Positions 1 through 64,000 of a DNA stretch of 64,000 bases are shown one piece after another. The position numbers were made by a program, and so were the translations under genes. Every line of letters starts with the position of its first letter. Positions within the stretch are counted from its first letter, which is position 1. Where the stretch lies: NCBI GenBank assembly GCA_900317715.1, contig ONHS01000003.1:7954-71953 (forward strand), read 5' to 3'. Source of the DNA: an uncultured Bacteroidales bacterium. GTDB lineage: Bacteria > Bacteroidota > Bacteroidia > Bacteroidales > WCHB1-69. The notes below the pieces were generated by a model. The model had not been told where the DNA came from. It made no database searches and was given only the letters and a program-made list of their open reading frames with translations.

Positions 1-976
1 TATTTACGTTATCTTGATGATTTTCACCACCTTATGGTTAGGATTCTTGGGCGGAAGCGATGACTACATCAAAGTGTTCAAGAAAAACAAGGAAGGGCTT
101 TCCCCACGCAAGAAGCTGATTGGTCAGATTCTGTTGGGTTTGGTCGTGGGTATCGTCATGTACTTCCATCCCGATGCCATGATTTGTGAGAAAAGCGTGC
201 AAAAGCAACAGGTGACACAAGTGTCGGCCACCGAGCTGTTACAAGTTGAGAATCAGGAAAATGTTCATACGCCAAGACTCTTTGACGAACCGCACCACTC
301 TTCCAAAACAACCATTCCGTTCTTTAAAAACCACGAACTCGACTATGCGGCGCTGACTCGCTGGTTGGGTGATGAAACCGGCAAATGGTCATTTCTGTTC
401 TTCATCCCCATCATTGTCTTTATCATCGCGGCAGTCTCGAACGGTGCAAACCTCACCGATGGCTTGGACGGACTAGCCACCGGCACCACGGCACCCATAG
501 CGGTAGGTATCGCACTGCTTGCCTACGTGTCGGGCAACGTCATCTTCGCCTCCTACCTGAATATCATGTACATACCGAATATCGGGGAGTTAGTGATCTT
601 CATGTCCGCCGTCATTGGCGCCTGCATCGGCTTCTATTGGTGGAATTGTTATCCCGCGCAGGTGTTCATGGGCGACACCGGCAGCCTCACCCTCGGCGGC
701 ATCGTGGCCGTCTCGTGCATCATCATCCGTAAGGAATTGCTCATTCCCATTCTCTGTGGTATCTATCTGGCACAGTCCATTTCCGTCATCATGCAAGTCT
801 CCTACTTCAAATACACCAAGAAAAAATATGGTGAAGGCCGCCGTATCTTCTTGATGGCCCCCCTCCACCATCATTACCAGAAGAAAGGCCTCCACGAATC
901 GAAAATCGTACAACGGTTCATCGTCGTGAGCATGCTCCTCGCCGTACTGACATTGGTGACCTTGAAGATAAGGTAA
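1..976 (+). CDS. mraY: Phospho-N-acetylmuramoyl-pentapeptide transferase MraY, 5'-truncated by the window edge
   Basis: The frame is open from nt 2, upstream of the track's TTG at 14. Multi-TM protein with MraY-type motifs (GGSDDYIKV, NGANLTDGLDGLA, MGDTGSLTLGG, APLHHHY). Stop TAA at 974-976. Confidence 0.93.
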   Translation, partial: IYVILMIFTTLWLGFLGGSDDYIKVFKKNKEGLSPRKKLIGQILLGLVVGIVMYFHPDAMICEKSVQKQQVTQVSATELLQVENQENVHTPRLFDEPHHSSKTTIPFFKNHELDYAALTRWLGDETGKWSFLFFIPIIVFIIAAVSNGANLTDGLDGLATGTTAPIAVGIALLAYVSGNVIFASYLNIMYIPNIGELVIFMSAVIGACIGFYWWNCYPAQVFMGDTGSLTLGGIVAVSCIIIRKELLIPILCGIYLAQSISVIMQVSYFKYTKKKYGEGRRIFLMAPLHHHYQKKGLHESKIVQRFIVVSMLLAVLTLVTLKIR

Positions 977-982
977 CTTTGA

Positions 983-1108
983 ACTTAGACTTAGACTTAA
1001 ACTTAGACTTAGACTATTCCCTACTCCCTTCTCCCTATTCCCTAAACCCTAAACCTTAAACCTTAAACCATAAACCTAAAACCAAAACCAAAACCAAAAC
1101 CAAAAACC
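983..1108. repeat. Degenerate short tandem array: ACTTAG hexamers, then TATTCCC/TAAACCC/TAAACCT heptamers, then AAACCA hexamers
   Basis: Read directly from the sequence. It fills the whole mraY/murD-like spacer. TAA recurs at 7-nt spacing on the + strand. Confidence 0.9.
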
Positions 1109-1111
1109 ATT

Positions 1112-1669
1112 ATGCCTACGAAAAAAAACAACAGTTTCCGCTTATTCGAACAAGCCCGCGAAACCTCTAACCCGCGCGTGGGAACGCTTTCGGACCAGCT
1201 TATCCGACTGCGTCAGAAGAACATCGCCGAATCTCTGTCCGACTTTGAGGGCAGTGCACATAAATTGGAACATATCAAGAGTTTTTCCGGTGTGGATTTC
1301 GTGGACGACGCGCGTTCCAACACCTCCAACGCTGTCTGGTTTTCGCTGCAATCCATGACCAAACCCACCGTTTGGATCACCAATATCGACTCTCCTGAGT
1401 TACTGACCGACGATATCATGACGCAAGTGCAAGAGAAAGTGAAAGAGGTTGTACTGCAAGGCGTCTATAACATCGACGTGTACCAAAAAATTGCCGAAAA
1501 AGAGATTCCGGTTATGATGACCATGAGCATGGAAGATGCTGTCAATCACGCATTTTACGCATGCCAGAAAGGCGATTTAGTGTTATACGCACCAGGGGTC
1601 CACGGCAATGGACAGGTCACCTTCCGCGAACGCGGCGACCGTTTCAAAGCAGCTGTAGCCCAACTTTAA
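1112..1669 (+). CDS. Stand-alone MurD C-terminal-domain-like protein (185 aa); a truncated or diverged murD
   Basis: ATG at 1112. It sits in the canonical murD slot between mraY and ftsW. It aligns by eye only to the C-terminal domain of UDP-MurNAc-L-Ala:D-Glu ligase (GSAHKLEHI...VDFVDDARSNTSNA versus the usual G.PHR.E....NDSKATN, and TFRERGDRFKAAV at the C-terminus). The N-terminal and central ATP-binding domains are absent. Confidence 0.7.
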   Translation: MPTKKNNSFRLFEQARETSNPRVGTLSDQLIRLRQKNIAESLSDFEGSAHKLEHIKSFSGVDFVDDARSNTSNAVWFSLQSMTKPTVWITNIDSPELLTDDIMTQVQEKVKEVVLQGVYNIDVYQKIAEKEIPVMMTMSMEDAVNHAFYACQKGDLVLYAPGVHGNGQVTFRERGDRFKAAVAQL

Positions 1670-1681
1670 AACCGAACGATT

Positions 1682-2863
1682 ATGAGCGCTGACATCACCG
1701 TGCCGAAAGGCTCTTTTCTTCAGAAAATCAAGCTGAATTCTGACAACGTGATTCCTATCGTCGTCTTTTTCCTAACGGCGATATCCATTGTCATGGTATA
1801 TAGTATGCGCGGCAATGTGGTGCTCAATCACCTCAAGCACATACTGTTCGCATACGTCGGCATGTTCGCGATGTACCGTATCGACTATCGGAAACTGGGC
1901 GTCATTGCCCCGTTTTTGCTCATCACAGCCGCTGTTCTGCTCCTGCTCACCATGCTGTCGCAGGCAGTGCGCGGCATTACCATCTTCGGGCGCGACGTGC
2001 AGACTTTCTACGTCATCGGATTTCTCATCATCTTCTACATTTCCAACTACATGGCACGTCAGTACCATAAATTCGGAGAAATCTCAAGCTCCAATGTCAA
2101 ATACCTCTTCGGATTGCTGCTGGTCTTCTGCCTCGGTATAGCTTCCATGAACATGTCCACCTCTATCATCCTCTTTGGCACAGGATTGGCCATCTTTTTT
2201 GTTGGAGGGATGAGGACAAGGGACATTTTTGGATTAATCGGCATCGTGACCGTGGCGCTGATTTTAGTGGTGATTGTGGTGTCGCAGTTGAGCGATGAAA
2301 AAAAGAGCCGCATCGGTCGTATGTCAACTTTCATCAACCGATGGGAGTACTACATCACCAAAGAAAATGTAAACGGCTACGGTGACCAAATGATCTTGGC
2401 ACGGGCCGCCATCGCACGCTCAGGATTCAACCCCGCCGGACCGGGAAAGGGCGTCATCAAGAACAGACTTCCTGAAAAGGAAACCGACTACGCCTTTGCC
2501 TCCCTGTACGAAGAAACGGGCATCGTAGTGGGCATTATCGTGCTGTTCTCCTACCTCATCATCTTCTATCGAGCGCGAAAAATCTCCATGGAAGCCACCG
2601 GCACTTTCGGACGACTATTGGCCTTCGGCATCGGCTTCTGGTTCACATGCCAAGCGCTGGTGCATATCGGAGTGAACTGCGAACTGCTGCCCACCACGGG
2701 ACAAACCCTGCCGTTCATCAGCAGCGGCGGCGCCTCCCTGTTCGTCTCCGGCTGCGCCATCGGCATGCTCCTCAACGTCGGTAAAGTCTCCTACCTCGAA
2801 AGCCAAAAAGAAGACCCGATGACCATCCTTCGAGGAAACCCAACCCCTACCATAAACCATTAA
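1682..2863 (+). CDS. ftsW: FtsW/RodA (SEDS) family peptidoglycan polymerase / cell-division protein
   Basis: ATG start. About 10 TM segments. SEDS-type C-terminal motif (LPTTGQTLPFISSGGASL). Located in the dcw position after murD. Confidence 0.88.
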   Translation: MSADITVPKGSFLQKIKLNSDNVIPIVVFFLTAISIVMVYSMRGNVVLNHLKHILFAYVGMFAMYRIDYRKLGVIAPFLLITAAVLLLLTMLSQAVRGITIFGRDVQTFYVIGFLIIFYISNYMARQYHKFGEISSSNVKYLFGLLLVFCLGIASMNMSTSIILFGTGLAIFFVGGMRTRDIFGLIGIVTVALILVVIVVSQLSDEKKSRIGRMSTFINRWEYYITKENVNGYGDQMILARAAIARSGFNPAGPGKGVIKNRLPEKETDYAFASLYEETGIVVGIIVLFSYLIIFYRARKISMEATGTFGRLLAFGIGFWFTCQALVHIGVNCELLPTTGQTLPFISSGGASLFVSGCAIGMLLNVGKVSYLESQKEDPMTILRGNPTPTINH

Positions 2864-2865
2864 CG

Positions 2866-3010
2866 TATAACCCTCTAACCCTTTAACCTTCTAAACCATA
2901 AACCATAAACCCTAAACCATAAACCCTAAACTCTAAACCCTAAACTCTAAACCCTAAACTCTAAACTAATAACCCTTTAACCGCCTAACCGTCTAACCCC
3001 CTCTCAACCC
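2866..3010. repeat. Degenerate heptamer array (ATAAACC / CTAAACC / CTAAACT family)
   Basis: About 20 consecutive 7-nt units read directly. TAA falls in all three + frames. It fills the ftsW/ABC-F spacer. Confidence 0.92.
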
Positions 3011-3016
3011 AAAAGA

Positions 3017-4948
3017 ATGATCCAAATCAATAAACTTTCGGTGAACTTCACGGGAGATTTCCTTTTTAAGGACATCTCTTTCGTGGCAGGCGACAAAGAC
3101 CGCATCGGGCTGGTGGGTCACAACGGCGCGGGAAAATCCACGTTACTGAAAATCATCCACCGCGACCTGGAACCTGCATCCGGCACGATGGTCATCACCT
3201 CCGGCCACCGCGTGGGCTATCTGCCGCAGGAACTGGTCGGAAACTCCCCGCTATCCGTGTGGGAAGAAGCCGTCTCCGCCTTCTCGGAAATCAAAGTGAT
3301 GGAACGCAAAATGCAACAGATTTCCACAGAACTTGCTGAACGCACCGATTACGAATCCGAAGCATACGCTAAGCTGACCCAACAGCTTTCCGACCTCAAC
3401 GACCGATATAACCATCTGGGAGGCAATACGATGGATGCCGAAACCGAAAAAGTGCTGCTCGGTATGGGCTTCCTACGCGAGGAATTCCATCAGCCCATGT
3501 CCTCCTTCAGTAACGGCTGGCAGATGCGCGTCTGCCTTGCCAAAATCCTCCTGCAAAAACCCGAAATCATCCTCCTCGACGAGCCCACGAACCATCTCGA
3601 CATCGAATCTATACAATGGCTGGAAGAGTATTTAGCCAATTACGACGGCTGCGTGATTCTGGTCTCCCACGACCGCGCCTTCCTCGACCGCGTCACCAAC
3701 CGTACCGTCGAAATCACCTTAGGCACCATCCAAGACTATAAATGCAGCTACTCCAAATATGTGGAGCAGCGATTGGAACGCATTGAAAGCCAACAATCTG
3801 CATACGAAAACCAACAGAAAGAGATTGCTCAAATCGAACGTTTCATCGAACGTTTCCGCTATAAAGCCACGAAGGCACGGCAAGTGCAAAGCCGCATCAA
3901 AATGCTGGAGAAAATGGACCGTGTGGAAGTGGATGAATACGACAAAAGTTCCATTTCGTTCAAATTTCCGCCCGCGCCGCACTCCGGATTGGTCGTAGTG
4001 GAGAGTAAGAACCTCAGCTTGGGCTACGACACGAAGCCACACGTGCTCACAAATGTGGATTTCCGCTTGGAACGCGGCGAGCGCGTGGCGTTCGTTGGGC
4101 GTAACGGCGAAGGCAAATCCACCATGGTGAAAGCCATCGTGAACGCACTCACGCCCGAAAGCGGAGAGTTAGAACTTGGTTATCAGGTGGTTGTGGGTTA
4201 CTACGCCCAAAACCAAGCACAACTTTTGAATCCGGAAAAAACGGTGTTTGAAACCATCGACGATGTGGCGGTAGGCGATATCCGACCGAAAATCCGCACC
4301 ATCTTGGGCAGCTTCCTTTTCGACACGGAAGACACGGAAAAGAAGGTGAAAGTGCTGTCAGGTGGAGAAAAAGCCCGCCTCGCCTTGGCAAAACTGCTGC
4401 TCTCCCCCTTCAACCTACTCATCCTCGACGAGCCGACCAACCACCTCGACATGCCCTCCAAAGACGTGCTCAAGAACGCCCTTTTGCAATATGAAGGAAG
4501 CCTGATCCTGGTCTCCCACGACCGTGACTTCCTGCAAGGATTGACCTCCAAAGTGTATGAGTTCAAGAATCACCAGATGCACGCCTTCACAGGTGATGTC
4601 TATGACTTCTTGGCACAACGCAAAATGGAGAGTCTCAACGAGTTGCAGAGTCGGAATGTTGCCTCCAACAACGGGGCTGCTGGCGAAAAGACAACCTCCA
4701 ACAAAGAGCAATGGGAACAGCGCAAGCAGCGCGAAGCCGATGACCGCAAACGTAAAAACCGCCTCAAAAAGATTGAAGAGGAGATTGCCTCTTTGCAGCA
4801 AAAGCTCGCCGACACCGAAGCGCAATTGGCTGACCCCGAGCATCATGCCGAAGCCATCGCCTCCGGCGAACTCTACAACACCTACGAATCCCTGAAAAAC
4901 ACCATCGAAGAGAAAGAGATGGAGTGGCTGGAGTTAAGCGAAGCATAA
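3017..4948 (+). CDS. ABC-F family ATPase (two ABC cassettes, no TM domain, K/E-rich coiled-coil tail)
   Basis: Two Walker A motifs (GHNGAGKST, GRNGEGKST), two Walker B motifs (ILLDEPTNHLD, LILDEPTNHLD) and the signature LSGGEKARLAL. The charged C-terminal coil is typical of Uup/YbiT-like ABC-F proteins. Confidence 0.9.
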   Translation: MIQINKLSVNFTGDFLFKDISFVAGDKDRIGLVGHNGAGKSTLLKIIHRDLEPASGTMVITSGHRVGYLPQELVGNSPLSVWEEAVSAFSEIKVMERKMQQISTELAERTDYESEAYAKLTQQLSDLNDRYNHLGGNTMDAETEKVLLGMGFLREEFHQPMSSFSNGWQMRVCLAKILLQKPEIILLDEPTNHLDIESIQWLEEYLANYDGCVILVSHDRAFLDRVTNRTVEITLGTIQDYKCSYSKYVEQRLERIESQQSAYENQQKEIAQIERFIERFRYKATKARQVQSRIKMLEKMDRVEVDEYDKSSISFKFPPAPHSGLVVVESKNLSLGYDTKPHVLTNVDFRLERGERVAFVGRNGEGKSTMVKAIVNALTPESGELELGYQVVVGYYAQNQAQLLNPEKTVFETIDDVAVGDIRPKIRTILGSFLFDTEDTEKKVKVLSGGEKARLALAKLLLSPFNLLILDEPTNHLDMPSKDVLKNALLQYEGSLILVSHDRDFLQGLTSKVYEFKNHQMHAFTGDVYDFLAQRKMESLNELQSRNVASNNGAAGEKTTSNKEQWEQRKQREADDRKRKNRLKKIEEEIASLQQKLADTEAQLADPEHHAEAIASGELYNTYESLKNTIEEKEMEWLELSEA

Positions 4949-4961
4949 ACACAAAAATTTG

Positions 4962-4969
4962 TATCTTTG
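4962..4969 (+). promoter_or_regulatory. Bacteroidetes-type -7 promoter box TATCTTTG
   Basis: Exact TAnnTTTG match 28 nt upstream of ATG 4997, followed by the recurrent GCCGC. Confidence 0.5.
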
Positions 4970-4996
4970 CCGCTTAAATTTGAATATGCCACTGAT

Positions 4997-5977
4997 ATGA
5001 GAAATCAGAAATTATTAATCGCATTTATTGGGGTATTGGTGCTCTTTTCGGCTTGCGACCGCAACAAGAAAAAATCGGTAGAAAACAAAGAAACGACCAT
5101 AGCGCTTCCCGCTTTCAACAACGATTCTGCCTATCTTTTTGTGAAGATGCAGACCGACTTCGGACCGCGCGTGTTAGGCAGCGATGCACATGCCAACTGT
5201 CAAGTGTGGTTGCTTAAGAAGCTGCAACAATATTGCGATACCGTTTACAATCAGAACTTTACGGCTAAAACTTACGACGGCAAGCAGTGGCCCTGCGCGA
5301 ACCTCATCGGCAGTTTCGGACCTGAGAAGACCAAGCGCATCGTCTTGGCAGCACATTGGGACTCCCGTCCCTTTGCCGACCACGATCCGAATCCCAGCAA
5401 CCGCGAAACGCCCATCGACGGCGCTAACGACGGGGGCAGCGGCGTGGGCGTTCTGCTCGAAGTGGCTCGACAACTTCATGAAAATCAACCCAATGTAGGT
5501 GTCGATATCGTCTTCTTCGATGCCGAAGACTACGGCCCGAAGGAAAGCGACCACATCCCCGGCGACTGGTGGGGACTGGGCGCACAATATTGGGCAAAAA
5601 ACCCTCATATCCAAGGATATACGGCTAATTATGGCATTCTGCTCGACATGGTAGGTACGCCCAATGCACAGTTTATGCAGGAGCAGTTCTCCCTCCGCGA
5701 CGCGGAAAGCATCGTGCGCAAAGTCTGGTCCACGGCCTACCAACTCGGTCACGGACAGTACTTCCAGAACAAGCCCGGCGGCGTGATCACCGACGACCAC
5801 TACTACGTCAACAAATATGCGCCGTTCAAGATGATCGACATCATCCATTACGACGCGGCTTCCGGCACTGGCTTTGACCCCGTATGGCACACCACCAACG
5901 ACAATATCCAAAATATTGACAAAAACACGCTCGGCGTGGTGGGCACCACTTTATTGCAAGTTCTTAAAAACGAATAA
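4997..5977 (+). CDS. Glutaminyl-peptide cyclotransferase (M28-fold, type II QC-like) lipoprotein
   Basis: The track start at 4967 is TTG. The in-frame ATG at 4997 gives MRNQKLLIAFIGVLVLFSAC, a lipobox. Metal-site motifs of the M28/QC fold are present: HWDSRPFADHD, GANDGGSGVGVLLE, VFFDAEDYG. Confidence 0.78.
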   Translation: MRNQKLLIAFIGVLVLFSACDRNKKKSVENKETTIALPAFNNDSAYLFVKMQTDFGPRVLGSDAHANCQVWLLKKLQQYCDTVYNQNFTAKTYDGKQWPCANLIGSFGPEKTKRIVLAAHWDSRPFADHDPNPSNRETPIDGANDGGSGVGVLLEVARQLHENQPNVGVDIVFFDAEDYGPKESDHIPGDWWGLGAQYWAKNPHIQGYTANYGILLDMVGTPNAQFMQEQFSLRDAESIVRKVWSTAYQLGHGQYFQNKPGGVITDDHYYVNKYAPFKMIDIIHYDAASGTGFDPVWHTTNDNIQNIDKNTLGVVGTTLLQVLKNE

Positions 5978-5983
5978 TTTACG

Positions 5984-7270
5984 ATGAAAGTATTTAAATT
6001 CGGTGGGGCTTCCGTGAAAGACGCCCCCGCTATTGAGAATCTGAAAAACATCCTGCAACGCTATGATAATGAGCAGCTTGTGGTGGTCATTTCCGCCATG
6101 GGCAAAACGACAAACTTCATGGAAAAGCTGTTGGACGCTTACTATCATTCGCCAGAAAAGGTAGAAGATCTCGTAGATGAGCTTCGGGCGCAACACGAAG
6201 GCGTGGCCGCGCAACTCATGGGCGAGAACAACCCGTTCCTCCCCCACTCCGACCGACTGTTCACACTGCTCAACGAACAGCTGAGCCGCCCGATTTCCGA
6301 CAACTTCGACTATGACTACGACCGCATTGTCAGCTTCGGTGAGCTACTCTCCACCACGCTCATCGCCGTCTATCTCGACACGCAACATCTTGAAACTAAA
6401 TGGCTTGACGCACGTCAGCTGATTCGTACCGACAACACCTACCGCGAAGGTCACGTCGATTGGACCGTGACGCAAAAGCTGGTCTGCAACACCATCAATC
6501 CGTACTACCAAGACAGGACACACGGCATTGTGTTGACGCAAGGCTTTATCGCAGGAACCGCCGAAAACCAGACCACTACGTTGGGTCGCGAGGGCTCCGA
6601 CTATTCCGCCGCTATTTTGGCTTATACTCTTGATGCTGAATCGGTTACCGTATGGAAAGACGTTCCGGGCATTCTCAATGCCGACCCGAAACGCTTCTCT
6701 AACGCGGTCAAAATCGACACGCTGACTTACCATGAAACGGTGGAACTGGCCTATTACGGCGCAAGCGTCATTCACCCGAAAACGCTTAGACCGCTGCATA
6801 ACAAGCAGATACCCTTGTTCGTGAAATCCTTCTTCCATCCTGAAAACGAAGGGAGTAAGATCACGCAAGAGGCTGAAACGGTAGAAGTTCCGTCCTACAT
6901 CGTCAAAGACAACCAACTGCTGATTTCCGTCTCTCCACGCGATTTTTCCATCATAGGCGTCGAAAACTTATCCAAAATCCTGGACATCTTGTCCGAATAT
7001 CGTATCAAAATCAACCTGATACAGAATTCCGCGCTCACTTTCTCCGTCTGCACCGACAATGTTCCCCTGCGCCTGCGTCCATGCCTTGAAGCCTTGAGCA
7101 AAGAGTTTGTGGTGAAATTCAACGAAGGCATCCAACTGGTCACCATTCGTCACTATGACCAAGATTCCGAACAAAATGCACTGAAGATATTTGACAAACA
7201 AGAAGTTATTATCCGTCAAAACAACCGCCACACCATCCAACTCGTACTCAAACCCACAACTCTCCCATAA
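5984..7270 (+). CDS. lysC: Aspartate kinase
   Basis: MKVFKFGGASV N-terminus and a GREGSDYSAA motif. The C-terminal regulatory half is ACT-like. Starts 6 nt after the previous stop. Confidence 0.9.
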   Translation: MKVFKFGGASVKDAPAIENLKNILQRYDNEQLVVVISAMGKTTNFMEKLLDAYYHSPEKVEDLVDELRAQHEGVAAQLMGENNPFLPHSDRLFTLLNEQLSRPISDNFDYDYDRIVSFGELLSTTLIAVYLDTQHLETKWLDARQLIRTDNTYREGHVDWTVTQKLVCNTINPYYQDRTHGIVLTQGFIAGTAENQTTTLGREGSDYSAAILAYTLDAESVTVWKDVPGILNADPKRFSNAVKIDTLTYHETVELAYYGASVIHPKTLRPLHNKQIPLFVKSFFHPENEGSKITQEAETVEVPSYIVKDNQLLISVSPRDFSIIGVENLSKILDILSEYRIKINLIQNSALTFSVCTDNVPLRLRPCLEALSKEFVVKFNEGIQLVTIRHYDQDSEQNALKIFDKQEVIIRQNNRHTIQLVLKPTTLP

Positions 7271-7275
7271 CAACC

Positions 7276-7340
7276 GTCAAAATCAATATCATAAATCAAA
7301 AGTCATAAGTCAAACGTCAAACGTCATACGTCATACATCT
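7276..7340. repeat. Degenerate heptamer array (GTCAAAC / GTCATAC / GTCATAA family)
   Basis: Read directly. On the complementary strand it reads GTATGAC/GTTTGAC, with TGA at 7-nt spacing. Confidence 0.85.
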
Positions 7341-7358
7341 CAAAAAAATTTTTTCAAG

Positions 7359-7388
7359 TTGACTTTTTGAAACAAAAGTGTATTTTTG
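7359..7388 (+). promoter_or_regulatory. Promoter: -33 TTG (7359-7361), 19-nt spacer, -7 TATTTTTG (7381-7388)
   Basis: Matches the Bacteroides sigma-A consensus TTTG...TAnnTTTG. Lies 47 nt upstream of ATG 7435. Confidence 0.6.
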
Positions 7389-7434
7389 CAGGGTTAAAAA
7401 AAAAGATAATTTTTCACATTAATATCTTAAAATT

Positions 7435-9153
7435 ATGAAGAAAACTTTACTTGTTTTAGTTGCTGCGATGCTGACTTCCATGTTGGCATCCGCGCAAATC
7501 ACGGACACCATTGTGTCTTTAACCCCTTCCAACCGCAATGTGGTGATTGAGGAATACACCGGCATCAACTGCGGTTATTGTCCTGACGGTCACCGCAGAG
7601 CCAATGAAATCATGGCTGCGCACCCCGACAGAGTATGCGTCATTAACATTCACGAAGGCGGCTATGCAGCTAACACATACACCACCCAGTTCGGTACTGC
7701 TTTGGCCAACCAAACGGGCTTGACCGGCTATCCGGCAGGTACTGTGAACCGTCACGTCTTCGCCGGTTCCGTCACCGACTTGAACAGAGGACAGTGGGCA
7801 TCTGCCACCAACAATATGTTGGGGACAGCTTCTCCTGTGAACATCGCCGCTGACGGTACTTTGGATTGGACTACGCGCACGCTGAACATTCGCGTCCAAT
7901 TGTATTATACCGCAGCTCAAACCGTCACTTCCAATGCATTAAACGTGGCTATCTTACAAGACAATGTGTTGGGTTCCCAAAGCGGTATGTCCGCCAACCC
8001 GGATCAAGTTGTTGGAAACCAATACAATCACATGCACATGTTGCGTCACCTGATTACGGGTCAATGGGGTGAGACCATCTCCACTATCGCTCCGGGTACG
8101 CTGGTTGAGAAAAATTACGAATATGTGATTCCCGAACAACTCGGCTCCCCGAATGCTATTGATGCCGTTTTAGAGGATTTGCAATTTGTTGCTTTTGTTT
8201 GTGAAGGCCATCAAGAAATCCTTACGGGTATCCACGTTCCCGTTGAATACATCAACATGCCCGCTATTTACGGTCGTATGGTGGCTATGAAGGCTGGTTC
8301 CAACATCACTTGTGATAATCAAGGAAACGCCTATTTTGAGCTTAAGAACTTAGGAAGTGCCCCCATCACCTCAATAACCTATAACTACACCGTAAACGGC
8401 ACTCAATCCACCTCAACTTGGACAGGAAACATTGCTTCCATGTCAACCGAAGAGATTGACTTGCCTACATTTGACATCAATTTGAACACTAACAATAGCA
8501 TCTCAGCACAAGTGACGACTATTAACGGTGAAGCTGCGACTGTTGAAGCCAAGAACATGACGTTAAAAAAGAACGTCTATACCGGTGGTGGCCGTATGAT
8601 TTTCAAACTCGTGACCGACCGTTACGCTAGCGAAACCACATTCAAAATCTTTGATCCGAACGGCAACGTTGTTCTCTCCGGTGGTCCTTGGGCAAACCTT
8701 TCTGCAAACGGCACGACCATCCGTGAATTTGAATTCAATCCTTCAACAACGGGTTGTTATCGTTTGGAGGTTTATGACTCCTATGGCGATGGCATCAGTG
8801 CAGGTACCGGTAATGGATATTTCCAACTGTTTGCAGAAGATGGCTCCCAGATTTTCCGCGACAATGGCAAATTCGGCAGCCAAGCCACTTACATGATTGA
8901 CGTAGCTTATCCTGCTGGTGTTGAAGAATATACGACAGAAACGGTCATCTATCCGAACCCCGCAACGGATGTCATCAACGTCATGACTTCTGACAATGTT
9001 GAGCGCGTTGAAATCTACAACATGCAAGGTCAACTTGTGAAAATGGAAATGAATGTTGAAAATATTTCCATCCGCGACCTGTCCAATGGTGTTTACATGT
9101 TGAAGCTCACCACGGACAAAGGTTCCTCCATGCACAAGATTGTCAAGAAATAA
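7435..9153 (+). CDS. Secreted Omp28-related / thioredoxin-like protein with a T9SS C-terminal sorting domain
   Basis: Signal peptide ending ASA|Q. EEYTGINCGYCP motif. A YGDG beta-sandwich region. The last ~68 aa (VIYPNPATDVINV...GVYMLKL...KIVKK) match the type-A T9SS CTD pattern. Confidence 0.82.
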   Translation: MKKTLLVLVAAMLTSMLASAQITDTIVSLTPSNRNVVIEEYTGINCGYCPDGHRRANEIMAAHPDRVCVINIHEGGYAANTYTTQFGTALANQTGLTGYPAGTVNRHVFAGSVTDLNRGQWASATNNMLGTASPVNIAADGTLDWTTRTLNIRVQLYYTAAQTVTSNALNVAILQDNVLGSQSGMSANPDQVVGNQYNHMHMLRHLITGQWGETISTIAPGTLVEKNYEYVIPEQLGSPNAIDAVLEDLQFVAFVCEGHQEILTGIHVPVEYINMPAIYGRMVAMKAGSNITCDNQGNAYFELKNLGSAPITSITYNYTVNGTQSTSTWTGNIASMSTEEIDLPTFDINLNTNNSISAQVTTINGEAATVEAKNMTLKKNVYTGGGRMIFKLVTDRYASETTFKIFDPNGNVVLSGGPWANLSANGTTIREFEFNPSTTGCYRLEVYDSYGDGISAGTGNGYFQLFAEDGSQIFRDNGKFGSQATYMIDVAYPAGVEEYTTETVIYPNPATDVINVMTSDNVERVEIYNMQGQLVKMEMNVENISIRDLSNGVYMLKLTTDKGSSMHKIVKK

Positions 9154-9183
9154 GGTTATTTATTCCGTTTTTTGAAATAAAAA

Positions 9184-9211
9184 AGGCCGGCAGCAATGTC
9201 GGTCTTTTTTT
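9184..9211 (+). terminator. Rho-independent terminator
   Basis: 9-bp stem AGGCCGGCA/TGTCGGTCT (two G-U pairs), GCAA tetraloop and a T7 run. Lies 31 nt after the stop at 9153. Confidence 0.7.
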
Positions 9212-9234
9212 GTAATACCACCCCGAAAAAAACG

Positions 9235-9242
9235 TATTTTTG
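9235..9242 (+). promoter_or_regulatory. -7 promoter box TATTTTTG
   Basis: Exact TAnnTTTG followed by GCCGC, 43 nt upstream of ATG 9285. Confidence 0.55.
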
Positions 9243-9284
9243 CCGCTTCAAAAAATCAGACAACGGAGAAGGATTTATTTTACT

Positions 9285-10082
9285 ATGGCTAAAAAATCAA
9301 AGGCAAGAAAATTTTGGAAGATATTCGGCAAAACCGTTCTTATATTATTTATAATCAGCATTTTACTCCCAATATTATATCGTTGGGTCAATCCGCCTGT
9401 AACCACATTTCAATTGGTACAAGCCGTTCATAACCGTACCGGCATCCATAAGAAATGGGTACCCATTGAGAAAATCTCTCCCTACATGTACCGCGCCGCC
9501 ATCGCGTCGGAAGACAACTACTTCCTCGGGCACCGCGGCTTTGATGTCGTTGCGTTGAACACCGTAATGGAAGAGCGCAAAAGTGGTCGCAGACACCGTG
9601 GCGGCAGTACCATTTCACAACAAACCGCCAAAAACGTATTCTGCTGGCCGAAAAGCTCTTGGGTGCGCAAAGGGGTTGAAACCTATTTCACCTTCCTGAT
9701 CGAGACTTTCTGGTCGAAAGAACGCATCATGGAAGTTTATTTGAACGTGATTGAGATGGGACCCGGCATCTATGGTTCCGAAAAAGCAGCGCAAACCTAT
9801 TTCAACTGCCATGCCTCTCAACTCACAGCACACCAAGCGGCTTTGATTACCGCCTGTTATCCTAGTCCGCAAAAGCGCAATCCCGCCAAACCCACCTCCT
9901 ACCTGCTCGGTCGTGCCGCCAATATTGAAGCTAAAATGGCCAGATATGGAACGCCCAAATTCACAAAAGAATACTGCGACCAAGTCAGGGGACGTTACTT
10001 GGTTGCCGTGGCAAAGATGGAAATGCGAAAAGACAAATCGTCAAATTCGAAGAAAAAGACAAAAACAAAAAAACAGCGGTAG
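9285..10082 (+). CDS. mtgA: Monofunctional biosynthetic peptidoglycan transglycosylase
   Basis: The track start at 9240 is TTG. ATG 9285 gives MAKKSKARKF plus a TM segment. GT51 motifs ASEDNYFLGHRGFD and GGSTISQQTAKN are present. Lysine-rich C-terminal tail. Confidence 0.87.
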   Translation: MAKKSKARKFWKIFGKTVLILFIISILLPILYRWVNPPVTTFQLVQAVHNRTGIHKKWVPIEKISPYMYRAAIASEDNYFLGHRGFDVVALNTVMEERKSGRRHRGGSTISQQTAKNVFCWPKSSWVRKGVETYFTFLIETFWSKERIMEVYLNVIEMGPGIYGSEKAAQTYFNCHASQLTAHQAALITACYPSPQKRNPAKPTSYLLGRAANIEAKMARYGTPKFTKEYCDQVRGRYLVAVAKMEMRKDKSSNSKKKTKTKKQR

Positions 10083-10095
10083 ATGCTACCGCTGT
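10058..10095 (-). terminator. Rho-independent terminator of the lpxD-lpxC operon, embedded in the 3' end of the convergent mtgA
   Basis: On the minus strand: ACAGCGGTA-gcatc-TACCGCTGT (9-bp perfect stem) followed by TTTTTTTGTTTTTG. Lies 56 nt after the lpxC stop. Confidence 0.7.
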
Positions 10096-10150
10096 CCAAA
10101 ACCATTAACCTATGTAAGACAATGAAAATTAATTCATAATCATTTTACTC

Positions 10151-11080
10151 TTACGCAGGTTGTATCAAAAAGTTACAACTTTCCATAATTTTTTTTGCGA
10201 ATGATGTATTGGCGAAGTGTCCAGGACGATTCGCGATGATCTCCGCACGCAACGGAACCCCCAGTAAATAAAGGTCTCCGATGAGATCCAGGAGCTTGTG
10301 GCGCGCCGGTTCATTCGGGTGACGCAAGTTGGTATTATTCAAAATATGGTCGGGTGTAACGGTGATGTCTTTCTTATGGAAGAAATCAGCCAGCTGGGTT
10401 AACACCTTGTTGTCCGGCACTTTATCCACAAAAACGATGGCGTTGTCAAGGTCGCCGCCACGCACCAAATTATTCTGGATCAGGAATTGCAACTCGTCCA
10501 AAAAGACGAATGTGCGGCAGTTGAAAACATCCGGAACGAAATTTTCCAGATTGTCCAACACAGCCTGTTGTTCGGCCAGCACCTTCGTACCATAATCGAC
10601 ATTCACGGTCATTTTGAAACGTTCTGCGGGCTTGATGGTCAGCTCAATATCCTTTTCAGGCACAGAAAAAGAGATTTCCTCCGTCACAATGCCGACCTTC
10701 TTGGGCTGGTCAAGGGTTTTGAGTCCTACATCTTTCAACATCTCCACATAAATGCGGGAACTGCCGTCCAGGATGGGGGTTTCAGGACCGACCGTTTTCA
10801 CGAGCACATTGTCGATACCAAGGCCTGCCATTGCAGCCATAAGGTGCTCAATAGTATGTACTTGCGCGTCACCTTCTCTGATAGAGGTGCCGCGAGATGT
10901 GTCAAAGACCGTTAACGGAGTGGCCTTGACCACAGGGTTTCCAGGCAGGTCGGTACGCTCGAAACAGATGCCCGTATCAACGGCCGCAGGCACGAAAGTT
11001 ACCGTCACCTGTTGACCCGTATGTAAACCTCTCCCCGATACAGAAACCGGGGAGGCAATGGTGGTTTGCAATCTTGTCAT
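10151..11080 (-). CDS. lpxC: UDP-3-O-acyl-N-acetylglucosamine deacetylase, stand-alone (no FabZ domain)
   Basis: ATG start. LpxC motifs present (VSGRGLHTG, HTIEHLMAAMAGLGIDN, HKLLDLIGDLYLLG). At 309 aa it is a complete LpxC domain only. Confidence 0.9.
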   Translation of the reverse strand: MTRLQTTIASPVSVSGRGLHTGQQVTVTFVPAAVDTGICFERTDLPGNPVVKATPLTVFDTSRGTSIREGDAQVHTIEHLMAAMAGLGIDNVLVKTVGPETPILDGSSRIYVEMLKDVGLKTLDQPKKVGIVTEEISFSVPEKDIELTIKPAERFKMTVNVDYGTKVLAEQQAVLDNLENFVPDVFNCRTFVFLDELQFLIQNNLVRGGDLDNAIVFVDKVPDNKVLTQLADFFHKKDITVTPDHILNNTNLRHPNEPARHKLLDLIGDLYLLGVPLRAEIIANRPGHFANTSFAKKIMESCNFLIQPA

Positions 11081-11085
11081 GAAAA

Positions 11086-12108
11086 TTACTGATTTTTCTT
11101 TTGGTTGTTTATATATTGTTGATATAGTTCGGGTAATTTGCGGCGCAACACGATGAGTTTGCGCTCTTCAGAAGCCGGAACGGCCGGACTTCCAAGATAG
11201 ACGCCCTGCTTGAGGGAGTGCGTCACGCCAGACTGTGCTCCGATGATGGTGCCATCGTCGATGGTGATATGCCCGGAGATGCCCGCTTGGCCAGCTACAA
11301 TGCAGCGGCTGCCGAGTTTCGCGGAACCCGCCACGCCTGCCTGAGCGGCAAAAGCGGTACCCTCGCCCACCGTGACATTGTGTGCAATCTGCACCAAATT
11401 GTCGATCTTCACGTGGTCGTGGATGCGCGTAGAGCCCATCGTCGCACGGTCGATGCAGGTATTCGCACCAATCTCCACATGATTGCCGATTTCCACGTTG
11501 CCAATCTGCGGAATTTTGAGGTATTCGCCGTTCTGGGCAGCGAAGCCGAAGCCGTCGGCGCCGATAACCGCCCCAGCGTGCAGGATGCAGTCCGTACCGA
11601 TGTGGCACTCCTCATAGACCTTCACGCCCGCATAGAGCGTGGTACGCGCACCGATACGCACGCGGTCGCCGATGACCGTCTGCGGGTAGATGCTTGCGCC
11701 GTCGCCGATTTCAGCGCCGTCGCCGATGCTCACGAACTCGCCGATATAGACGTTCTGCCCGATTTTGGCAGTCGGGGAGATGCACGCCTTGTCGGAGATG
11801 CCGGTCTTGCGCGGTTTGTTCTCCTGATAGAAATTCAGCAGTTGCGCGAAGGCGAGGTAGGAATTCGCCACCTTGATGAGGGTGCAGGGCACCTCTTGTT
11901 CAGGGACAAAATCCTTGTTGACGATCGCAGCAGTGGCTTTCGTCGTGTATATATATTGTGTGTATTTCGGATTGGAAAGGAAGGTCAAGCCGCCGGGCAC
12001 GCCCTCTTCGATTTTGCATATTGTAGTGATTTCAGCGTTGGGATCTCCGATGATCTCGGCGGAAATCAATCCTGCAATTTGAGCTACGGAATACTTCATA
12101 TCTGACAT
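11086..12108 (-). CDS. lpxD: UDP-3-O-acylglucosamine N-acyltransferase
   Basis: ATG start. N-terminal LpxD domain followed by long left-handed beta-helix hexapeptide repeats. Stop is 5 nt before the lpxC start. Confidence 0.9.
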   Translation of the reverse strand: MSDMKYSVAQIAGLISAEIIGDPNAEITTICKIEEGVPGGLTFLSNPKYTQYIYTTKATAAIVNKDFVPEQEVPCTLIKVANSYLAFAQLLNFYQENKPRKTGISDKACISPTAKIGQNVYIGEFVSIGDGAEIGDGASIYPQTVIGDRVRIGARTTLYAGVKVYEECHIGTDCILHAGAVIGADGFGFAAQNGEYLKIPQIGNVEIGNHVEIGANTCIDRATMGSTRIHDHVKIDNLVQIAHNVTVGEGTAFAAQAGVAGSAKLGSRCIVAGQAGISGHITIDDGTIIGAQSGVTHSLKQGVYLGSPAVPASEERKLIVLRRKLPELYQQYINNQKKNQ

Positions 12109-12119
12109 TTTTCAGGCGG

Positions 12120-12127
12120 CAAAAGTA
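12120..12127 (-). promoter_or_regulatory. -7 promoter box TACTTTTG (minus strand) for lpxD
   Basis: Exact TAnnTTTG followed by GCCGCC. Very short leader before ATG 12108. Confidence 0.5.
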
Positions 12128-12146
12128 CACTTTTTTTCGTTATGAC

Positions 12147-12179
12147 AAGGTAGGGGCGAATAATCATTCGCCCTACCTT
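12147..12179. repeat. REP-like hairpin, GTAGGGGCGAA...TTCGCCC(C)TAC family
   Basis: AAGGTAGGGGCGAA-taatca-TTCGCCCTACCTT, a 13-bp stem with one bulge. Confidence 0.8.
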
Positions 12180-12233
12180 TAGCCAACAGCCAAAGTTTTT
12201 TTTCGAAGGTGTTGTGCATATCAAAAAAAAGTG

Positions 12234-12241
12234 TATTTTTG
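12234..12241 (+). promoter_or_regulatory. -7 promoter box TATTTTTG for tRNA-Ser
   Basis: Exact TAnnTTTG followed by GCCGCC, 25 nt upstream of the tRNA 5' end. It is an inverted near-copy of the lpxD promoter segment. Confidence 0.55.
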
Positions 12242-12266
12242 CCGCCGATTTCAGAAATGAAACCAC

Positions 12267-12353
12267 GGAGAGGTGGGTGAGTGGCTGAAACCACCAGTTT
12301 GCTAAACTGACGAAGGGGTAACTCTTCCGCGAGTTCGAATCTCGCTCTCTCCG
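12267..12353 (+). tRNA. tRNA-Ser (anticodon GCU), class II with a long variable arm; no encoded CCA
   Basis: Folded by hand. Acceptor stem GGAGAGG/TCTCTCC (one G-U pair). Anticodon loop TTGCTAA. Variable arm GAAGGGGTAACTCTTC. T-arm GCGAG-TTCGAAT-CTCGC. Discriminator G. Confidence 0.9.
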
Positions 12354-12360
12354 CGACCTT

Positions 12361-12388
12361 GTAGGGGCGAAAGATTTTTCGCCCCTAC
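12361..12388 (+). terminator. Perfect 12-bp hairpin (GTAGGGGCGAAA-gatt-TTTCGCCCCTAC) 8 nt after tRNA-Ser; probable terminator or processing hairpin, REP family
   Basis: Read directly. Same family as the hairpin at 12147-12179. Only a weak T tract follows. Confidence 0.55.
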
Positions 12389-12413
12389 GTTCGTTTAAAA
12401 CCCACCTCACCCT

Positions 12414-12448
12414 ATTCATCATTCATCATTCTACATTCTTCATTCCGC
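12414..12448. repeat. Degenerate heptamer array (ATTCATC family)
   Basis: Five units: ATTCATC ATTCATC ATTCTAC ATTCTTC ATTCCGC. Confidence 0.85.
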
Positions 12449-12462
12449 ATTGACAAATTCCG

Positions 12463-12470
12463 TATCTTTG
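12463..12470 (+). promoter_or_regulatory. -7 promoter box TATCTTTG
   Basis: Exact TAnnTTTG 20 nt upstream of ATG 12490. Confidence 0.5.
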
Positions 12471-12489
12471 CCCCCAAATTATCACTATT

Positions 12490-13209
12490 ATGGATTCCGC
12501 AATGAATACGAACCCGTACTTGTCTCCCAAAATGAAGATGGCTGATGCTATCAATCAGTACCACAGCCTGTTAACCGTGCTCCCGCGACTCGGCATTCCC
12601 CTTGGTTTTGGCGAGAAAAGCATAGAACAGCTCTGCACCGAACAGCACGTTTCGCTGCCGCTCTTCACCCTTATCAGCCGCGTCTATATCCAAACCGACT
12701 ACTACCCCTCCATCGAGGAGCTGAGACAATGTCCCATGAACGACATCCTGCAGTATCTGCAACAATCTCATCAAGACTACTTGGAGAACAAATTTCCTCA
12801 TATCGAGCAGCATTTCAACGCGTTGCTTGAGCCGATGGATAAGAAATACAGCACGCTGATCGTCAATTTCTACAAGGAATTCAAAAAGGAGGTGGTGAAG
12901 CATTTCCAATATGAGGAGAAAGTTGTATTTCCTTATATGCGGCAGATATTATCTGAAAATGAGACAGATAACGGCGAACATCACCACAAATCCGCGTTCC
13001 AACAGCAGCACGATGACATTGAGGACACCCTCAACGACCTCACCAATCTGTTGCTGAAATACATTCCTGCGGAGGTTTCTTCCTCGGAACGTGTTGATAT
13101 GTTGTTAGATATGTACGCGCTTTCCAACGACATCGGGAAGCACGCCATGATGGAAGACCGCATTTTGCTGCCCTATATCCAGTACTTAGAATCTCAGAGC
13201 CATGATTAA
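12490..13209 (+). CDS. Hemerythrin-like (HHE cation-binding, RIC/ScdA-like) domain protein
   Basis: ATG start. Repeated His/Glu/Asp helix motifs (SHQDYLENKFPHIEQH, KHFQYEEKVVFPY, HDDIEDTLNDL, KHAMMEDRILLPY) typical of di-iron hemerythrin-like four-helix bundles. The family assignment is tentative. Confidence 0.6.
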   Translation: MDSAMNTNPYLSPKMKMADAINQYHSLLTVLPRLGIPLGFGEKSIEQLCTEQHVSLPLFTLISRVYIQTDYYPSIEELRQCPMNDILQYLQQSHQDYLENKFPHIEQHFNALLEPMDKKYSTLIVNFYKEFKKEVVKHFQYEEKVVFPYMRQILSENETDNGEHHHKSAFQQQHDDIEDTLNDLTNLLLKYIPAEVSSSERVDMLLDMYALSNDIGKHAMMEDRILLPYIQYLESQSHD

Positions 13210-13792
13210 GATCGCCATTGCTGAACCTTCACAGATGCTGCGCAACGGCCTCGCCGACCTCTTGCGCGACGTGCCCGACACGGAGGTGGTCTTCTCCACG
13301 GACAACCTGAACGCATTGTTTTCCAGAATGCCGGCGTTGCATGCGGACATTCTGATTATCAACCCGTTGCTCTTCGAGTACAGCCACCGCGCCACGCTCC
13401 GCGCCGAATTCGACAACCATCCCGAACTGCGCCTCATCGCTCTCGTCACCTCTTACCTCGAATCCCAGCATCTCCGCCAGTTCTCCGGCATCATCGAACT
13501 CAACGACGACCTCCAGCGCGTGAAATCGACCATCAACCAGGTGGTCAACACCCTCCAATCCGACGGCGACGAACCTGACACCGACCCCCTCTCCGACCGC
13601 GAAAAAGAGGTCCTCATCTGCCTCTCCAAAGGTCTGAAAAACAACGAAATAGCAGATACTCTCAACATCTCCGTCCACACCGTCATCACCCACCGCAAAA
13701 ACATCGTCCGCAAAACCGGCATCAAATCCGTCGCGGCGCTGACGGTATATGCGATATTGAACAATTTGATTGAAGAAAAAGACATCATTTAG
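13202..13792 (+). CDS. LuxR/FixJ-family DNA-binding regulator with a degenerate (pseudo-)receiver domain
   Basis: ATG overlaps the upstream stop by 8 nt (ATGATTAA). C-terminal LuxR HTH (LSDREKEVLICLSKGLKNNEIADTLNISVHTVITHRKNI). The N-terminal REC-like fold lacks the acidic pocket (IAIAEPS instead of DD; ILIINP instead of the phospho-Asp motif). Confidence 0.8.
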   Translation: MIKIAIAEPSQMLRNGLADLLRDVPDTEVVFSTDNLNALFSRMPALHADILIINPLLFEYSHRATLRAEFDNHPELRLIALVTSYLESQHLRQFSGIIELNDDLQRVKSTINQVVNTLQSDGDEPDTDPLSDREKEVLICLSKGLKNNEIADTLNISVHTVITHRKNIVRKTGIKSVAALTVYAILNNLIEEKDII

Positions 13793-13985
13793 TTAGCAGT
13801 TAGCAGTTAGTAGTTAGTAGTTAGCAGTTTATGCCGAAAGAGCCACTATATATTAAACTACTTCCTTGAGCAGCCCCGCTAGGGGCAAGAGCTAGGTAGC
13901 CAGGGGTGAGCGCAGCGAAACCCCTGGGACGGATGACGACGATGACACGATGATGCGATGAATGACGATGATGAATAACGAATAC
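13793..13985 (+). repeat. Structured intergenic repeat (MITE/REP-like), copy A: TTAGCAG/TTAGTAG heptamers, a ~105-nt core with two stem-loops, then a GATGA-rich tail
   Basis: Core 13828-13932 is near-identical to 15944-16046 and, in inverse orientation, similar to 39261-39368. Stem-loops GCCCC-gcta-GGGGC and CCAGGGG-n14-CCCCTGG. Confidence 0.85.
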
Positions 13986-13994
13986 CCAGACAAT

Positions 13995-15914
13995 ATGAAT
14001 AAAATAATCACCCTAATTATCACATTATGCCTCGCGTGGTCGATGGCCACCGCGCAGGCCCCCGACCCCTACGCCGGTTACGACCGCGTGACCCTCTATG
14101 ACAGCATGACCGTGCGCATGGAGGAGAACGGTCTCAGCCACTACCTCAACCATCAGCGTTACAGAGTGTTGAGTGATGTTGGCTGCCGCGACAACAACAC
14201 GATCATCGTCGATTACGACCCGCTGTCAGCCTACTGCGAAATCCGCGACGTGGTCATCTACCGCCACGATGGCACGGAGGAGCACCCCGATTTCATGGTG
14301 TGCGACTACCCTGCCCCCGCCCACATGATCTATTGGGGCGCACGGCAGAAGATGGTCGCCCTCGGTCGCCTCGAAATTGGCGACGAGGTGGAATTCCTCA
14401 CCTACAAGAAAGGGTTTACCTACGCGCTGCTGCAGGGCGAGGACCCCGACGCGAAGTACATTCCGCCCATGCGCGGCCACTTCTACGACATCGTCCCCTT
14501 TTGGAGCAGTCAGCCCGTGAAGGAGAAAGTGTATCAAGTCAGTGTGCTGACCAACAAGAATTTGCAGTACAAGATCTACAACGGGAATCTTGCCGTGAAA
14601 ACCACGAAGGATGGCGACCGCACCCTCTTCACCTTCTCAAGCACGGACTATTTCCCGTTGAAGACCCCGCGCTACACCGTGGCCAACAACGACATTGAGC
14701 CAAAGCTCATCGTGACCACCGCGCAAAATTGGGAGGCTAAGTCGATGTGGTTTTACGGCGTAAACGAAGATTTTGGCAGTTTCGAGGCCACGCCGGAAAT
14801 CCAGGCCAAGGTCAACGAGCTGCTGAAGCCGGCCAAGACCGAAAACGACAGTTTGGACATCCTCACGCACTGGGTGGCCGACAACGTGCGCTACTCCGGC
14901 ATCTCGATGGGCGAAGGCGAGGGATTCACGCTCCACAAGTGCGAGATGACCTTCCGCGACCGCTGTGGTGTCTGCAAGGACAAGGCTGGCATGCTCATCG
15001 GCATGTTGCGGGCGGCGGGCTTCAAGGCCTACGCTGCCATGACGATGGCCGGCGAGCGCATCGAGGACATCCCCGCCGACCAATTCAACCATTGCATCAC
15101 GGTGGTACAGCGTCGCAACGGCAACTACCAACTTTTGGATCCCACGTGGGTTCCGGGCGTGCGCGGCGAACTCTGGTCCAGCGCGGAACAGCAACAGAAC
15201 TACCTGATGGGACTGCCTAAAGGCTCGAAGTTGGGACTTACCCCCGTCTCCGACCCGAAGAACCACTACGTGCGCATGACCGCCCAGACCGAAGTCACCA
15301 AAAAGGGCTCGCTCAAGGGCACCGTCACCATCACCGCCGACCGGCAGAGCGACCGCACCGTGCGCGGTGTCTTCTACGGCTTCCGCACCGAATGGCGACG
15401 CAATGTGGAAGAGATGCTCTATGCGCAGTACCCCAACGCGAAACTCAAAAGCGTGAAATACACCAGCGAGGACGACTACCTCAAACAACCGGTAAGCATC
15501 ACCTACACGTTCGAAATCCCTGACTACGCGATTGTTACGGACAACGAGGTGATCGCCACGCCCTTCCTCGCCAACGGCTTCTACACCTTCGCCATGCGTC
15601 ACCTCTTCTACGACATCAGCTTGGAGAAGCGCGACTACCCCTTCACTGACCGTTGCTCCCGCTACGTCGCCATCAACGAAACGATGAAGGTGCCATCGGG
15701 TTACACCCGCGTGAGCACGCCCCAATCGCAGCAGTTCGTCACCCCAACCATCTCGTTCAAAGGCGGTTACCAAATCGGCTACAACATGGTCACCTTCACC
15801 GAAAACATCACCCTCGGCAAGCGCGTCTATGAGGCTTCCGAATGGCCCTCTTTCCGCAAAGCCGTGCAATGCCAACGAGGGTATATGGGGAATCCGGTGG
15901 TGTTCATCAAATAG
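13995..15914 (+). CDS. Exported DUF3857-like / transglutaminase-like cysteine-peptidase-fold protein
   Basis: The track start at 13962 lies in the GATGA repeat. ATG 13995 gives a signal peptide MNKIITLIITLCLAWSMATA|QAP. Transglutaminase core Cys (GVCKDKAGMLIGMLRAAG), then His (FNHCITV) and Asp (LLDPTW). GC-rich gene. Confidence 0.78.
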   Translation: MNKIITLIITLCLAWSMATAQAPDPYAGYDRVTLYDSMTVRMEENGLSHYLNHQRYRVLSDVGCRDNNTIIVDYDPLSAYCEIRDVVIYRHDGTEEHPDFMVCDYPAPAHMIYWGARQKMVALGRLEIGDEVEFLTYKKGFTYALLQGEDPDAKYIPPMRGHFYDIVPFWSSQPVKEKVYQVSVLTNKNLQYKIYNGNLAVKTTKDGDRTLFTFSSTDYFPLKTPRYTVANNDIEPKLIVTTAQNWEAKSMWFYGVNEDFGSFEATPEIQAKVNELLKPAKTENDSLDILTHWVADNVRYSGISMGEGEGFTLHKCEMTFRDRCGVCKDKAGMLIGMLRAAGFKAYAAMTMAGERIEDIPADQFNHCITVVQRRNGNYQLLDPTWVPGVRGELWSSAEQQQNYLMGLPKGSKLGLTPVSDPKNHYVRMTAQTEVTKKGSLKGTVTITADRQSDRTVRGVFYGFRTEWRRNVEEMLYAQYPNAKLKSVKYTSEDDYLKQPVSITYTFEIPDYAIVTDNEVIATPFLANGFYTFAMRHLFYDISLEKRDYPFTDRCSRYVAINETMKVPSGYTRVSTPQSQQFVTPTISFKGGYQIGYNMVTFTENITLGKRVYEASEWPSFRKAVQCQRGYMGNPVVFIK

Positions 15915-16090
15915 TTAGCAATTAGCAGTTAGTAGTTAGCAGTTCATGCTGAAAGCTCCCACATATATTCAACTACTTCCTTGAGCAGCCCCGCTAGGGG
16001 CAAGAGCTCGGTAGCCAGGGGTGAGCGCAGCGAAACCCCTGGAACGAATGGCGATGATGAAGCGATGAATGATGCGATGAATGACGATAA
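15915..16090 (+). repeat. Structured intergenic repeat, copy B
   Basis: Begins immediately after stop TAG 15912-15914. Same architecture and orientation as copy A. Confidence 0.85.
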
Positions 16091-16165
16091 AATAATTATG
16101 CATTATGAATTACAAATTATGAATTTAATTGTGCATTATGCATTATGAATTATGAATTTATAAAG
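16091..16165. repeat. Degenerate heptamer array (ATTATGA / ATTATGC family)
   Basis: Read directly. TGA at 7-nt spacing on the + strand. Overlaps the spurious TTG/ATG-extended start of the next gene. Confidence 0.85.
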
Positions 16166-16168
16166 AAC

Positions 16169-17845
16169 ATGAGTAAACGATACATTATTACAATTTTGGC
16201 GGTATGCATGATGGCAACCGCATTCGGCAAAGCCCCCGAAAAGGACGCCGTCTATAAGCTCATTTCCAAGAGCTACACGTTGAACACGGACGGTTCCACA
16301 GAGTTCCGCAAGCGCACGGAGCTGCAGATTTTCACGCGGATGACGTTCGACCATTTCGGGGAGACATTCATCACCTACAACCCTGATTTCCAGGAGCTCA
16401 TCATCAACGAGGCGTACACCATCCGCAAGGACGGCAGTAAGGTGGAGACCCCTGCCAACGCCTTCAACCCGATGCTACCGGACGGCTGCACAAAGTGTGA
16501 GCGGCTCAACGGCATCCGCACGATGGTGGTGACCCACACGGCTTTGGAATACGATGCCCTCATCGTCCTCGACTACACCATCCGCTCCAAGAACTTCTTC
16601 TTCCAAGAGCTGTTGGAAAAGGTGGATTTGCAGGAGGAGGTGCCGGTGGAGAAGTATGTTATCCGTGTGACAATACCAAATTACAAGACCTTGTCTTTAT
16701 CTTTAAATGGTGAACATTCCAAAGTATCTGGTGACGAGAAAGACAATATGATTACCGTCGAAAACACGTTCACTAATCTGCCGGAACGTCCTACTGACGA
16801 TTACATTCAATCAAGAGATTTCTCATCTCTAACATTTTTTACACTGGATAAAGAGGATGATCTAGTCAACAAGATTATGCAGCAAAATTCCATGCAGAAA
16901 TTTGACAACCCGCAAATTATAGACTTCTTCCGCAGCCGTTTTACCGAAGATATATCTGACATGGATAAGGTGCTGTATGTCAGAGATTATATCCATGACA
17001 ATATCCATACTAACCATTTGGATGCCAAAATGTTAAATTATATGTTCGCCTCGCCGCAGCAAGTGTGGGAAAGCAACTGTGCTTTGCCGATAGAAAAGAA
17101 CATTTTATTGGCTGGAGTGCTGCAAAGTTTGGGATATGATGCAGAGCTTGCGTTCAAGAACAACACACTGCCGACCGATTTAGAAACGGTTGTGCGGTTG
17201 CATTACGAATTCAATACTTGGATGTTTACGCACTACATCTCCGCAAATGAGGCAGAAGATTTGAGTTTGGAAGCCTATTTTGCACCTGCCTCGCTTACCC
17301 TACAAAGTGGTAAACTTGAAGAGGTATATGCGCAACCTATCGACATCAATGTGGCATCCGAAATCACCTTTGAAAACGGACAATTGAACGCCCCAAAGGT
17401 GGATGTCACGAAAAAACATGTCTTTTCACCGCTTATGTGCACTTTACAAATGCAGGATGCCAATGTTTCAAAAGTGTCTGTTTCCCCACTCAGCAACAAA
17501 TACTATGAACTGACCATCGATGACGGCAACTACGGCACGCAAATCCAATCTGTAAACATTCACAACGATCGCAATTACGACATCAACACTGGCCAATCCG
17601 ATGAAAAGTACAGCTACACCATCACGCTACCTTCCAACGTCCGTTGCCTGACGAAACCTGTGCACAAAGAAATCACCGTCGAAAACGCCAAATTGCTGAT
17701 TGATGTTCAGATTGATGGTCAGACGGTGAAGATCACACGGCAGTTAAGTCTGCCTCAGGAGGGCATTTCCGCCAAGAACGTGAAGAAGTTCAAGGCGATG
17801 ATGGGAGAGTGGGACGCGCCACTGAAGGTGGTTTTTTCCCTGTAA
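16169..17845 (+). CDS. Exported DUF3857-like protein, paralogue of 13995-15914 with a diverged transglutaminase-like core
   Basis: ATG 16169 gives the signal peptide MSKRYIITILAVCMMATAFG|K. The N-terminal domain resembles the upstream paralogue by eye (Y.L...S.......G......R...ILS/IFT pattern). A possible core Cys lies in WESNCALPIEKNILLAGVLQSLG. There is a sharp GC drop near 16665. Confidence 0.72.
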   Translation: MSKRYIITILAVCMMATAFGKAPEKDAVYKLISKSYTLNTDGSTEFRKRTELQIFTRMTFDHFGETFITYNPDFQELIINEAYTIRKDGSKVETPANAFNPMLPDGCTKCERLNGIRTMVVTHTALEYDALIVLDYTIRSKNFFFQELLEKVDLQEEVPVEKYVIRVTIPNYKTLSLSLNGEHSKVSGDEKDNMITVENTFTNLPERPTDDYIQSRDFSSLTFFTLDKEDDLVNKIMQQNSMQKFDNPQIIDFFRSRFTEDISDMDKVLYVRDYIHDNIHTNHLDAKMLNYMFASPQQVWESNCALPIEKNILLAGVLQSLGYDAELAFKNNTLPTDLETVVRLHYEFNTWMFTHYISANEAEDLSLEAYFAPASLTLQSGKLEEVYAQPIDINVASEITFENGQLNAPKVDVTKKHVFSPLMCTLQMQDANVSKVSVSPLSNKYYELTIDDGNYGTQIQSVNIHNDRNYDINTGQSDEKYSYTITLPSNVRCLTKPVHKEITVENAKLLIDVQIDGQTVKITRQLSLPQEGISAKNVKKFKAMMGEWDAPLKVVFSL

Positions 17846-17855
17846 AGATGTCCAG

Positions 17856-17920
17856 TCTTCCTCTGGTCTTCCTCTGGTGTAACTCTGGTGTAACTCTGGT
17901 GTTCTCTGGTGTAACTCTGA
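17856..17920. repeat. Tandem 11-mer array (TCTTCCTCTGG x2, TGTAACTCTGG x4 degenerate)
   Basis: Read directly. Starts 10 nt after the stop. Confidence 0.9.
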
Positions 17921-17933
17921 TCAAACCATTGTA

Positions 17934-17955
17934 GAGACGTTGCGCGCAACGTCTC
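17934..17955. repeat. Perfect 22-nt palindrome GAGACGTTGCGCGCAACGTCTC (TGTAGAGACG...CGTCTC hairpin family)
   Basis: Read directly. Related hairpins occur at 18024-18047 and 20501-20530. Confidence 0.85.
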
Positions 17956-18016
17956 CACAACGGCACGAAAAGAATGTTTGGATATATTGTTTTTTATTAC
18001 CGATAGATTACATGAT

Positions 18017-18047
18017 AAAAAAAAGAGACGCGATGAATCGCGTCTCT
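18017..18047 (-). terminator. Rho-independent terminator of the DUF975 gene
   Basis: Minus strand: AGAGACGCG-attcat-CGCGTCTCT followed by T8. Lies 19 nt after the stop. Confidence 0.8.
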
Positions 18048-18065
18048 ATTACGGGGACTACCCCA

Positions 18066-18782
18066 TTATTCGGTAACATCCGCAGATGTTTCTTCTTCCT
18101 CAATAGGTGTATTTTCTTCAGCAGGTTCGCTTTCTTCCTCTTCACCCTCAAACTCCGCACGAACCTTTTCGTAGAATTTGAACACGGTCATCTCCATGTA
18201 AGGTTCTAGCCAAAGAAATCCGATGAAGAGTGTGAAAATACAAAGAATGGCCCATCCTAAGAAACTGAGGTAAAGCACAAACAGATCCCATTTGTGACCT
18301 TTCATCATCATGCGGCTCTTTTGGAGCACTTCCGTGGCGGAAAGTTCCGGATTGTCATAGAGCACGAAGGGAACGATGGCGTATGCAAAACAAAGGATGA
18401 TGCCAGGAATAACCAATAGAATAAATCCAGCTATAACGGCCAAAGCCATCAGCACAAATGTTCCTAACACATGCCCGAAACGTTTGTATCCAAGGAACAA
18501 GTCTCCGATGTCGGCGGGCAAATCCTGGCGTGAGGAATTCAAATAGGCAACATAGTAACCAAATTGCAGCGGCAAGGCCAAAATCGTCAACAAAACGCCT
18601 GACCCCGTCATTATCACGGCCAGCGTAGTGAATGAACTACCCGTGAAAATTTCGCCAAACTGTGTGGTACTGGAGGCTATACCGGCCAACAGAATGTACA
18701 AAAACGTGAGTCCCACAAATGAACCCCATTTACCTCTTAATGTGGCTAAAGCTTCTTCTTTTAAATCGTTGATTTTTCCCAT
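18066..18782 (-). CDS. DUF975-family integral membrane protein with an acidic C-terminal tail
   Basis: ATG start. N-terminus ALATLRGKWGSFVGLTFLYILLAG and 4-5 TM segments, typical of DUF975. C-terminal tail is E-rich. Confidence 0.7.
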   Translation of the reverse strand: MGKINDLKEEALATLRGKWGSFVGLTFLYILLAGIASSTTQFGEIFTGSSFTTLAVIMTGSGVLLTILALPLQFGYYVAYLNSSRQDLPADIGDLFLGYKRFGHVLGTFVLMALAVIAGFILLVIPGIILCFAYAIVPFVLYDNPELSATEVLQKSRMMMKGHKWDLFVLYLSFLGWAILCIFTLFIGFLWLEPYMEMTVFKFYEKVRAEFEGEEEESEPAEENTPIEEEETSADVTE

Positions 18783-18798
18783 AATATTTGATATTTTT

Positions 18799-18811
18799 AT
18801 TGATAATCAAT
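18799..18811. promoter_or_regulatory. 13-bp perfect palindrome ATTGAT-A-ATCAAT in the DUF975 leader
   Basis: Lies 16 nt from ATG 18782. A 12/13 copy lies at 19015-19027, 16 nt from ATG 19044. Confidence 0.4.
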
Positions 18812-18818
18812 TTTGACG

Positions 18819-18826
18819 CAAAAATA
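18819..18826 (-). promoter_or_regulatory. -7 promoter box TATTTTTG (minus strand) for the DUF975 gene
   Basis: Exact TAnnTTTG 37 nt upstream of ATG 18782. Confidence 0.5.
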
Positions 18827-18968
18827 CAAAATCTTCCAAACACATTTAAGGATGCAAAAATAGCAAAAGGTTGCAGAAAAACGAAAAAAAAATTTTCACT
18901 TTTCGTTATCAACACTTTTTGTTCAAAAAAAAATCCACTTTTTTTTGCCCGCTTTTTTAGAAAAAAAA

Positions 18969-18976
18969 TATTTTTG
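18969..18976 (+). promoter_or_regulatory. -7 promoter box TATTTTTG for the PurF-like gene
   Basis: Exact TAnnTTTG preceded by an A8 run. Lies 68 nt upstream of ATG 19044. Confidence 0.5.
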
Positions 18977-19014
18977 CAACCCGTTGGAAGCAATGATTTT
19001 CTAACACTCATCTT

Positions 19015-19027
19015 ATTAATAATCAAT
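19015..19027. promoter_or_regulatory. Near-palindrome ATTAAT-A-ATCAAT in the PurF-like leader
   Basis: 12/13 identical to 18799-18811, with identical spacing to the start codon. Confidence 0.4.
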
Positions 19028-19043
19028 TAAAAACATCAAAATT

Positions 19044-20456
19044 ATGGGTGGATTTTTCGGGGTTGTTTCAACCAAACCTTGCATATCAGATTTATTTTAC
19101 GGGGTGGACTATCACTCTCATCTCGGAACAAGACGCGGCGGAATAGTTACGTATCAACAAGATGCAAAGCTTTTCCGCCGCTCTATTCATAACATAGAAA
19201 ATACCTATTTCCGGACCAAGTTCGGCGACGAACTGGGAAAATTCCAGGGCGAATCCGGTATAGGTGTTATCAGCGACACAGACGCGCAACCTATCGTGGT
19301 GAACTCCCACCTTGGCCGCTTTGCCATCACAACGGTGGCGAAAATCAACAACGTCGCAGAATTGGAGAAGGAATGTCTGGATGCCAACCAACAATTCACC
19401 GAATTGAGCTCCGGCGCCACGAATCCCACAGAGCTCGTGGCTTTGATGATTACACGGAAACATGATTTCGTGGAAGGCATACAATATGTATATAGTAAGA
19501 TTAAGGGTTCTTGCTCCATGCTGATCCTGACGGAAGACGGCATCATTGCCGCACGCGACTACTACGGCCGCACGCCCATCGTCATCGGCAAAAACCACGT
19601 CGGTTACGCAATTGCCTCCGAAAACCACAGCTTCGCCAACCTCGACTATGAAACTGAGTATTTCGTGGGTCCCGGCGAAATCGTGAAAGTGACGGCCAAC
19701 GGTTACCAACAGATGCTCGCTCCGAACGACAAGATGCAAATCTGCTCCTTCCTGTGGATTTACTATGGCTATCCTTCAGTGAATTACGAGGATATCAACG
19801 TCGAAAGCGCTCGTTATCGCCTCGGCTACGCCATGGGCAAATCCGATGACACAGAGGTTGATTTCGTGGCCCCCATTCCCGACTCTGGTATCGGCATGGC
19901 CATCGGCTACTCCAACGGCAAGCAAATCCCCTACCAACGTGGCATCGTGAAATACACGCCCACTTGGTCACGTAGCTTTATGCCCTCCAACCAAGAGCAA
20001 CGTGAGCATGTGGCGAAGATGAAACTGCTGCCTAACAGAGACTTACTGAAAGGCAAACGCGTGGTTTTCTGCGACGACTCCATCGTGCGCGGCACGCAAT
20101 TGCGCGACAATGTGAAGATGATGTACGAATACGGCGCCAAGGAGGTGCACATCCGTATCAGCTGTCCACCCCTGCTCTACGGCTGTGAATTCCTCAACTT
20201 CTCCGCTTCCAAAAACGTGTTGGAGCTCATCACCCGCCGCGTCATCAAAGAACTCGAGGGCGACGACAACAAGAATCTGCAACGCTACATGGACAGCACC
20301 ACGAAGGAATATGCCAACATGGTGGAAATCATCCGCAAACATCTCGGCGTTGACACCTTGAAATTCAACACTTTAGACACTATCACCAACTCCATCGGAC
20401 TTCCCAAGGATCGCATCTGCACCCATTGCTTCGACGGCTCTTCCTTTGGTTTCTAA
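19044..20456 (+). CDS. Amidophosphoribosyltransferase-like protein (class II amidotransferase fold plus PRTase) lacking the N-terminal catalytic Cys
   Basis: ATG start. N-terminus is MGGFFGV where PurF has MCG. PRPP-binding motif VVFCDDSIVRGTQL present. Overall PurF-like length of 470 aa. Confidence 0.75.
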   Translation: MGGFFGVVSTKPCISDLFYGVDYHSHLGTRRGGIVTYQQDAKLFRRSIHNIENTYFRTKFGDELGKFQGESGIGVISDTDAQPIVVNSHLGRFAITTVAKINNVAELEKECLDANQQFTELSSGATNPTELVALMITRKHDFVEGIQYVYSKIKGSCSMLILTEDGIIAARDYYGRTPIVIGKNHVGYAIASENHSFANLDYETEYFVGPGEIVKVTANGYQQMLAPNDKMQICSFLWIYYGYPSVNYEDINVESARYRLGYAMGKSDDTEVDFVAPIPDSGIGMAIGYSNGKQIPYQRGIVKYTPTWSRSFMPSNQEQREHVAKMKLLPNRDLLKGKRVVFCDDSIVRGTQLRDNVKMMYEYGAKEVHIRISCPPLLYGCEFLNFSASKNVLELITRRVIKELEGDDNKNLQRYMDSTTKEYANMVEIIRKHLGVDTLKFNTLDTITNSIGLPKDRICTHCFDGSSFGF

Positions 20457-20500
20457 CAGCTACTTCCACATCGAATATCCACAAATATTATAATTTTCCT

Positions 20501-20530
20501 TGTAGAGACGGTGAGCGCACCGTCTCTACA
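20501..20530 (+). terminator. 13-bp perfect hairpin TGTAGAGACGGTG-agcg-CACCGTCTCTACA, a possible terminator without a U tract
   Basis: Lies 45 nt after the stop at 20456. Member of the TGTAGAGACG hairpin family. Confidence 0.45.
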
Positions 20531-20550
20531 ATTGTTATAAAAGACAAATT

Positions 20551-21198
20551 ATGGCCACAGATAATTTTCTCCTTCTCGGACAAAAGAAACGGATGATCGA
20601 ACAGTTGCGACAAAAGGGCATCACGGATGAAAACGTGCTCCAGGCGTTCGACAAAATGGAACGGCACCGGTTCTTGGAATCTCTGTTGTGGCCACAGGCC
20701 TACGAAGACATCGCCATCAAGCTCACCACCGACCAAACCATCTCCAAGCCTTCCACCGTGGCATTTCAATCCCAACTGCTGGAAGTCTCAAAAGGGACAA
20801 AAGTACTGGAAATCGGCACCGGCTCGGGCTTCCAAGCCGCCATTTTGTACGCCATGGGCGCGAAAGTTTATACGGTTGAGCGTCAAATCGCCTTGTTCAA
20901 GCGCACGAAACCACTGCTGGAGAAGCTCGCACCATCGGTCGTCACCTACTACGGCGACGGTTTTAAAGGCTATCCGCAATTCGCGCCTTACGACCGCGTG
21001 ATTGTGACGTGTGGCGCCCCCGACATCCCGCAGGCACTTCTCGACCAGCTTGTTATAGGTGGCATCATGGTCATCCCCGTCGGCACGGAGTCCCAAATCA
21101 TGAAGAAAATTGTAAAAATCAGCGACACAGAGTACGAAGAAACCGATTATGGGGATTTTCTCTTCGTCCCGATGCTGAAAGAGCGCGTGAGAAAATAA
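20551..21198 (+). CDS. pcm: Protein-L-isoaspartate O-methyltransferase
   Basis: SAM-binding motif VLEIGTGSGFQAAIL plus DRVIVTCGAPDIPQALLDQL..GGIMVIPVG. Confidence 0.9.
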   Translation: MATDNFLLLGQKKRMIEQLRQKGITDENVLQAFDKMERHRFLESLLWPQAYEDIAIKLTTDQTISKPSTVAFQSQLLEVSKGTKVLEIGTGSGFQAAILYAMGAKVYTVERQIALFKRTKPLLEKLAPSVVTYYGDGFKGYPQFAPYDRVIVTCGAPDIPQALLDQLVIGGIMVIPVGTESQIMKKIVKISDTEYEETDYGDFLFVPMLKERVRK

Positions 21199-21206
21199 TC
21201 GACAGA

Positions 21207-21608
21207 TTACTCGGTGTAATCGCTGACACCCGAAGCGGTAAACTTCGCGGACGCAACTGTGCGATACGAGCCATCCGCATTCACCGTGGCAATACCATAT
21301 ACAAAAAAGTCCGGGTCCTTAAGCAGCGAAGAGAGATACGGTATGTCAATTTTTGCCATTTGCTCTTGAAAATAATTTCTCGCTTGTGCGTCGTTTTCAG
21401 ATAGAGAAGCACTCTCAAATTCAACACTCTCGTTGAAACTCACATTCTCTTTGAAGTATTTTTCAATTGCCTGCCAATCAGACCCTTCCACAGAACCATA
21501 TTGGTAAGCCATACATCCGATTGTATATTTAGTGACCACCGGTTCCTGCTTGCAAGCACCCAAAACCAGCGACAAACACACGACAACTGCAAAAACGATT
21601 TTTTTCAT
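21207..21608 (-). CDS. Hypothetical lipoprotein (133 aa)
   Basis: The track ORF extends to 21731. The internal ATG at 21608 gives MKKIVFAVVVCLSLVLGAC, a lipobox, and is preceded by a -7 box. Function unknown. Confidence 0.6.
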   Translation of the reverse strand: MKKIVFAVVVCLSLVLGACKQEPVVTKYTIGCMAYQYGSVEGSDWQAIEKYFKENVSFNESVEFESASLSENDAQARNYFQEQMAKIDIPYLSSLLKDPDFFVYGIATVNADGSYRTVASAKFTASGVSDYTE

Positions 21609-21633
21609 CTTTAATATTTTACGTAACAATTTG

Positions 21634-21641
21634 CAAAAATA
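21634..21641 (-). promoter_or_regulatory. -7 promoter box TATTTTTG (minus strand)
   Basis: Exact TAnnTTTG 26 nt upstream of ATG 21608. Supports the shorter start. Confidence 0.5.
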
Positions 21642-21697
21642 GCAGTTTCCCATCAAAAAGAATGTGACTTTTGAAGATATAATTAACATCTTTTTGT

Positions 21698-21705
21698 TAC
21701 TTTTG
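21698..21705 (+). promoter_or_regulatory. -7 promoter box TACTTTTG
   Basis: Exact TAnnTTTG 21 nt upstream of ATG 21726. Confidence 0.5.
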
Positions 21706-21725
21706 CAGCTTAAAAATGAAGAGTT

Positions 21726-22439
21726 ATGCAAGTTACCGGTTTTTTATTCGCCGCAGGATTAGGCACGAGACTTTATCCCTTAACTGCCTCTAAGCCAAAG
21801 GCTTTGGTGCGCTATCAAGGTAAAACATTGTTAGACAATGCCATAGAGAAGCTTTTGGATGCCGGTGTCACAGACATCATCGTCAACATCCATCATTTCG
21901 CAGACATGATGATGGAGGCGATTCTTCATCATCCGTATGCGAACCGCATCCGCATTTCCGACGAGCGCGCCTACCTACGCGACACGGCCGGCGGGGTGAA
22001 GTTTGCCGAACCCCTTTGGGATAAAAGCGACTTGCTGCTACTCTATAATGTTGATATTCTGTCAGATATAGACTTGAAAAAACTCATTGACTATCATATT
22101 GATCAACAGGCAGAAGCCACTTTAGCCGTTCGTAATCGTTCCACGCAACGCTATTTTCTCTTCGACCCTGATCAAAACCAACTCTGCGGCTGGCAAAATG
22201 TGAAGACCGGCGAAAGAATCGATGTCCGGGAAACAGGAAATACAAAGCCTTTGGCTTTCAGCGGAATACATGTTATGAACAGAAAACTCGCCCAAAACAT
22301 CCCTTCTGTAGAAAAATCTTCCATCACACAATTCTATCTTTCCATGGCCGCAAACCACCGCATTCTGGGTTATGAACACAATGAAGACCACTGGCAGGAT
22401 GTCGGGAAATTTGAAGAGTTTCGTAACTTGTTGTCATAG
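21726..22439 (+). CDS. Sugar-1-phosphate nucleotidyltransferase (MurU-like NTP-transferase family)
   Basis: N-terminal AAGLGTRLYPLTASKPKALV glycine-rich loop of the NTP_transferase fold. About 237 aa. Confidence 0.7.
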   Translation: MQVTGFLFAAGLGTRLYPLTASKPKALVRYQGKTLLDNAIEKLLDAGVTDIIVNIHHFADMMMEAILHHPYANRIRISDERAYLRDTAGGVKFAEPLWDKSDLLLLYNVDILSDIDLKKLIDYHIDQQAEATLAVRNRSTQRYFLFDPDQNQLCGWQNVKTGERIDVRETGNTKPLAFSGIHVMNRKLAQNIPSVEKSSITQFYLSMAANHRILGYEHNEDHWQDVGKFEEFRNLLS

Positions 22440-22526
22440 CCGAATTTACGATTCGATATTTTTTCTATACTCTTTTTTTTCAAAAAATCAAGAGGCGAAA
22501 AATATTTTTTTTAACTTTTTTTTTGT

Positions 22527-22534
22527 TAATTTTG
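22527..22534 (+). promoter_or_regulatory. -7 promoter box TAATTTTG for dnaA
   Basis: Exact TAnnTTTG in an AT-rich, T-run-rich spacer. Lies 87 nt upstream of ATG 22621. Confidence 0.45.
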
Positions 22535-22620
22535 CGAGTTGAAATTTTGAGAAGATACCTTTCTCTAATAAGCTCTATTAAAGGATTATAGATTTTATAA
22601 ACAGAAGTTGAAACTGCAAA

Positions 22621-24078
22621 ATGGAAAAAGAGATACCCTCTACTATATCGGTCTGGGAAAGTTGTTTGGAAATCATCAGGGATACGGTTTCCCCTGAGGT
22701 GTTTGCCACTATTTTCGAGCCAATCAATGCTGTGTCCTTGGAGAACAAAATGCTCACGTTGGAACTGCCAAGTCTCTGGTACAAAGAGATTCTCGAGGAA
22801 CAATACGTTGATTTGCTTCGCACAGCCATCCGCAAACTGCTGGGCAACGACGCGAAGTTACGCTACAAAGTGCTCATGGAACGTGGTCAATCCCCCGCGC
22901 AAAACGCTTCCATCACCATCTCCTCCACTTCCCGCAAAGCGGTGAAGAACCCTTTGATGATGCCCCCGCTGGATGTCAACGCTATGGACCGCAAAGATAT
23001 CCCCGGACCGTTCATCGTACCCGGAATCAAGAAACAGCGCATCCCTTCCAACCTCTCCGAGACCCTCACTTTCGACAATTATGTGGTGGGCGACTGCAAC
23101 CGTCTGGCCTGCGCCGCCGGCATGTCCATCGCCAAAGCCCCCGGCCAAACGCCTTTCAACCCTCTCTTCATCTACTCCGAAGTTGGATTAGGTAAAACAC
23201 ACTTAGTCAACGCAATAGGTATCCAAACCAAGATCAACTTCCCCGATAAAATCGTCATCTACGTCAGCGCCGACACCTTCTACCAACAGTACATGGAGGC
23301 CGTCAAAAGCGATAACCTCAACGATTTCTACTGGTTCTACGAAGCGGTGGATATGTTGATCATCGACGACATCCAATTCATCTCCGGCAATAAAACAAAG
23401 ACGCAAGAAGCTTTCTTCCAGATATTTAACCATCTGCATCAGCTCAAGAAGCAGATCATCATGACCTCCGACAAATCGCCGGTGGACATCACCGGTTTTG
23501 AACCTCGTCTGCTAAACCGCTTCAAATGGGGTCTCGCTACCGACCTGCAAGTACCTGATTTAGAGACTCGTACCGCCATTATCACCAAGAAACTGGAAAA
23601 CAACGGCATCGAATTCTCGAAAGAGGTGATCGACTATCTGGCGTTGCGCATCACCGCCAACACCCGCGAACTGGAAGGCGCCATGATCGCTATATTGGCG
23701 CAAGCTTCCCTCAATCACCGCGACATCACCCTCGATCTCGCCCGCGAAATGGTGGACAAATACGTCAAATCCACCGCCAAGGAAATCTCTATCGAGTACA
23801 TCCAGAAAATCGTATGCGACTATTTCGGCTTCTCCGTGGATGCCATCAACGCCAAGACCCGCAAGCGCGAAATCGTGCAAGTACGCCAAATCAGCATGTA
23901 CTTCGCCAAAAAATACACGCATCTGCCCCTCTCCGTCATCGGAGCCTACTGCGGAAACAAGGACCACGCAACGGTTTTGCACGCCTGCCGCACCATCCGA
24001 AACCTCAGTGAGACAGACAAAAAGATGAAACAATATATTTCAGATATTGATAAAAAAATGAAAATTGGAAATATATAG
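22621..24078 (+). CDS. dnaA: Chromosomal replication initiator protein DnaA
   Basis: AAA+ Walker A (EVGLGKTHL), Walker B (LIIDDIQF) and the domain IV motif (DHATVLHACRTI). Confidence 0.95.
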   Translation: MEKEIPSTISVWESCLEIIRDTVSPEVFATIFEPINAVSLENKMLTLELPSLWYKEILEEQYVDLLRTAIRKLLGNDAKLRYKVLMERGQSPAQNASITISSTSRKAVKNPLMMPPLDVNAMDRKDIPGPFIVPGIKKQRIPSNLSETLTFDNYVVGDCNRLACAAGMSIAKAPGQTPFNPLFIYSEVGLGKTHLVNAIGIQTKINFPDKIVIYVSADTFYQQYMEAVKSDNLNDFYWFYEAVDMLIIDDIQFISGNKTKTQEAFFQIFNHLHQLKKQIIMTSDKSPVDITGFEPRLLNRFKWGLATDLQVPDLETRTAIITKKLENNGIEFSKEVIDYLALRITANTRELEGAMIAILAQASLNHRDITLDLAREMVDKYVKSTAKEISIEYIQKIVCDYFGFSVDAINAKTRKREIVQVRQISMYFAKKYTHLPLSVIGAYCGNKDHATVLHACRTIRNLSETDKKMKQYISDIDKKMKIGNI

Positions 24079-24100
24079 ATGTTTTGTAAAAAATAATACT

Positions 24101-24108
24101 TATATTTG
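24101..24108 (+). promoter_or_regulatory. -7 promoter box TATATTTG for recJ
   Basis: Exact TAnnTTTG 27 nt upstream of ATG 24135. Confidence 0.5.
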
Positions 24109-24134
24109 CAGCCTCGAATAATAGCATCATTAAG

Positions 24135-25994
24135 ATGAAGAAACATTGGGTAAAAAAAGAGCTTCCAGACGAATCCGTAGTTACGCAACTATGTGAGCAT
24201 CTGCAACTTGAGCGGCCTCTCGCCACTCTGTTGGCTCAGCGTGGCATCACCACGGTGCAGCAAGCGCGTGACTTTTTTGAACCCAATATTGAGCAATTAC
24301 ACGACCCTTTTCTGATGAAAGACATGAACATCGCGGTGGATCGGCTCTCCAAAGCCATCATCCACGATGAGAAAATCATGGTCTATGGCGACTACGACGT
24401 GGACGGCACCTCCGCCGTGGCATTGGTCTATTCGTTCCTGTGCGAAATCCGCGGCATCGACGCGCATGAGTACATCAAATTCTACATTCCCGACCGCTAT
24501 ACGGAAGGCTATGGCATCACGGAAAAGGGCATCAACTACTGCAAGGAAAACGGCATCAACTTGCTGATTTCCCTGGACTGTGGCATCAAAGCCAACGACA
24601 TGGTCGATCTGGCTAACCAATACGGCATCGATGTCATCATCACCGACCACCACCTCGAAGGCGAAACGCTGCCCAACGCGCTCGCCATCCTCGACCCCAA
24701 ACGGAAAGATTGTACCTACCCTTACAAGGAACTCTCCGGTTGCGGCGTCGGCTTCAAGCTCGTGCAGGGTTACTGTTTCAAAAACGAACTGCCTGACGAA
24801 CTATGGCTGAAACGCATGGACCTCGTGGCGGTGAGCATCGCTTGCGACATTGTGGCCATCACCGGCGAAAACCGCATCCTCGCCCACTTCGGCTTGGAAA
24901 TGATCAACAAAGTGCCCCGCATGGGCATCCGCACTATCCTCGACCAAGCGGGCATCAAGATGAGAACTTATCCGCCTTTCCGCGAAGATACCTTCTTCAC
25001 GAGAGTCATATCTATCTCCGACTTAGTGTTTTACGTCGGACCGCGTATCAACGCCGCCGGCAGAATCAAAAGCGCGAAAGAGTCCGTCCGTCTCTTCATT
25101 GTGGAAGACGAGGACAAATCAATGGAGATCAGCACCCGCATCAACAAGCAGAACAACGAACGGAAGCAGAAGGACAAAAACGCCACGGAAGAGGCGATGG
25201 ATATGATCCGCAATTCGCACGAATTCGAGAACAGAAAGAGCATCGTCATCTATAACCCGCAATGGGAAAAAGGCATCATCGGTATCGTTGCATCACGTTT
25301 GGTGGAGGAATTCTACAAACCCACCATCGTGTTAATGCGCTCAGACGACGGCCTGATCACCGGTTCCGCACGTTCCGTCAAGGAATTCAACATTTACGAC
25401 GGCATTGATTCTTGCGCCGACCTGCTGGAACACTTCGGCGGACACAAATACGCGGCAGGTCTTACCATGAAAGAGGAAAATTACGAAGAGTTCTCACAGC
25501 GTTTTGAAGAATATGTAAAGGATAATCTGGACGAATCGTCATACGAACCCGAGATTTCCGTAGATATGATGCTGAAACTCTCCGAAATCACTCCGAACTT
25601 CCTCAACCAGCTGAAGAAATTCGCTCCGTTCGGACCCGGCAACATGGAACCCGTCTTTGAAACAGACGGCGTGGTAGATGAAGGCAACGCCCGTATCGTG
25701 GGTGACAAGCATTTGAAATGCAGATTGTTAAGTCCTTACGAAAGAAGCAACTCCTTTGACGGTATCGCCTTTAACCAAAAGGCCCAGCTACCCATCATCA
25801 GCAACTCAAAACCCTTCAATGTCCTCTATCATGTGGAGGAAAACCGATGGAACAATACGGTGAGTACACAGCTCAATATCAAGGACATAGAGCCAGCTAC
25901 ACTGGAAACAGCACATAACGAGGCATCCTCATCATCACAGAACGATTACACCTACCGCACCAGCAGCGACAAAAAAGAGGATTTTTCTGCATAA
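24135..25994 (+). CDS. recJ: Single-stranded-DNA-specific exonuclease RecJ
   Basis: DHH family motifs (VYGDYDVDGTSA, ITDHH) and DHHA1 (GGHKYAAG). 619 aa. Confidence 0.92.
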   Translation: MKKHWVKKELPDESVVTQLCEHLQLERPLATLLAQRGITTVQQARDFFEPNIEQLHDPFLMKDMNIAVDRLSKAIIHDEKIMVYGDYDVDGTSAVALVYSFLCEIRGIDAHEYIKFYIPDRYTEGYGITEKGINYCKENGINLLISLDCGIKANDMVDLANQYGIDVIITDHHLEGETLPNALAILDPKRKDCTYPYKELSGCGVGFKLVQGYCFKNELPDELWLKRMDLVAVSIACDIVAITGENRILAHFGLEMINKVPRMGIRTILDQAGIKMRTYPPFREDTFFTRVISISDLVFYVGPRINAAGRIKSAKESVRLFIVEDEDKSMEISTRINKQNNERKQKDKNATEEAMDMIRNSHEFENRKSIVIYNPQWEKGIIGIVASRLVEEFYKPTIVLMRSDDGLITGSARSVKEFNIYDGIDSCADLLEHFGGHKYAAGLTMKEENYEEFSQRFEEYVKDNLDESSYEPEISVDMMLKLSEITPNFLNQLKKFAPFGPGNMEPVFETDGVVDEGNARIVGDKHLKCRLLSPYERSNSFDGIAFNQKAQLPIISNSKPFNVLYHVEENRWNNTVSTQLNIKDIEPATLETAHNEASSSSQNDYTYRTSSDKKEDFSA

Positions 25995-26018
25995 ATCGCT
26001 TAACAACAGACTATTAGC

Positions 26019-27137
26019 ATGAAAATAGCCGTCAACACACGACTGCTCCTGAAAAACAGACTTGAAGGCATCGGACATTTTTCTTACGAAAACCTTCGTC
26101 GAATCACGAAAGCACATCCCGAACATCAATTCTATTTCCTGTTTGACCGTCCATACGACGATTCTTTCGTCTTTAGCGATAATATCACCCCTATGGTAGC
26201 CTATCCCCAGGCTCGCCATCCTTATTTGTGGTATCTGTTTTTTGAGTATGGTATTCCATGGAAGCTCAAAGAGATAAAACCTGATTTATTTCTCTCTACC
26301 GATGGCTGGATCCCTACAAAGCTCGACATCCCCGTCGTGAATGTGATTCACGATTTGAATTTTGTGCACCATCCTGAATTCATCAAGCCCGTGGTGCGCC
26401 GCTATTACGATCGTTTCTTCCCGAAGTTTGCGCGCAACGCCACACGACTGGCCACCGTTTCTGAATTCAGCCGTCAAGACATTCACGATAGTTATCAGGT
26501 TCCTTTGGATCGGATTGACGTGGTCTTCAACGGAGCCAATCCCATCTATGCCCCTCTCGATGAACAGCAGCAAAGGCTTGTCAAACAAGAATATACGAAC
26601 GGGTGCGACTTCTTCCTATTCGTAGGCTTAATTCATAAGCGCAAGAACTTGGACAACATTTTCAGGGCTTTTGATGCCTTCAAGGGCCATACCGCCAGTA
26701 ACGTGAAATTGGTGGTCGTGGGCGACAAAAAGTGGTGGGCTGGAGAGATAGAGGACACCTATCTTCAAATGCAATATCGAGAGGATGTCGTGATGCTTGG
26801 CCGTCAACAATTAGACACCCTGAGCAAGCTCACCGCTTCTGCCATCGCGCTCGTATATGCCTCATTATTCGAAGGTTTCGGGATACCCATTGTGGATGCC
26901 TTTAATGCGCACACACCTGTCATCACCTCTAACGTCACCTCTATGCCGGAAATCGCCGGAGATGCCGCTTTGATCGTGGACCCATACAAACCCGAGTCCA
27001 TCGCCGAAGCCATGATCCGTATTTTCGAAGACGAAAACCTTCGAAAAACACTGATAGAGAAGGGAGATGCCCGAAAAGGTATCTTCACTTGGGAGCGTTC
27101 AGCCGAGCGGCTATGGCAGTGTATAGAGAAAGCCTAA
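26019..27137 (+). CDS. Glycosyltransferase, GT4 (GT-B fold) family
   Basis: The C-terminal half has the EGFGIP..DA motif (LFEGFGIPIVDAF) and the typical GT1/GT4 layout. Confidence 0.8.
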   Translation: MKIAVNTRLLLKNRLEGIGHFSYENLRRITKAHPEHQFYFLFDRPYDDSFVFSDNITPMVAYPQARHPYLWYLFFEYGIPWKLKEIKPDLFLSTDGWIPTKLDIPVVNVIHDLNFVHHPEFIKPVVRRYYDRFFPKFARNATRLATVSEFSRQDIHDSYQVPLDRIDVVFNGANPIYAPLDEQQQRLVKQEYTNGCDFFLFVGLIHKRKNLDNIFRAFDAFKGHTASNVKLVVVGDKKWWAGEIEDTYLQMQYREDVVMLGRQQLDTLSKLTASAIALVYASLFEGFGIPIVDAFNAHTPVITSNVTSMPEIAGDAALIVDPYKPESIAEAMIRIFEDENLRKTLIEKGDARKGIFTWERSAERLWQCIEKA

Positions 27138-27143
27138 GCGCAT

Positions 27144-27175
27144 AAAAAAAGCAGGGATAATTCCCTGCTTTTTTT
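27144..27175. terminator. Bidirectional rho-independent terminator
   Basis: A7 - GCAGGGA-taat-TCCCTGC - T7, between the convergent genes ending at 27137 (+) and 27194 (-). Confidence 0.85.
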
Positions 27176-27193
27176 ATGTATCTGGATAATCTA

Positions 27194-28138
27194 TTAGAAT
27201 TTACTCTCGTTGTCCAACAACATTTTGTTTTTCTTGTTGTATCCGAGAATCAACATCGTCTCGAAGAGCATGCAAACCACCATGATAACGATAGCGACCA
27301 CTACCATAGTAGCATGATTGGCTTTGGTGTAGAAGGCACCTTCACGGAAGAATGTGCTGTACAGGATGAAATTCATCACCCACACGCTACAAAGCAGGAA
27401 GCCCCACCAAATAGCCATATAAAGGCTGGAATTATCCACTTTATTCTCATTACGAACCACCACGTCAACATTTTCCAACGCGTAATCCGTCTCTTCCCAA
27501 ATCTCCTTGAAGAAGGAGAGGGGTTTCACGAGATTATAAATGGGAACGAACCAAGCAACGTATGACATCCAAGGTTTCATACCGCTGTTCATCCAAGGAG
27601 CGATGGCACGCAAATTCTTATTGTTTTTAGAACCCCAGAAAGCGAAAAGGAGCGTTTTAGCCAAGAAAGCAACGATAGTCAAACAGGCAATCACCCAGAA
27701 TTTCTTCTTTGCCGCATTGTTGGCTTCATTCAAATTATCCCAATTCTGCTGAGCGGGCATATATTGCGTCTCCAGTTCAGCAAGTGATTTCAAATGTTCT
27801 TCTTGAGCTTTTTGCTTATCAGCCAAAGTTTGTTTGGTGTTTTCGATGCTCTCGCTCAACGCTTTCTTCTCATCCTTATTAGTCGCCGTTTTCTGTTGCA
27901 GCGTGTCTAACTTATACTGATAGTAAGCCACTTCTGCGCTGTCTTGGCGCAAAGGGTGCTGAGCCATCGCATAATCCTCATACAACTTATTGTAATGATT
28001 GCGTTCTTGGATTACGGCTGAATTCGTTTTGTCAAATTTCATCAAAAACAGCATAGAAATGATGAAAAGGACCAAAACCACCACATTACAAAGCAGAATA
28101 ACTTTGCCCAAACCGGTGTTGTCTGTCAATTTTTTCAT
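27194..28138 (-). CDS. Membrane protein with a central coiled coil, DUF4328-like
   Basis: ATG start. TM segments flank a long Q/K/E-rich helix. The C-terminal WFVPIYNLVKP motif resembles DUF4328. The family call is tentative. Confidence 0.6.
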   Translation of the reverse strand: MKKLTDNTGLGKVILLCNVVVLVLFIISMLFLMKFDKTNSAVIQERNHYNKLYEDYAMAQHPLRQDSAEVAYYQYKLDTLQQKTATNKDEKKALSESIENTKQTLADKQKAQEEHLKSLAELETQYMPAQQNWDNLNEANNAAKKKFWVIACLTIVAFLAKTLLFAFWGSKNNKNLRAIAPWMNSGMKPWMSYVAWFVPIYNLVKPLSFFKEIWEETDYALENVDVVVRNENKVDNSSLYMAIWWGFLLCSVWVMNFILYSTFFREGAFYTKANHATMVVVAIVIMVVCMLFETMLILGYNKKNKMLLDNESKF

Positions 28139-28207
28139 ACTTGAATTTATTTTATATTACTAATTTTCAATATTTTACAGCGTAAAGATATTTTACATTA
28201 AGCGTAG

Positions 28208-28215
28208 CAAAAGTA
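28208..28215 (-). promoter_or_regulatory. -7 promoter box TACTTTTG (minus strand)
   Basis: Exact TAnnTTTG 70 nt upstream of ATG 28138. Confidence 0.4.
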
Positions 28216-28270
28216 ATAAAAAAATCTATACCTTAACGCACTGTTGAAAAAAAAGGAAAATCTATCTCTA

Positions 28271-28966
28271 TTACTTGAAAAAATGCTTTTTCTTAAACCT
28301 GAGATAGGCGCTCTCATTGAAACGATAATACTTCGGGGCGCGAGGTGATTTGGGCAATTGGGTAAGTTCTAGAATATTGGTTACCAGCCCGATAGCGACC
28401 CAATGCTTCTGGAAATTCCGACGATCGATTTTGCAATTGTAAACCGACGACCAAAGCCGTCCGAGTTCGGGAAGAGTGAACTCATCTTCCAGAAGATAGA
28501 AAAAATAGGGGGAGAGCTTGATTGAGGTGCGCAACGACTCGATAGCCTTTTGCAACACCTCAGCATGGTCAAACGCCAATTCCGGCAATTCGTAAATATT
28601 AAACCACTGGGTATCAGCAGCATCGTCACCAGCTTGCGCTTCACCGCCATGTATGAAAGAGTAATAAACGACTGAAATCACACGTCCTCGCGGGTCGCGA
28701 TTCACGCCACTGCATGAGAACAACTCTTCCGTATATCGGGGCACGATGCCCGTTTCTTCCTTCAGCTCGCGCAACGCAGCCTCCTTCAAGGTTTCATCCT
28801 CATTCAAGAAACCGCCAGGCAATGCCCACATCCCTTTGTATGGGTCATTTCCGCGTTGCACCAAAAGCACCTGCAACGACTTCCCGTCAAAACGATACAC
28901 CACGTTATCCGCCGCCACCGCCGGCCGCCAATAATCGTATTGGTATTTTTTTGTGTTACTATCCAT
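28271..28966 (-). CDS. NUDIX hydrolase with a C-terminal winged-helix domain (NrtR-like architecture)
   Basis: Nudix box GGFLNEDETLKEAALRELKEETGI. The C-terminal ~90 aa resemble the NrtR wHTH region. Confidence 0.8.
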   Translation of the reverse strand: MDSNTKKYQYDYWRPAVAADNVVYRFDGKSLQVLLVQRGNDPYKGMWALPGGFLNEDETLKEAALRELKEETGIVPRYTEELFSCSGVNRDPRGRVISVVYYSFIHGGEAQAGDDAADTQWFNIYELPELAFDHAEVLQKAIESLRTSIKLSPYFFYLLEDEFTLPELGRLWSSVYNCKIDRRNFQKHWVAIGLVTNILELTQLPKSPRAPKYYRFNESAYLRFKKKHFFK

Positions 28967-29002
28967 TGTTTTGATTTTATTCTATGAACATTCCCCAAAA
29001 GC

Positions 29003-29044
29003 CAACAGCCAAAAGCCAACAGCTAACAGCTAACAGCCAAAGAC
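29003..29044. repeat. Degenerate heptamer array (CAACAGC / TAACAGC; complement TTAGCTG family)
   Basis: Six units read directly. The last ~7 codons and the TAG stop of tex lie inside the array. Confidence 0.85.
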
Positions 29045-31161
29045 AGGCTTATCCGCTTGCGTTCCACCTCAACGCCCTCCACCTTCACCATCACTTGTTG
29101 ATTGAGATGCACGACTTCGTTGGGGTCGGAGATGCGGCGGTCGCTCAACCGACTGATGTGGATAAGACCGTCCTGATGCACACCAATATCGACGAAACAA
29201 CCGAAGTTGGTGATATTCGTAATGATGCCAGGAAGCACCATTCCAGGTGTTAAATCATTGATAGTATGTACGTTCTTGTCAAATTCAAACATCTCGAACT
29301 GAGAGCGCGGGTCACGACCCGGTTTCGCCAACTCCTTCATGATGTCCTCCAAGGTAGGAAGCCCCACTTTGTCTGTGATGTATTTCGTCAAGACGATCTG
29401 CTGTCTAAGTTCCTTGTTTTTAATCAAATCCGCAATGGAGCAGTTCAAGTCCTTCGCCATTTTCTCGACCACCTTATAGCTTTCCGGATGCACTGCGCTA
29501 CCATCCAATGGATTTTCCGCTTCGCGAATGCGCAGGAATCCAGCCGCCTGTTGAAAGGCCTTCGCGCCAAAACGCGGCACCTTCTTCAACCCTTCGCGCG
29601 AAGTAAAAGGACCGTTCTCGTTGCGATAATCGACAATGTTCTGCGCCAGGGCGGGTCCCACACCCGAAACATACGACAGCAGTTGCTTACTGGCCGTGTT
29701 CAACTCCACGCCCACATAGTTCACGCAACTCTCGACGGTCGTTTGCAGACTCTCCTGCAACATCTTTTGGTTCACATCATGCTGGTACTGCCCTACCCCG
29801 ATGGATTTCGGGTCGATTTTCACCAACTCGGCCAGCGGGTCCATCAGTCTGCGACCAATAGATACAGCACCGCGCACGGTCACATCGTAATCCGGAAACT
29901 CCTCGCGCGCCACGGGCGATGCCGAATAGACCGACGCACCGCTCTCGTTCACCATGTATGCTTTCACATCGCGCTCGAACGGAATGTAACGAACGAAATT
30001 CTCCGTCTCCCGTCCTGCGGTACCATTGCCAATAGCTATCGCATCCACTTGATACTGAAGCACTAAGCGTTTCAACTTGTCGGATGCCAACTTATATTGC
30101 CCCACCGGCGGATGCGGGTAAATCGTCTCGTTGTAGAGCAGTTTTCCTTGCGGATTGAGGATGACGACTTTGCAACCCGTGCGGAATCCCGGGTCGATGG
30201 CCAACGTGGTCACCTGTCCCAACGGAGCGGCCAACAGCAGTTGTCGTGCGTTTTTCGTAAACACTGAAATAGCCTCTTTATCAGCCTTTTCCTTGTAGAA
30301 TTTGCGCATTTCCGTCTCCATTTGCGGTTGCAGCAGTCGTTTGTAGCTATCCGTGACAGCCATCCACACCTGCTGCGCCCCGTTGCTGTTGTTCTTGATG
30401 AGACGGTGTTTCAAGTCTGCGAGCGTACGTTCCTCGTCGGGCGCGATATGCAAGCGCAGGATGCCTTCCTCCTCGCCACGAAACATGGCTAAAATGCGGT
30501 GTGACGGGGCCTTGGCGAGCAATTCCTCCGCATTGTAATAGATGCGGTACTTCTCTCCTTCGTCGATTTTGTCCGGAATCTTGCGTGTGGAGATACGGCT
30601 GTAACGCAGAAAGGTGCTGCGCAAACGGGCGCGAACGCCGGTATTCTCGCTGACCAACTCCGCGATGATGTCGCGCGCACCGGCCAGCGCCTCCTCTTCA
30701 GAAGCCACGCCTTTCTCCTCACTGACATACTTGGCCGCCTCGCGTTGCAGATCAATCGGACGTTGCTGCCACAACAGTTTTGCCAACGGCTGCAAACCTT
30801 TCTCGACAGCCACGGTGGCGCGCGTCTTACGTTTGGGCCGATATGGCAGATAGATATCCTCCAGCACACTTATCGTGTCGGCCTGCTCGATTTTCTCGCG
30901 CAGCTCGGGGGTTAATTTCCCTTGTTCTGTAAGAGAATCCAAAATGGCTGCCCTACGCTTGTCCAACTCTAACCATTTGGCATACAGATCTTTAATATCG
31001 CCAATCTGCACCTCGTCCAACGAACCAGTCGCCTCCTTGCGATAACGGGAAATAAAGGGGATGGTGGCACCCGTCTCCAAAAGATTCAAAGTGTTCTGCA
31101 CCTGCTCCTCCGTGAGATTCAAGGCCTGCGCAATCCGTAAAGCGTAATTCTGCTCTGCCAT
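29023..31161 (-). CDS. tex: Tex-like transcription accessory protein (YqgF/HHH/S1 domains)
   Basis: ATG start, 712 aa. N-terminal Tex domain (IPFISRYRKEATG), a YqgF-like core and a C-terminal S1 domain (GMVLPGIITNITNFGCFVDIG). Confidence 0.92.
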   Translation of the reverse strand: MAEQNYALRIAQALNLTEEQVQNTLNLLETGATIPFISRYRKEATGSLDEVQIGDIKDLYAKWLELDKRRAAILDSLTEQGKLTPELREKIEQADTISVLEDIYLPYRPKRKTRATVAVEKGLQPLAKLLWQQRPIDLQREAAKYVSEEKGVASEEEALAGARDIIAELVSENTGVRARLRSTFLRYSRISTRKIPDKIDEGEKYRIYYNAEELLAKAPSHRILAMFRGEEEGILRLHIAPDEERTLADLKHRLIKNNSNGAQQVWMAVTDSYKRLLQPQMETEMRKFYKEKADKEAISVFTKNARQLLLAAPLGQVTTLAIDPGFRTGCKVVILNPQGKLLYNETIYPHPPVGQYKLASDKLKRLVLQYQVDAIAIGNGTAGRETENFVRYIPFERDVKAYMVNESGASVYSASPVAREEFPDYDVTVRGAVSIGRRLMDPLAELVKIDPKSIGVGQYQHDVNQKMLQESLQTTVESCVNYVGVELNTASKQLLSYVSGVGPALAQNIVDYRNENGPFTSREGLKKVPRFGAKAFQQAAGFLRIREAENPLDGSAVHPESYKVVEKMAKDLNCSIADLIKNKELRQQIVLTKYITDKVGLPTLEDIMKELAKPGRDPRSQFEMFEFDKNVHTINDLTPGMVLPGIITNITNFGCFVDIGVHQDGLIHISRLSDRRISDPNEVVHLNQQVMVKVEGVEVERKRISLSLAVSC

Positions 31162-31176
31162 CTTGATTGTTTTTTT

Positions 31177-31325
31177 GACTTATGACGTTGGACGTATGAT
31201 TTTGATTTATGATTTATGACGTTGAAAATATAACTATTTACTCGTAATCTTATCTCAAGTCACACGTCACACGTCACACGTCACACGTCACACGTCATAA
31301 AACACACGTCACACGTCAACGTCTC
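31177..31325. repeat. Two opposed heptamer arrays: GACTTAT/GACGTAT/ATTTATG (31177-31233) and GTCACAC/GTCATAA (31259-31325)
   Basis: Read directly. The GACGTAT family is the reverse complement (by rotation) of the GTCATAC family, giving an imperfect long inverted repeat. Confidence 0.88.
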
Positions 31326-32189
31326 TTACTCTTTCACAATCTCTAACAATTCAATATCGAATTCCAGCGGGGTGTAGGGCGGAATTCCGCGAGTGCCTTC
31401 GCCGTATGCCAAACTGGAGGGGATGAGCACCGTCACCTTGTCGCCAACACGCATGTCTGCCACCGTAGCATCCCAACCAGGAATCACCTGACCGGCACCT
31501 ACCATGAAGACGAACGGTTCACCGCGATCCACAGAGCTGTCAAACTTCGTTCCATCTGTAAAACGACCTGTATAGTGCACTTTCACCGTCTGCATGGGTT
31601 CCACTTTATCGCCATTACCCTTCTTGACCGTCTTCACATAAACACCTGACTTTGATTGCACCATGCCCTTATGACTCTGAAGATATGCGTCAATTTCCTC
31701 TACTTCCTTCACTTTGCGCTCATCCAATTGGGCTTCATATTCAGCTTTGGCTCTCTCAAAATCAACTTTTTTCATCAAGCCATACAATTTCACATCCAAA
31801 TAGAGCGGATCTTCGCCAAATTCGTATTCTTGTCCAGGATTCATCATCTTCTCGAAGAACTGTTTCCCGTCCAAAATGAAAGTGGCGCTGTCACCTACGT
31901 GCATCATGCGCAATGCTTCAAACATATCTCCTTGATAGAGAGAGTCCATCACCATTTCATTGGGCATCATCGGGAAGAGGAGTGAATCGCCGGCGCGAAG
32001 GGACATCAAAAGACCCACCAAGTCGCCCGTATGAGGCTGAGCAGCGGTATCGTGAATATCGCCGTGGAATTGGTAGTAGATACCTGATTTGTCTTTTTTG
32101 AATCCTTTGTATTTGCTACAAGCGCCAAAGGCCAAAACAGTGATTAAAGCCAAGCCTAACAAGGCTAAAGTTCTTACGTTTCTTTTCAT
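31326..32189 (-). CDS. FKBP-type peptidyl-prolyl cis-trans isomerase lipoprotein
   Basis: The track start at 32198 is TTG. ATG 32189 gives MKRNVRTLALLGLALITVLAFGAC. C-terminal FKBP domain (VKVHYTGRFTDGTKFDSS...GQVIPGWD...LEFDIELL). Confidence 0.88.
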   Translation of the reverse strand: MKRNVRTLALLGLALITVLAFGACSKYKGFKKDKSGIYYQFHGDIHDTAAQPHTGDLVGLLMSLRAGDSLLFPMMPNEMVMDSLYQGDMFEALRMMHVGDSATFILDGKQFFEKMMNPGQEYEFGEDPLYLDVKLYGLMKKVDFERAKAEYEAQLDERKVKEVEEIDAYLQSHKGMVQSKSGVYVKTVKKGNGDKVEPMQTVKVHYTGRFTDGTKFDSSVDRGEPFVFMVGAGQVIPGWDATVADMRVGDKVTVLIPSSLAYGEGTRGIPPYTPLEFDIELLEIVKE

Positions 32190-32228
32190 TTTCTTCAATT
32201 TTATACGATTAACAATAATTTTATCTCT

Positions 32229-33089
32229 TTATTCTTCAATATTAAGCAATTCCAATTCATAAACGACAGGTGTGTAGGGAGGAATGTTGAATTCCTCGCT
32301 GCCTCTCTCCCCATACGCCAATGAAGACGGCACCGCCATCGTGATACGATCTCCCACGCTCATAATGGGCAATATCGCATCCCATGCTATGGCCGCTTGC
32401 CCCTTTCCCAACTCAAAGGTTAACGGCGAAGCAGGATCCATGCATGAGACAAACACACTGTTATCCAATCGCAAACCACGATACAAGACCTGAACTTTCT
32501 GATCTTTAACGGGTTTAGTGCCTTCTTCCACTTTCGTATTATAGTAATAATAAATGCCGTGATAGGTAGAATAATCCAAAAAATATCGATCGACGTACTC
32601 CCAAATCAAGGAATCTTCTTTTTGACGGATTCGCTCCATTTGTTCATTATACATTTCCTCTGCCCTATCTAAATTCTGCTTCAATGTGATTTTCAGCAAC
32701 TTAACATCCGCATAGATGGGAGCCTTCCCGTAGGGATAGTCCCCCATGCACAGGAATTCTTCGTAAAACTTACGGCCGTCAAAGATAAAAGTCGCACTGT
32801 CTCCCAAATGCATACTACGAAGTGCGCTGAAGATATCCCCACGATAAAGATTGTCAATTACCATGTTATTGTGGGTCATCGGTGTGATAACCGCATCGTC
32901 GGTGCGCAGACACATGTTCACCACCACGAAATCGCCCATGTCCGGTTTCGGGTTTTGCTCATTTATCTGATGGAACTGATAGTAAAAACCTGACGAATCG
33001 CGTTTGAATCCGCTGTATTTCCGACAAGAAACCGTCGAAATGCACAACACTGACACCAATATCCATATAAGACGATTGTGTTTCATCAT
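32229..33089 (-). CDS. FKBP-type PPIase-like lipoprotein (diverged)
   Basis: Lipobox ISTVSC. Same two-domain layout as 31326-32189. Diverged FKBP C-terminal domain. Confidence 0.8.
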   Translation of the reverse strand: MMKHNRLIWILVSVLCISTVSCRKYSGFKRDSSGFYYQFHQINEQNPKPDMGDFVVVNMCLRTDDAVITPMTHNNMVIDNLYRGDIFSALRSMHLGDSATFIFDGRKFYEEFLCMGDYPYGKAPIYADVKLLKITLKQNLDRAEEMYNEQMERIRQKEDSLIWEYVDRYFLDYSTYHGIYYYYNTKVEEGTKPVKDQKVQVLYRGLRLDNSVFVSCMDPASPLTFELGKGQAAIAWDAILPIMSVGDRITMAVPSSLAYGERGSEEFNIPPYTPVVYELELLNIEE

Positions 33090-33091
33090 GA

Positions 33092-33676
33092 TTAATAGTT
33101 ATAAGGGTTTGCAAGAAATTTTTCTTGTGATGGTTTTTGATTTTCGGTAAGATGGATTTCCATCATAATCGGCTGAAGACCTTGGATACGGTCGCCATCG
33201 CCGGCCACGCCGTAAGCCAGATACGACGGAATCACAAGCCGTGCTTTGGCATCGGGCCGCAACATCTGCACCGCTTCGTGCAATGCGTCAATTCCTTCAG
33301 AACGATTTACAACGAAATGCTGAGGTCCAAGACTGTCAGAGCAATATATCATCTCACCCGTAAGTAAAAAAGTGCGGTACTCCAGATTCACCGGATCACC
33401 TTCTTTATACAAATCGCCTTTGCCGGGGTCGAGAATTTCAATATAAAGTCCTGATGGCGTACGTTGCATTTGCCAGCCATAACGCTGGATGAACATCTGC
33501 ATCTCCTCGTTCTCACGCCGCATAATGTTCTTGTTGCCTTCCACGTAAGGAGCATCTTTGTCGTCCTTTGTCCCTTCGGAAGAAGAAACAACACTGCCCG
33601 TGGTCTTCTGGTCACAGCTTACCATCAGACCACACGCTGATACAAGCAACATTATGATAATGAAATACTTACGCAT
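33092..33676 (-). CDS. FKBP-type PPIase-like lipoprotein (short, diverged)
   Basis: Lipobox LLVSAC. FKBP-like C-terminus (VNLEYRTFLL.G...LVIPSYLAYG). Confidence 0.75.
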   Translation of the reverse strand: MRKYFIIIMLLVSACGLMVSCDQKTTGSVVSSSEGTKDDKDAPYVEGNKNIMRRENEEMQMFIQRYGWQMQRTPSGLYIEILDPGKGDLYKEGDPVNLEYRTFLLTGEMIYCSDSLGPQHFVVNRSEGIDALHEAVQMLRPDAKARLVIPSYLAYGVAGDGDRIQGLQPIMMEIHLTENQKPSQEKFLANPYNY

Positions 33677-33678
33677 AC

Positions 33679-34695
33679 TTATTTTTCCAGCTGCGCATTC
33701 TCACGAATGGCTTTCTCGAAATGGGCGATGGCCTCCTCCATTGTGCCGTGGTAGAAAGCACCCGCCGCGTTGGCATGTCCGCCGCCCTCGAAATACTTGC
33801 GGGCGAACAGGTTCACATCCACGATGCCTTTGGAACGGAATGAGACACGGATGCGGTTGTCGCGTTCGGTGAAAAAAGCGGTGTAATGCACGGATCCCAA
33901 TGATAGGCCGTAATTCACAAAACCTTCTGTATCACCGATTTGGAAGCCATTATCCGTCAAATCCTTCTTGGTCAAGTACATATACGAAACGCCAAGTTCC
34001 GGAATCACCTTCAGCCGCTGTGACAGGGCAAGTCCCAGCAATTTCATGCGGCTTTCGGTGTAGTTATCATAGACTTTGCGATGGACGTCCTCGCCGTTCA
34101 CACCCGCCTCGATCAGCTTGCGCAACACCGTATAGGAATCAGGAAAGTCGCAAGTGTAGGACATTGAGCCCGTATCGGTGATGATGCCCACGTAAAGGCA
34201 CTCGGCTATCTCCTTCGAAGGCGTTTTATCGGGAGCGAGGTACTTGTAGAGAAAGTTATATACCAGCTCGGAAGCGGAAGTCGTCAAATGGGTGGAGTAC
34301 ATCACGTCGCACTTGATGTCGGGCTGCACGTGGTGGTCGATGAGCACCTTAAAACCCGGGAACTTGCTGATGGCGTTCTGCAAGTCCTGGCCGGCGCGAT
34401 GCGGCGCGTTCATATCGACGACATACAGCATGTCCGCCTCTTTGATACGCTTTCGCGCCTCGGTGAGATTCTCCTGCGCCACAAGGATATTCTCCGCTCC
34501 AGACATCCATTGTAGGAAATTGGGGAACGGGTTCGGGGATATCACCGAAACGGTGTATCCGTCGTCCTTGAAATAGTGGTACAACGCCAGCGCACTGCCC
34601 AAAGCATCCCCGTCGGGATTGAAGTGGAAAACAATGGCGATTGTCTTCGTATCTTTCAGTGCCACACGCACTTTCTGTATATCCTGCTCTTCCAA
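33679..34695 (-). CDS. nrnA: DHH/DHHA1 phosphoesterase NrnA-like (oligoribonuclease / pAp phosphatase); proposed TTG start
   Basis: Motifs HFNPDGDALGS, VVDMN, IDHH, GGGHANAAGA. The track ORF runs to 34851 through hairpin repeats. A -7 box at 34716-34723 and the in-frame TTG at 34695 give a typical 338-aa protein. Confidence 0.8.
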   Translation of the reverse strand: MEEQDIQKVRVALKDTKTIAIVFHFNPDGDALGSALALYHYFKDDGYTVSVISPNPFPNFLQWMSGAENILVAQENLTEARKRIKEADMLYVVDMNAPHRAGQDLQNAISKFPGFKVLIDHHVQPDIKCDVMYSTHLTTSASELVYNFLYKYLAPDKTPSKEIAECLYVGIITDTGSMSYTCDFPDSYTVLRKLIEAGVNGEDVHRKVYDNYTESRMKLLGLALSQRLKVIPELGVSYMYLTKKDLTDNGFQIGDTEGFVNYGLSLGSVHYTAFFTERDNRIRVSFRSKGIVDVNLFARKYFEGGGHANAAGAFYHGTMEEAIAHFEKAIRENAQLEK

Positions 34696-34715
34696 AGTAT
34701 CAGATTTTGAAAGCG

Positions 34716-34723
34716 CAAAAATA
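34716..34723 (-). promoter_or_regulatory. -7 promoter box TATTTTTG (minus strand) for the nrnA-FKBP operon
   Basis: Exact TAnnTTTG 21 nt upstream of TTG 34695. It lies inside the track's extended ORF. Confidence 0.5.
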
Positions 34724-34777
34724 CGAAAAAAATGGTTTGCCTCTTCATTCTTATTCTTATTTGTATTTGGCGTAGGG

Positions 34778-34854
34778 GACGACGCTTCCAAGCGTCGCAA
34801 AAAAATATCATTCGCTTCCAAGCGTCGCAGGAAAAATTTGCTTCCAAGCATCGC
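34778..34854. repeat. Three tandem ~30-nt units, each carrying a GCGACGCTTGGAAGCG(TC) hairpin (third unit degenerate)
   Basis: Read directly: GACGACGCTTCCAAGCGTCGC / TTCGCTTCCAAGCGTCGC / TTGCTTCCAAGCATCGC at about 30-nt spacing. Confidence 0.85.
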
Positions 34855-34862
34855 AAAACCGC

Positions 34863-34891
34863 GTCAACGGTCCAACGTTGGAAACGTTGAC
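34863..34891 (-). terminator. Hairpin GTCAACG-n15-CGTTGAC 3 nt after the stop of 34894-36645; a possible terminator
   Basis: 7-bp stem with an internal CCAACGTTGG palindrome. No clear U tract. Confidence 0.4.
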
Positions 34892-34893
34892 TC

Positions 34894-36645
34894 CTACTTT
34901 ACCAGCACCACCCATTCGTAATAATTCATTTCCCAAACGCTATCGGAGGCCATCCGTTTCAATTCCAACTTGTTGAAACAGACCAACAAACTGTCGGTGC
35001 GATAAATCAGCAACTCGTCCTCATGATCCTTTATCCAAGACCTCGAAGGCGACACGTCCGGACAACCAATCCTTTGTAACTGCTCCCGGAAAATCTGATT
35101 TGCCGAAATAGTCCGGCCGTTTCCAATCGACAGTTGTTCATCCGCATTGGCTGGGTTTGGTGTCCCGTACATCTGGCGGTAGCCACTCACATCCACAGGC
35201 CCGTAAGTCTTGCGCGATAAATAAACACTTGGGACTATTTCCTCGATTACAACTTCTTCCTCTAACTGTTCGCGGGCTAATTCTTCCGACCATGCAGAAG
35301 CATATTTGGAGGTTTTTTCCGACAACGATGCCAGATAGTCAGACTTCCGGGCGATACCGAACTCGCTCTTCAAGAGCACCGTGTCGTTCCTGTTGTCCAA
35401 ATAGTTGAGCGACTGATATAGTTTCCGATGTTCCACCATACGCAAGGTGTCGGCAGGATCAGGGGTAGGCAACCGCAAGGTGCCGTCGTCGTTCAGGCGG
35501 TCGAGTTGCTCGGCCATGGTGCGCACGCGCTGGATTTGTGCCCGTTGCGCGATCTTCTCGCCACGGAGACTCGGCACCAGCACCGTCAGCAACACGACGG
35601 CCAACGATCCCGCTGCCAACGCGAAATAGCCACGGCGGTTGCGGAACAGGAACACCAGCACGCACGCCGTCATCAACGCTCCGACCAACAGCAAATAATA
35701 GCGCGACTCGGTCAGACCGTAGTCCGCCAAACGACGGGCAACCCCTGTCCAGAAGAGTGCCAGCAGCGGCAAGACGAACAGACTGAAATGGTCATAGAAC
35801 CACTTGAAGGGTCGCGGTTCCGTCAGTATCTGCAACATCTTGGCCAACAAGAAAATCACGAAGAAAACCGTCACCATGATAGCGACCCCGCCCTTCGGCA
35901 AGTTCCAGGTGAAAAGGATTTTGGCGGCATAGACATAGAGTACCACCGTGTAAATCAGCAATGCCGGTGTCAGCACCCAATTCAGCAGAACGGCCCAGAA
36001 ACGGCGGATCTCGATGGTTTCGGGACGGTCCTCCATCGCGAAGAAGAGCACGGGTGCTAATCCGCAGAACAACAGCAACGCCGTTTGTTCGTACCAGCCA
36101 TCCCAGACTTTGTGAGGAATTTCGAAAAGCGACTTGATCGTATAAGCGATGGCGGCATACAGCAGATAGAGGATTCCCGCGACGAGCAACGCCCGCACCG
36201 CCGACCAGACCATTTGCACGTTACGCTGCACAAACGGTTCGTTTTCGGTGAGCCGATGCCGCACGCACAACCACAGCGGAAGCGCCGCCAGCACGGCAAT
36301 CCAATAGGCGATTTCCTCCACCCAGTCGAGGAGGAACGGCATGGCGAACCCGGCCACCATCCCCGCGAGCGGCAGCATGTAGAGCAGCAGACACCCGATG
36401 CCGCGTTTGCGCAACGGTTGCAGCGAATAGGCCGCCACCACCATAAACGGCGCCAGTGACATCGGTCGGAACCACCACGGCGCAGGTTCGTTTTTCACAT
36501 CAAATATGTCCGGATGGGAACTTCCATAACATCCAGCCACGCAGACATATAGCAGGATGACAATCTCCACGGGATGCGCCTTCACGGCATCCCACACAGC
36601 CGCCAGTCCCCGTTGGATTTTCTCTTTTAACGTTATCTTTTCCAT
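34894..36645 (-). CDS. Large polytopic membrane protein with a C-terminal soluble domain (possibly DUF4153 family)
   Basis: ATG start. About 10-12 TM segments over 380 aa, then a ~200-aa hydrophilic domain. GC-rich. The family assignment is from memory only. Confidence 0.65.
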   Translation of the reverse strand: MEKITLKEKIQRGLAAVWDAVKAHPVEIVILLYVCVAGCYGSSHPDIFDVKNEPAPWWFRPMSLAPFMVVAAYSLQPLRKRGIGCLLLYMLPLAGMVAGFAMPFLLDWVEEIAYWIAVLAALPLWLCVRHRLTENEPFVQRNVQMVWSAVRALLVAGILYLLYAAIAYTIKSLFEIPHKVWDGWYEQTALLLFCGLAPVLFFAMEDRPETIEIRRFWAVLLNWVLTPALLIYTVVLYVYAAKILFTWNLPKGGVAIMVTVFFVIFLLAKMLQILTEPRPFKWFYDHFSLFVLPLLALFWTGVARRLADYGLTESRYYLLLVGALMTACVLVFLFRNRRGYFALAAGSLAVVLLTVLVPSLRGEKIAQRAQIQRVRTMAEQLDRLNDDGTLRLPTPDPADTLRMVEHRKLYQSLNYLDNRNDTVLLKSEFGIARKSDYLASLSEKTSKYASAWSEELAREQLEEEVVIEEIVPSVYLSRKTYGPVDVSGYRQMYGTPNPANADEQLSIGNGRTISANQIFREQLQRIGCPDVSPSRSWIKDHEDELLIYRTDSLLVCFNKLELKRMASDSVWEMNYYEWVVLVK

Positions 36646-36671
36646 ATTTAATTGATTTTCATTTCTTTCTG

Positions 36672-36679
36672 CAAAAATA
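36672..36679 (-). promoter_or_regulatory. -7 promoter box TATTTTTG (minus strand)
   Basis: Exact TAnnTTTG 27 nt upstream of ATG 36645. Confidence 0.45.
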
Positions 36680-36690
36680 AGAATTATCCG

Positions 36691-37515
36691 CTACCACGGC
36701 TTGTGCCGTTTCAAAAAATCCTCTTTCTCCTCTTGGCTGAACGTCTGCGGCCCGATAGCACCACCGCCATATTGGAAAGTGCAATGGTCGTTATAGGGAA
36801 TCAGATCCAGATTCTCCATAGCAGTGGATTTCTCCTCGTCCGTCATAGATCGACTGTTGATAATATAATCATACCTTCCCATTCCCACTCGGCGAAACCA
36901 GATTTTCACCAAATCGGGGGTGGTTTGAGAATATTCTATGCCGACACAACCCATCTTCTTAAGTCGCTGGCGGATGCCGTCGTATTCCTCCTGGGTCAGC
37001 CCCACCACGCACATCAACGAATCCCTTTTTTCACGCGCCTCTTCGTTCCAAAAGTTTGAATAGTGGTGTTCGTTGCCCTCTCCTGCGCACACATGGAACA
37101 TCTCCAGCCTATTCCCCTTGAATTCCAAGGTGACAGCACAACTGTCGGCAACAGCACTTTGAAGATAGCGGTGCAACTCTTCCATTTCGGTATGGTGCTT
37201 CTCATAATGCTTGGTCATGATGTCGGGATTGCATCGCCGCTCGGGTGCCACTGCAAGGACATAAACGATCACCAACAGCACATTAAGTCCTCCCCATATC
37301 ACCGCAAGCCGTTGCCAAATATTTCGCCAACGCAACCCCATAATGAAAAACACTATCGACAAGCCAATCGCCAGCGGCGGGATCCAACTGAAGATTAAAG
37401 AAATTACAAAGCCGAGAAAGTCATCCACCCGAAACAGCACGATGACTGCGGTGACGACGGCGAACGGAATCAGCTTCAATATCCCGAAAATGGTTGCTTC
37501 TGTTTGCTCTTTCAT
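36691..37515 (-). CDS. Hypothetical membrane protein (3 N-terminal TM segments plus a ~170-aa cytoplasmic domain)
   Basis: The track start at 37536 is GTG. ATG 37515 gives MKEQTEATIFGILKL... No recognisable domain. Confidence 0.6.
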   Translation of the reverse strand: MKEQTEATIFGILKLIPFAVVTAVIVLFRVDDFLGFVISLIFSWIPPLAIGLSIVFFIMGLRWRNIWQRLAVIWGGLNVLLVIVYVLAVAPERRCNPDIMTKHYEKHHTEMEELHRYLQSAVADSCAVTLEFKGNRLEMFHVCAGEGNEHHYSNFWNEEAREKRDSLMCVVGLTQEEYDGIRQRLKKMGCVGIEYSQTTPDLVKIWFRRVGMGRYDYIINSRSMTDEEKSTAMENLDLIPYNDHCTFQYGGGAIGPQTFSQEEKEDFLKRHKPW

Positions 37516-37529
37516 AATACTGTATATTA

Positions 37530-37706
37530 CTACCACCCACTAATTTGCATACTTATATTTACCCATTCCAAAATGATTATTACGCAAATCGCCATCGTCA
37601 ACACCAACAATAACGCAATCTTCCATCTTTTCTGTGCAATCGCGAACACACTCACTACCGGCGCCACCCACCAATATTTCAACATCAAATTGGATATCTC
37701 GTTCAT
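37530..37706 (-). CDS. Candidate small membrane protein (58 aa, two hydrophobic segments)
   Basis: Hand-translated: MNEISNLMLKYWWVAPVVSVFAIAQKRWKIALLLVLTMAICVIIILEWVNISMQISGW. ATG at 37706, TAG at 37530-37532. It is below the track's size cutoff. Confidence 0.3.
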   Translation of the reverse strand: MNEISNLMLKYWWVAPVVSVFAIAQKRWKIALLLVLTMAICVIIILEWVNISMQISGW

Positions 37707-37785
37707 TTCTGTTGTTATTATTTTGATTTTTGGTGATAAACCATTTCAGTAGGCGGCGTTTCCTGTGTCGCTAAACATTTTTTTT

Positions 37786-37804
37786 GCAACGTTGGAAACG
37801 TCGC
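37786..37804. repeat. REP-like hairpin GCAACGTT-GGAA-ACGTCGC, related to the GCGACG...CGTCGC family
   Basis: Read directly. Flanked by T8 on the + strand. Lies 32 nt after the creD stop. Confidence 0.6.
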
Positions 37805-37835
37805 CTACTACCTACATTAACCAACAGTCGAACAC

Positions 37836-39197
37836 TCACTCCTTGTACCATTTCACCTTCAGCGACACGAACATCAGCACCGCCAAAATCACAAAGATGC
37901 CGAGGCTGCCGAAGAGCAGGGCGTAGGTCTCCATCTGGAGCAACACATACATGAAGACGTAGAGCAGAAGAAGCAGGGCACCCACCATCAGCGCGGTTTT
38001 GCGGATTTTCAGGATGCCCGCCAAGTAGCCCGTGATCAGCACGATGGTCATCAGCATGGCGATGAGATACGACCAAAGGAAGGGGATGTGCTCGCTGAAC
38101 GAGAGCAACAGCGTGTAGAACACCAGCAACGCGGCACCGATGAGCAGATACTGTACCGGGTGGATGGGCGTCTGCCGACGGTACTCCACGAAAAAGACCG
38201 TGGCGAAGGTGAGGAAAATGAACAGGTAGGCGTACTTCACCGTGCGCGTGGTCTGCTGGTACTGTAACACCGGTACCCTCATCATCACCCCGAACTCGTT
38301 CTTCTTCATGCTTACGCTGTGCGAGCCCCCGTCGCCGTACACCCATTGGGTCACCGACTGCCCGAAGTCGCGGTTGAGGGCCAGCACCTTCCACGTCGAG
38401 GTGAACCCACTGTCCGACACGGTCCGCTCGTTCGGCAGGAAGTTGCCCTGGAAGCTCGGCGTGGCACAGTTGGAGGTCAGTTGCACGGAGGTGCTGTTGC
38501 CCACCGGCAGGAACATCAGCGACTCCGAGCCCTTCAGCGACAACTGCACAGAGTAGGTCGCAGATACCGAATCTTGCATCTCTCTCACAGGCACACGGCA
38601 GCACAACACTGACCCCAACTCCTCGTCTTTGTCGGATCTCATCGTATATTCATTTCCGTTCAGCCGCAACACCACATTCTCCGACAGCCCCCGGAAGTCG
38701 CTCAACGAAATCAGCACCTCCGCCTTCGAGATGTCATAGACGGAATCCACATATTCCGACAGATTTGGCAGTTGTAGACTGCCGTCCAATGTCAGATCCG
38801 CGGTATAGACGGTCACATCGAAGTTGCCGCGATGCCGTTTCTCCGTCTTCACATCGCCCTTCACCTGCAAGGATTCAGGCAGAAGATATACATCCTTATG
38901 GTAGTTTTTACTGGGGATACGCACCACCGGTCCGATTACCCGCTGCGGCGCACTCCACATCTGCTCCACATCTTTCTCGGCCTCCACCTGGGTCGCGTTC
39001 CGCTCATTCACCACGTGCAGGATGATTTGCTGCGGAATAAGCAGAATAAGGCTGATAAGCCCGATGAGGAGGAGCTTCAGCAGCATACGGTCGCTGCGCT
39101 TCATTCTTGATTTTTCCTGCGTGGCAGGTCTTGTTTGTTCTGCTTGCGGTGTCGTCACCGCGGTTGTCGTTTCTGTTGTTTTTGTTTCTGTTGTCAT
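37836..39197 (-). CDS. creD: CreD-like cell-envelope integrity inner-membrane protein
   Basis: ATG start. T/E-rich N-terminal extension, one TM, a large periplasmic domain, then 5 C-terminal TM segments, which is the CreD family layout. Motifs LLKLLLIGLISLILLIP and SFSEHIPF. Confidence 0.78.
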   Translation of the reverse strand: MTTETKTTETTTAVTTPQAEQTRPATQEKSRMKRSDRMLLKLLLIGLISLILLIPQQIILHVVNERNATQVEAEKDVEQMWSAPQRVIGPVVRIPSKNYHKDVYLLPESLQVKGDVKTEKRHRGNFDVTVYTADLTLDGSLQLPNLSEYVDSVYDISKAEVLISLSDFRGLSENVVLRLNGNEYTMRSDKDEELGSVLCCRVPVREMQDSVSATYSVQLSLKGSESLMFLPVGNSTSVQLTSNCATPSFQGNFLPNERTVSDSGFTSTWKVLALNRDFGQSVTQWVYGDGGSHSVSMKKNEFGVMMRVPVLQYQQTTRTVKYAYLFIFLTFATVFFVEYRRQTPIHPVQYLLIGAALLVFYTLLLSFSEHIPFLWSYLIAMLMTIVLITGYLAGILKIRKTALMVGALLLLLYVFMYVLLQMETYALLFGSLGIFVILAVLMFVSLKVKWYKE

Positions 39198-39240
39198 ATT
39201 TTTGGATTTTTGGTGAATAATATCGAATGTACGTTCATTG

Positions 39241-39400
39241 TATCATCATATCCTCGTCATTCGACCCAGGGTTGCGGCCAGAGGCCTTACCCTGGGCTAC
39301 CGAGCTCTTGCCCCTACGGGGCTACTCAAGGAAGTAGTTTAATATATGTGGGAGCTTTTCGGCATAAACTGCTAACTTCTAACTACTAACTGCCAACTAT
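39241..39400 (-). repeat. Structured intergenic repeat, copy C (inverse orientation, co-oriented with creD)
   Basis: The reverse complement aligns with copies A and B. Stem-loops GCCCC-gta-GGGGC and CCCAGGG-n18-CCCTGGG, the latter shifted and compensated relative to A/B. Confidence 0.8.
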
Positions 39401-39409
39401 CAAAAAGTA

Positions 39410-39424
39410 CTTTGCGCTACAAAG
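39410..39424. promoter_or_regulatory. Operator-like motif CTTTGCGCTACAAAG, within the conserved 22-mer AAAAGTACTTTGCGCnnCAAAG
   Basis: Second copy of the motif at 40517-40531. Lies just after the regulator stop and upstream of copy C and creD. Confidence 0.45.
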
Positions 39425-39442
39425 TTTTATACCAAAAAAATT

Positions 39443-39745
39443 TTACTCTCCCCGGCACCCCTGCAAAAAACGCTCCAGCGCGGCGATGTGCGCGGCGAAG
39501 GCTTCCCTGCCCGACTCTGTAATCACGTACGTCGTGTTCGGCTTGCGACCGATGAACGACTTCTCACAGCGGATGTAGCCCGCTTCCTCAAGATGACGGG
39601 TATGGCTGGCCAAGTTGCCGTCGGTGAGCTCCAACAGCGACTTCAGCGTGGCAAAATCCGCCGAACCATTCGCCGCCAACACCGACATGATGCCCAACCG
39701 GATCTTGTTCTCGAAAGCCTTATTCAAACCATCAATAATCGCCAT
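39443..39745 (-). CDS. Small winged-helix transcriptional regulator (ArsR/MarR-like, 100 aa)
   Basis: ATG start. HTH region FATLKSLLELTDGNLASHTRHLEEAGYI, then a wing RKPNTTYVITESG. Confidence 0.8.
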   Translation of the reverse strand: MAIIDGLNKAFENKIRLGIMSVLAANGSADFATLKSLLELTDGNLASHTRHLEEAGYIRCEKSFIGRKPNTTYVITESGREAFAAHIAALERFLQGCRGE

Positions 39746-39812
39746 ATCATTATTTATTTACATTGTACCATTACACAACAGTCTTACTAACTTATCCTTA
39801 TCACTCCTGATT

Positions 39813-39862
39813 CACAAGTTTCAGATTTCAAGTTTCAGGTTTCAAGTCACAAGTCACAAGTC
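39813..39862. repeat. Degenerate heptamer array (CACAAGT / TTCAAGT / TTCAGGT)
   Basis: Read directly. The minus strand has TGA at 7-nt spacing immediately after the stop at 39863. Confidence 0.88.
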
Positions 39863-40504
39863 TTACTTCTTCCGTTCAAACATCAAAACATAGGCAATCC
39901 CAAACACAACATGCATCACACTAAACCCCAAGAACCAGAACAGCAAAGCATGTGACATGGTAAAGCAGTCGATGATGCCAATGAGGAGCTCCGCATAGCC
40001 GAGGTAGCGCAAGATAGGATAAGTATAGTGACTGCAATTAACGAGCGCAAGACCGTAAAACAAAAGCATAATGGAAGAGGTTAATCCGTAATGTCCTTGC
40101 ATCACTAATGCCATGCTTAACAACCCACCAGCGGCCAATGGAATAAAGAAATCTAGAAGCATCTGCATCATACGCTTATCAAAAACAAAACGCAAATGGT
40201 GACGCCTGGACTTCGCAATGGCAAAAACGAACATGGTGAGCAGACAAATCGCAAACAATGCGATAGCAATGAGAGCGGCAATGCGAATCTTGCTCGGCGT
40301 GTCTAAAACGGCATATCGTTGCAGGTTTTCGAAGCATGGGAGCGCATCCGATACACCGATTACCGCCGCCGCCATCCAGGAAGCCACGCCTGCAAGCAAC
40401 CCGATAATAACGATTGACCAACCGCTAATCGCCTGAAAACGAGACGACTTACTCATCATCTCACGAATATCATCCAATGTCTGTTTAACCTCTTTTTCTT
40501 CCAT
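39863..40504 (-). CDS. Hypothetical polytopic membrane protein (213 aa)
   Basis: ATG start and about 6 TM segments. First gene of the putative membrane-protein/wHTH/creD transcription unit. Confidence 0.65.
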   Translation of the reverse strand: MEEKEVKQTLDDIREMMSKSSRFQAISGWSIVIIGLLAGVASWMAAAVIGVSDALPCFENLQRYAVLDTPSKIRIAALIAIALFAICLLTMFVFAIAKSRRHHLRFVFDKRMMQMLLDFFIPLAAGGLLSMALVMQGHYGLTSSIMLLFYGLALVNCSHYTYPILRYLGYAELLIGIIDCFTMSHALLFWFLGFSVMHVVFGIAYVLMFERKK

Positions 40505-40516
40505 ATCTTAAAAGTA

Positions 40517-40531
40517 CTTTGCGCCGCAAAG
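40517..40531. promoter_or_regulatory. Perfect 15-bp palindrome CTTTGCG-C-CGCAAAG overlapping the -7 box; a candidate operator
   Basis: Read directly. Lies between the -7 box (40527-40534) and ATG 40504. Confidence 0.5.
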
Positions 40532-40534
40532 ATA
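40527..40534 (-). promoter_or_regulatory. -7 promoter box TATCTTTG (minus strand)
   Basis: Exact TAnnTTTG preceded by an A8/T8 run. Lies 23 nt upstream of ATG 40504. Confidence 0.55.
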
Positions 40535-40575
40535 TACTTTTTTTTGATACATACAAGTCGTTGATGTTTTTTTTT

Positions 40576-40675
40576 GCTGTTGGCCATTAGCTATTAGCTG
40601 TTAGCTGTTAGCTGTTAGCTGTTGGCTGTTGGCTGTAAGCTTCAACTACTAACTACTAACTACTAACTGCTAACT
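40576..40675. repeat. Opposed heptamer arrays: GCTGTTA/GCTATTA x9, then CTACTAA x4-5
   Basis: Read directly. CTACTAA is the reverse complement of TTAGTAG, so the two halves form an imperfect inverted repeat. Confidence 0.9.
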
Positions 40676-40707
40676 AAAAAAAAGCGACCGATTCGAAAAC
40701 CGGTCGC
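40676..40707 (-). terminator. Rho-independent terminator ending the rpoBC-DUF3467 transcription unit
   Basis: Minus strand: GCGACCG-gttttcgaat-CGGTCGC followed by T8. Lies 33 nt after the stop at 40740. Confidence 0.8.
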
Positions 40708-40739
40708 CACAAAATTTATAAAAAAGTTGAACGTAGTCG

Positions 40740-41045
40740 TTATGCGAGACCGCCGCCGCTCATGAACGGAGGCATCTGGTTCGGACGATCTTGGATAGCA
40801 CCGAACTGCTCCTCATACTTGGAAACGTTGTCCTGCAACGCGCGAAGCAAACGTTTGGCATTCACAGGGGTCATGATCACGCGGGAGCGCACCACAGCCT
40901 TCGGGATGCCCGGGGAGAGCGAAGCGAAATCCACAAAGAACTCATTCTCAGAATGGGAAAGGATTGCCAAGTTGGAATATACACCCTTCGCAACTTCCTC
41001 ACTGATCGTCAAATCCATTTTTTGTTCTTTCTTATCTTCAGCCAT
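40740..41045 (-). CDS. DUF3467 domain protein
   Basis: ATG start, 101 aa. Motif YSNLAILSHSENEFFVDF. Located in the conserved Bacteroidota position downstream of rpoC. Confidence 0.8.
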   Translation of the reverse strand: MAEDKKEQKMDLTISEEVAKGVYSNLAILSHSENEFFVDFASLSPGIPKAVVRSRVIMTPVNAKRLLRALQDNVSKYEEQFGAIQDRPNQMPPFMSGGGLA

Positions 41046-41104
41046 TTTCTATATCCTCTTTAATAAGTTATTACTTTAGATAATTGTTATTGTTTAGGAT
41101 TCGA

Positions 41105-41176
41105 GACGTATGACGTATGACTTATGACGTTGGGTTATTCAATACATCATACGTCCTACGTCACACGTCTTACGAC
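41105..41176. repeat. Opposed heptamer arrays: GACGTAT/GACTTAT, then CATACGT/CCTACGT/CACACGT
   Basis: Read directly. The two arms are reverse complements with periodic mismatches. The array abuts the rpoC stop. Confidence 0.88.
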
Positions 41177-44100
41177 TTAATCTTCCTCTTTAGATGCCAT
41201 CAAAGATTCATACTCTTCCTTCGAACCAACCTCGATATTCTGATAAGCGCGGATACCCGTACCTGCCGGAATCTTCTGACCGACAATGACGTTCTCCTTC
41301 ATACCGATCAGGCTGTCGGACTTGGCGTTGATAGCAGCCTCGGTCAGCACCTTCGTCGTCTCCTGGAAGGATGCAGCGGAAATGAAGCTGTGGGTCTGTA
41401 GAGAAGCGCGGGTGATACCTTGCAGAATCGGCTTACCAGTAGCAGGACGTGCGTCGCGGGTCACCACCAAGCGCATATCTTTACGCTTCAGCAATGAGTT
41501 GACATCACGCAGCTTCTTGGCAGAGATGATCTGACCTTTGCGAATCGTGTCGGAATCGCCGGCATCTTCGACCACCTTCTTATCCCAAATCTGGTCGTTC
41601 TCCTCTTGGAAGTCGATCTTATTGATGAGCTCGCCTTGCAAGAACTTGGTGTCGCCCGGATCCTCGATTTCCATCTTGCGCATCATCTGACGCACAATGA
41701 CTTCGAAGTGCTTGTCGTTGATCTTCACACCTTGCAGACGGTACACCTCCTGAATCTCATTGATGATGTACTCCTGCACTTTCTGTGCACCCTTGATGTT
41801 CAAGATGTCCACAGGGGTGAGAGAACCTTCAGACAGCGGCGTACCAGCCTTCACGAAGTCGTTCTCTTGAGCCAAAATCTGCTTGGAAGTCGGGATGAGA
41901 TAGGTCTTCGCACCCTCGCCAGAATCCACACGCGGGGTAATCTTCACGACACGGTTACCACGTTTCAGCTTCTTCTCGAAGGAAACGACACCGTCGATTT
42001 CAGACACCACAGCGGGATCGGAAGGATTACGAGCCTCGAACAACTCAGTCACACGCGGCAGACCGCCCGTGATATCGCCGGACTTACCGAAGGAACGCAG
42101 AATCTTAACCAAGATCTCACCAGAATCGATGACTTGACCCTCTTCCACTGCTAAACGGGCACCCACAGGAACGTCGAAGCTCTTGATGATGTCACCATCT
42201 TCGTCAACGATGTTGATACTCGGGTTCTTCGTCTTCAGACGGCTCTCGATGATCACCTTATCGTGGATGTTGGTCTGCTCATCGGTCTCCACGCGGTAGG
42301 TCACGCCTTCAATAATATCGTTGAACTGAACCTTACCGGCCACGTCAGACAGAATCACTGCATTGAACGGATCCCAATCAGCGATCAGGTCGCCCTTCTT
42401 GATGCTGTCACCGTGTTTGAAGTAGAGGTTAGAACCGTAAGGCACGTTCGCAGAGGAGAGTGCCACACCGGTTTTCACATCGATGATCTTGATTTCTGCC
42501 GTACGGCCGATCACCTTGTAGTAGAACTTGCCAGTGTCGTCGGTCTTCTCCAAAGCACGCAACTCGTCGATGCTCAACACACCGTCGTAAGAAGCCATGA
42601 TGCTACTGTTGGCAGCCACGTTACCTGCGACACCACCGACGTGGAACGTACGCAGAGTCAGCTGTGTACCAGGCTCACCGATAGATTGTGCGGCAATCAC
42701 ACCGACAGCCTCACCAATCTGCACCATCTTGCCAGTAGCCAAGTTACGACCGTAACACTTCTGGCAGATACCGTGCTTGGATTCGCAGGTCGGGACGGAA
42801 CGGATTTCCACCTCCTCAATAGGAGAATCTTCAATGATCTGACAATATTTCTCGGTTAACTCCTCACCGGCGCGAATGATCAACTCGCCAGTCTGAGGAT
42901 GATAAACGTCATGCAATGTCACACGACCTAACAGACGGTCGTACAACGTCTCCACCACTTCCTCGTTGTTCTTCAACGCGCTCACGGTCATACCGCGCAG
43001 CGTGCCGCAGTCTTCCTCATTGATGATCACATCGTGGGAGACATCGACCAAACGACGGGTCAGATAACCTGCGTCAGCGGTCTTCAATGCGGTATCAGCC
43101 AAACCCTTACGAGCACCGTGCGTAGAGATAAAGTACTCTTGCACTGAAAGGCCTTCCTTGAAGTTAGACAAAATGGGGTTCTCAATAATCTCGCCGCCGG
43201 AAGAGCCAGCCTTACTGGGCTTTGCCATCAAACCACGCATACCGGACAGCTGACGAATCTGTTCCGCAGAACCACGGGCACCAGAGTCGCGCATCATGTG
43301 CACGGGGTTGAAGCCCTGGCGGTCCTCCTCGATTTCCTTCATTAAAATCTTGGACAGACGCGCGTTGCACTGTGACCACACGTCGATGACCTGGTTGTAA
43401 CGCTCGGTGTTGGTAATGAAACCCATGTTATAGTTCATGGTGATTTCATCAACCTGAGCATTAGCCTCAGCAATCAACTTCGGTTTCTCAGCAGGCACAA
43501 TCACGTCACCGAGGTTAAACGACATACCGCCTTCGTATGCCATACGGTAACCGAGGGTCATGATGTCGTCAAGGAACTGGGTACAGGATTTGTTACCGCA
43601 CTTAATCAGCACGTCACCGATGATATCGCGCAACGCCTTCTTAGTGAGCAACATATTGATATAGCCATATTCTTTAGGCACCACTTGGTTGAACATCACG
43701 CGACCCACGGTGGTGTCAACAATCTTTTGGGTACCCTGCCCGTCGATATCGACACGGCATTTGATTTTGGCGTTCAGATGAACTTTCTTTTCGTTATAGG
43801 CAATCATCACCTCTTGCGGGCCGTAGAAGATACCACCTTCGCCGGGAACCTTATGGTCTGGAGTAGAAGGCAGTTCCTTCGTGATGTAGTACAGACCCAA
43901 GACCATGTCCTGAGAAGGCACGGTCACAGGTGCACCGTTAGCCGGGTTGAGAATGTTGTGGGATGCCATCATCAGCATCTGAGCCTCCATGATAGCGGCA
44001 TTGCCCAGCGGGACGTGCACAGCCATCTGGTCACCGTCGAAGTCGGCGTTGAATGCCGTACAGCACAACGGGTGCAAACGGATAGCCTTACCCTCGACCA

Positions 44101-45463
44101 AACGCGGCTGGAAGGCCTGGATACCCAAACGGTGCAACGTAGGAGCACGGTTCAACAATACTGGGTGACCCTTCAGGATGTTTTCGAGGATTTCCCACAC
44201 GACAGGATCCTTACGATCCACAATCTTCTTCGCAGACTTCACCGTCTTCACAATACCTCTTTCGAGGATTTTACGGATAACGAACGGTTTGAACAACTCG
44301 GCAGCCATATCCTTCGGCAGACCGCACTCATTCAAGTGCAAGTCGGGACCAACGACGATAACCGAACGACCAGAGTAGTCAACACGTTTACCGAGCAGGT
44401 TCTGACGGAAACGTCCTTGTTTACCTTTCAAGCTGTCAGAGAGAGATTTCAACGCGCGGTTGGATTCCGTTCTCACAGCACTGGATTTCTTGGAATTATC
44501 GAACAAGGAATCAACAGCTTCCTGCAACATACGTTTTTCATTACGCATAATCACATCGGGAGCCTTAATTTCCATGAGGCGTTTCAGACGGTTGTTACGA
44601 ATGATGACGCGACGATAGAGGTCGTTCAAATCGGAAGTGGCGAAACGACCGCCATCCAACGGCACCAAAGGACGCAACTCCGGCGGAATCACCGGCACCG
44701 TCTTCACAATCATACGCTCCGGACGGTTGTCGGCGCGCTTGCGGCTGTCGCGGAAAGCCTCAAACACATGCAGACGTTTCAGCAAGTCTTTCTTACGCTG
44801 TTGTGAGGTCTCACGATTGGCGCGATCACGCAACTCGTAGGATTCAGCATCCAAATCCACCATGCAAAGCAGATCATACAATGCTTCGGCACCCATCTTG
44901 GCGATGAACTTGTTAGGATCAGTATCATCAAGCAGACGGTTATCAGCAGGCAACTTCTCGTACAAGTCGAAATACTCCTCTTCAGTAAGCAGTTTGCCCT
45001 TCTTGATCTCATCGCTTTCCATGATACCGCCTTGGATCACGATATATTTCTCGTAATACACTACAGCTTCCACCTCTTTGGTGGCCAAACCCAAAAGAGC
45101 ACCAATCTTGTTCGGCAATGACTTGAAGAACCAGATATGCGCCACGGGCACAACCAATTGGATGTGACCCATACGCTCACGGCGGACTTTACGCTCGGTA
45201 ACTTCCACACCGCAACGGTCGCAGATGACCCCTTTGTAACGGATTCTCTTGTACTTACCGCAATGGCATTCCCAGTCTTTCATGGGACCGAAAATCTTCT
45301 CGCAGAACAAACCGTCACGCTCAGGCTTCAGCGTTCTGTAGTTGATGGTTTCCGGTTTCAGAACCTCACCGTGAGACTGTTCCAGAATAGTCTCCGGGGA
45401 AGCCAGACTGATGGTTATTTTATGAAACTCTTTACGGGTATTATTATCTTTTCTGAGAGCCAT
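41177..45463 (-). CDS. rpoC: DNA-directed RNA polymerase subunit beta'
   Basis: 1428 aa. Zinc-finger CHCGKY...CDRCGVEV and the catalytic [12 protein letters not shown] motif. Confidence 0.98.
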
Positions 45464-45485
45464 TTTCTTTCAGATGTTTTATTTC

Positions 45486-49289
<3,804 letters not shown>

Positions 49290-49360
49290 GGCTGTTAATT
49301 TTTTAATTGACGAAAATACTGATTATTAACAGAATACCAATCAGCAGGTATTATAAAACA

Positions 49361-49408
49361 GCAATAAGAACAAGGCTTCCACACGTGGTGGAAGCGTTGT
49401 TCTATTGC
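49361..49408 (-). terminator. Long hairpin in the rplL-rpoB spacer; a probable attenuator or partial terminator
   Basis: Core GCTTCCAC-acgtg-GTGGAAGC, extended by AACAAG/GTTGTT and GCAATAAGAAC/GTTCTATTGC. A T-rich stretch follows on the minus strand. Confidence 0.6.
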
Positions 49409-49426
49409 TTAAGGTATGAGTTGAAA

Positions 49427-49804
49427 CTATTTAATTTCAACCTCTGCACCAGCTTCTTCGAGAGACTTCTTCAAAGATTCAGCTTCGTCTTTGGAGATGC
49501 CTTCCTTGACAGCCTTAGGTGCGCCGTCAACTAACTCCTTAGCTTCCTTGAGGCCGAGGCTGGTGAGTTCCTTCACCAACTTCACAACCTGCAGCTTGTT
49601 GCCACCGGCTGCCTTCAAGATTACGTCGAACTCGGTCTTCTCTTCAGCTGCGGCTGCGCCACCTGCTGCGGGACCTGCTGCTACTGCAACTGCTGCTGCA
49701 GCGGGTTCGATACCGTATTCTTCTTTCAAAATTTGAGCTAACTCGTTAACTTCTTTAACGGTCAAGTTCACTAATTGTTCTGCAAATGCTTTCAAATCTG
49801 CCAT
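49427..49804 (-). CDS. rplL: 50S ribosomal protein L7/L12
   Basis: 125 aa. Ala-rich hinge and a conserved C-terminal domain ([13 protein letters not shown]). Confidence 0.97.
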
Positions 49805-49856
49805 AATTGTTATTTTTTTTATTGTTTTTACTAAATTGAATTATTTGTTTTTTGTT

Positions 49857-50375
49857 TTATGCTCTCTCAGAAAGAGTTTTAACGATACCGGCCAACTTGC
49901 CGCCACCTGACTGCAAAGCAGAAACAACTTGTTTTGCAGGTGATTGCAGTAATGCCACGATGTCGCCGATCAATTCCTCGCGAGACTTGATGCTGCAAAG
50001 CATCTCCAGTTGGTCATCGCCAATATAGACAGCCTCTTCAATGAAGGCAGCCTTGATGAGGGGCTTTGCATTTTTCGCCCGGAAGTCCTTTATCAACTTC
50101 GCAGGCACGTTACCCGTGTTGCACAACATCACAGCCGTCGGGCCATTCAAAGTTTCATACAACTCTGAATAATCCTTCTCTGACTGCTCCATGGCGCGTT
50201 TCAAAAGGGTATTCTTCACCACTTTCAACTTCACGTCCTTGCTGAAGCACAACTTGCGTAACTGGTTGACTGTGCTAACCGTAAATCCGGAAATATCCGT
50301 TACATACACGTGAGAATAGTTAGCCAAGTCCTGAGCAATTTCTTCAATAATTTGACCTTTTTGTTCTTTTTTCAT
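49857..50375 (-). CDS. rplJ: 50S ribosomal protein L10
   Basis: 172 aa. Position and sequence are typical of L10. Confidence 0.95.
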   Translation of the reverse strand: MKKEQKGQIIEEIAQDLANYSHVYVTDISGFTVSTVNQLRKLCFSKDVKLKVVKNTLLKRAMEQSEKDYSELYETLNGPTAVMLCNTGNVPAKLIKDFRAKNAKPLIKAAFIEEAVYIGDDQLEMLCSIKSREELIGDIVALLQSPAKQVVSALQSGGGKLAGIVKTLSERA

Positions 50376-50389
50376 ACTAACTAATCTTT

Positions 50390-51085
50390 TTAGATGGTAA
50401 CTGATTTCGGATCAACTTGCACGCCAGGGCTCATCGTCGTGGAAAGATAGATACTCTTGATGTAGGTACCCTTTGCGCTTGTCGGTTTCAACTTGATCAC
50501 CGTTGACAACATTTCACGAGCATTGTCGGTCAATTGATCAACGCTGAAACGGTTTTTACCGATAGACGTGTGGATAATACCGTATTTGTCAACCTTGAAG
50601 TCGATCTTACCGGCTTTCACCTCAGATACGGCTTTTCCGATTTCCATCGTCACGGTACCGGATTTCGGGTTCGGCATCAAGCCACGCGGACCGAGGATTC
50701 TACCCAGCGCACCGATCTTCGGCATCACGCTCGGCATGGTGATGATGACATCAACATCCGTCCATCCTTGCTTGATTTTATCTACATATTCCTCTAAGCC
50801 CACGAAATCAGCGCCCGCAGCCTTTGCTTCTTCCTCCTTATCGGGAGTACAGAGCACGAGAACACGCACTTCCTTACCTGTGCCATGAGGCAGAGTCACG
50901 ATACCACGCACCATTTGGTTGGCCTTTCTCGGGTCAACGCCCAGACGGACGTCGATGTCGAAAGAAGCATCAAACTTGGTGTACGTGAGATCTTTCACCA
51001 CCTGGATAGCTTCCGGCAAAGCGTATATCTTGCTCTTATCAAATTTAGCAAAAGCCTCTTTGCGTTTTTTTGATATCTTAGCCAT
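50390..51085 (-). CDS. rplA: 50S ribosomal protein L1
   Basis: 231 aa. Motifs LPHGTGK and [10 protein letters not shown]. Confidence 0.97.
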
Positions 51086-51107
51086 TTGTTTTGATTTTAC
51101 TTGTTAA

Positions 51108-51557
51108 TTAATTTTGCTCAAAAGGATTCTGGCCACCTTTCACATTGACACCCATGCTGCGTGCAGTACCTGCAACCATAGACATAGCAGACTCGATCGT
51201 AAAGCAGTTCAAGTCTTTCATCTTGATTTCAGCGATGGCGCGCACTTGGTCCCAAGTGATCGTCCCCACTTTCGTGCGGTTCGGCTCTCCTGATCCCTTC
51301 TGAAGTTTGGCAGCCTCCATAACCTGGACAGCAACCGGCGGCGTTTTGGTAACAAAGTCAAAGGATTTATCCTTATAGACCGTGATGATCACAGGAATGA
51401 CTTTGCCAGCTAAATCCTGCGTACGAGAATTGAACTGTTTGCAAAATTCCATGATATTCACGCCCTTGGAACCTAAAGCAGGACCTACCGGCGGTGACGG
51501 ATTGGCGGCACCTCCCTTAATCTGTAACTTAATTAAGCCAGCAACTTCTTTTGCCAT
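51108..51557 (-). CDS. rplK: 50S ribosomal protein L11
   Basis: 149 aa. Motif PPVGPALG. Confidence 0.97.
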
Positions 51558-51596
51558 TGTTTTTAATTTAAAATGTTTGTAACTGATGCACAGACG

Positions 51597-52151
51597 TTAT
51601 ATTTTTTCAACTTGCATAAAACCGAGCTCAAGCGGGGTCTTACGTCCGAAGATTTTCACCGTAATCTTCAGCTTCTTTTTCTCAGTGTCAATCTCTTCGA
51701 TGATACCGTTAAAAGTGTTGAAAGGTCCGTCGATAACTTTCACCTCCTCACCTACTAGATAAGGCTGTAACAAGAACTCATCCTGTGTGGAGAGCTCGTC
51801 TACTTTACCCAACAGACGAGAAACTTCATCTTTGCGCAACGGAATAGGAGGATCGCTTTTACGTTTGCATCCGACAAATCCCAACACGCCAGGAATTTCA
51901 AGCAGCTTGGCACAAACCTCCTGAGTCATGATTGCCTCGACAAAAATGTAACTCGGGAAATAATTGCGCTCCTTCACCACTTTCTTTCCGTTTTTCGTGC
52001 TGTGAAAAACTTTCTCCGTAGGGATCAGAACCTCAAAGACAGAATCCTTGAGACTGGAAAGTGCAACTTCACTGTCAATGTTCTGTTTAACCTTCTTCTC
52101 CGTTCCCGTCACGGATTTAATCACATACCATTTACGCTCTAATTCAGCCAT
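51597..52151 (-). CDS. nusG: Transcription termination/antitermination factor NusG
   Basis: The track start at 52157 is TTG. ATG 52151 gives MAELERKWYV. Contains an NGN domain plus a KOW motif (GEEVKVIDGPF). Confidence 0.93.
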   Translation of the reverse strand: MAELERKWYVIKSVTGTEKKVKQNIDSEVALSSLKDSVFEVLIPTEKVFHSTKNGKKVVKERNYFPSYIFVEAIMTQEVCAKLLEIPGVLGFVGCKRKSDPPIPLRKDEVSRLLGKVDELSTQDEFLLQPYLVGEEVKVIDGPFNTFNGIIEEIDTEKKKLKITVKIFGRKTPLELGFMQVEKI

Positions 52152-52191
52152 GTTCAAGTTACTTTAGGATATAATGCCTGTTATAAAGAAA

Positions 52192-52380
52192 CTAAACAGT
52201 TGGGAACATCAAGTTCATTCCCAAATTGAAGAGGCTATCCATCAAAAACACGATAAACGCGATTATAAGGGAAGCAATGGATACCACTACAACACTATTT
52301 CCAAGTTCTTGCATGGTCGGCCAGGTCGTTTTATGAACCAGCTCATCATACGTCTCTTTAAAATAATTGACTATCTTCAT
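52192..52380 (-). CDS. secE: Preprotein translocase subunit SecE
   Basis: 62 aa with a single C-terminal TM. Motif ELVHKTTWPT. Lies immediately upstream of nusG. Confidence 0.88.
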   Translation of the reverse strand: MKIVNYFKETYDELVHKTTWPTMQELGNSVVVVSIASLIIAFIVFLMDSLFNLGMNLMFPTV

Positions 52381-52562
52381 TTCTTTATATTTTTTCTATT
52401 TTTCAAATTTTCGCTCAAATTTCCGCGTTTTCAACACCTCTACCCTACTCCAAATTGAATAGATTTGCGTTTACAACGCCACTCAACACAATCTATATCA
52501 AGCAGTTAAAAATCAACCCACACATTCTTTCCATTCCAAATAACGATTTTTAAACAAGCTGG

Positions 52563-52570
52563 CAAATATA
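52563..52570 (-). promoter_or_regulatory. -7 promoter box TATATTTG (minus strand), candidate secE-nusG promoter
   Basis: Exact TAnnTTTG preceded by an A8 run. Implies a leader of roughly 175 nt. Confidence 0.4.
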
Positions 52571-52690
52571 GCATTTTTTTTAATCAAACCCCCACTGTTG
52601 AAAAAAAAATTTCACTATGGCACGCTTTTTGTAGTAAAAATCGTTAACCATCTGAGAATCAAAACCTAATCTCTTAATCCTCCCACAGAT

Positions 52691-52778
52691 CTTCCATCTT
52701 ACTTCTTCCATCATCCATCTTCCAACATTCATCATTCATCATTCTTCATTATGCATTATGAATTATGAATTATGAATT
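52691..52778. repeat. Opposed heptamer arrays: CTTCCAT/CATTCAT, then CATTATG/AATTATG
   Basis: Read directly. ATGAATT is close to the reverse complement of CATTCAT, giving an imperfect inverted repeat. Confidence 0.88.
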
Positions 52779-52806
52779 AAAAAAGGGACTCCCTTCCGGA
52801 AGTCCC
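52779..52806 (-). terminator. Rho-independent terminator of the OmpA-family gene
   Basis: Minus strand: GGGACTTCC-gg-AAGGGAGTCCC imperfect hairpin followed by T6. Lies 25 nt after the stop at 52831. Confidence 0.7.
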
Positions 52807-52830
52807 TTCTTCTAACGAGAATAGTAATAA

Positions 52831-54348
52831 TTATCTTTTGACGATTCTAAAGATAGCAGCACGATGCTCTTCGCGGCTAGGATCCGTGATGTTTTGTCTG
52901 TTTTGAGGATCGTTCACCGTATAAGAGGCAGTTTCAATTTGATCGGGAGACACGCCCTTCTGGATGAAGAGATTTCTAACGTTGTTAGCTCTTCTTTGAG
53001 CGAGGTCACGATTATGTTGTTCTGAACCTAAATCGCAAGTATAACCTTCAACGATGAGCTTCAAAGAAGGATTAGCCTTCAAGATAGCTACGGTTCTGTT
53101 GATATTGTCGTTATAATCAGCAATCTTAGGAATATCTTTATCTAAGTCAAAGAGAATCTTGGTCTTGGACAAAACGTCGCTCAACTCATTGATAGCGGCT
53201 TTGTCTTCAGGAGTCAGATAATCGTCATCATCATTCAACTGATCGCAAACAGGAACAATGTAGATGTACTGAGGATCTTGTTTGATAATGATAGGCTCAT
53301 TAGCCTTCTTCTTGAGTTCTTCCAGAATTTCTTTTTCGATATCCTTCTTGGATTTCTCTTCAGGAGTAGCACAACACTTGAAGTGGAAACCAGCCTTTAC
53401 ACCAACTTGGAGAAGATTCCATTTCGTTTGGTTTTTCTTAATCTCGTTGTTTTGATAAGCCACGTTGAGCATATCAGAACCGAGCGTACCATTGAATTGG
53501 ATGTCACCATTGTTAGCAAGACCTAACAGAGGAGTTTTTTCTTTAGGAAGAATATCCAAGAAACCATACTTACAGTAAGCACCAACGTAGAAATCAGTCT
53601 TTTTGCTGATAGCGAAAACACCACCGAAATCGGCGACGATGTCAGCAGAAACTCTCATTTTCACATTGCGGCCTTTGCCAGTATAAGAAGCTTCACCAAA
53701 GTGGTTGTTCATCTTAATTTGACCATTTTCTTCATGAACGATATACCATTGGTTATAAAGGTCTTCATAACCACAGGTAGTAATGGTACCTTCACCTACG
53801 TATTTGTTGTACGCTTTGATAGGAATATAAGCCTGAACACCGAGAGCTGCATAGATACCATTACGGCCATCAAAACGCCAGTCGAAATGAGCTTTCAAAG
53901 GAACTTCAACTGCCCAAACAACTTCTTTTTCTTTCAAACCGTTAGCATCATAATACAGATCATAAACAGGATTGTAATTCACTGGTTGAGCAAAAGCAGG
54001 ATCGTTAGGATCGCTGTAACCCGGGATTACACCACTCTTGGAGAAGGAAGCCTTAGCACCAATGCGGTTCAAACCAGTACCGATGCTCAAGCCCCAATGT
54101 TCGTTGAAGAAGTAAGCATAGTCAATATCTAACATCGTGCTATGAGAATAGTATTGGTTAATACCAGCTCTTCTGTAGATATTGTTAGTCCAAGCCTCAC
54201 CCGCATGAATGTTAACGTGATGAGGGCAGAAGGTAGAAGTCTCATAATTGTCCGAATTAACTCCGGCATTATTTTCAGTTTGTACCTCTTGACCAAAAGC
54301 GGTACACATCGCGAAAATAAGACTGACTAATAATAAATTCTTTTTCAT
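52831..54348 (-). CDS. OmpA-family outer-membrane protein (N-terminal beta-barrel plus C-terminal OmpA-like peptidoglycan-binding domain)
   Basis: Signal peptide ending AFG|Q. Aromatic-rich beta-strand region. C-terminal IVEGYTCDLGSEQHNRDLAQRRANNV motif. Confidence 0.88.
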   Translation of the reverse strand: MKKNLLLVSLIFAMCTAFGQEVQTENNAGVNSDNYETSTFCPHHVNIHAGEAWTNNIYRRAGINQYYSHSTMLDIDYAYFFNEHWGLSIGTGLNRIGAKASFSKSGVIPGYSDPNDPAFAQPVNYNPVYDLYYDANGLKEKEVVWAVEVPLKAHFDWRFDGRNGIYAALGVQAYIPIKAYNKYVGEGTITTCGYEDLYNQWYIVHEENGQIKMNNHFGEASYTGKGRNVKMRVSADIVADFGGVFAISKKTDFYVGAYCKYGFLDILPKEKTPLLGLANNGDIQFNGTLGSDMLNVAYQNNEIKKNQTKWNLLQVGVKAGFHFKCCATPEEKSKKDIEKEILEELKKKANEPIIIKQDPQYIYIVPVCDQLNDDDDYLTPEDKAAINELSDVLSKTKILFDLDKDIPKIADYNDNINRTVAILKANPSLKLIVEGYTCDLGSEQHNRDLAQRRANNVRNLFIQKGVSPDQIETASYTVNDPQNRQNITDPSREEHRAAIFRIVKR

Positions 54349-54387
54349 AATATCTTTTACTTTTTTTATTCTGAGATGATTGTGAAA

Positions 54388-54420
54388 CCGGGGCTTAGCG
54401 GCCGGAGCCGCTAAGCTCGG
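54388..54420 (-). terminator. Strong hairpin between the giant T9SS gene and the OmpA-family gene
   Basis: CCGGGGCTTAGCGGC-cgga-GCCGCTAAGCTCGG, a 14-bp stem with one mismatch. Only a weak U tract. May be a terminator, attenuator or processing site. Confidence 0.5.
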
Positions 54421-54431
54421 TATTCAACATA

Positions 54432-54677
54432 CTATTTTACGATAACGAATTTAACAGTCTTGATTTCATTTGTACCCGTCAAGATACGACCGAAGTAAGT
54501 ACCTTGTGCCTTGAATCCTTCAATCTTAGTGATCGGAGTCAAATCAGTCACGTGGTTGATAAGAGCACCAGTCACGCTGTAGATGTCGAGGACTGCACCT
54601 TCGAGTTCTTCAGCTGTCAAATCAAGTTCGATAGTGATTTCTTGACGAACATTTGCAGGAACAGGATAAACCTTGAC
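54432..54677 (-). other. T9SS C-terminal sorting domain (CTD) of the giant protein
   Basis: The last 81 aa are VKVYPVPANVRQEITIELDL...LDIYSVTGALI...GTYFGRILTGTNEIKTVKFVIVK. This is the same pattern as the CTD of 7435-9153. Confidence 0.8.
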
Positions 54678-57600
54678 AGTAGAAACTGCATTGAAGTACA
54701 TTTCACAAGTCTTATAGGTAATCATGTTGCCGTTAGCATCTTGTTCAATCAATTCAACTGAATAGAATCCGTTCAGACCACCGATCTCTTGATAGTTAGA
54801 ATAGATAGCGCCAGGAATTGCAACACCATTTCTGTACCACTGGAAGCCCACGAAGGTGTGACCACCGTTGGTTGCAGGATTGTTGTTCACAACCACAACG
54901 TCGTTCCATCTTTGATCCATGATCGGGAGAGAACCACCGAATGCGTAATCACCAGCAAGTACACGTACTACGATGTCGTATGAACAACCATCCACTGTGA
55001 AGACTGCAGTGTAGTCACCAGGAGCAGAAGGAGCTGCGAATGTAGCAGAGTTGTTGCTGATCGTGCCAGCATCTTGTAAACCGTTGTTATAAACCACGGT
55101 GAATGCAGCTTGAGGATTACCGGAAATCATGTTGAAGTGGATGGTCACTTGACCATTGTCATTACAACCTGATTCGAAGAAGTTCTCAGAGAATTCAATT
55201 TCGTTGACGAAGACAGTAGCAATAGCATCTGCAGTGAATGAAGTGTTCTCGCAGTAAGCGTCAGCAACCAAATTAATTCTGTAAGTGGTTTGTTCGCTCG
55301 GAGCGACGAAGATGCTAGCCGTGTTAGCCATTGTAGTAGCAGCAGCAACAACATTACCATTGCCATCAACAACCTCATATTGGAACGGAGCAACACCGGT
55401 GAATGCGATAACGAGTTCAACAGATGCACTAGGATCGTTAGAACAGATTGATGCGCCATCACCACTGGTGAAGGTAGCCGTAGGCAGTTCGTGGATGGTA
55501 ATTGCAGCAGCAACAGCACCAGTATTGGTCAATTGACAACCGCTACCAATGTTACCAACGAAGGTCGGAGTATAGGTGTAAGTACCAGCTTGAGTAGGCA
55601 GATCGTATGAATTGCCACCGAGACCGCCAGACACGTCAGTCGTGTTGCCGTTTTCATCAGTAACAGTCCATTGGATATGACCACCAGTGTAGTAAGCATA
55701 ATCGAATGCACCACCTTGGATAGCAGCCTGCAAGGTAACGAGGTCGCCGATACAACCGTCTAACAGATGTGAGCTGTAAACGTGAACCTCGGTCCAAGAA
55801 GGATTACCAACAACATTCACAACCTCGACGTTAGAGGATTGAGGTTGACAGTTGTAACCAGAAGTTGAAACGACAACCTGATAGCTGTAGTTGCCAACAG
55901 TGTTCAGAGTCTCAGTAATCTGGTTCATAGCAGTGGTGACAGGAGTATTAGAGTGTGCAATGACACCGTTAGAGAGCCAATTGAAGGTCATATTACCGTA
56001 GATGTTGCTGTTCGTCACACCATTGACAGTATTGTTGTAGTTGGTAACAACACCAGTGAGAGTAACAGAACCGCCTTCGCAGATAGCAAGACCATCAGCA
56101 GAGTTCAAAGCCACAACAGGTTGTTCAGCAACTTGGACAGTCACAGGAGCAGACCAAGTAGAAGCGCAACCGAGGTTGTTGTTTTGAGCAACTCTCAAGG
56201 TGTAGGTGTAAGAACCAGCTGCATTGAGAGGTTGTACGAAGGTATTAGCAACAGCGCCTTCAACTTCAATACCGTTGATAGCCCATTGATAGGTGATATC
56301 GCCAGGAATGTTGCTGTTAGCGGTAACGTTTGCAGTCAAAGTGGTGGTACCACCAACACACATTTCAGTGTGGTCAGCAGCGATAGTCACTGTAGGAGCA
56401 GCAACAACTTGAACAGGAGCAGCGATAGTAGCTGTAGCAGAACAAGAAGCGCTTGCATTGGCAGCAGAGACGATAACGCTTGCACTGATTGTACCAACGT
56501 TTGCAATAGAAGCGGTAACAGTGTTAGCATTCACAGCTTGTTGTGTACCGTTGACCGTCCAAACATAGTTGTAAGAACCAACAGGAGCAACGTGAGCGGT
56601 GAAGGTCACTTGACCGTTTGCACATACATAGTTATTATCAGCAGTGATGGTAACTGAAGGAGCAGCCAAGACATTCACTTCGTGAGCCTCAGAAGTTGCG
56701 GTACATCCAGTATTGTCGGCACGAGAGATCGTGACGGTGAAGTAATAAGGAGTAGCAGCATCGTTAGCAGCAACAGAAGGAACGAAGGTAGGAACAGCAG
56801 TGGTCTCAGTACCTTGAGCAGCACCAGTCCAATTCCATACGTAGGTGTAAGCAGCACCTTCAACACCACCAGTGACGAATGCATTCAAGGTGAGGTCACC
56901 GCCTTCACAAACCGTATTAGCACCGTTGATTGTCACAGAAGGACGTGCAACAACATTTGCAGGAACAGTGTTGGAGACAGTTGAACAACCATTGATAGCG
57001 CTGGTCACAACCACATAGTAATCGTAAGAATCACCGAGGAGGAGATCTGAAGTGGAGTATTGTGCAGCATTTGCACCTTGGATAGCAACTGCATTGTCAC
57101 CATTCACAATTCTGTACCATTGATAGCTCAAAACATCACCAGTGATAACATTGTTCACAGTAGCAGTGAGAGTAAGGTTACCACCTTCGCAGACATTGCC
57201 GAAACCAGCGATGTCAACAGTGTAAGAAGGATTGATGCTAACCAGCGTATTGATATTTGCAGAAGCATTGTTAGCGCAACCAATACCGGTTTGAGCGATC
57301 TCAACAGTGTAAACATCATTGTCACCATAGTTGAGAACAGGGATGTTCAGAGTTTGGTTGGTCTCACCATTCATAATAGTACCATTCTTGTACCATTGAT
57401 AAGTGATGTCACCATAACCGCCAGTCACATTAGCCTTGATAGCCGTAGAACCACCGTTACAAACAGTAGTAGCATAACCGTTCACGACAGAGATCGTCAC
57501 GACAGGATCAGCAACAATGCTGTAGTTGACAGGATCAGAAGTGGATTGACAACCATAGTTAGAGGTGACAGTCACCCAGTATGAGTAGTTGCCAGCAGCA

Positions 57601-60600
57601 TCCTCAGAAGAAGTGGTGAATGAAGGAGTATTAGCAACAAACTCAGTAGTAGTATTCGTATTTCTATACCATTCGTAAGTGTAACCATTCAGACCGTTCA
57701 CACCTGCAACACCACCGTCAACAACTGCGGTGAGAGTAGCGGTACCGCCAACACAAGTGATGTCATTGCTAATAGTAGCAGTAACAACAGGATCAGCAAC
57801 AACCGTGATAGCAGGAGCAGCAGCAGTCACGTTACAACCAGGATTAGCAGTAACAACCACAGTGAAGTTGTAAGCAGTTTCGCGAGCAACCTCAGCAACA
57901 GTGTAATCAGCGCTGTTAGCACCGAGGATCACAGCATTGTCCTTATACCATTGATAGCTATAAGCAGCGAGAGGAGTAACATTTGCATGTAAGGTGGTAG
58001 AACCGCCATCGCAAATGGTAGTATTACCCTCAACAGTAACAGCCACAACAGGAGTAGGAACAACCGTCACGATTGCATCAGCAGAAGCAGATGAAGTACA
58101 ACCAGACATCGGCACGATTGCAGTTGCAGTGTAAACGTAGATGGTAGCGTCACCATCAACCGTGACAGGAGACTCGGTCAGAGTAGCCTGATGAGCGTCA
58201 GAGATGACAACACCATTTCTAGTCCATTCGTAAGAAGCACCCGCAACAGCGTTAGAGACAGCCAAAGTAACTTGACCACCGTCGCAAATCGTAGCGTTAT
58301 CAACGGTTACGACAGGAGTAGCAGGAACTGCATTCACAGTGATATTGATAGTATCCGTAGCAACACAACCAGAGGTGCTTTGAGAAGCCGTCACGATGAA
58401 GGTCTCAACACCAGCGGTGGTAGCATTGAAGGTATAAGCAGAACCTTGGAAACCATTGTTCCAGTTGTAGTTCACATCGCTATTGTTCCAACCGGTAACT
58501 TCAGCAGTGATAACGGTAGTACCGCCAACACAGATTTCAGTCTCGGTAGCAGTGAGCTGCATTTGAGGAGCCTCAGCAACAGTTACGTCGTAAGACATAG
58601 ACTCAGTTGAACAAATACCAGAAACCGTAGCAACAACCTTATAAGAACCAGCTGCGGTAACAGTGATATGATCAGCAGTAGGAACATTGTTCATAGCAAC
58701 ACCATCCTTGTACCAAGCGTAGGTGATGGCAGAAGCAGGAGCGGTTGCCGTAACATTTGCATACAGAGTGGTGTTACCACCGTCGCAGAAGTTATTGACA
58801 CCAGAGATGACAACAGACTCAGGAGCGGAGATACCAACATAGTAAGCATAAACGATACGACCATTGTACATAGCGTACGGTAATGCACGTTCAGATACAC
58901 AACCTTCTTCGCTGGTAACAGTAGCAGAGAGATAGTGAAGACCTTCTTCTGCATTGAAGATGATTTGAGCAGTATTCATACCAGGAAGTTCGAAACCATC
59001 CATGTACCAAGTCACTTGCATGTTATCAGTGCCCTGAGCAATGATAGCTGCAATTTGAGAACCAGTACAGATAGAATCAGCAGAAACAACCACGATAGGA
59101 GTAGCAGGACGAGGATTGACGTTGATCGTAATCTCACCAACAGCTTGACATGTGCCAGCAGCGTTAGTAACAGTTGCAGTCACAGTGTAAGTGGTGGTGG
59201 TATCAGGTTGTACGTCGATCGTAGTAGCGTGGCTACCAGTTGACCATACGAATTCAACATTGCCAACCCAACCATTTTGCTCAACAGAGAGAGTGGTATG
59301 TTCACCTTCACAGATGTTAGTAGCAGTAGCGCTCACGAGAACTTGAGTACCGAATGCTTCAACCGTGAAGTTATCAGAAGTCATAGAGCAACCTTCTGCA
59401 GTTTCGAGGGTCACGTTGTAAACGCCAGCCTCAACCACATGGGTAGCACCGACAGTACCGTCGTTCCAAGTGAAGGTACCTTCAACATCAGAATGAGCGG
59501 TCAAAACAGTAGAATCATTTTGACAAATGACATTGTTACCTGTGATAGTCACAGTGGTAGGAGCAGGAGTGACAACCACAGCAGGAGCAGCAACAGCATC
59601 TGCAGAGACGCATTGTTCATTGCTGATAGCCTTGACAGAGTAGTTGTAAACACCAGCCTCATTGAAGTTAACCGTAAGAACTGCTTGGTTCTCACCAGCG
59701 ATCACATGACCGTTGTTGTACCAAATGTAAGCAGTAGCGGTTGAATCAGCCGTAGCGGTGAAGGTCACCTGCTGACCTTGGCAGATAACAGTATCAGAAA
59801 CTGTCACAGCAGTAATAACAGGCAGCGGGTTAACAACGATGGTAACCTGACCCTCAGCGGTACAAGAACCGTTGTTGTTGGTAACAGTAGCAGTCACATG
59901 ATAAGTGGTGGTAGCAGCAGGAGTGACATCAACCGTAGAAGCGGTGCTGTTGCCAGCCTGAGCATCCCATTGATAAGTCACATTGCCTTGCCAACCTTCT
60001 TGGTCAACAAACAGAGTGGTATGTTCGCCCTGACAAATAGCGGTAGCAGAAGCGCTCACCAAGATGTCAGTACCGAAGGACTCAACAGTGAAAGGTTCAG
60101 AAGTCATTTCACAAGCCTCTTCCTCAGTGGTGCTAACCGTTACAGTGTAAACGCCAGCAGGAACCTTGATAGAAGACTCGTGAGAACCGTTAGACCAAGT
60201 AATGATACCCTCAACATCAGAGGAAACGGTCAAAACAGTGCTGTCACCCTCGCAAATCACATTGTTACCAGTGATAGTAACTGATGTAGGAGCAGGATTG
60301 ATCGTAACCATAGCTTCAGGAGACATCGCAGAAACACAACCTGAACCCGGGAAGGTAACGATAGCGCTATAATAATTGGTCGTCACATGATTGTCAGTGG
60401 TGAAGACATTCTCAGTGAAGATAGGCAGATGTGCACCTTCGATTTCGAAGCCATTTCTGTACCAAGTGTAGACACCTGCTTCGTCATTGTCTTGGTCAGT
60501 AGAAGCAGCCACGATAACTTGAGCGCCGTTACAAACAACGTCGTCAACTGCGATAACTTCAGTAATCACAGGAACAGGAGCAACATTGATGATAATCTCG

Positions 60601-63600
60601 TCATTAGCGGAACAAGTAGAGTGGGTTTGGAATACATCAACACCGATGATGGTAGTATCAGTAAGTGTAGTAGTATAAGTAGGTGAAGTAGCACCAGGGA
60701 TGTAGTAACGATATTGAACAACGCTAGTGTCATACAAGAAGTGTTCATAATCGTTATAAGCAGGATCATAATCGTAAGCGCTGATAACTTGTTGTTCGCG
60801 GATTTCATACCAATGATAGGTAAGGTTCTCAGCATTGTAATCATCCAAGTTAGCAGTCAAAGTAACTTCACCATTAGTACAGATGTTGGTTTCAGTAGCT
60901 GTGATGTTCACAACAGGTTGAGTGAAGACATAAACGAGGTATTCCTCAGAATGTGCTTGACAACCGTCTGCGATATCGTCACGCCATACGTCAACAGTGA
61001 ATCTGTAAGGTTCGTCGCGAGGATACAGATACTCAGCGAAGAAGTTGTTATCGCCAAGGTTGTAACCCATATTATCTCTGATTTGGCCAGATTCGTACCA
61101 AGTGTAGTGCAGATGACCCACATTGTAACCAACAGTGTCAACATTTGCAATCAAGAATACAGAATCGGTTTCGCAGACGAATTGATCGCCAGTGATTTGA
61201 GGTCTAGGATTCGGGTAAACGATAACAGGAGTCGTGGTAGAAACAGGAAGTGAAGTACAACCAGCTTCAGGGAAGGTCACCATAGCGGTGTAGTTGTATT
61301 GTTGAACATTATTGTCGATGATAGCAGGAGTATCGAAGATAGTACTTGCAACAGCACCTTCTAACACATGACCATTTCTGAACCAAGTGAAAATACCGTC
61401 GGTACGATCGCTGTTAACAGTAGCGGTAACGGTGATTTGTGAACCGTAACAAATATTCTGAGCAGAAGTGGTAACTGAAGTGATAACAGGGATAGCGTTA
61501 ACAACAACAGGAAGTTCGTTAGAAGTAGCAATACAACCAGAGGTGAGTTGTTCAACAACCAAAGTGTAGTTGTGAGTACGAACACCTTGAGGAACGTAAG
61601 TGTAGCTCATACGAGTTGCACCAGGAATAGCAACATTGTTGTCATACCATTGGAAGGTGAGCATATCTTCATTCCAATCAGCGAGAGCAGCAGTAAGAGT
61701 AATCTCACCACCTTCGCAGATGTTGTTCTCAGTAACATTGATTGTCACAACAGGATTAGCGTTGACATAAACGAGAGCTTCGCTGGTAGCGCTGCAACCA
61801 TATTCGTTCTCGATAGAAACGCTGAAGCTGTAAGGATAATCTCTATAAGGTCTGCTAATAGAAATGGTATCATTAGTAGTTTGAGCAAACATATCATTGT
61901 TTTCGAACCACTTATACTGAACACCCGTAGGAACAGAAGGATAGAGATTAGCTACAAGAGTAATGTTGTTAATAGTATCAACACAAACGATAGGATCGGT
62001 AACGAGTTCAACAACAGGATTCGGGTTAACCGTGAATCTATTCATCAACTTCACGTCAGACTCACAACCAGGCTCGTCTTGTGCAACAGAAACAGCGTAA
62101 ACATATTGAGTAGGTTCATTGTTGAGAGCGGAAACAACCTCAGTAAAGGTAGGAGCGGTTGCACCCTCGATGACAGCACCATTACGATACCAAGTGTAAA
62201 CAGGATTGTTGTTCACACCACCAGTAACGTTAGCAGTCAACACAACTTGATAACCGTCACAAACAACATTTTCAGTAGGAATGTTGTTAGAAATTGAAGT
62301 AACAACAGGATCAGCAACGACATTTACATTCAAAGTGTCAGAAGTACCAACACAACCAGAGGTGAGTTGATTAACAACGAATGTATAATTGTGGTTACCT
62401 TCTGCAGGAGCATAAGTGTAGCTCAAAGTAGTTGCATTAGAAATAGCAACACCATTGTCAAACCATTGATAGGTGAGTTCATCTGCATTCCAATCAGCGA
62501 GAGCAGCAGTCAAAGTGATTTCACCACCGTTACAGAGGAGGGTATCAGTAACTGCAATGTTCACGACAGGAGCAGCATTCACATAAACCAAAGCATCAAC
62601 ATGTGAAACGCAACCGTATTCGTTTACGAGTTCAACTGCGAAGCTGTAAGGATAATCTCTGTAAGGTTTCGTGAAGTAATAAACGCTATCCATCGTTTGC
62701 GCAACGAGAGCATTGTCTTCAAACCACTTGTAAGAAATAGCAGTAGCAGGCATCGGATCAACATTTGCATAAAGAGCAATATTGTTAGTATCCTCAACAC
62801 AGACAATAGGATCAGTAACAAGTGCGATAGAAGGATTCGGGTAAACAACAACTGCATGGTCGAAGGTGAAGACTTCAGATTCGCAACCAGAAGCGGATTG
62901 TTGAACCTTAACAGCATATACATAGCTTGTAGGCTCATTGTCAATAGCGACAGGAGCATCAACTAAGATATATTCGTTGGAGTTTTCGATAACTTCACCG
63001 TTGCGGTACCAAGTGTAAACCTCGCCACCATCAACACCGCCGCTGATAATATCAGCAACCATGGTAACAGTTCTGCCTTCGCAGATGGTATCATTACCAC
63101 CTAAGTCGTTAACAGCGGTAACAACAGGAATATCGTTGACAACAACGCGGAAAGTATCGTAAGCAACACAGTATTCAGTGTTGACATCCATCAGGTGAGA
63201 AACCATCACGATATAGTCGGTGGTGCGAGCGGGCTCGAAGGTCTCAATCTCATGAGTAGCACCGAGGATACGGTTTTGGTTGGTAGCACTGTTCTTGAAC
63301 CATTGATAAGTTAACATCGGATCATTGTAGTTCTCCAAGTTTGCACGAAGAGTAACTTCACCACCTTGACAAATCTCGTTGGCATCGCCAGTGATATGAG
63401 TGTAAGGTCTGGTATAGACATTAACTTCGAAAGGAGCAGAAATGGTAGTACAACCATCGCCATTGGTAACTTCAACCGTGTAGATATAAGGATTCAAATA
63501 AGTAGGAACCATCTTCTCTGCATAGTTGTTATCCCAACCTGCGATATTGTCTCTGCGTTGGCCGCTCTCATACCAAGTATAAGTAGCGTCAGGATCAGCA

Positions 63601-64000
63601 ATACCGTCAACCCAAGCGGTGAGGACGACATTGACGTCTTGAGGTCCGAAGTAGCAAACATTCGGGTTACCATCGATTGTGACGATCGGGTTACGACGCA
63701 CGTGGATAGTATCAGAATTAACCTCAACAAGCTCACAACCAGGAATGTCATAAACCATATAAGCGCTGTAAACGTAGTCAACAGGATCACTGTCATAAAT
63801 ACCAGCTTGAGCGCTGAATTCAGGACCATGGATATCATTCAAATCGATACCATTGAGTCTCCAAACATATTCATGATCGTAATCAACGATGTAATTACCA
63901 GTAGGATTACCATTTGCATCAAGTGAATCAACCAATGCTTGGATATTCAATTGAGCACCCTCACAAACGTTGGTGGTCGGAAATGCAGGATTAGCATTGA
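54432..64000 (-). CDS. Giant cell-surface repeat protein (more than 3188 aa, N-terminus outside the window): roughly three dozen Ig-like ~80-90-aa modules plus a type-A T9SS C-terminal sorting domain
   Basis: The track start at 63950 is TTG, and the frame stays open to nt 64000 (..TNVCEGAQ-LNIQ..). Module signature C.GG..TL.A ... Y.W(Y/F).NG ... C is repeated throughout. Rich in T/V/N/A/G. Confidence 0.93.
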   Translation of the reverse strand, partial: NANPAFPTTNVCEGAQLNIQALVDSLDANGNPTGNYIVDYDHEYVWRLNGIDLNDIHGPEFSAQAGIYDSDPVDYVYSAYMVYDIPGCELVEVNSDTIHVRRNPIVTIDGNPNVCYFGPQDVNVVLTAWVDGIADPDATYTWYESGQRRDNIAGWDNNYAEKMVPTYLNPYIYTVEVTNGDGCTTISAPFEVNVYTRPYTHITGDANEICQGGEVTLRANLENYNDPMLTYQWFKNSATNQNRILGATHEIETFEPARTTDYIVMVSHLMDVNTEYCVAYDTFRVVVNDIPVVTAVNDLGGNDTICEGRTVTMVADIISGGVDGGEVYTWYRNGEVIENSNEYILVDAPVAIDNEPTSYVYAVKVQQSASGCESEVFTFDHAVVVYPNPSIALVTDPIVCVEDTNNIALYANVDPMPATAISYKWFEDNALVAQTMDSVYYFTKPYRDYPYSFAVELVNEYGCVSHVDALVYVNAAPVVNIAVTDTLLCNGGEITLTAALADWNADELTYQWFDNGVAISNATTLSYTYAPAEGNHNYTFVVNQLTSGCVGTSDTLNVNVVADPVVTSISNNIPTENVVCDGYQVVLTANVTGGVNNNPVYTWYRNGAVIEGATAPTFTEVVSALNNEPTQYVYAVSVAQDEPGCESDVKLMNRFTVNPNPVVELVTDPIVCVDTINNITLVANLYPSVPTGVQYKWFENNDMFAQTTNDTISISRPYRDYPYSFSVSIENEYGCSATSEALVYVNANPVVTINVTENNICEGGEITLTAALADWNEDMLTFQWYDNNVAIPGATRMSYTYVPQGVRTHNYTLVVEQLTSGCIATSNELPVVVNAIPVITSVTTSAQNICYGSQITVTATVNSDRTDGIFTWFRNGHVLEGAVASTIFDTPAIIDNNVQQYNYTAMVTFPEAGCTSLPVSTTTPVIVYPNPRPQITGDQFVCETDSVFLIANVDTVGYNVGHLHYTWYESGQIRDNMGYNLGDNNFFAEYLYPRDEPYRFTVDVWRDDIADGCQAHSEEYLVYVFTQPVVNITATETNICTNGEVTLTANLDDYNAENLTYHWYEIREQQVISAYDYDPAYNDYEHFLYDTSVVQYRYYIPGATSPTYTTTLTDTTIIGVDVFQTHSTCSANDEIIINVAPVPVITEVIAVDDVVCNGAQVIVAASTDQDNDEAGVYTWYRNGFEIEGAHLPIFTENVFTTDNHVTTNYYSAIVTFPGSGCVSAMSPEAMVTINPAPTSVTITGNNVICEGDSTVLTVSSDVEGIITWSNGSHESSIKVPAGVYTVTVSTTEEEACEMTSEPFTVESFGTDILVSASATAICQGEHTTLFVDQEGWQGNVTYQWDAQAGNSTASTVDVTPAATTTYHVTATVTNNNGSCTAEGQVTIVVNPLPVITAVTVSDTVICQGQQVTFTATADSTATAYIWYNNGHVIAGENQAVLTVNFNEAGVYNYSVKAISNEQCVSADAVAAPAVVVTPAPTTVTITGNNVICQNDSTVLTAHSDVEGTFTWNDGTVGATHVVEAGVYNVTLETAEGCSMTSDNFTVEAFGTQVLVSATATNICEGEHTTLSVEQNGWVGNVEFVWSTGSHATTIDVQPDTTTTYTVTATVTNAAGTCQAVGEITINVNPRPATPIVVVSADSICTGSQIAAIIAQGTDNMQVTWYMDGFELPGMNTAQIIFNAEEGLHYLSATVTSEEGCVSERALPYAMYNGRIVYAYYVGISAPESVVISGVNNFCDGGNTTLYANVTATAPASAITYAWYKDGVAMNNVPTADHITVTAAGSYKVVATVSGICSTESMSYDVTVAEAPQMQLTATETEICVGGTTVITAEVTGWNNSDVNYNWNNGFQGSAYTFNATTAGVETFIVTASQSTSGCVATDTINITVNAVPATPVVTVDNATICDGGQVTLAVSNAVAGASYEWTRNGVVISDAHQATLTESPVTVDGDATIYVYTATAIVPMSGCTSSASADAIVTVVPTPVVAVTVEGNTTICDGGSTTLHANVTPLAAYSYQWYKDNAVILGANSADYTVAEVARETAYNFTVVVTANPGCNVTAAAPAITVVADPVVTATISNDITCVGGTATLTAVVDGGVAGVNGLNGYTYEWYRNTNTTTEFVANTPSFTTSSEDAAGNYSYWVTVTSNYGCQSTSDPVNYSIVADPVVTISVVNGYATTVCNGGSTAIKANVTGGYGDITYQWYKNGTIMNGETNQTLNIPVLNYGDNDVYTVEIAQTGIGCANNASANINTLVSINPSYTVDIAGFGNVCEGGNLTLTATVNNVITGDVLSYQWYRIVNGDNAVAIQGANAAQYSTSDLLLGDSYDYYVVVTSAINGCSTVSNTVPANVVARPSVTINGANTVCEGGDLTLNAFVTGGVEGAAYTYVWNWTGAAQGTETTAVPTFVPSVAANDAATPYYFTVTISRADNTGCTATSEAHEVNVLAAPSVTITADNNYVCANGQVTFTAHVAPVGSYNYVWTVNGTQQAVNANTVTASIANVGTISASVIVSAANASASCSATATIAAPVQVVAAPTVTIAADHTEMCVGGTTTLTANVTANSNIPGDITYQWAINGIEVEGAVANTFVQPLNAAGSYTYTLRVAQNNNLGCASTWSAPVTVQVAEQPVVALNSADGLAICEGGSVTLTGVVTNYNNTVNGVTNSNIYGNMTFNWLSNGVIAHSNTPVTTAMNQITETLNTVGNYSYQVVVSTSGYNCQPQSSNVEVVNVVGNPSWTEVHVYSSHLLDGCIGDLVTLQAAIQGGAFDYAYYTGGHIQWTVTDENGNTTDVSGGLGGNSYDLPTQAGTYTYTPTFVGNIGSGCQLTNTGAVAAAITIHELPTATFTSGDGASICSNDPSASVELVIAFTGVAPFQYEVVDGNGNVVAAATTMANTASIFVAPSEQTTYRINLVADAYCENTSFTADAIATVFVNEIEFSENFFESGCNDNGQVTIHFNMISGNPQAAFTVVYNNGLQDAGTISNNSATFAAPSAPGDYTAVFTVDGCSYDIVVRVLAGDYAFGGSLPIMDQRWNDVVVVNNNPATNGGHTFVGFQWYRNGVAIPGAIYSNYQEIGGLNGFYSVELIEQDANGNMITYKTCEMYFNAVSTVKVYPVPANVRQEITIELDLTAEELEGAVLDIYSVTGALINHVTDLTPITKIEGFKAQGTYFGRILTGTNEIKTVKFVIVK
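58845..60299 (-). repeat. Two tandem ~729-nt (243-aa, three-module) super-repeats inside the giant gene
   Basis: NPAPTSVTITGNNVICEGDSTVLT at residue ~1218 recurs as TPAPTTVTITGNNVICQNDSTVLT at ~1461. The nucleotide string CATTGTTACC.GTGATAGT occurs at 59531 and 60260. Confidence 0.8.
60680..63143 (-). repeat. Three tandem ~815-nt (~272-aa, three-module) super-repeats inside the giant gene
   Basis: Residues ~270-545, ~545-817 and ~817-1090 repeat the same three module types. The identical 25-mer CATTCCAATCAGCGAGAGCAGCAGT occurs at 61671 and 62486, exactly 815 nt apart. Confidence 0.85.

Follow-up and report, generated by a model that had tools for sequence, protein, structure and literature searches.

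The window, by which we mean the whole 64-kb stretch of DNA analysed here, contains exactly three copies of a structured repeat: A (13793-13985, + strand), B (15915-16090, + strand) and C (39241-39400, - strand). A first-pass annotation had placed the copies at these coordinates and on these strands, which we confirm. A covariance model of the repeat core scores 60-63 bits at the three sites and 10.7 bits at the next-best match, and two 22-nt core probes, allowed up to 3 mismatches, match no other site in the window (0 matches expected, 100 shuffles). The same annotation had named the downstream genes as two DUF3857/transglutaminase-like genes and creD, and Pfam agrees. The gene 3' of copy A (13962/13996-15914) encodes DUF3857 and Transglut_core, the gene 3' of copy B (16145/16169-17845) encodes DUF3857 and DUF3858, and the gene 3' of copy C (37836-39197, - strand) encodes CreD. 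Judged from orthologues, the true start codons of the two DUF3857 genes are probably 13996 and 16169. The parts of the three copies and one neighbouring palindrome are:

13793 to 13827, + strand: head of copy A, five tandem TTAGCAG/TTAGTAG heptamers, immediately 3' of the TAG stop of a LuxR-type gene
13828 to 13861, + strand: M0 of copy A, a subfamily-specific 5' extension, TTTATGCCGAAAGAGCCACTATATATTAAACTAC, AT-rich at its 3' end
13862 to 13899, + strand: M1 of copy A, the family-defining core, TTCCTTGAGCA, hairpin GCCCC (13873-13877)-GCTA-GGGGC (13882-13886), then AAGAGCTAGGTAG; 62.0 bits
13900 to 13927, + strand: M2 of copy A, a GC-rich, REP-like imperfect palindrome, CCAGGGGT-GAGCGCAGCGAA-ACCCCTGG, abutting GTAG
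13928 to 13985, + strand: tail of copy A, GATGA-rich repeats of 7-8 nt
15915 to 15942, + strand: head of copy B, four TTAGCAR/TTAGTAG heptamers, immediately 3' of the stop of the first DUF3857 gene
15943 to 15976, + strand: M0 of copy B
15977 to 16014, + strand: M1 of copy B, hairpin 15988-15992 / 15997-16001; 62.8 bits
16015 to 16042, + strand: M2 of copy B, CCAGGGGT...ACCCCTGG
16043 to 16158, + strand: tail of copy B, GATGA-rich repeats as far as about 16090, followed by an array of AATTATG heptamers (16094-16158)
39369 to 39396, - strand: head of copy C, TTGGCAG TTAGTAG TTAGAAG TTAGCAG
39334 to 39368, - strand: M0 of copy C
39297 to 39333, - strand: M1 of copy C, TTCCTTGAGTA, hairpin GCCCC-GTA-GGGGC, AAGAGCTCGGTAG; 60.1 bits
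39265 to 39296, - strand: M2 variant of copy C, CCCAGGGT-AAGGCCTCTGGCCGCA-ACCCTGGG
39198 to 39264, - strand: tail of copy C and the remaining creD leader, ending at the creD ATG (39197)
39410 to 39424, - strand: palindrome CTTTG-N5-CAAAG, 5' of copy C and 3' of an HTH_34 gene; context, not part of the repeat

The layout first described, a TTAGYAG head, a core with two stem-loops and a GATGA-rich tail, is borne out, and proves to be a mosaic of heptamer head, subfamily-specific M0, M1 core, M2 palindrome and tail. M1 is an invariant core of about 38 nt, which consists of TTCCTTGAGCA, a 5-bp GC hairpin with a G(N)NA loop and AAGAGCTYGGTAG. It is preceded by a 15-nt AT-rich lead-in, and M1 plus this lead-in forms the constant unit. 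M0 is present in only part of the family. M2 is a palindrome of 28-32 nt with an outer stem of 8 bp, which occurs in several variants. GGTAG sits directly 5' of M2; where M2 is missing, GTAG remains with M1, and the tag may be part of M1 rather than of M2. The second stem-loop had been read as differing between the copies in a compensated way. A and B do carry CCAGGGGT/ACCCCTGG and C CCCAGGGT/ACCCTGGG, but these are two recurrent module variants of the family and not a compensatory change in place.

The modules occur as M1 alone, M1 with M2a, M2b, M2c or M2d, M0+M1+M2, MX+M1'+M2d and M1-M2b-M3, and also in tandem arrays with periods of 55 or 84 nt. They are joined head-to-tail throughout, and no inverted (REPIN-like) pairs were seen. 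M3, an optional, Flavo-1-like module of 330 nt, lies 3' of M1-M2b in at least 11 loci and is absent from the window. Most family members are embedded in heptamer microsatellite arrays, and the TTAGCAG-type arrays run in sense in 13 cases and antisense in 1 across the loci. At the heads of the window copies, Tandem Repeats Finder reports rows at 13791-13829, 15913-15944 and 39367-39399. Head and tail are microsatellites whose copy number, and even repeat unit, vary across orthologous loci: the head of copy A has five heptamers in the window, three in L091, two in L043 and one in L019, its tail array is 19-61 nt longer in orthologues, and at the position of the copy B head L019 carries AGGCAAT heptamers instead of TTAGCAR/TTAGTAG. 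Many other spacers of the source genome are also filled with similar microsatellite arrays.

The M1 family comprises at least 105 loci from about 25 ruminant-gut Bacteroidales MAGs among the matches listed, with 112 exact M1 cores in these loci. As far as sampled, it is confined, among the matches listed, to a clade of uncultured ruminant-gut Bacteroidales. A full-text literature search with the core sequence returned only unrelated human and HBV primers, and the family is apparently new to description. At gathering thresholds, Rfam 15 finds only tRNA in the window; a permissive scan of 13700-16250 gives only chance snoRNA/miRNA matches (E >= 0.38), and neither kind of scan, applied to the window and 18+6 loci, matches M0, M1 or M2. 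The GUCCY-hairpin motif, defined as a short hairpin between GUC and CY, is a different thing.

The 5-bp hairpin of M1 is kept through compensatory changes. The stem occurs in seven variants and is 98.7% paired across the family, and four of the five pairs show double-sided changes. Among M1 copies fetched without a pairing criterion, 19 pair perfectly, 2 contain a G.U and 1 an A.C, where the chance rate is 0.9%. The loop is restricted to G(N)NA closed by C-G, including mini-hairpins of the GCGAAGC type, and the unpaired flanks TTCCTTGAGCA and AAGAGCTYGGTAG are near-invariant across the family. In the stems of M2, G.T pairs outnumber A.C by 8:2; a wider hand count gives roughly 16:8, which is suggestive only, as it was curated by eye and contaminated with coding sequence.

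Several further pairings were considered and set aside. An outer stem UUGAGC/GCUYGG around hairpin 1 is 69.5% paired, shows one both-sided change in 45 sequences and is missing in the M1' subfamily. A long-range M0-M1 stem, GCCGAAAGCUC/GAGCUCGGUAGC, appears in folds of copies B and C; copy A and L111/L112 lack it (alignment read by eye). The TTAGCAG head and GATGA tail are, on inspection, not complementary. Compared with shuffled sequences, the window cores fold with z-scores of -0.1 to -1.7 in sense and +0.6 to -0.7 in antisense, which gives no clear signal, and the sense strand of the window copies folds no better than the antisense strand. Other spacers of the source genome contain sense-strand-specific structures.

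The family is strongly polar. In co-directional spacers of the listed loci, 77 copies are in sense and 7 antisense (binomial p about 5e-16), and an independent count of the listed loci gives 74 and 8. These counts rest on gene calls from a home-made codon-usage gene finder and include some orthologous loci, so that they are not fully independent. Of 102 copies in the listed loci, 90 point towards the downstream gene, and all 16 model matches near creD relatives lie on the gene strand. M2d hairpins occur in sense co-directional spacers in 19 of 22 cases, in divergent spacers in the other 3 and antisense in none. Only 3 copies in the listed loci are called inside genes, the rest lying between them; 13 are in divergent and 5 in convergent spacers. 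Random orientation without covariation, which the first-pass annotation had named as speaking against a regulatory role, is the opposite of this picture, in which orientation is skewed 77:7 and hairpin 1 covaries.

In the window, each copy lies 5' of a gene for an exported or membrane protein, and the repeat had been proposed as a shared 5'-UTR regulator of envelope genes. This reading does not hold up across the family, and we regard a leader specific to exported or envelope protein genes as very improbable. Signal-like N-termini are found in 43 of 89 downstream genes (48%) and in 219 of 524 other genes (42%), which is no enrichment (p=0.30). With about 42% of all genes in the loci signal-like, three such genes behind three copies are no surprise. 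By their N-terminal sequences, many of the downstream genes look like cytoplasmic housekeeping genes, and the neighbours presumably include MiaB-, MurA-, FabF- and TadA-like proteins and ABC ATPases. A leader RNA would be expected in front of one gene family and retained in its orthologues; neither is the case, creD orthologues, even close relatives, occurring both with and without the element. Covariation, also expected of a leader RNA, is present in hairpin 1 only. What speaks for such a leader, besides the window genes, is the probable location of copy C in the creD 5' UTR.

This location follows from the palindrome CTTTG-N5-CAAAG at 39410-39424. All creD relatives keep it, at filled and empty sites alike, and a second copy at 40517-40531 adjoins a canonical -7 box, TATCTTTG. 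The palindrome is therefore probably the promoter or operator of creD, which would place copy C within the creD 5' UTR. With this putative promoter, the creD leader would be roughly 240 nt long with the element and about 45 nt without it.

More generally, 71 of 77 M1 spacers lack the Bacteroidetes sigma-A -7 box TAnnTTTG, while 61 of 131 control spacers (>=100 nt) have one. As these long spacers mostly lack a -7 box, most copies are probably transcribed within polycistronic mRNAs or 5' UTRs; it is the gene-parallel orientation, together with the lack of a recognisable promoter, that suggests transcription. In the 13 divergent spacers, where M1-M2b-M3 composites predominate, M1 mostly lacks a -7 box on its upstream side, and these copies may fall outside any known transcript. 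At other promoters in the window the TAnnTTTG box is readily visible.

The GC-rich hairpins, the orientation towards the downstream gene (90/102) and the M1 spacers without a canonical promoter are what one might expect if the element itself were a transcription signal, either an intrinsic terminator of the upstream gene or a portable promoter of the downstream gene. We find this hard to credit. No TAnnTTTG occurs within the element, and no upstream promoter element is conserved in the family beyond the AT-rich 15 nt. A terminator and sigma-70 promoter scan of 13600-16300 returned nothing within the elements, and neither hairpin is followed by a U-tract; AAGAGC or GA-rich sequence comes next. 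The element thus looks neither like an intrinsic terminator nor like a Bacteroidetes sigma-A promoter, and tandem M1 arrays are hard to square with promoter function. Canonical hairpin-plus-T8 terminators exist elsewhere in the source genome.

Copies are gained, lost and reshuffled among very close relatives, and they drift toward the family consensus. The site upstream of creD is empty in L126, whose CreD is 96% identical at the amino-acid level, and also in L114/L124 and L118-L121. In other relatives it is filled by five module combinations, always in the same orientation. In L111 and L112, an M2 and tail identical to those of copy C are joined to a different M1 hairpin. At the site of copy B, the closer relatives carry the variant hairpins GCCCT-GAA-AGGGC (L091) and GCCTC-GGA-GAGGC (L043), and L001 contains an M1 that is missing from the orthologous spacer of the window (977-1111).

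Near-identical strains differ from the window at 5 of 245 spacer positions each in the creD region (six positions in total), compared with 0-1 of 1362 in creD. At least 2 of these changes bring the strains to the family consensus; at 39324, for example, the window has T, and L127 and L128 have the consensus C. The head of copy C differs among these strains at 39394 and 39378. Between orthologues, M0 of copy A is 85-100% identical and its M1+M2 97-100%, against about 64-77% at wobble positions of the flanking genes. Orthologous M1+M2 show 0-1 differences per 67 nt where wobble sites are 23-36% diverged; even at 20% divergence the probability of this is <1e-5. These observations, together with the different variants carried at one site by closer relatives, favour homogenisation of the copies, but the strong conservation of orthologous copies could also mean real function.

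The first-pass annotation had further suggested a MITE/REP-like element. The large interspersed family with its present and absent sites agrees with this, but the repeat is no plain MITE, nor is it the REP of the clade's RAYT. Alignments of the three copies and of the family show no terminal inverted repeats by eye. The element ends in the TTAGYAG and GATGA arrays or, for M1 alone, in AT-rich sequence and GGTAG. Target-site duplications, named beforehand as the mark of a MITE, were not seen by eye between filled and empty creD sites (window and L108 versus L126 and L114) or between L001 and window spacer 977-1111; microsatellites blur the junctions in both comparisons. Neither a mobilising enzyme nor a target motif or junction signature came to light, and mobility is therefore deduced only from present, absent and reshuffled sites.

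If neither inverted repeats nor target duplications are involved, the copies could be single-stranded DNA hairpins moved as non-autonomous relatives of HUH/Y1 elements (REP/RAYT or IS200/IS605 type). Their orientation would then be set by the exposed strand, which would be the template of lagging-strand synthesis or, in transcribed DNA, the non-template strand. In favour of this, M2 is an imperfect palindrome tagged with GTAG and has what we take to be a REP-like interior, and all loops are of the C-G(N)NA-G form, including GCGAAGC-type mini-hairpins; GNA loops of this type form very stable DNA mini-hairpins. The clade also possesses a RayT-type Y1 transposase, a PF01797 gene in L070 named RayT by JGI and the one real Y1 match in a tblastn search with approximate RAYT and IS200 probes; none was found in the window. 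However, a different repeat, GTAGGGACGCGATTTATCGCGTCC, flanks this gene, forms inverted pairs beside it and has also invaded it in frame, and no M1-like core lies within 1.5 kb of the RAYT in 10 loci. The M1 family is accordingly not taken as its cognate REP. The exclusively head-to-tail arrangement lacks REPIN-like inverted pairs, the 10:1 sense bias exceeds what we would expect from the replication-strand gene bias of Bacteroidetes, and the stems contain more G.T than A.C. We therefore consider a single-stranded DNA element unlikely.

How does the family compare with known repeats? As in enterobacterial REP/BIME sequences, small GC-rich imperfect palindromes are present in high copy between genes, mostly within transcription units, as modular mixes of few motifs, and a GTAG tag sits beside the palindrome. 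M2 by itself has the hallmarks of a REP, being a short, GC-rich, extragenic, high-copy palindrome with GTAG at its end; neither occurrence in both orientations or as inverted pairs nor a RAYT flanked by the same repeat is seen. The M2 interior TAAGGCS-loop-SGCCGCA, with its mismatched AA/GC step, presumably resembles that of E. coli and other enterobacterial REPs. REPs stabilise mRNA, which makes them a plausible analogue. Unlike BIMEs, whose units alternate in orientation, the present units run only head-to-tail and in sense. The repeat also differs from REP/BIME in its constant unit M1 with long invariant unpaired flanks, in not avoiding divergent spacers (13 divergent versus 5 convergent), and in having no sequence homology and belonging to a different phylum. 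In contrast to the REPINs of Bertels and Rainey, M1/M2 never form inverted pairs.

GTAG-tagged REPs share with M2 the GTAG followed by a 28-32-nt imperfect palindrome, and a RayT-like gene occurs in the same clade. Such REPs have been reported in several phyla, but those reported from Bacteroidetes carry only CGTC (Di Nocera et al. 2013, PMC3733652). G.T pairs in REP stems have been argued to indicate transcription (Di Nocera et al. 2013, PMC3733652); by analogy, the G.T excess that M2 stems share with GTAG REPs suggests transcription here.

A few modules, whose order and number vary among many intergenic sites, make up a mosaic of the BIME or BOX type. Pneumococcal BOX (boxA-boxB(n)-boxC) likewise combines short non-coding intergenic modules in variable number, has a stable predicted structure and is present or absent between strains. 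The present repeat differs from BOX, Correia and NEMIS elements in having no sequence relationship to them, in its heptamer microsatellite setting and in a much stronger orientation bias, and from Correia elements and MITEs in lacking terminal inverted repeats.

Only the head and tail are intergenic heptamer arrays, comparable to the cyanobacterial STRR. TAACTGA heptamer repeats have been described between genes of Beggiatoaceae, Cyanobacteria and five Bacteroidetes (MacGregor 2015, PMC4679880). Head and tail resemble them as tandem 7-nt intergenic units, forward relative to the downstream gene, with several units in one spacer and arrays missing from the same spacer in relatives. The units here are TTAGYAG, GATGAYG and others, unlike TAACTGA, and they flank a structured core. 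TAACTGA arrays were proposed to bind a translational regulator just 5' of start codons (MacGregor 2015, PMC4679880), a model ill-suited to the present arrays, which begin at stop codons.

M3 contains an expanded Flavo-1 core on the M1 strand (32-36 bits in five loci, 44.6 bits in L071), whereas Flavo-1 matches neither M1 nor M2 nor the copies in the window. Flavo-1 (RF01705) is a multi-copy Bacteroidetes RNA motif whose role is unassigned (Weinberg et al. 2010, PMC2864571). In Flavobacterium psychrophilum it lies sense or antisense to transcribed regions, and often outside them (PMC9723704); M1, unlike it, is polar. Two links between M1 and this motif were rejected. One Flavo-1 sequence starts with AAUUCCUU, which might suggest homology of the M1 5' flank with the Flavo-1 5' end, but that column block is variable. 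RNAalifold pairs the M1 flanks with an M3 segment, CGAGCAUGCGUGAGGGA; the columns involved are invariant, the pairing clashes with the curated GGG/CCC closing stem of Flavo-1 and is missing in L071, and flank variants are as often incompatible as compatible with it (read by eye).

A protein-binding site was among the options raised at the outset, and recognition of a specific sequence is indeed suggested by the unpaired, invariant flanks of M1. M1 could be the site at which a dedicated trans factor (an RNA-binding protein, an RNase or a small RNA) acts on many operon transcripts, in which case the dispersed copies would form a post-transcriptional network or operon punctuation, and mobility would be secondary. 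We think this rather unlikely, despite several features that fit it: near-invariant flanks beside a covarying stem, a loop limited to G(N)NA, strict sense orientation in promoter-less intercistronic spacers, orthologous copies much better conserved than synonymous sites, and the sense-strand-specific structures in other spacers. Against it, strains whose CreD is 96% identical lack the element at that site, no theme unites the neighbouring genes, between 40 and more than 400 nt separate the element from the start codon, and copies also form tandem arrays. Moreover, the sole candidate RNA partner, the M3 segment, clashes with curated Flavo-1 pairing and does not accommodate the M1 flank variants (read by eye).

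Taken together, we propose, with rather more confidence than doubt, that the three copies are members of a polar, interspersed, mosaic repeat family of the BIME/BOX kind, carried within mRNAs and kept homogeneous by recombination. The family would both spread and be homogenised through recombination or gene conversion among its copies, and the flanking microsatellites might serve as portable homology in this process. The M1 flanks may be recognised by a factor specific to their sequence. Selection acting on the transcripts may underlie the one-way orientation; in these transcripts, hairpins lacking a U-tract would provide at most generic structural punctuation, such as end protection, processing or segmental stability. 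Protection, processing and segmental stability of mRNA have been shown for REP/BIME. We infer that the element is not a gene-specific switch.

A generic hairpin would need neither near-invariant flanks nor C-G-closed G(N)NA loops, and these features of the M1 sequence point to protein recognition or to single-stranded DNA hairpins. If so, M1 may serve as an address tag for a Bacteroidales system, as yet unrecognised, with strand-specific action on transcribed spacers, an idea we hold to be improbable. In one version, a sequence-specific RNA-binding or RNA-cleaving factor would punctuate operon mRNAs at M1 hairpins. In the other, a new mobile element would insert into heptamer arrays with its orientation coupled to transcription. 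Were the address-tag idea true, heptamer arrays, M1, REP-like hairpins and the Flavo-1-like M3 would be one machinery and not independent junk.

For the preferred mosaic-repeat reading, the model systems indicate what may be at stake. In model bacteria, REP, BIME, BOX and Correia elements affect the stability of mRNAs, polarity within operons and the plasticity of the genome. To our knowledge, few small interspersed repeats have been described from Bacteroidota and none from the uncultured Bacteroidales of the rumen, which dominate fibre digestion. Here such a repeat reaches 3 copies per 64 kb in the window. For annotation, this means that the elements should not be taken as an envelope-stress regulon; the repeat is also a likely confounder for MAG assembly and RNA-motif discovery. 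Near-identical strains vary at the same site, which could therefore serve as a strain-typing marker, and the repeat could create expression differences between strains, for example through the length of the creD leader. Finally, a covarying stem combined with invariant unpaired flanks and flanking microsatellites offers a concrete handle on how a repeat can spread without an obvious transposase.

The three structured repeats described in the first-pass annotation are real and lie where it had placed them: copies A (13793-13985) and B (15915-16090) on the + strand and copy C (39241-39400) on the - strand, alignable across ~190 columns. Two 22-nt core probes, allowing up to 3 mismatches, match only these three copies in the window, where chance expectation is none. 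A covariance model built from family members gives them 60-63 bits and the next window hit 10.7 bits; the window copy number is therefore exactly three. Pfam bore out the neighbouring genes, with DUF3857 proteins 3' of A and B and CreD 3' of C, and places a GerE/LuxR regulator upstream of copy A and an HTH_34 regulator upstream of copy C. Each copy is a mosaic, and B and C follow the part order of copy A:

13793-13827, + strand: head, five TTAGYAG heptamers directly after a stop codon
13828-13861, + strand: M0, a subfamily-specific 5' extension, AT-rich at its 3' end
13862-13899, + strand: M1, the family-defining ~38-nt core; TTCCTTGAGCA, hairpin GCCCC-GCTA-GGGGC (hairpin 1), then AAGAGCTAGGTAG
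13900-13927, + strand: M2, a REP-like palindrome, CCAGGGGT...ACCCCTGG
13928-13985, + strand: tail, GATGA-rich repeats

Copy C carries a different M2 variant, CCCAGGGT...ACCCTGGG.

A degenerate 21-base pattern of the core, run once against 185,579 species-representative genomes, gave at least 105 matching stretches. Among the matches listed, the source is throughout uncultured ruminant-gut Bacteroidales MAGs (~25), and a single MAG gives at least 15 loci by our count; 3.4 kb of the window is identical to a cattle-rumen assembly scaffold. The element matches no Rfam family, and no description of it was found in Rfam or full-text literature searches. M1 is the sole module common to all 112 copies among the matches listed, and directly 5' of it lies an AT-rich stretch of ~15 bases that includes the motif AAA(C/A). 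M0 is confined to one subfamily, and M2 is optional, with several variants of which M2b and M2d (CCCCACAnAAGCG...GCAGTGTGGGG) are the longer forms. The M1' subfamily has AAGAC-GCGCGAAGCGC-AATTAA in place of AAGAGCTYGGTAG, and M1 also occurs in tandem arrays with 55-nt or 84-nt periods. A further module is MX, (T)TCCCCTTCTTTTAGAAGGGGTGCCCGAAGGGCGGGGTAGT, which comprises a nested hairpin pair and terminates in GGGGTAG. It interrupts the M0 region, with CCCCAAT on one side and AATATT on the other, in L035, L036, L061, L064, L068, L069, L076, L078, L083 (RGIG9320 and others), L106, L109 and L117 (numbered 8-kb MAG slices from relatives), with L088 as the comparison without MX; in L079 it lies within hairpin 1 itself. 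As a GTAG-terminated hairpin pair, MX represents a nested insertion.

In at least 11 loci, a conserved GC-rich module of ~330 nt, M3, follows M1-M2b. The resulting composite of ~400 nt is conserved and multi-copy, and occurs in relatives but not in the window (L013 6120-6620; L024 5675-6075; L028 1230-1735, - strand; L030 6740-7245, - strand; also L102, L103, L026, L040, L037, L047 and L022). M3 is 80-93% identical across copies and genomes, carries long-range helices, among them AATGATTTTGGC/GCCAAAATCATT, and holds an expanded Flavo-1 RNA core (Rfam RF01705), which scores 32-36 bits where 42 is the gathering score, and 44.6 bits in L071. The composite is typically found 60-90 nt 5' of the next gene's -7 box; it may have been the larger parent of the short elements, or be their partner.

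Hairpin 1 covaries. Its stem occurs in seven variants (GCCCC/GGGGC, GCCTC/GAGGC, GTCCC/GGGAC, GTCTC/GAGAC, GTTCC/GGAAC, GCCCT/AGGGC and AGCCC/GGGCT), and aligning 45 sequences shows 98.7% pairing in the helix, with double-sided changes at 4 of 5 pairs. When copies were fetched via the 5' flank alone, so that pairing was no criterion, 19 paired perfectly, against 0.9% expected for a perfect hairpin by chance. In three further M1-like copies, picked by eye, one pair is G.U (two copies) or A.C (one copy). An outer stem around hairpin 1 is unsupported (69.5% paired), and the whole core folds no better than shuffled sequence, with the strands alike. M2 keeps its stem pairing across variants; here G.T exceeds A.C by 8:2, or ~16:8 in a second, hand-curated count, which is suggestive only. 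With almost no exceptions, a C-G pair closes a loop of the form G(N)NA, also in the inner hairpins GCGC-GAA-GCGC and GCAC-GAA-GTGC. These constrained loops and the near-invariant unpaired flanks suggest either that a particular protein binds or that the hairpins form in single-stranded DNA. Since they exceed what a generic hairpin needs, we retain two explanations besides the one preferred below: that M1 is a site for a trans-acting factor, which we consider unlikely, and that the element is a relative of single-strand DNA transposition systems, whose DNA hairpins the same features would fit, which we hold to be slightly more doubtful.

The relation to genes was read from the 8-kb slices, with genes called by a home-made codon-usage finder; the window map is coherent and agrees with long ORFs and Pfam. 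It includes a very long ORF of 3172 aa (54432-63950, - strand) that reaches the window end. Among the matches listed, 77 M1 copies are sense and 7 antisense in co-directional spacers, 13 lie in divergent and 5 in convergent spacers, and 3 were called inside genes. The binomial p for this sense bias is ~5e-16, although the counts are not fully independent because some loci are orthologous; an independent orientation count among these matches gives 74 sense and 8 antisense. As 77% of adjacent gene pairs in M1 loci are co-directional, the preference for such spacers is ordinary, whereas the orientation inside them is not. The proposed association with exported or envelope genes is not supported: among the matches listed, 43 of 89 downstream genes have a signal-like N-terminus, against 219 of 524 other genes (p=0.30). 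Because ~42% of all genes score signal-like, the pattern in the window reflects small sample size. Judging by N-terminal sequence, we take the downstream genes to include MiaB-, MurA-, FabF-, TadA- and Dxr-like proteins, ABC ATPases and ribosomal protein L19.

TAnnTTTG, the -7 box of Bacteroidetes, is plain at many window promoters. Of the 77 sense M1 spacers, 71 lack it; of 131 control spacers measuring 100 nt or more, 61 have one. The spacers of A and B lack it, so that on the simplest reading both copies are intercistronic. A terminator scan found nothing within the elements, and the window has canonical hairpin-plus-T8 terminators elsewhere; with the missing -7 box, we read the element as neither a terminator nor a recognisable promoter. 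Two copies of the palindrome CTTTG-N5-CAAAG, each with TACTTT after it, lie at probable promoters, one (39410-39424, - strand) at that of creD and the other (40517-40531, - strand) at that of an operon with a 213-aa gene and HTH_34. The site upstream of copy C, kept in all creD relatives examined, looks like a promoter/operator, and the palindrome is likely the operator of the adjacent HTH_34 regulator; copy C would therefore lie in the creD leader.

Copies turn over rapidly. In loci orthologous to the A/B region (L091, L043 and L019; 82-88% DNA identity), M1+M2 of copy A differs by 0-1 per 67 nt and flanking-gene wobble positions have diverged by 23-36%; such identity has a probability of <1e-5 even at 20% divergence. 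The head ranges from 5 units to 1 among these loci, and the tail has expanded. Site B has the same modules in the more distant L019 and other variants, with compensated stems, in the closer L091 and L043. L001 has an M1 where the orthologous window spacer (977-1111) has none. An independent sample of creD sites, from a metagenome scan with CreD, includes empty sites in L126 (96% amino-acid identity), L114/L124 (84%) and L118-L121 (64%). Filled sites, identical in orientation throughout, hold the following:

L108: M1 alone
window, L111, L112: M0+M1+M2c
L116: M0+M1'+three M2d units
L106, L109, L110, L117: MX+M1'+M2d
L113, L115: M1'+M2d

L111 and L112 match the window exactly in the 3' half and tail and differ in hairpin 1, which places recombination breakpoints inside M1. 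Two near-identical strains (creD 1361-1362/1362) each show 5/245 spacer differences, at six positions overall, at least two of the changes being towards the family consensus. These patterns point to copies being gained, lost, exchanged and homogenised often, and conservation of orthologous copies is therefore not by itself proof of purifying selection.

Within the REP/MITE-like option raised at first pass, a BIME/BOX-like repeat is supported and a MITE is not, as neither inverted termini nor a target duplication is visible by eye. Nor is the element the cognate REP of the clade's RAYT. The Y1 transposase (PF01797; relatives named RayT by JGI) adjoins hydF at a syntenic site and is flanked in related MAGs by inverted pairs of GTAGGGACGCGATTTATCGCGTCC instead; in 10 loci no M1-like core lies within 1.5 kb of the RayT-like gene, and no M2 was noted there. 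GTAGGGACGCGATTTATCGCGTCC is also inserted in frame within the gene, so that homologue length varies between 132 and 257 aa. It is the variant, in related MAGs, of a second, canonical REP family, GTAG-(A/G)G(G/A)(G/C)(A/C)G...CTAC (for example GTAGAGACGGTGAGCGCACCGTCTCTAC and GTAGGGGCGAAAGATTTTTCGCCCCTAC), which occurs at 12149-12177, 12361-12388, 17931-17955, 18024-18047 and 20502-20529, and in relatives at L070 7040-7110 and at ~2140-2320 of L130 and L134; the tRNA at 12267-12353 lies between two of these copies.

Many intergenic spacers of this genome are filled by tandem heptamer arrays of many different units (CTAAACC, TCATAAG, AATTATG, CCAACAG, GTCACAC, GCTGTTA and others), as at 983-1110, 2868-3002, 7271-7336, 12414-12451, 16094-16158, 17861-17919, 28995-29041, 31195-31323, 39815-39862, 40576-40676, 41105-41174 and 52689-52779. 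Taking every locus together, one or more arrays were present in 89 of the 299 co-directional spacers that measure at least 40 nt; arrays of the TTAGCAG type run sense in 13 cases and antisense in 1. Similar arrays (TAACTGA and others) occur in Beggiatoaceae, Cyanobacteria and five Bacteroidetes, their function being reported as unknown (PMC4679880). At 31180-31325 and 41060-41176 (both - strand), a GTGTGAC / GACGTRT array precedes a near-complementary one (GTCATAM), and the two form a long hairpin that relies on G.U pairs. The first folds at -54 kcal/mol (z -5.0) as sense RNA against -33.5 (z -1.8) antisense, the second at z -6.1 against -4.1; these predicted folds suggest RNA-level structure inside operons around rpoBC and the 29-34 kb gene cluster. 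At 40644-40708 (- strand), a canonical terminator (GGCGACCGGTTTTCGAATCGGTCGC + T8) runs directly into TTAGCAG/TTAGTAG and TAACAGC arrays, then the next promoter; arrays without M1 thus also occupy a probably untranscribed spacer.

Taken together, a polar BIME/BOX-like mosaic repeat carried inside transcripts is the best-supported reading, and we consider it somewhat probable. What is shown is how large and modular the family is, its polarity and stem covariation, its location in spacers that lack a promoter, and the speed with which copies turn over. Copies may spread and be homogenised through recombination between them, for which the microsatellite flanks could provide homology, head and tail types being the same in all three window copies; in L014 the entire cassette is inverted as one, arrays included. 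Selection at the transcript level would set the polarity, and by analogy with REP/BIME the role may at most be that of generic, stable RNA hairpins. This kind of element is already known; what is new in this family is the combination of head-to-tail modules, strict polarity, invariant single-stranded flanks and microsatellite embedding.

Follow-up and report, generated by a model that had tools for sequence, protein, structure and literature searches.

The flagged heptamer array lies at 28995..29044 on the minus strand of the window, by which we mean the whole stretch of 64,000 nucleotides analysed here, taken from the 3.1-Mb genome of an uncultured rumen Bacteroidales bacterium. Period-7 arrays were called with TRF, which places this one at 28995-29041, and the gene names in the window were confirmed by Pfam. 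Read on the coding strand of tex, the array runs TCTTTGG CTGTTAG CTGTTAG CTGTTGG CTTTTGG CTGTTGG CTTTTGG, that is, two CTGTTAG units followed by four CTGTTGG/CTTTTGG units, and it takes up most of the 56 nt that separate tex from the next gene (start 28966). The tex gene (29023..31161, minus strand), encoding an S1-domain transcription accessory protein, ends inside the array. The initial annotation had put about seven codons there; we find the TAG (29023-29025) and the last five codons (LAVSC) to be array-encoded. Orthologues from 18 members of the same genus end 3-5 residues past RKRISL(A/S), and close relatives carry LEKG, LEKE or LERS in place of LAVSC. Relatives with a tex of 93-94% overall identity (93-96% over the compared C-terminal segment) lack the array at this gene; of the two closest shown, L002 has none at the tex stop and L003 none in the spacer, with tails of LERS and LEKG. 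By this comparison only the last 4-5 codons of tex were rewritten, with a change in length of only one residue. The array had also been taken for one that stops translation in every frame, which does not hold at this site. Its consensus CTGTTGG is stop-free on both strands, its only two TAGs come from the CTGTTAG variants and stop two frames, and the in-frame register of tex continues for more than 100 nt beyond its own stop before another could be met. The RNA structure of the array is no better than that of shuffles (z = −0.55).

Several other genes in the window are followed by arrays that do stop all frames. An array of TTAGCAG/TTAGTAG units (5.6 copies, 13790..13829, plus strand) starts on the TAG of a GerE/LuxR gene (13202-13792), and a second of TTAGCAG type (4.6 copies, 15912..15944, plus strand) on the TAG of a DUF3857/transglutaminase gene (13962-15914). 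As first described, both stops (13790-13792 and 15912-15914) are the first TAG of their array, and the units directly after them stop all three frames within 15 nt. The same is true, within 20-42 nt, after ftsW, FKBP, the gene ending at 39863 and rpoC. Downstream of ftsW (ends 2863), TAACCCTC and CTAAACC (10.9 copies) arrays occupy 2868..3002 (plus strand), are G-free on the mRNA strand, extend up to the next start (3017) and supply TAA in three frames within 20 nt. The FKBP/tex spacer (31195..31323, minus strand) holds 9.4 copies of GTGTGAC right after the FKBP stop (31326) and 3.7 copies of AATCATA before the tex start; the former is G/T-rich and contains TGA, the latter is G-free, an example of G content declining from the stop side to the start side of a spacer. 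TGACTTG and AAACTTG arrays (39815..39862, minus strand) directly follow the stop at 39863 and supply TGA in three frames over 32 nt. The rpoC stop (41177) is immediately followed by an inverted pair of arrays, GACGTRT... and ...ACGTCAT (41098..41176, minus strand), which forms a long hairpin (MFE −36 kcal/mol, z = −6.0; 0/200 shuffles fold as well).

The description fails elsewhere. The compound block after mraY (ends 976; block 983..1110, plus strand; ACTTAG x5.5, CTACTCC, CCCTAAA x7, AAACCA) opens with a hexamer and hence without frame cycling: ACTTAG holds TAG in one frame, and only CCCTAAA, at +73 and +80, closes the other two. GTCATAA/GTCATAC-type arrays called by TRF after an amino-acid-kinase gene (ends 7270; arrays 7271..7336, plus strand) stop the sense strand in only two frames, a counter-example absent from the list first drawn up. 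In two further cases, contrary to what had been stated, the array does not directly follow the gene. AGTAGTT (4.7 copies) and then TAACAGC (9.4 copies) at 40576..40676 (minus strand) begin 64 nt past the DUF3467 stop (40740), behind the hairpin gtggcgaccggttttcgaatcggtcgc-ttttttt, a terminator with a T-run, and TCATAAT, AATGATG and GGATGAT arrays at 52689..52779 (minus strand) begin 50 nt past the stop of an OmpA-family gene (52831), behind a terminator-like hairpin and T-run. An ATTCATC array (12414..12445) lies between divergent genes, away from any gene 3' end, so the arrays are not limited to gene ends. Nor does the stop-containing orientation always fall on the coding strand: for the 17 co-directional arrays of the window, all-frame stops occur on the sense strand in 11 and on the antisense strand likewise in 11.

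Genome-wide, period 7 accounts for 958 of 2250 TRF rows, to which 350 rows of period 14 and 237 of period 21 are added, an excess far beyond chance. The 928 non-redundant arrays make up 1.3% of the DNA, most having 4-10 units head-to-tail. Their ~100 unit families collapse into only ~5 superfamilies, so that array counts are not independent of one another. Units are A/T-rich with few G-runs (A 34%, T 30%, G 17%, C 20%). Nearly all lie between genes and only 46 of the 928 inside called genes, at densities per kb of spacer of 2.9 (co-directional), 2.1 (convergent) and 1.1 (divergent). Array starts peak at −3 to +3 nt relative to the stop codon, and 285 of 1885 well-supported genes (about 15%) have an array on the stop codon or at most 3 nt after it. 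Gene ends were taken from our own hexamer log-odds ORF selection, and restriction to well-supported genes left the main figures standing; start codons are longest-ORF guesses, which biases start-side distances and inward-strand values. Four tandem copies of TTAGCAG were present in only 5 of 301 sampled genomes of the order, where its reversed control unit is abundant in other genomes, so that heptamer families are lineage-specific.

The arrays obey a strand rule. The strand read from gene into spacer is G/T-rich (about 80%), and this holds with dyad symmetry at both kinds of boundary. On the sense strand, G makes up 24% and C 12% at the stop side of a spacer, against 6-8% and 27-31% at the start side. 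On the coding strand of stop-proximal arrays G exceeds C in 269 cases versus 70, and for the outward strand the ratio is 103:33 where arrays adjoin stops and 109:23 where they adjoin starts; spacers between convergent (68:13) and divergent (27:7) genes show the same polarity. In families where a G rule and a stop rule would orient the array differently, the G rule wins by 15:6. Such a polarity is mathematically equivalent to a strand-symmetric rule on DNA and, therefore, does not by itself point to RNA.

We consider it likely that these are hypervariable heptanucleotide tandem repeats of the known prokaryotic class (heptamer LSSR, STRR-like), governed by a dyad-symmetric strand rule, and that their all-frame stops are a by-product. 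The arrays are extremely abundant in this genome and lie flush with gene boundaries, and the rule makes the mRNA rich in G/T where it leaves a stop codon and poor in G where it approaches a start codon. By simple arithmetic, a 7-nt unit with TAA, TAG or TGA stops all three frames, and about 65-75% of units contain a stop, on either strand and in every spacer type. Extra coding-strand stops at gene ends follow from the G/T polarity and from the ending of an ORF at the first stop of any array that touches it. The stop codon of a gene is often the stop trinucleotide of the first unit and occasionally, as in tex, the last few codons are array-derived. Many arrays may be paired or orphan arms of hairpin-type elements, some with PF05635 genes, whose units would then gain or lose copies through slippage. 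This explanation does not account for an excess of stop-bearing units of about 1.3-1.5-fold over composition-matched expectation on both strands (75%/64% observed versus 48% expected, and 34% in non-array spacer 7-mers). Arms that pair are inverted copies of each other, and equal stop content at the two kinds of boundary is therefore also compatible with selection on whole families.

The initial annotation proposed that the arrays are dedicated stop pads, selected to halt ribosomes in any frame and so to limit read-through, frameshift products and entry into the next cistron. This now appears improbable. In its favour, array starts peak exactly at stop codons, and the 1.3-1.5-fold excess of stop-bearing units is as this proposal would have it, although counts drawn from ~5 superfamilies are not independent. 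Coding-strand stops in all frames are present in 66-77% of stop-proximal arrays, the tex array being an exception. The orientation rule is also stricter in families where the G and stop rules agree (68:6) than where they conflict (15:6). Orientation relative to the upstream gene is indeed non-random, as had been anticipated: in co-directional spacers of the genome, arrays with stops on the sense strand only outnumber those with stops on the antisense strand only by 160 to 87 (p = 4e-6), the bias being concentrated within 30 nt of the stop codon. However, it can be explained without any stop function, because an ORF by definition ends at the first stop of the array (an ascertainment effect) and because a G/T-rich coding strand near stops offers more ways of spelling a stop. 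Once composition is corrected for exactly, the two strands near stop codons are equally enriched in stops (1.43-1.45 versus 1.43-1.48). Farther than 30 nt away the enrichment is 1.6-1.7 on the sense and 1.25 on the antisense strand, which counts against the by-product explanation. Stop-bearing units on the outward strand, which is untranslated at starts, are carried by 75% of arrays at start boundaries and 73% at stop boundaries (Fisher p = 0.68), and divergent spacers are likewise enriched; a stop excess specific to the coding strand at gene 3' ends was not found. Two further arguments against selected stop pads are that the sense unit is stop-free in 25% of co-directional arrays and that the flagged tex array halts only two frames. 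Stop-free families, whose abundance had been named as telling against the idea, are common (AACAGCC alone has 62 arrays, the tex array among them), and 11% of co-directional arrays are stop-free on both strands. About 84 arrays, those at DUF3467 and the OmpA-family gene included, begin at or past a terminator-like hairpin and T-run, and a ribosome that changes frame would get as far as the gene end from only 5-7% of coding positions. Stop-free GGGAATC repeats of other bacteria obey the same placement rule (PMC4692102). Within the units, stop trinucleotides are enriched 1.4-1.5-fold, but AGC, CCC, AAC, GTT and others are enriched equally or more, and we rejected a stop-specific enrichment. Selection on stop positions inside units was likewise rejected: mismatch rates are 5.5% at stop positions and 8.7% elsewhere, but stop-free families show the same pattern of five invariant and two variable positions, and in the AACAGCC/AATAGCC superfamily the base that makes the stop is the most variable one. 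Tandem back-up stop codons are single in-frame codons under weak selection that would curtail read-through products. The arrays resemble them in placing extra stops shortly after the native one, but span 30-140 nt, are just as rich in stops on untranslated strands and often lie behind terminators. An attractive but unsupported function is thereby removed.

The alternative that arrays define gene ends, by landing in or growing into the 3' end, replacing the native C-terminus and supplying a new stop, is possible but doubtful, and the part of it that survives is small. The tex tail (LAVSC here, LEKG, LEKE or LERS in relatives) speaks for it, as do the 181 co-directional arrays that run into the called ORF end, with an overlap of 6-29 nt in about half. 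Stop codon type also follows the unit: TAG ends 58 of 66 genes abutted by TTAGCAG arrays and, even in the stop-free CTGTTGG family, 16 of 21, and it is used at 48% of array-abutted genes and 22% of others. However, most overlaps involve the stop codon only (offsets −1 to −5), and tex differs in length by one residue. When orthologous C-termini are compared, the tex end is rewritten but that of LuxR is not: it closes with EEKDII in 18 other species, with or without an array and whatever its family, different families occupying the site in different species. The DUF3857 C-terminus (NPVVFIK) is similarly conserved with array copy numbers from 1.5 to 6 between species, its stop being TAG in all 13 species with this array and TAA in the 4 without. 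Both C-termini thus predate the arrays, and intact C-termini with stop-only overlaps make the effect a cosmetic remodelling of the last codon or codons rather than a redefinition of genes. With about the same reservation we regard the alternative that arrays are kept as cis elements of the mRNA, their stops being incidental. They might provide a G-poor, unstructured leader for Shine-Dalgarno-independent initiation in Bacteroidia and, to serve termination, processing or stability, 3' ends that are G/U-rich or folded into hairpins, and OB-fold proteins might bind them, one per heptamer. Sense-strand G of 6-8% beside start codons is consistent with this, as is Bacteroidia initiation tuned by mRNA structure without a Shine-Dalgarno sequence (PMC6847099). 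CspB binds heptamer repeats with one protein per unit, and S1, Csp and CsrA have been proposed for TAACTGA repeats (PMC4679880). Behind genes such as rpoC, inverted arrays pair into strong hairpins. Against this, the polarity equals a strand-symmetric DNA rule and is no pointer to RNA by itself, and arrays and intrinsic terminators show neither association nor avoidance (92 co-occurrences, ~95 expected).

The preferred explanation, repeats under a strand rule, places this genome among systems already known; the repeat class and the strand rule are not new, and the arrays here are a new instance of both. Cyanobacterial STRR heptamers reportedly form several intergenic tandem families, in high copy within one lineage (Mazel et al. 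1990); they belong to a different phylum and have different units, and three STRR units looked for here are absent as tandems from this genome. In prokaryotes generally, heptanucleotides are the dominant class of long simple sequence repeats, mostly intergenic and sporadic among lineages, with slippage proposed as their origin (Mrazek, Guo and Shah 2007, as relayed in PMC4679880). The present arrays share the tandem 7-nt units, the over-representation of period 7, the intergenic location and differences in copy number and presence between close relatives, but differ in their extreme load, anchoring at gene boundaries and strict strand polarity. The repeats GGGAATC of Xanthomonas and GGGGA(T/C)T of Nostoc PCC 7120 lie 0-50 nt from stop codons, some overlapping them, with the G-rich strand coding after stops and non-coding before starts, and also occur as inverted tandem pairs; their units tend to form G4 and contain no stop on either strand (Rehm et al. 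2015, PMC4692102). Placement and G-strand rule are the same here and inverted pairs occur too, whereas our units are A/T-rich, not G4-forming, of many families and mostly stop-containing, and GGGAATC or GGGGAYT tandems are absent from this genome. The published rule of G-rich after the stop and C-rich before the start therefore extends to A/T-rich, stop-containing families of Bacteroidales, and so concerns the strand and not stops or G-quadruplexes. TAACTGA direct repeats are known from marine Beggiatoaceae, cyanobacteria and five Bacteroidetes (MacGregor 2015, PMC4679880). In forward orientation they stop all three frames, and in 13 sets the repeats overlap the upstream gene's stop codon, as arrays do here; they are, however, a single dominant unit, mostly just upstream of starts and read as a regulator-binding site, compared to ~100 families at gene boundaries in our case. 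Two tandem copies of TAACTGA occur on neither strand of this genome. Other heptamer repeats have been noted in spacers of the Bacteroidetes Gramella, Aequorivita and Paludibacter, the last a Bacteroidales (PMC4679880).

Adjacent inverted arrays form 38 strongly folding pairs. Only ~86 of the 928 arrays belong to recognisable inverted pairs, so describing the remainder as orphan arms goes beyond what is observed. PF05635, the 23S rRNA intervening-sequence protein, is encoded between inverted arrays of one heptamer family at 5 of 6 loci elsewhere in the genome, five different families being involved, and the same layout occurs in three other genomes of the order (G313, G223 and G036). This hints at hairpin elements. 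As with rRNA intervening sequences, five of the six genes sit in the loop of a long stem, but the stems here are inverted heptamer arrays and lie between protein genes, not in 23S rRNA. Our literature search found no link between PF05635 and heptamer repeats. The flagged tex array shows no sign of being an arm of such an element, with no inverted partner in its 56-nt spacer and a z of −0.55. We tentatively, and with little expectation that it is correct as a whole, offer a reading in which each heptamer family would be the cis-sequence of a hairpin element that in its complete form bears a cognate gene for a PF05635 four-helix bundle, while hairpins lacking the gene and single boundary arrays would be derivatives. 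Families whose outward, G/T-rich strand spells a stop would have spread best, because such units can settle on or across a stop codon and leave the protein no longer than before. If true, this would account for the residual 1.3-1.5-fold stop excess and for the unit-matched stop codons, and a link between heptamers and PF05635 would offer a way into the origin of bacterial heptamer repeats, which has long gone unexplained. A separate candidate, a composite mobile element headed by a TTAGCAG array (array, TTTATGCCGAAAA... and a GC hairpin), was rejected: the motif follows only 2 of 160 arrays, and sequences downstream of TTAGCAG arrays are heterogeneous.

For annotation, it matters that in about one gene in seven of this lineage the stop codon lies within a hypervariable repeat or abuts one. 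Stop-codon usage is consequently distorted (the 48% versus 22% TAG above) and last codons can be repeat-derived. At the other boundary, longest-ORF start calls are set by the arrays. An AATTATG array of 9.6 copies (16094..16158, plus strand) is start-proximal, overlaps the longest-ORF start of the next gene (16145) and holds stops in three frames on both strands.

The assembly that contains the window (3.14 Mb in 138 contigs) is rich in period-7 tandem repeats: 958 of its 2250 TRF rows have period 7, with a further 350 at period 14 and 237 at period 21. The 928 non-redundant period-7 arrays occupy 40.5 kb (1.29% of the genome) and fall into 99 unit families, which reduce to about five superfamilies, with differences at one or two hypervariable positions of the unit. 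With genes defined as ORFs chosen by a hexamer log-odds model (2470 genes, 86% coding), only 46 of the 928 arrays lie inside genes. Spacers carry 2.9 arrays per kb when co-directional, 2.1 when convergent and 1.1 when divergent. Array starts peak sharply between −3 and +3 nt relative to the upstream stop codon. In 15% of well-supported genes (285 of 1885), an array lies on the stop or at most 3 nt after it.

Heptamers are described as the commonest long simple sequence repeat in prokaryotes, with slippage as the proposed origin (Mrazek et al. 2007, as cited in PMC4679880). For TAACTGA repeats, both three-frame stops and an overlap with 13 stop codons have been noted (MacGregor 2015, PMC4679880), and stop-proximal, strand-polar placement has been published for GGGAATC in Xanthomonas and GGGGAYT in Nostoc (Rehm 2015, PMC4692102). 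None of these published units occurs in tandem in this genome. Its arrays belong to the same known class of repeat, of which it is a very repeat-rich member. The period-7 density here is 3.05 per 10 kb, compared to 1.1–2.1 in loci from the same genus and other close relatives (DUF3857 protein 88–95% identical); it falls to 0.26 where protein identity is about 65% and to about 0.1 further out. Among 301 genomes sampled from the order, 5 contain four tandem TTAGCAG units, and the reversed control unit GACGATT ×4 is abundant in two others (148 matches in G036 and 38 in G298). Heptamer families are thus lineage-specific, and other Bacteroidales lineages have dominant families of their own.

The initial annotation proposed that arrays following genes place stop codons in all three frames of the coding strand. 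Its main example was tex, translated from 29023–31161 on the minus strand, with a period-7 array at 28995–29041. The final five codons (LAVSC) and the TAG stop are indeed array-encoded, as it had stated. However, the units on the tex strand (TCTTTGG, CTGTTAG, CTGTTAG, CTGTTGG, CTTTTGG, CTGTTGG, CTTTTGG) contain two TAGs as their only stop trinucleotides, so that two frames are stopped, and the consensus unit CTGTTGG (reverse complement CCAACAG) has no stop on either strand. The example thus lacks the property claimed for it. Past the native TAG the in-frame register runs for more than 100 nt before a stop, and it is sequence outside the repeat that closes the two remaining frames, at +38 and +43. 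No predicted fold beyond background was detected for the tex array (z = −0.55).

Elsewhere in the window, where the gene names mraY, ftsW, GerE/LuxR, DUF3857, FKBP, DUF3467, rpoC and OmpA are borne out by Pfam, the claim fared better. The TAG that ends the LuxR gene, like that of the DUF3857 gene, runs directly into TTAGCAG/TTAGTAG units, which close all frames within 15 nt, and all-frame stops occur within 20–42 nt after ftsW, FKBP, the gene ending at 39863 and rpoC. It does not extend to mraY, whose first downstream array is a hexamer and so does not cycle the frames, or to the amino-acid-kinase gene (7270), behind which the array covers two frames. Nor do arrays directly follow DUF3467 and OmpA, since those behind these genes begin 64 and 50 nt further on, past a hairpin and T-run. 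Of the window's 17 co-directional arrays, 11 close all three frames on the sense strand, and 11 do so on the antisense strand. Behind many arrays lies a GC-rich, hairpin-forming dispersed element, e.g. cttccttgagcagccccgctaggggcaagagctnggtagccaggggtgagcgcagcgaaacccctgg (13850–13935 and 15965–16050; also in the related loci L002 and L021–L036), which looks REP/MITE-like and is found again, in variant forms, at these spacers in related species.

The alternative suggestion, that arrays define gene ends, holds in a minor way. All 18 tex orthologues from the same genus end 3–5 residues after RKRISL(A/S). In the two closest shown, L002 and L003 (93–94% identical overall and 93–96% over the C-terminal segment compared), the proteins end in LERS and LEKG; L003 has no array in the tex spacer and L002 none at the tex stop. 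The array here has therefore overwritten the last four codons of tex and added one residue. In contrast, the C-terminus of the LuxR gene product (EEKDII) is invariant among the species compared, although its stop is directly followed by TTAGCAG, TGTAGAA, TGATGAA or TTMAGAA arrays depending on species, and by non-repeat sequence in distant ones. The DUF3857 C-terminus (NPVVFIK) is likewise kept in all close species, with a TAG stop in 13 that have a TTAGCAG array (1.5 to 6 copies across species) and TAA in four that do not; one species has a GGCAATA array in the same place. Genome-wide, the stop codon agrees with the abutting unit: TAG ends 58 of the 66 genes abutted by TTAGCAG arrays and TAA 33 of the 40 abutted by AATTCAT arrays, and even with the stop-free CTGTTGG family TAG is the stop of 16 of 21 genes. 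Conserved C-termini together with unit-matched stops indicate that arrays begin at stop codons that were already there and incorporate them, rewriting a few codons only occasionally. TAG makes up an unusually high 25.7% of stop codons, and its share of 48% at array-abutted genes compared to 22% elsewhere indicates that the repeats inflate its usage.

We considered whether the arrays act as frame-independent translational stops behind genes. Orientation is non-random: in co-directional spacers, 160 arrays have a unit with a stop on the sense strand alone and 87 one with a stop on the antisense strand alone (p = 4e-6); 320 have stops on both strands and 72 have none, so that stop-free units are a minority. 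Stops are found in 75% of units on the sense strand and 64% on the antisense strand, compared to 48% expected from composition and 34% of non-array spacer 7-mers, and this excess over composition holds for both strands in every spacer type. The orientation bias is however limited to arrays overlapping the stop (54:17) or within 30 nt of it (48:19, compared to 69:61 beyond), and the overlapping class is partly a matter of ascertainment, since an array across an ORF end must contain the stop defining that end. Using exact permutation expectations, enrichment near stop codons is equal on the two strands (1.43–1.45 sense, 1.43–1.48 antisense); beyond 30 nt the sense strand is somewhat more enriched (1.6–1.7 vs 1.25). 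This difference and the excess over composition still speak for stops, but are weakened on several counts: with only about five superfamilies the array counts are not independent, other trinucleotides are equally or more enriched, and no unit position varies more than the stop-making base in the superfamily to which the tex array belongs. At start codons, the outward strand, there the untranslated antisense one, carries stop-bearing units in 75% of arrays (n = 133), indistinguishable from the 73% on the coding strand 0–10 nt after stop codons (n = 139; Fisher p = 0.68). A terminator-like hairpin and T-run lies at or ahead of the start of about 84 arrays, arrays and such hairpins occurring independently of each other, and off-frame stops inside genes would let a shifted ribosome reach the gene end from only 5–7% of coding positions.

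A strand rule based on composition accounts better for the placement. On the mRNA strand, stop-proximal arrays are G/T-rich (G 24%, C 12%) and start-proximal arrays G-poor (G 6–8%, C 27–31%), and a single double-stranded family lies in its G-rich orientation at stops and its C-rich orientation at starts. The median distance from the stop is −2 nt for AGCAGTT and 95 nt for its reverse complement AACTGCT; AGGGTTT is found near stops and AAACCCT 7 nt from starts. The rule also holds in convergent (68:13) and divergent (27:7) spacers, and is dyad-symmetric, the outward strand (read 5′ to 3′ from a gene boundary into the spacer) being G-rich at stops (103:33) and starts (109:23) alike. As G/T-rich units can spell TAG, TGA and TAA and their A/C-rich complements only TAA, this polarity lets the coding strand show more stop types. 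In families that carry their stops on the C-rich strand the two rules conflict, and the G rule prevails by 15:6. The Xanthomonas and Nostoc repeats follow the same placement and strand rule, but have no stop on either strand (PMC4692102). The orientation bias can thus be explained without translation and the translational reading is not supported, while the observation behind it, of arrays abutting stops and often closing all frames, is partly confirmed. As the two arms of a pair are inverted copies of each other, the start-versus-stop control is blind to possible selection on stops at the level of whole families.

Where arrays are neighbours within a spacer, 38 pairs are inverted copies and 7 direct copies; the inverted pairs are separated by short gaps and predicted to fold into strong hairpins. 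If the 5′ arm of a hairpin is G-rich and its 3′ arm C-rich, it reads alike on both strands and would yield the observed polarity in any spacer. Since only about 86 of the 928 arrays are in recognisable pairs, we can only infer that single arrays are orphan arms of such hairpins. One pair, at 41098–41176 (minus strand) right after rpoC, forms a predicted 79-nt hairpin (−36 kcal/mol, z = −6.0, no T-run) that could serve in processing or termination where the rpoBC operon ends. Inverted arrays, of a different family each (ACCCTCG, ACGTATG/ACACGTC, AATGATG, AATTATG and TTAGCAG), also bracket five of the six genes for PF05635, the four-helix-bundle 23S rRNA intervening-sequence protein, all outside the window (contigs C28:19503–19817, C121:5016–5333, C73:70153–70464, C85:53618–53935 and C55:32529–32840). 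These paralogues are 22–52% identical, and the closest pair bears the closest heptamers. The library searched held no paper linking PF05635 to heptamer repeats. Elsewhere in the order, PF05635 homologues are likewise bracketed, by families of their own, about half of them stop-free: GCAGTTA/CTAACTG in G313, GATTTAC/TAAATCG and AAGGCAG/TTCTGCC in G036, and AATGAAT-type arms in G223.

Among the most abundant families is AAACCCT/TTTAGGG (62 arrays genome-wide; in the window, 1040–1089 and 2891–2966), a unit identical to the plant-type telomere repeat; here its arrays are short and intergenic, and lie shortly before start codons (median 7 nt). Periods other than 7 also occur, as an 11-nt repeat, CTCTGGTGTTA ×5.5, lies at 17861–17919 downstream of the second DUF3857-type gene. 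A 30-nt repeat, CGCTTCCAAGCGTCGCAAAAAAATATATT ×2.7, spans 34783–34858 across the start region of the gene at 33679–34851 (minus strand). A giant ORF of 3877 aa (54432–63998, minus strand) extends past the window end.

Follow-up and report, generated by a model that had tools for sequence, protein, structure and literature searches.

In Bacillus subtilis, the ArsR-type autorepressor SdpR is said to be held at the membrane by SdpI, a polytopic immunity and signal protein. The BlaI/BlaR1 and MecI/MecR1 systems comprise a dimeric winged-helix repressor acting at palindromes of two promoters and a co-transcribed membrane protein that delivers the signal, and in the streptococcal LytTR systems HdrRM and BrsRM a regulator and its cognate membrane inhibitor are encoded by a two-gene autoregulated operon. 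Envelope signalling is widely read out by means of CreD, a protein for which we know of no activity. In E. coli, Pseudomonas, and Stenotrophomonas it is an inner-membrane protein whose expression reports the activity of CreBC (PMC4689548, PMC5402928).

The locus described here lies in a 64,000-nucleotide stretch of DNA (the window) from an uncultured Bacteroidales bacterium. Upstream of creD it encodes a polytopic membrane protein, mem213, and a small winged-helix (wHTH) regulator of the HTH_34 family. We regard it, with moderate confidence, as one copy of a Bacteroidota-wide unit, in which the regulator would repress the promoters of the mem213–wHTH pair and of its cargo and mem213 would give the signal. 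No paper on the mem213–wHTH unit was found in the literature, and the mem213–wHTH–CreD unit has the look of a so far undescribed switch acting on inner-membrane proteins.

The locus resembles SdpR/SdpI in having a sensorless small winged-helix protein, here a putative repressor, and a polytopic membrane protein of ca. 200 amino acids encoded in one operon, which carries the presumed repressor site over its own -7 box, and in that the membrane protein is proposed to control the availability of the repressor. However, mem213 misses the SdpI model, the regulator belongs to HTH_34 and does not score as ArsR/SmtB, the gene of the membrane protein comes first, no toxin gene is present, and a second operator precedes a changeable set of membrane proteins. 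Likewise, a winged-helix repressor, palindromes at two promoters, and a co-transcribed membrane protein recall BlaI/BlaR1 and MecI/MecR1, the dimeric state and the signalling role being proposed here, but mem213 has neither a protease (no Pfam match to the M56 peptidase of BlaR1/MecR1, and HExxH absent on sequence inspection) nor a sensor ectodomain, its periplasmic loop being short (19 amino acids) and variable. With the LytTR systems the locus shares a DNA-binding protein, a dedicated small polytopic membrane protein thought to gate it, and repeats in its own promoter; there, however, LytTR-fold activators act on direct repeats, whereas here a winged helix is combined with an inverted repeat, whose overlap with the -7 box points to repression. 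The closest solved structure of the regulator is that of PH1061 from Pyrococcus horikoshii (PDB 1UB9, E 1.8e-10, residues 12–96), also of 100 amino acids, but this archaeal protein of unknown function has no known membrane partner or operator.

The output gene is the same as in the CreBC–CreD system, but at this locus it stands behind a local pair of a wHTH regulator and a membrane protein with a palindromic operator. The earlier note had tentatively placed creD under a dedicated small wHTH regulator and not under CreBC, which is supported by the presence of the palindrome on both the regulator's and the creD promoters and by its conservation across the phylum. Membership of creD in the CreBC-controlled Cre regulon was considered and rejected: upstream of the gene there is no cre-tag (TTCAC-N6-TTCAC), even with one mismatch allowed, the window holding 3 against 6.2 expected by chance, and the six-gene block contains no two-component genes, creBC included.

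The gene block and its products

The six co-oriented ORFs of the earlier note, all on the minus strand, were recovered in full from the ORF list, and its overall interpretation of the block holds in part. The upstream boundary of the unit is an intrinsic-terminator-like hairpin located 3′ of the DUF3467 gene (40683..40708, minus strand), with an 11-pair stem including 6 G–C pairs, followed by TTTTTTT. The block was said to be GC-rich, and as a whole it is (50.9% versus 47.8% in the window, rank 9 of 117 equal-size windows); not every gene conforms, the excess being carried by the genes of the wHTH regulator (57%), CreD (55.5%), and the DUF4153 protein (54.6%), while mem213 (45.8%) and the 58-aa ORF (40.7%) lie under the average. 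Long ORFs in antisense or alternative frames, of which the antisense ones had been noted as spurious, are indeed present, e.g., at 35428-36060 (plus strand) and 37771-38604 (minus strand).

mem213 (39863..40504, minus strand) codes for a protein of 213 amino acids, for which the AF2 model (pLDDT 86.3) gives an N-terminal cytoplasmic helix and six transmembrane (TM) helices. A profile search returned no Pfam family, and there is no match to SdpI, a transporter fold, or any known sensor fold; 13 of the 29 family members, but not the window protein, match DUF308/HdeD-like repeats (PF03729) below the threshold only, the best E being 0.0038. The family comprises about 2,400 clusters at 50% identity, and of 301 genomes sampled 103 carry it as a single copy. 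Its best conserved parts are the cytoplasmic N-terminal helix (0.61) and TM4–6 (0.60–0.69), and periplasmic loop 1 (0.16) is the least conserved. The protein has almost no extramembrane mass. All 128 pairs compared have mem213 first and the wHTH gene behind it on the same strand, with a median of 2 nt between them. The regulator (39443..39745, minus strand; 100 amino acids), a proposed autorepressor, matches HTH_34 (PF13601) over model positions 1–80 of 80 (E 2.4e-31, 108.1 bits, cut-off 27), and the TDGNLA core of its recognition-helix motif, TDGNLA(S/T)H, is invariant in a 24-sequence alignment. It contains no sensor domain and is always encoded directly after the membrane protein, which makes the formerly suggested one-component control doubtful.

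The creD gene (37836..39197, minus strand), the main cargo of the unit, codes for a full-length orthologue, matching PF06123 over model positions 2–428 of 428 (E 2.3e-129) and NF008712 with 423.1 bits (cut-off 275). In the AF2 model (pLDDT 86.6) helices at residues 34–80 are followed by beta-strands at 85–305 and five helices at 311–447, which corresponds to one N-terminal TM helix, a periplasmic beta-sandwich, and five C-terminal TM helices, the topology of an inner-membrane protein. Downstream of creD, the 129-nt spacer (37707-37835) holds a long imperfect hairpin (37747..37810, minus strand); the spacer folds with -39.3 kcal/mol (z -5.05), a value reached by none of 200 shuffles, and this strong hairpin, standing between creD and the genes downstream, is possibly a transcript boundary or a copy of a local hairpin-repeat family.

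The next ORF, pep58 (37530..37706, minus strand), had been put forward as a candidate 58-aa peptide with two TM helices; the ORF is real, but it proves to be an allele of a 104-aa membrane protein gene with an in-frame deletion of 46 codons. The 104-aa parent is kept in four sister species, with flanks of 95–100% identity, and pep58, which gave no family match in the profile search, is a passenger here and not a conserved member of the unit. p274 (36691..37515, minus strand; 274 amino acids) codes for a protein with about three TM helices and a soluble domain of ca. 175 amino acids and is a lineage-specific passenger as well: it too matches no family in the profile search, its own family is a narrow one of rumen Bacteroidales (76 clusters, all unnamed), and homologues of 43–60% identity have unrelated neighbourhoods. 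The last gene (34894..36645, minus strand) codes for a polytopic protein of the DUF4153 family (PF13687, E 2e-18, 67.1 bits, cut-off 27, residues 67–389), whose 194-aa C-terminal part gave no family match. The region upstream of it in the window has no operator-like site, even with two mismatches allowed, and contains a perfect -7 box, TATTTTTG (36672..36679, minus strand), which ends 26 nt before the ATG and is probably an independent promoter of this gene. In other genomes, DUF4153 does recur as a partner of the mem213–wHTH unit.

The proposed palindromic operator and the recurrent unit

One copy of the palindrome ACTTTG-N5-CAAAGTACTTT is situated on the pair's own promoter and another just 3′ of the regulator gene, before creD; together with its tail, the motif derived from the cross-genome comparison reads ACTTTG-N5-CAAAGT(ACTTT). 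Operator 1 (CTTTGCGGCGCAAAG plus TACTTT; 40511..40534, minus strand) is superimposed on a Bacteroidota-type -7 box, TATCTTTG (40527-40534), and the distance to the mem213 ATG is 12 nt from the end of the 15-bp palindrome and 6 nt from the TACTTT tail. Operator 2 (ACTTTGTAGCGCAAAG plus TACTTT; 39404..39425, minus strand) starts 18 nt past the wHTH stop codon, 212 nt before the creD ATG, and its -7 box is weak (AAACTTTG). The window contains two copies of the 15-bp palindrome against 0.10 expected, and when the motif is extended by NNCTTT the whole 3.14-Mb genome holds these two sites only, the reversed control giving zero occurrences.

Of the 128 pairs, which come from Bacteroidales, Flavobacteriales, Cytophagales, Sphingobacteriales, Chitinophagales, and Ignavibacteria, 124 retain site 1 and 108 retain site 2. 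The left half-site of site 1 coincides with the -7 box, which reads TAnnTTTG in 58 of the 124 and TTACTTTG in 55; the palindrome most often ends 7–13 nt before the ATG, and site 2 usually begins 16–25 nt past the wHTH stop codon. The motif occurs once or a few times per genome, and in one genome where creD is 15 kb away from the pair, a perfect operator still stands in front of creD.

As far as sequence comparison can tell, the constant unit is thus the mem213–HTH_34 pair, found together with CreD across Bacteroidota and marked by one palindrome. The cargo found most often behind the second site is CreD, which 58 of 80 named loci have downstream of the pair; DUF4153 comes next (after operator 2 in 17 sampled loci), and further cargo comprises DUF1361, DUF2809, DgkA, and Coq4-like proteins, all of the inner membrane. 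DUF4153, DUF1361, and DUF2809 are, like CreD, uncharacterised. Since CreD and DUF4153 recur as cargo of the pair, four of the six genes are part of a recurrent system. Seen from the side of creD, the pair precedes it in 31 of 73 creD loci of the phylum sample; of the 94 creD loci analysed in that sample, 43 have no pair within 4.5 kb, and most of these have no operator, so CreD is not bound to mem213–wHTH control.

Proposed mechanism and its alternatives

In the mechanism that we favour, mem213 and the HTH_34 protein would be made from one operon with a short leader, and a dimer of the regulator would bind the palindrome and, judging by the position of the sites, repress both promoters. The input would come from mem213, because the regulator has no sensor domain: with its conserved N-terminal helix and loops on the cytoplasmic side, mem213 might retain the repressor or let it go when the state of the membrane changes. 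The output would be more CreD or, elsewhere, more DUF4153, DUF1361, DUF2809, DgkA, or Coq4-like proteins, while in the window pep58 and p274 would be passengers and the DUF4153 gene would probably use its own promoter. All these outputs being inner-membrane proteins, the unit probably serves membrane or envelope upkeep; for the block, a role in envelope stress may be inferred. Points against this mechanism are the weak -7 box of operator 2 in the window, its distance of 212 nt from the creD ATG, the lack of an SdpI or known sensor-fold match for mem213, and the 43 creD loci without a nearby pair.

The regulator might instead sense a small ligand or a metal directly, in the manner of ArsR/SmtB proteins, with mem213 as the first regulated effector, e.g., an exporter. 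Many local repressors are encoded beside the transporter that they control, His48, His86, and Glu91 are nearly invariant in the alignment, and the regulator weakly matches the ArsR/SmtB model NF033788 (E 2.4e-5), but with 24 bits, far under the cut-off of 55, and the 24-sequence alignment contains neither a conserved cysteine nor an alpha-3 or alpha-5 metal motif (alpha-5 D/H-x-H...H-x2-E). Moreover, none of the cargo families transports metals or drugs, mem213 shows no transporter-fold match, and the pair is fixed while every other regulated gene varies, all of which makes direct sensing unlikely; mem213 could, for its part, be one more regulated membrane protein instead of a sensor. A true toxin–immunity unit of the SdpRI type, with mem213 protecting against a secreted peptide toxin and signalling its presence, would have the same architecture of a small autorepressor and a polytopic membrane protein in one autoregulated operon, and yet it is hardly credible. 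No toxin-like gene is kept beside the pair, the two genes stand in the opposite order, the cargo proteins are membrane proteins of a housekeeping type, and against the anti-phage defence models of PADLOC the six proteins gave a single hit, that of the regulator to Csa3 (E 9.2e-05), which is a generic wHTH match, the other five having none. The SdpI model (PF13630), at E up to 10, is absent among the matches listed for all 29 mem213 family members (the window protein in full, the others by the 25 most-matched of 48 families), and a six-frame search of the bacterium's own genome at the same limit gave three matches, none of them at this locus.

The palindrome itself could be read as an RNA element (a terminator or leader hairpin) or as a plain promoter motif, given that at site 1 a terminator scan picks out a 6-pair stem with T-rich sequence behind it, that the region folds into a somewhat more stable RNA than shuffled sequences do (z -2.3), and that the left half-site and the -7 box share the TTTG of the latter. 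This is very improbable, as the half-sites are invariant in the 128 pairs and the 5-nt spacer varies, the reverse of a structural RNA, site 2 folds no better than shuffles (z -0.05), the motif is confined to the side of this regulator gene or to its cargo, and the right half-site and the TACTTT tail fall outside the known promoter consensus. The single envelope module suggested in the earlier note, with all six genes conserved together and co-transcribed under the control of the wHTH regulator, is also rather improbable. The genes are co-oriented and closely spaced, there is no -7 box between creD and pep58, and close kin as well as one other rumen lineage have the set in part or reordered (loci L015, L018, L019, and L109); beyond the closest kin, however, the neighbourhood comparison finds only mem213, the wHTH gene, and creD together. 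Among sister species with the same rpoC context, one lacks p274 and the DUF4153 gene (L017), another lacks the latter alone (L014), and in L016 and L020 a radical-SAM gene separates the two; the hairpin 3′ of creD, the unrelated contexts of p274 homologues, and the DUF4153 gene with a -7 box of its own and no operator argue against the module, too.

Significance of a probable shared operator

Returning to the operator-controlled unit, a bolder reading, offered tentatively, is that it represents a new class of two-protein pathways, in which a bilayer-sensing six-helix mem213 would gate a sensorless repressor and, through one operator, an exchangeable inner-membrane tool-kit, CreD and DUF4153 being its main and partly interchangeable outputs. 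If this is true, the operator would be a direct experimental handle on the role of CreD. For the genes of CreD, DUF4153, DUF1361, and DUF2809 the dedicated regulator, the sharply defined operator, and the obligatory membrane partner are the same, and this shared control spans the phylum from gut Bacteroides and rumen Bacteroidales to environmental Flavobacteria. The palindrome can be used for predicting regulon membership in any Bacteroidota genome. What is gained is a defined regulon that can be perturbed, a family of candidate sensors without a Pfam model, and a testable idea of how, besides using their ECF sigma factors, Bacteroidota may react to membrane damage.

The gene block and its constant pair

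The six minus-strand ORFs that the earlier note placed between 34894 and 40504 were all found with exactly the boundaries claimed. Three of the products belong to known families: wHTH (39443-39745), a winged-helix protein of the HTH_34 family (PF13601, E 2.4e-31), a full-length CreD (37836-39197; PF06123, E 2.3e-129; NF008712, 423 bits versus a cut-off of 275), and a DUF4153 protein (34894-36645), whose domain comprises residues 67-389 (E 2e-18). Each family is represented by one copy in the 3.14-Mb, 138-contig genome. The 213-aa (mem213, 39863-40504), 58-aa (pep58, 37530-37706) and 274-aa (p274) products have no family match in Pfam and NCBIfam. The block is flanked upstream by rpoC and a DUF3467 gene, and downstream by an NrnA-like DHH gene and three FKBP genes. 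Its description as GC-rich holds moderately (50.9% versus 47.8% in the window, rank 9 of 117), but only wHTH, creD, and DUF4153 contribute. A reading of the block as a defence system was rejected.

The six genes had also been suggested to be one module; their co-conservation was not borne out. Comparison of the window proteins with 20 loci, drawn from the genus itself and from four further families of its order, showed mem213, wHTH, and creD side by side in 19, even at 34-37% identity for CreD and 27-33% for mem213; the sole exception, L023, is a 6.3-kb contig with only a truncated creD. The 58-aa, 274-aa, and DUF4153 genes join them in the closest kin only, and beyond these just the mem213-wHTH-CreD trio remains. 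In an unbiased sample of the phylum, comprising 301 genomes each at least 90% complete, mem213 is present in 103, as a single copy, CreD in 76, and DUF4153 in 67. Profiles iterated on the retrieved loci placed the two genes together in all 51 loci that contain either mem213 or wHTH. When named genomes were scanned with the wHTH alignment, at least 597 species gave a match; among the 80 loci kept, wHTH is preceded by mem213 in 77, the other three being cut by a contig end, and CreD follows the pair in 58. The carriers include Bacteroides, Butyricimonas, Tannerella, Paludibacter, and Prevotellaceae, as well as Flavobacterium, Maribacter, and Tenacibaculum, Pontibacter and Adhaeribacter, Pedobacter and Mucilaginibacter, Lewinellaceae, Saprospiraceae, and Ignavibacteria; Bacteroides intestinalis, Butyricimonas synergistica, and isolates of Flavobacterium and Pedobacter are among them.

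The order and strand of the two genes are constant in 128 of 128 pairs, and a median of 2 nt separates the stop of mem213 from the start of wHTH. In the window the spacer is 117 nt long (39746-39862) and contains inserted repeat arrays; heptamer arrays and hairpin repeats are found both in this spacer and in the creD leader (39198-39403). In seven Flavobacterium loci (L120, L130, L136, L137, L143, L172, and L173) and in Pontibacter L122 the gap is 500-1400 nt long, pointing to one or more additional genes within the operon of the pair.

The predicted operator and its changing cargo

The palindrome CTTTG-N5-CAAAG is located at 40517-40531 (site 1, before mem213) and at 39410-39424 (site 2, after wHTH), two matches in the window versus 0.10 expected. 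Combined with NNCTTT, it is found in the whole genome in those two places only, and the reversed control in none. Since a sigma-70 promoter scan is uninformative for Bacteroidota promoters, the TAnnTTTG box was searched instead; site 1 overlaps such a Bacteroidota-type -7 box, TATCTTTG (40527-40534), and stops 12 nt short of the mem213 ATG, and site 2 begins 18 nt beyond the wHTH stop codon. Of the 128 pairs, 124 have site 1, ending most often 7-13 nt ahead of the ATG, and 108 have site 2, usually starting 16-25 nt past the regulator stop. The distance from site 2 to the creD ATG is 212 nt in the window, owing to the repeats inserted in the creD leader, and about 20-60 nt in most other genomes, as judged by eye rather than tallied.

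The consensus over the 128 pairs, ACTTTG-N5-CAAAGTACTTT, has invariant arms and a free spacer, which is the pattern of a protein site rather than of a stem in RNA; when site 2 is folded as RNA, it does not surpass shuffled sequences (z -0.05). The recognition-helix motif of the regulator, TDGNLA(S/T)H, likewise has an invariant core, TDGNLA. We conclude that the palindrome is the predicted binding site of wHTH. The position of the site, on the -7 box and the start region, makes wHTH most likely a repressor of the cargo promoter as well as of its own operon. This operator and regulon part of the model is held with high confidence.

The same-strand genes behind site 2 (the cargo) were clustered in 131 loci, and representatives of the recurring clusters were scanned for families. 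CreD is found in 101 of these loci, followed by an approximately 100-aa three-TM protein of no family (20 loci), DUF1361 (19), a Coq4-like HDxxH protein recognised below threshold (17), DUF4153 in two clusters (11), DUF2809 (9), a 414-aa polytopic protein of no family (8), a DgkA-type kinase (5), and, in three loci each, DUF805, an MpaB/Lcp-like protein, and a sub-threshold DoxX-like protein. In the unbiased sample the pair is followed by creD in 31 pairs plus the window genome, and by DUF4153 in another 17 pairs plus the window genome, the typical order of the latter being mem213, wHTH, site 2, DUF4153. In one genome DUF4153 adjoins the pair and creD lies 15 kb off, behind a perfect operator of its own. 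There are also 43 creD loci away from any pair, nearly all of them devoid of the operator. The constant element is thus the pair with its putative operator, and its predicted output is most often CreD, or else DUF4153.

Three loci of the genus g77 (L096, L097, and L098) code for proteins of about 410-445 aa whose match to CreD is confined to the C-terminal TM part of the latter (E 1.5e-17) and whose N-terminal domain is different (weak DUF4139). A copy of the operator lies upstream of each gene, perfect in L098 and with one mismatch in L096 and L097, and the pair is located elsewhere in the genome. A frameshift or stop interrupts creD, or the gene is truncated, in L020, L021 (G022:C14:23282-24521), G159, G150, and G290; these broken copies may be genuine pseudogenes or artefacts of assembly.

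The downstream genes of the window

Four sister species (L014:8157-8471, L015:7855-8169, L018:7960-8274, and L019:7969-8283) retain a 104-aa membrane protein of which pep58 is a shortened allele: 46 codons are deleted cleanly and in frame, and the flanks are 95-100% identical. Two short ...VF repeats (VVSVF / FATFVF) border the break. Sub-threshold Pfam matches of the 104-aa protein, p274, and the C-terminal domain of the DUF4153 protein are at chance level only. The p274 family is narrow (76 clusters, no functional name), and its few labelled members come from Bacteroidales MAGs. Homologues of 43-60% identity adjoin genes for a TM1586-type nitroreductase or DUF4419, and none of CreD, wHTH, and DUF4153 was called within the approximately 5-7 kb read on either side of them. 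In L179 (4819-4944) and L180 (6397-6522) a 41-aa ORF overlaps the start of a distant p274 homologue by 4 nt; it echoes the small ORF preceding p274 in the window and may point to a pairing of a small peptide with p274.

The content of this segment varies even among sister species sharing the rpoC context: L017 has neither p274 nor DUF4153, and L014 lacks DUF4153. In L016 and L020 a B12-radical-SAM gene is situated between p274 and DUF4153, and in L015, L018, and L019 an extra gene for a 120-aa lipoprotein-like product follows creD. The radical-SAM gene (L016:11081-12553, and L020) codes for 460-490 aa with PF04055 and PF02310, and is found after creD in L013.

The creD-pep58 spacer (37707-37835) folds at -39.3 kcal/mol (z -5.05) into a strong hairpin, long and imperfect, which may be a copy of a hairpin-repeat family. 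A perfect -7 box (36672-36679) precedes DUF4153, its last base 26 nt before the ATG, and no operator-like site was found before pep58, p274, or DUF4153, even at two mismatches. Hence DUF4153, whose recurrence ties it to the system, probably has a transcript of its own in the window, and pep58 and p274 are passengers. The module interpretation in the earlier note is upheld in part: a small wHTH regulator goes with creD, and DUF4153 is a recurrent partner; the six genes are not conserved together, and pep58 and p274 fall outside the unit.

The proposed membrane partner and related systems

The mem213 family comprises 2,395 clusters at 50% identity (E up to 0.001), has no Pfam model, and gave no solved relative in a sequence search of PDB; a fold search of PDB with the mem213 model returned nothing usable (best E 0.41). 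The model (pLDDT 86.3) has an N-terminal helix (residues 3-23) and six TM helices, the N-terminus, a basic loop (97-112), and the C-terminus being cytoplasmic by the positive-inside rule. Conservation is highest in the N-terminal helix (0.61) and TM4-6 (0.60-0.69) and lowest in periplasmic loop 1 (0.16), which argues against a periplasmic ligand site and favours sensing within the membrane together with a cytoplasmic contact surface. A His in TM6 (His198), Tyr150, and Trp190 are invariant in the family, and 13 of 29 members match DUF308, of the HdeD-type membrane repeats, below threshold (best E 0.0038).

The nearest solved relative of the regulator is PH1061 (1UB9; E 1.8e-10). The CreD model (pLDDT 86.6) consists of one N-terminal TM helix, a beta-sandwich (85-305), and five TM helices, and a search of PDB sequences gave a single chance-level match (E 0.17). 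Foldseek placed pentameric ligand-gated channels (GLIC, GluCl, GABA-A) first, with E of about 1e-4 and probability up to 0.9, and matched M1-aminopeptidase beta domains, also at about 1e-4. With TM-scores of only 0.11-0.26 (rmsd 9-25 Å), these matches were taken as a like architecture of beta-sandwich and helical bundle and not as homology.

The nearest known logic is that of SdpR/SdpI of B. subtilis, followed by LytTR regulatory systems and BlaI/BlaR1. Membership in any of them fails, as the SdpI model gives no match to mem213, the regulator does not reach the ArsR/SmtB cut-off, and mem213 lacks a protease domain. The CreBC-CreD system of Proteobacteria (PMC4689548, PMC5402928) has the same output gene but different control, and CreBC-type control of the window creD was rejected, no cre-tag being found at the locus. 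Full-text literature searches turned up nothing on the mem213-wHTH unit, HTH_34, or the function of DUF4153, and the CreD papers they returned concern Proteobacteria only.

In the proposed mechanism the regulator would act as a dimeric repressor gated by mem213, and the signal would be a change in the membrane or envelope. For the role of mem213 as the sensor partner the odds appear evenly balanced. Comparison among genomes shows a fixed pair, one invariant palindrome on the predicted promoters of the pair and of the cargo, and a changeable inner-membrane cargo, and the system is rated as a putative kind of repressor gated by a membrane partner.

Follow-up and report, generated by a model that had tools for sequence, protein, structure and literature searches.

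A 22-bp element, ACTTTG-N5-CAAAGT-ACTTT, that occurs twice beside the gene of a small winged-helix protein of the HTH_34 family is probably the operator of that protein, through which it would control both its own operon and the neighbouring gene creD. Both copies lie in the window (the whole stretch of 64,000 nucleotides that was analysed), in a locus whose genes for a membrane protein, the regulator and creD are all on the minus strand. Both are retained in orthologous loci throughout Bacteroidota, and the presence of the element follows that of the regulator gene. The features of the locus are collected in Table 1.

Table 1 Features of the regulator and creD locus, with positions in the window
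Feature	Position	Strand	Basis or remark
100-aa winged-helix regulator, proposed binder of both sites	39443..39745	-	PF13601 HTH_34
213-aa membrane protein, first gene of the operon	39863..40504	-	no known family
creD, cell envelope integrity protein CreD, 453 aa	37836..39197	-	Pfam PF06123 and NCBIfam NF008712
Site 1, TCTTTG-CGGCG-CAAAGT-ACTTT (H1, spacer, H2, H3)	40511..40532	-	conserved in 100/106 orthologous loci
Site 2, ACTTTG-TAGCG-CAAAGT-ACTTT	39404..39425	-	exact match to the phylum consensus; conserved in 94/106 loci
15-bp perfect palindrome	40517..40531	.	outer CTTTG/CAAAG arms alone conserved elsewhere
TATCTTTG, predicted Bacteroidota sigma-A -7 box (TAnnTTTG) containing H1 of site 1	40527..40534	-	sequence
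CTTG, possible -33 element (consensus TTTG)	40554..40557	-	19 nt upstream of the -7 box; inferred
T7 run, companion of site 2	39434..39440	-	starts 2 nt after the regulator stop codon

The element and its conservation

An earlier note on this DNA had reported a 22-mer that is repeated in the winged-helix/CreD locus and that forms a perfect palindrome at the first of its two positions. Both observations were reproduced when the window sequence was read: AAAAGTACTTTGCGCCGCAAAG is at 40510-40531 and AAAAGTACTTTGCGCTACAAAG at 39403-39424, and CTTTGCGCCGCAAAG, at 40517-40531, is a perfect 15-bp palindrome, CTTTGCG-C-CGCAAAG. A search of the window with the pattern AAAAGTACTTTGCGCNNCAAAG, allowing up to three mismatches, returned two matches against 0.00 expected from 100 shuffles. 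The pattern of the 15-bp palindrome alone, with mismatches allowed, gave seven matches against 3.4 expected, which is no enrichment. As the palindrome by itself is not enriched and the 22-mer is absent from the shuffles, the long shared word is the non-random part.

The search was then extended to the whole assembly (3.14 Mb, 138 contigs), as the earlier note had advised. The only good matches to the 22-mer were the two at this locus, which correspond to G000:C96:48464-48485 (site 1) and G000:C96:47357-47378 (site 2). In a scan of the genome with a weight matrix derived from the orthologous sites, the two copies scored 42.3 and 41.8 bits and the runner-up 24.9 bits. In this genome the regulon comprises these two sites alone. 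The idea that the 22-mer might be a generic promoter-proximal sequence, raised in the earlier note as one danger to its proposal, was ruled out together with that of a dispersed repeat, as there are two copies per genome and the 22-mer lies outside the local repeats.

Comparison of orthologous loci showed that the conserved unit is larger than the palindrome. On the gene (minus) strand it is a 22-bp element of three hexamers, ACTTTG-N5-CAAAGT-ACTTT (ACTTTG-N5-CAAAGTACTTT when written with its second part entire), in which the inverted hexamers H1 and H2 enclose a variable 5-bp spacer and are followed by an abutting H3 that is oriented like H1. The centres of the inverted half-sites ACTTTG and CAAAGT are 11 bp apart, which is about one helical turn. 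In most close relatives the spacer is CAGCG and the perfect palindrome is broken; judging from the aligned loci, the perfect 15-bp form is a local accident of the CGGCG spacer in this genome and a few relatives. The palindrome that had been taken for the motif therefore exists, but it is not the unit that is conserved. The description of the second copy as half-degenerate had to be abandoned, as site 2 has 0 mismatches to the 22-bp consensus and is a full copy. It is site 1 that differs from the consensus, at one position (T for A), and this change completes the TAnnTTTG box that is described below.

The comparison covered 106 orthologous loci. Of these, 26 are from the order, where loci were fetched from 24 genomes of the genus and five further families, and the other 80 are named loci in GTDB species genomes. 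The latter were retrieved with the regulator profile (alignment A1), and loci were oriented on the regulator gene. The taxa reached were Bacteroidales, Flavobacteriia, Cytophagia, Sphingobacteriia, Chitinophagia and one Ignavibacteria MAG. Among the loci are those of Butyricimonas, Bacteroides, Tannerella, Paludibacter, Flavobacterium, Aquimarina, Tenacibaculum and Maribacter, and further ones come from Pontibacter, Rufibacter, Adhaeribacter, Pedobacter, Mucilaginibacter, Chitinophagia and Lewinellaceae. Recovery was 100/106 for site 1 and 94/106 for site 2, and no site departed from the orientation of the genes. In the loci fetched from the order both sites were present throughout, one directly before the membrane-protein gene and the other past the regulator stop codon. 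Five of the six loci in which site 1 was missing are cut by a contig end, and in the other (L087) the site lies beyond the searched range.

At both sites sequence, placement and orientation are retained amid flanks that have diverged completely and are nearly uninformative. The spacer is free except for an A at its second position. The inner arms CTTTG/CAAAG were invariant in 54 + 49 distinct site sequences, an invariance that is partly built in, as a pattern was used to collect the sites from the fetched loci; this is offset by the whole-genome scans with a control pattern described below, which are an independent check. Conservation of the motif upstream of orthologous operons had been named beforehand as a check on the proposal, and the motif is indeed present there in about 100 loci and is also found before creD. 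One member of the same genus (G018) has two full membrane-protein/regulator/creD loci (G018:C94 and G018:C111; L032 and L015), each with both sites.

The two sites and their genes

Between the end of site 1 and the ATG of the membrane-protein gene there are 6 nt, and in the orthologous loci the start codon follows the motif at 2-9 nt. The sequence CAAAGATA at 40527-40534 reads TATCTTTG on the gene strand and matches the canonical Bacteroidota -7 box, so that the palindrome would overlap the promoter of this operon, as had been claimed. Among the 100 loci with site 1, the bases preceding nnTTTG are TA in 57 and TT in 40, and 97 have a T at the position before the box. A weak TTTG is visible about 18 nt upstream of the -7 box in the profile of site 1 across the loci.

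In flavobacteria the sigma-A box TAnnTTTG spans -12 to -5, and leaders have a median length of 24 nt (PMC9723704). If the box of site 1 is placed in the same way, transcription would start at about 40522, within the spacer, to give a leader of about 18 nt, and the element would span roughly -10 to +12, a classic position for a repressor. The location of H1 within the -7 box and the short distance to the ATG fit autorepression by occlusion of the promoter. A leaderless mRNA with H3 as its -7 box was also considered; it is disfavoured by the distance from motif to ATG, which ranges from 2 to 9 nt and is not fixed. The motif was not found in the supplements of the F. psychrophilum transcription-start paper.

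Site 2 begins 17 nt past the stop codon of the regulator gene (15-30 nt in the 26 loci from the order) and 206 nt upstream of the ATG of creD. Across taxa the start of the next gene is between 12 nt and more than 200 nt downstream of the site. The long distance to creD in this genome, compared with 12-30 nt in many other taxa, is due to dispersed repeats that lie in between. Such repeats are a feature of this genus: the spacers 39198-39403, 39746-39862 and 40576-40680 are packed with them, in the form of heptamer arrays and with about 100 to more than 200 short blastn matches genome-wide, and a composite hairpin element, GC-rich and about 105 nt long, lies in the creD leader and has several 90%-identical copies (C96, C121, C20).

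A run of T residues accompanies site 2 and is always placed between the regulator stop codon and the site. It is T8 in most taxa (range 7-9 T) and carries 1.6-1.8 bits per position over 94 loci. The 12 loci without site 2 are also without the T-run, which suggests that run and motif are gained and lost as one module; in most of these loci the next gene is within about 60 nt of the regulator gene, in the style of a plain operon. The T-run was rejected as the tail of an intrinsic terminator, as there is no hairpin before it and the preceding 45 nt fold no better than control segments (-5.0 vs -6.6 kcal/mol). The bases before H1 at site 2 are mixed (TT 29, AA 18, AT 18, TA 12) and form no good -7 box, which makes the status of site 2 as a promoter uncertain.

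The assignment of the gene downstream of site 2 as creD was confirmed by PF06123 (E = 2.3e-129, 432 bits) and by the NF008712 equivalog model (423 bits vs a cutoff of 275). It is followed by genes for further membrane proteins on the minus strand. The gene after site 2 encodes CreD in 59/92 loci and otherwise other small membrane proteins.

Stand-alone copies of the module are present in other genomes, where they lie 12-160 nt upstream of unlinked genes and are co-oriented with them, an arrangement that argues that the module carries a promoter. These genes encode small membrane proteins and products of envelope type; a membrane protein of about 110 aa recurs among them, and the others include Coq4-like proteins, a beta-lactamase-family hydrolase and a C92 amidase. 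T-runs are also seen 7-10 nt upstream of stand-alone sites. The Coq4-like protein (PF05019, about 150 aa, HDxxH...E motif) recurs in Flavobacteriia among the targets of the 22-bp motif (e.g. L157:1222-1668, L158:1819-2268 and L159:1557-2006, as well as 11 loci in which its gene follows site 2, such as L108), and its gene is sometimes behind two tandem sites that are 80-90 nt apart.

The regulator, its partner and the distribution of the motif

The assignment of the 100-aa protein to the winged-helix proteins, made in the earlier note, was confirmed and narrowed to HTH_34. It matches PF13601 with 108.1 bits (cutoff 27, E = 2.4e-31), its residues 15-94 covering profile positions 1-80 of 80. It falls under the cutoffs of the MarR (PF01047, 19.1 vs 24.6 bits), PadR (PF03551, 18.8 vs 27 bits) and ArsR/SmtB (NF033788, 24 vs 55 bits) models. 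A structural model (pLDDT 89) showed a winged helix-turn-helix with a long C-terminal helix. The nearest structure was PH1061 (1UB9, TM 0.88), followed by MarR-family proteins, the minimal PadR protein Rv3488 and HxlR. The compact fold resembles that of these dimeric regulators. No characterised member of HTH_34 (PF13601) was found in full-text searches by family name, accession and motif, which returned nothing relevant, and neither did literature searches on CreD with Bacteroides and winged helix or on DAP-seq in B. thetaiotaomicron.

In the ortholog alignment A1 the recognition-helix motif TDGNL.SH and the wing motif G.KP.T do not vary; paralogs have other residues at recognition-helix and wing positions. 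One small-genome family of Bacteroidota has paralogous HTH_34 proteins scoring about 75 bits (G142:C18:33609-33991 and G182:C14:76653-77026). A related motif (e.g. ATTTTGTGGCACAAAGTACTTT) adjoins this paralog in divergent orientation, and the sequences suggest that the two may be a sister regulator-operator pair.

The distribution of the element was compared with that of the regulator by scanning 41 relatives for the protein and for the pattern (up to one mismatch), with a reversed pattern as the control. The motif was present in 25/25 relatives that bear an ortholog and in 0/16 of those without one, a strong qualitative pattern and not a statistic, since related genomes are not independent and the counts overstate the weight. 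Ortholog-bearing genomes have two copies about 1 kb apart on the contig of the regulator, or four in the case of G018, the relative with the duplicated locus. The 16 relatives without the motif include two members of the same genus that are 98% (G012) and 95% (G023) complete. Also among the 16 are two relatives that have a distant paralog only (G028, G038). The reversed control pattern gave three matches in total in the 41 relatives.

The same picture, to be read with the same reserve about related genomes, was obtained from an even sample of the phylum (n = 201). The motif was found in all 63 genomes whose ortholog scored high (128 bits or more) and in 1/85 genomes without an HTH_34 match, the latter being a single match with one mismatch. 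In the genomes with intermediate-scoring paralogs 14/53 have a match, and several of these matches adjoin the paralog.

With few exceptions, the orthologous loci have the gene of the 213-aa membrane protein immediately before the regulator gene. At its N-terminus the protein has an amphipathic helix (I..MM.KSSRF.SLSG), and six helices are predicted. The protein matched no family in Pfam or NCBIfam, and its model (pLDDT 80), which is confidently helical, had no PDB neighbour at E <= 0.001. The protein family is found throughout the phylum (alignment A2) and has the conserved motifs FYGLAL.NASKYT and GFG..HI.YG. In many taxa the stop codon of the membrane-protein gene overlaps the start codon of the regulator gene.

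Proposed mechanism, alternatives and known systems

These observations are best accounted for by a mechanism in which a dimer of the regulator would recognise the inverted hexamers ACTTTG and CAAAGT, while H3 (ACTTT) may extend the site by accommodating a second dimer or by providing extra contacts. From the sequences we infer binding, and repression in preference to activation. At site 1, where H1 is part of the -7 box and the remainder of the element covers the likely start, the bound regulator would block RNA polymerase and so repress its own operon, i.e. the genes of the membrane protein and of the regulator itself. Site 2 would put creD, or elsewhere the gene of another small membrane protein, under the same regulator; it is most likely a second regulated promoter, with a site internal to the operon as the alternative. 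The signal is likely to enter through the 213-aa membrane protein, which is co-transcribed with the regulator. The earlier note had already proposed autoregulation and co-control of creD, and the computational checks that it named all favour this; the anatomy on which it had built the proposal, a 15-bp palindrome with a degenerate copy, is the part that did not survive.

The element might instead be the promoter itself, consisting of two or three TTTG-type boxes like the -7 element for sigma-A or an alternative sigma factor, with a regulator that either does not bind to it or activates. Both ACTTTG and TACTTTT resemble TAnnTTTG, the distance to the start codons is short and nearly fixed, the sites have the orientation of the genes and a T-run accompanies site 2 and the stand-alone sites. 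A pure promoter, however, has no need of the inverted CAAAGT arm, and its loss together with the regulator gene (none of the 16 relatives and one of the 85 sampled genomes without the regulator have it) would be left unexplained. In addition there is no sigma factor gene in the locus, and a dyad with a centre spacing of 11 bp is what dimeric winged-helix proteins use. It is unlikely, therefore, that the element is a promoter and nothing else. The sequence is compatible with an activator role, which the regulator may have.

A transcribed RNA hairpin (ACUUUG-loop-CAAAGU with a U-rich tail) acting as an attenuator, a terminator or a 5'-UTR element was also considered. A simple terminator scan flags site 1 on both strands, with a 6-bp stem and a T-rich tail, the two sites fold at -4.7 and -5.3 kcal/mol in RNAfold, and site 2 is directly past a stop codon. 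Against this, it is the sequence that is conserved and not the pairing: at the two sites there are 0 and 1 compensatory changes vs 13 and 8 uncompensated broken pairs, and in many Flavobacteriaceae CAAAG has become AAAAG while the opposite arm is unchanged. H3 is outside the stem, the spacer is AT-rich and the stem very weak outside this order, and the left arm of site 1 would stay untranscribed, given a -7 box at H1. The element had no Rfam match even at E <= 10. This result and the essential lack of covariation led to an RNA motif being rejected, and a hairpin function is very improbable.

The sites could also be bound by a different factor, for which the PadR-family regulator of a PadR-PspC operon in this genome is a candidate. 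Its operator is the third-best match in the genome, at 24.9 bits, and shares AGTACTTTG-N5-CAA.GT with the motif. That operator is nevertheless a symmetric palindrome in its own right, which is flanked on either side by GTAC and has CTATG/CATAG in more distant taxa. It is conserved in four relatives (G001, G010, G033 and G035), all of which are without the HTH_34 gene and the motif, and five genomes without the PadR gene (G004, G007, G016, G020 and G027) keep both copies of the motif. There is consequently hardly any likelihood that PadR or another such factor is what the sites serve. The match at G000:C81 was for the same reason rejected as a third member of the regulon, being PadR's own operator and kept without HTH_34.

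The PadR operator, AGTACTTTG-CGATA-CAAGGTACT (G000:C81:40303-40337; L004:1495-1529), is about 12 nt upstream of the TATTTTTG -7 box of the PadR-PspC operon. On one side of it is the PadR-family gene (L004:1541-1918), with a PspC-domain gene after it, and on the other a divergently oriented gene for a surface protein. Within this genus the arms of the operator have moved away from CTATG/CATAG and closer to the HTH_34 half-site, which makes cross-talk between the two regulators conceivable.

The operator of the HTH_34 regulator is thus the preferred reading of the element. A bolder version of it, which we put forward only tentatively and regard as rather doubtful, is that the locus is a self-contained promoter-operator cassette in which the ACTTTG half-site copies the -7 element, so that regulator and sigma-A would be base-for-base competitors. 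The role of sensor or anti-repressor might then fall to the six-helix membrane protein that is co-translated with the regulator, and the whole might be an unrecognised, phylum-wide envelope-stress circuit with a regulon of CreD, the membrane protein of about 110 aa, Coq4-like proteins and envelope hydrolases.

The HTH_34 family gains from this analysis a concrete 22-bp candidate operator and a defined local regulon of two sites. CreD, which is widespread and whose function is poorly understood, is linked in Bacteroidota, including gut Bacteroidales and environmental flavobacteria, with a dedicated regulator and with a membrane protein as partner. If the proposal is true, deletion of the regulator should turn creD on. 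The near-invariance of operator and recognition helix makes testing easy, and the pair is potentially a portable repressor-operator part for Bacteroidota genetics.

Small dimeric winged-helix repressors commonly bind palindromes that overlap their own promoters. The MarR autorepressors (E. coli MarR on marO and B. subtilis OhrR on ohrA) are such small dimers, acting on palindromes or pseudopalindromes over their own core promoter, often at two sites, and MarR structures are among the nearest folds of the regulator (TM about 0.7). In contrast to them, the regulator has only 100 aa, is without the N- and C-terminal dimerisation helices of MarR and is under the PF01047 cutoff, and the operator here has three hexamers and is not a simple dyad. 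The minimal PadR repressors (Rv3488, LmrR and LadR) are also comparable, as they are autoregulated, form winged-helix dimers from chains of about 100-110 aa that have one C-terminal helix, and typically control neighbouring membrane or efflux genes via a palindrome; the fold of Rv3488 is matched with a TM of 0.72. The regulator is, however, under the PF03551 cutoff, and the PadR protein of this genome has a different operator. The closest solved relative is PH1061 of Pyrococcus horikoshii (E = 1.8e-10, 33% identity over 99 columns), a protein of the same size. It is archaeal and is labelled in the PDB as a hypothetical protein and a 'transcriptional regulator homologue', labels that provide no lead to a function or an operator.

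The activator of creD in E. coli is the two-component system CreBC, which acts on a direct repeat, TTCAC-N6-TTCAC. The regulated target is thus the same, but a local one-component winged-helix protein and an inverted-repeat operator are proposed here, and no CreBC genes are present in the locus. The BlaI/MecI-BlaR1/MecR1 systems likewise combine a winged-helix repressor and a membrane protein in one operon with dyads that overlap the promoter. The analogy is one of operon logic alone, as there is no relation in sequence or fold and the membrane protein here is without a protease or sensor domain. The mechanism proposed is in itself ordinary, that of a textbook winged-helix autorepressor on a dyad overlapping its promoter. 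What is new is a regulator-operator pair for an uncharacterised family, its near-invariance across the phylum, the overlap of half-site and -7 box and the link to CreD.
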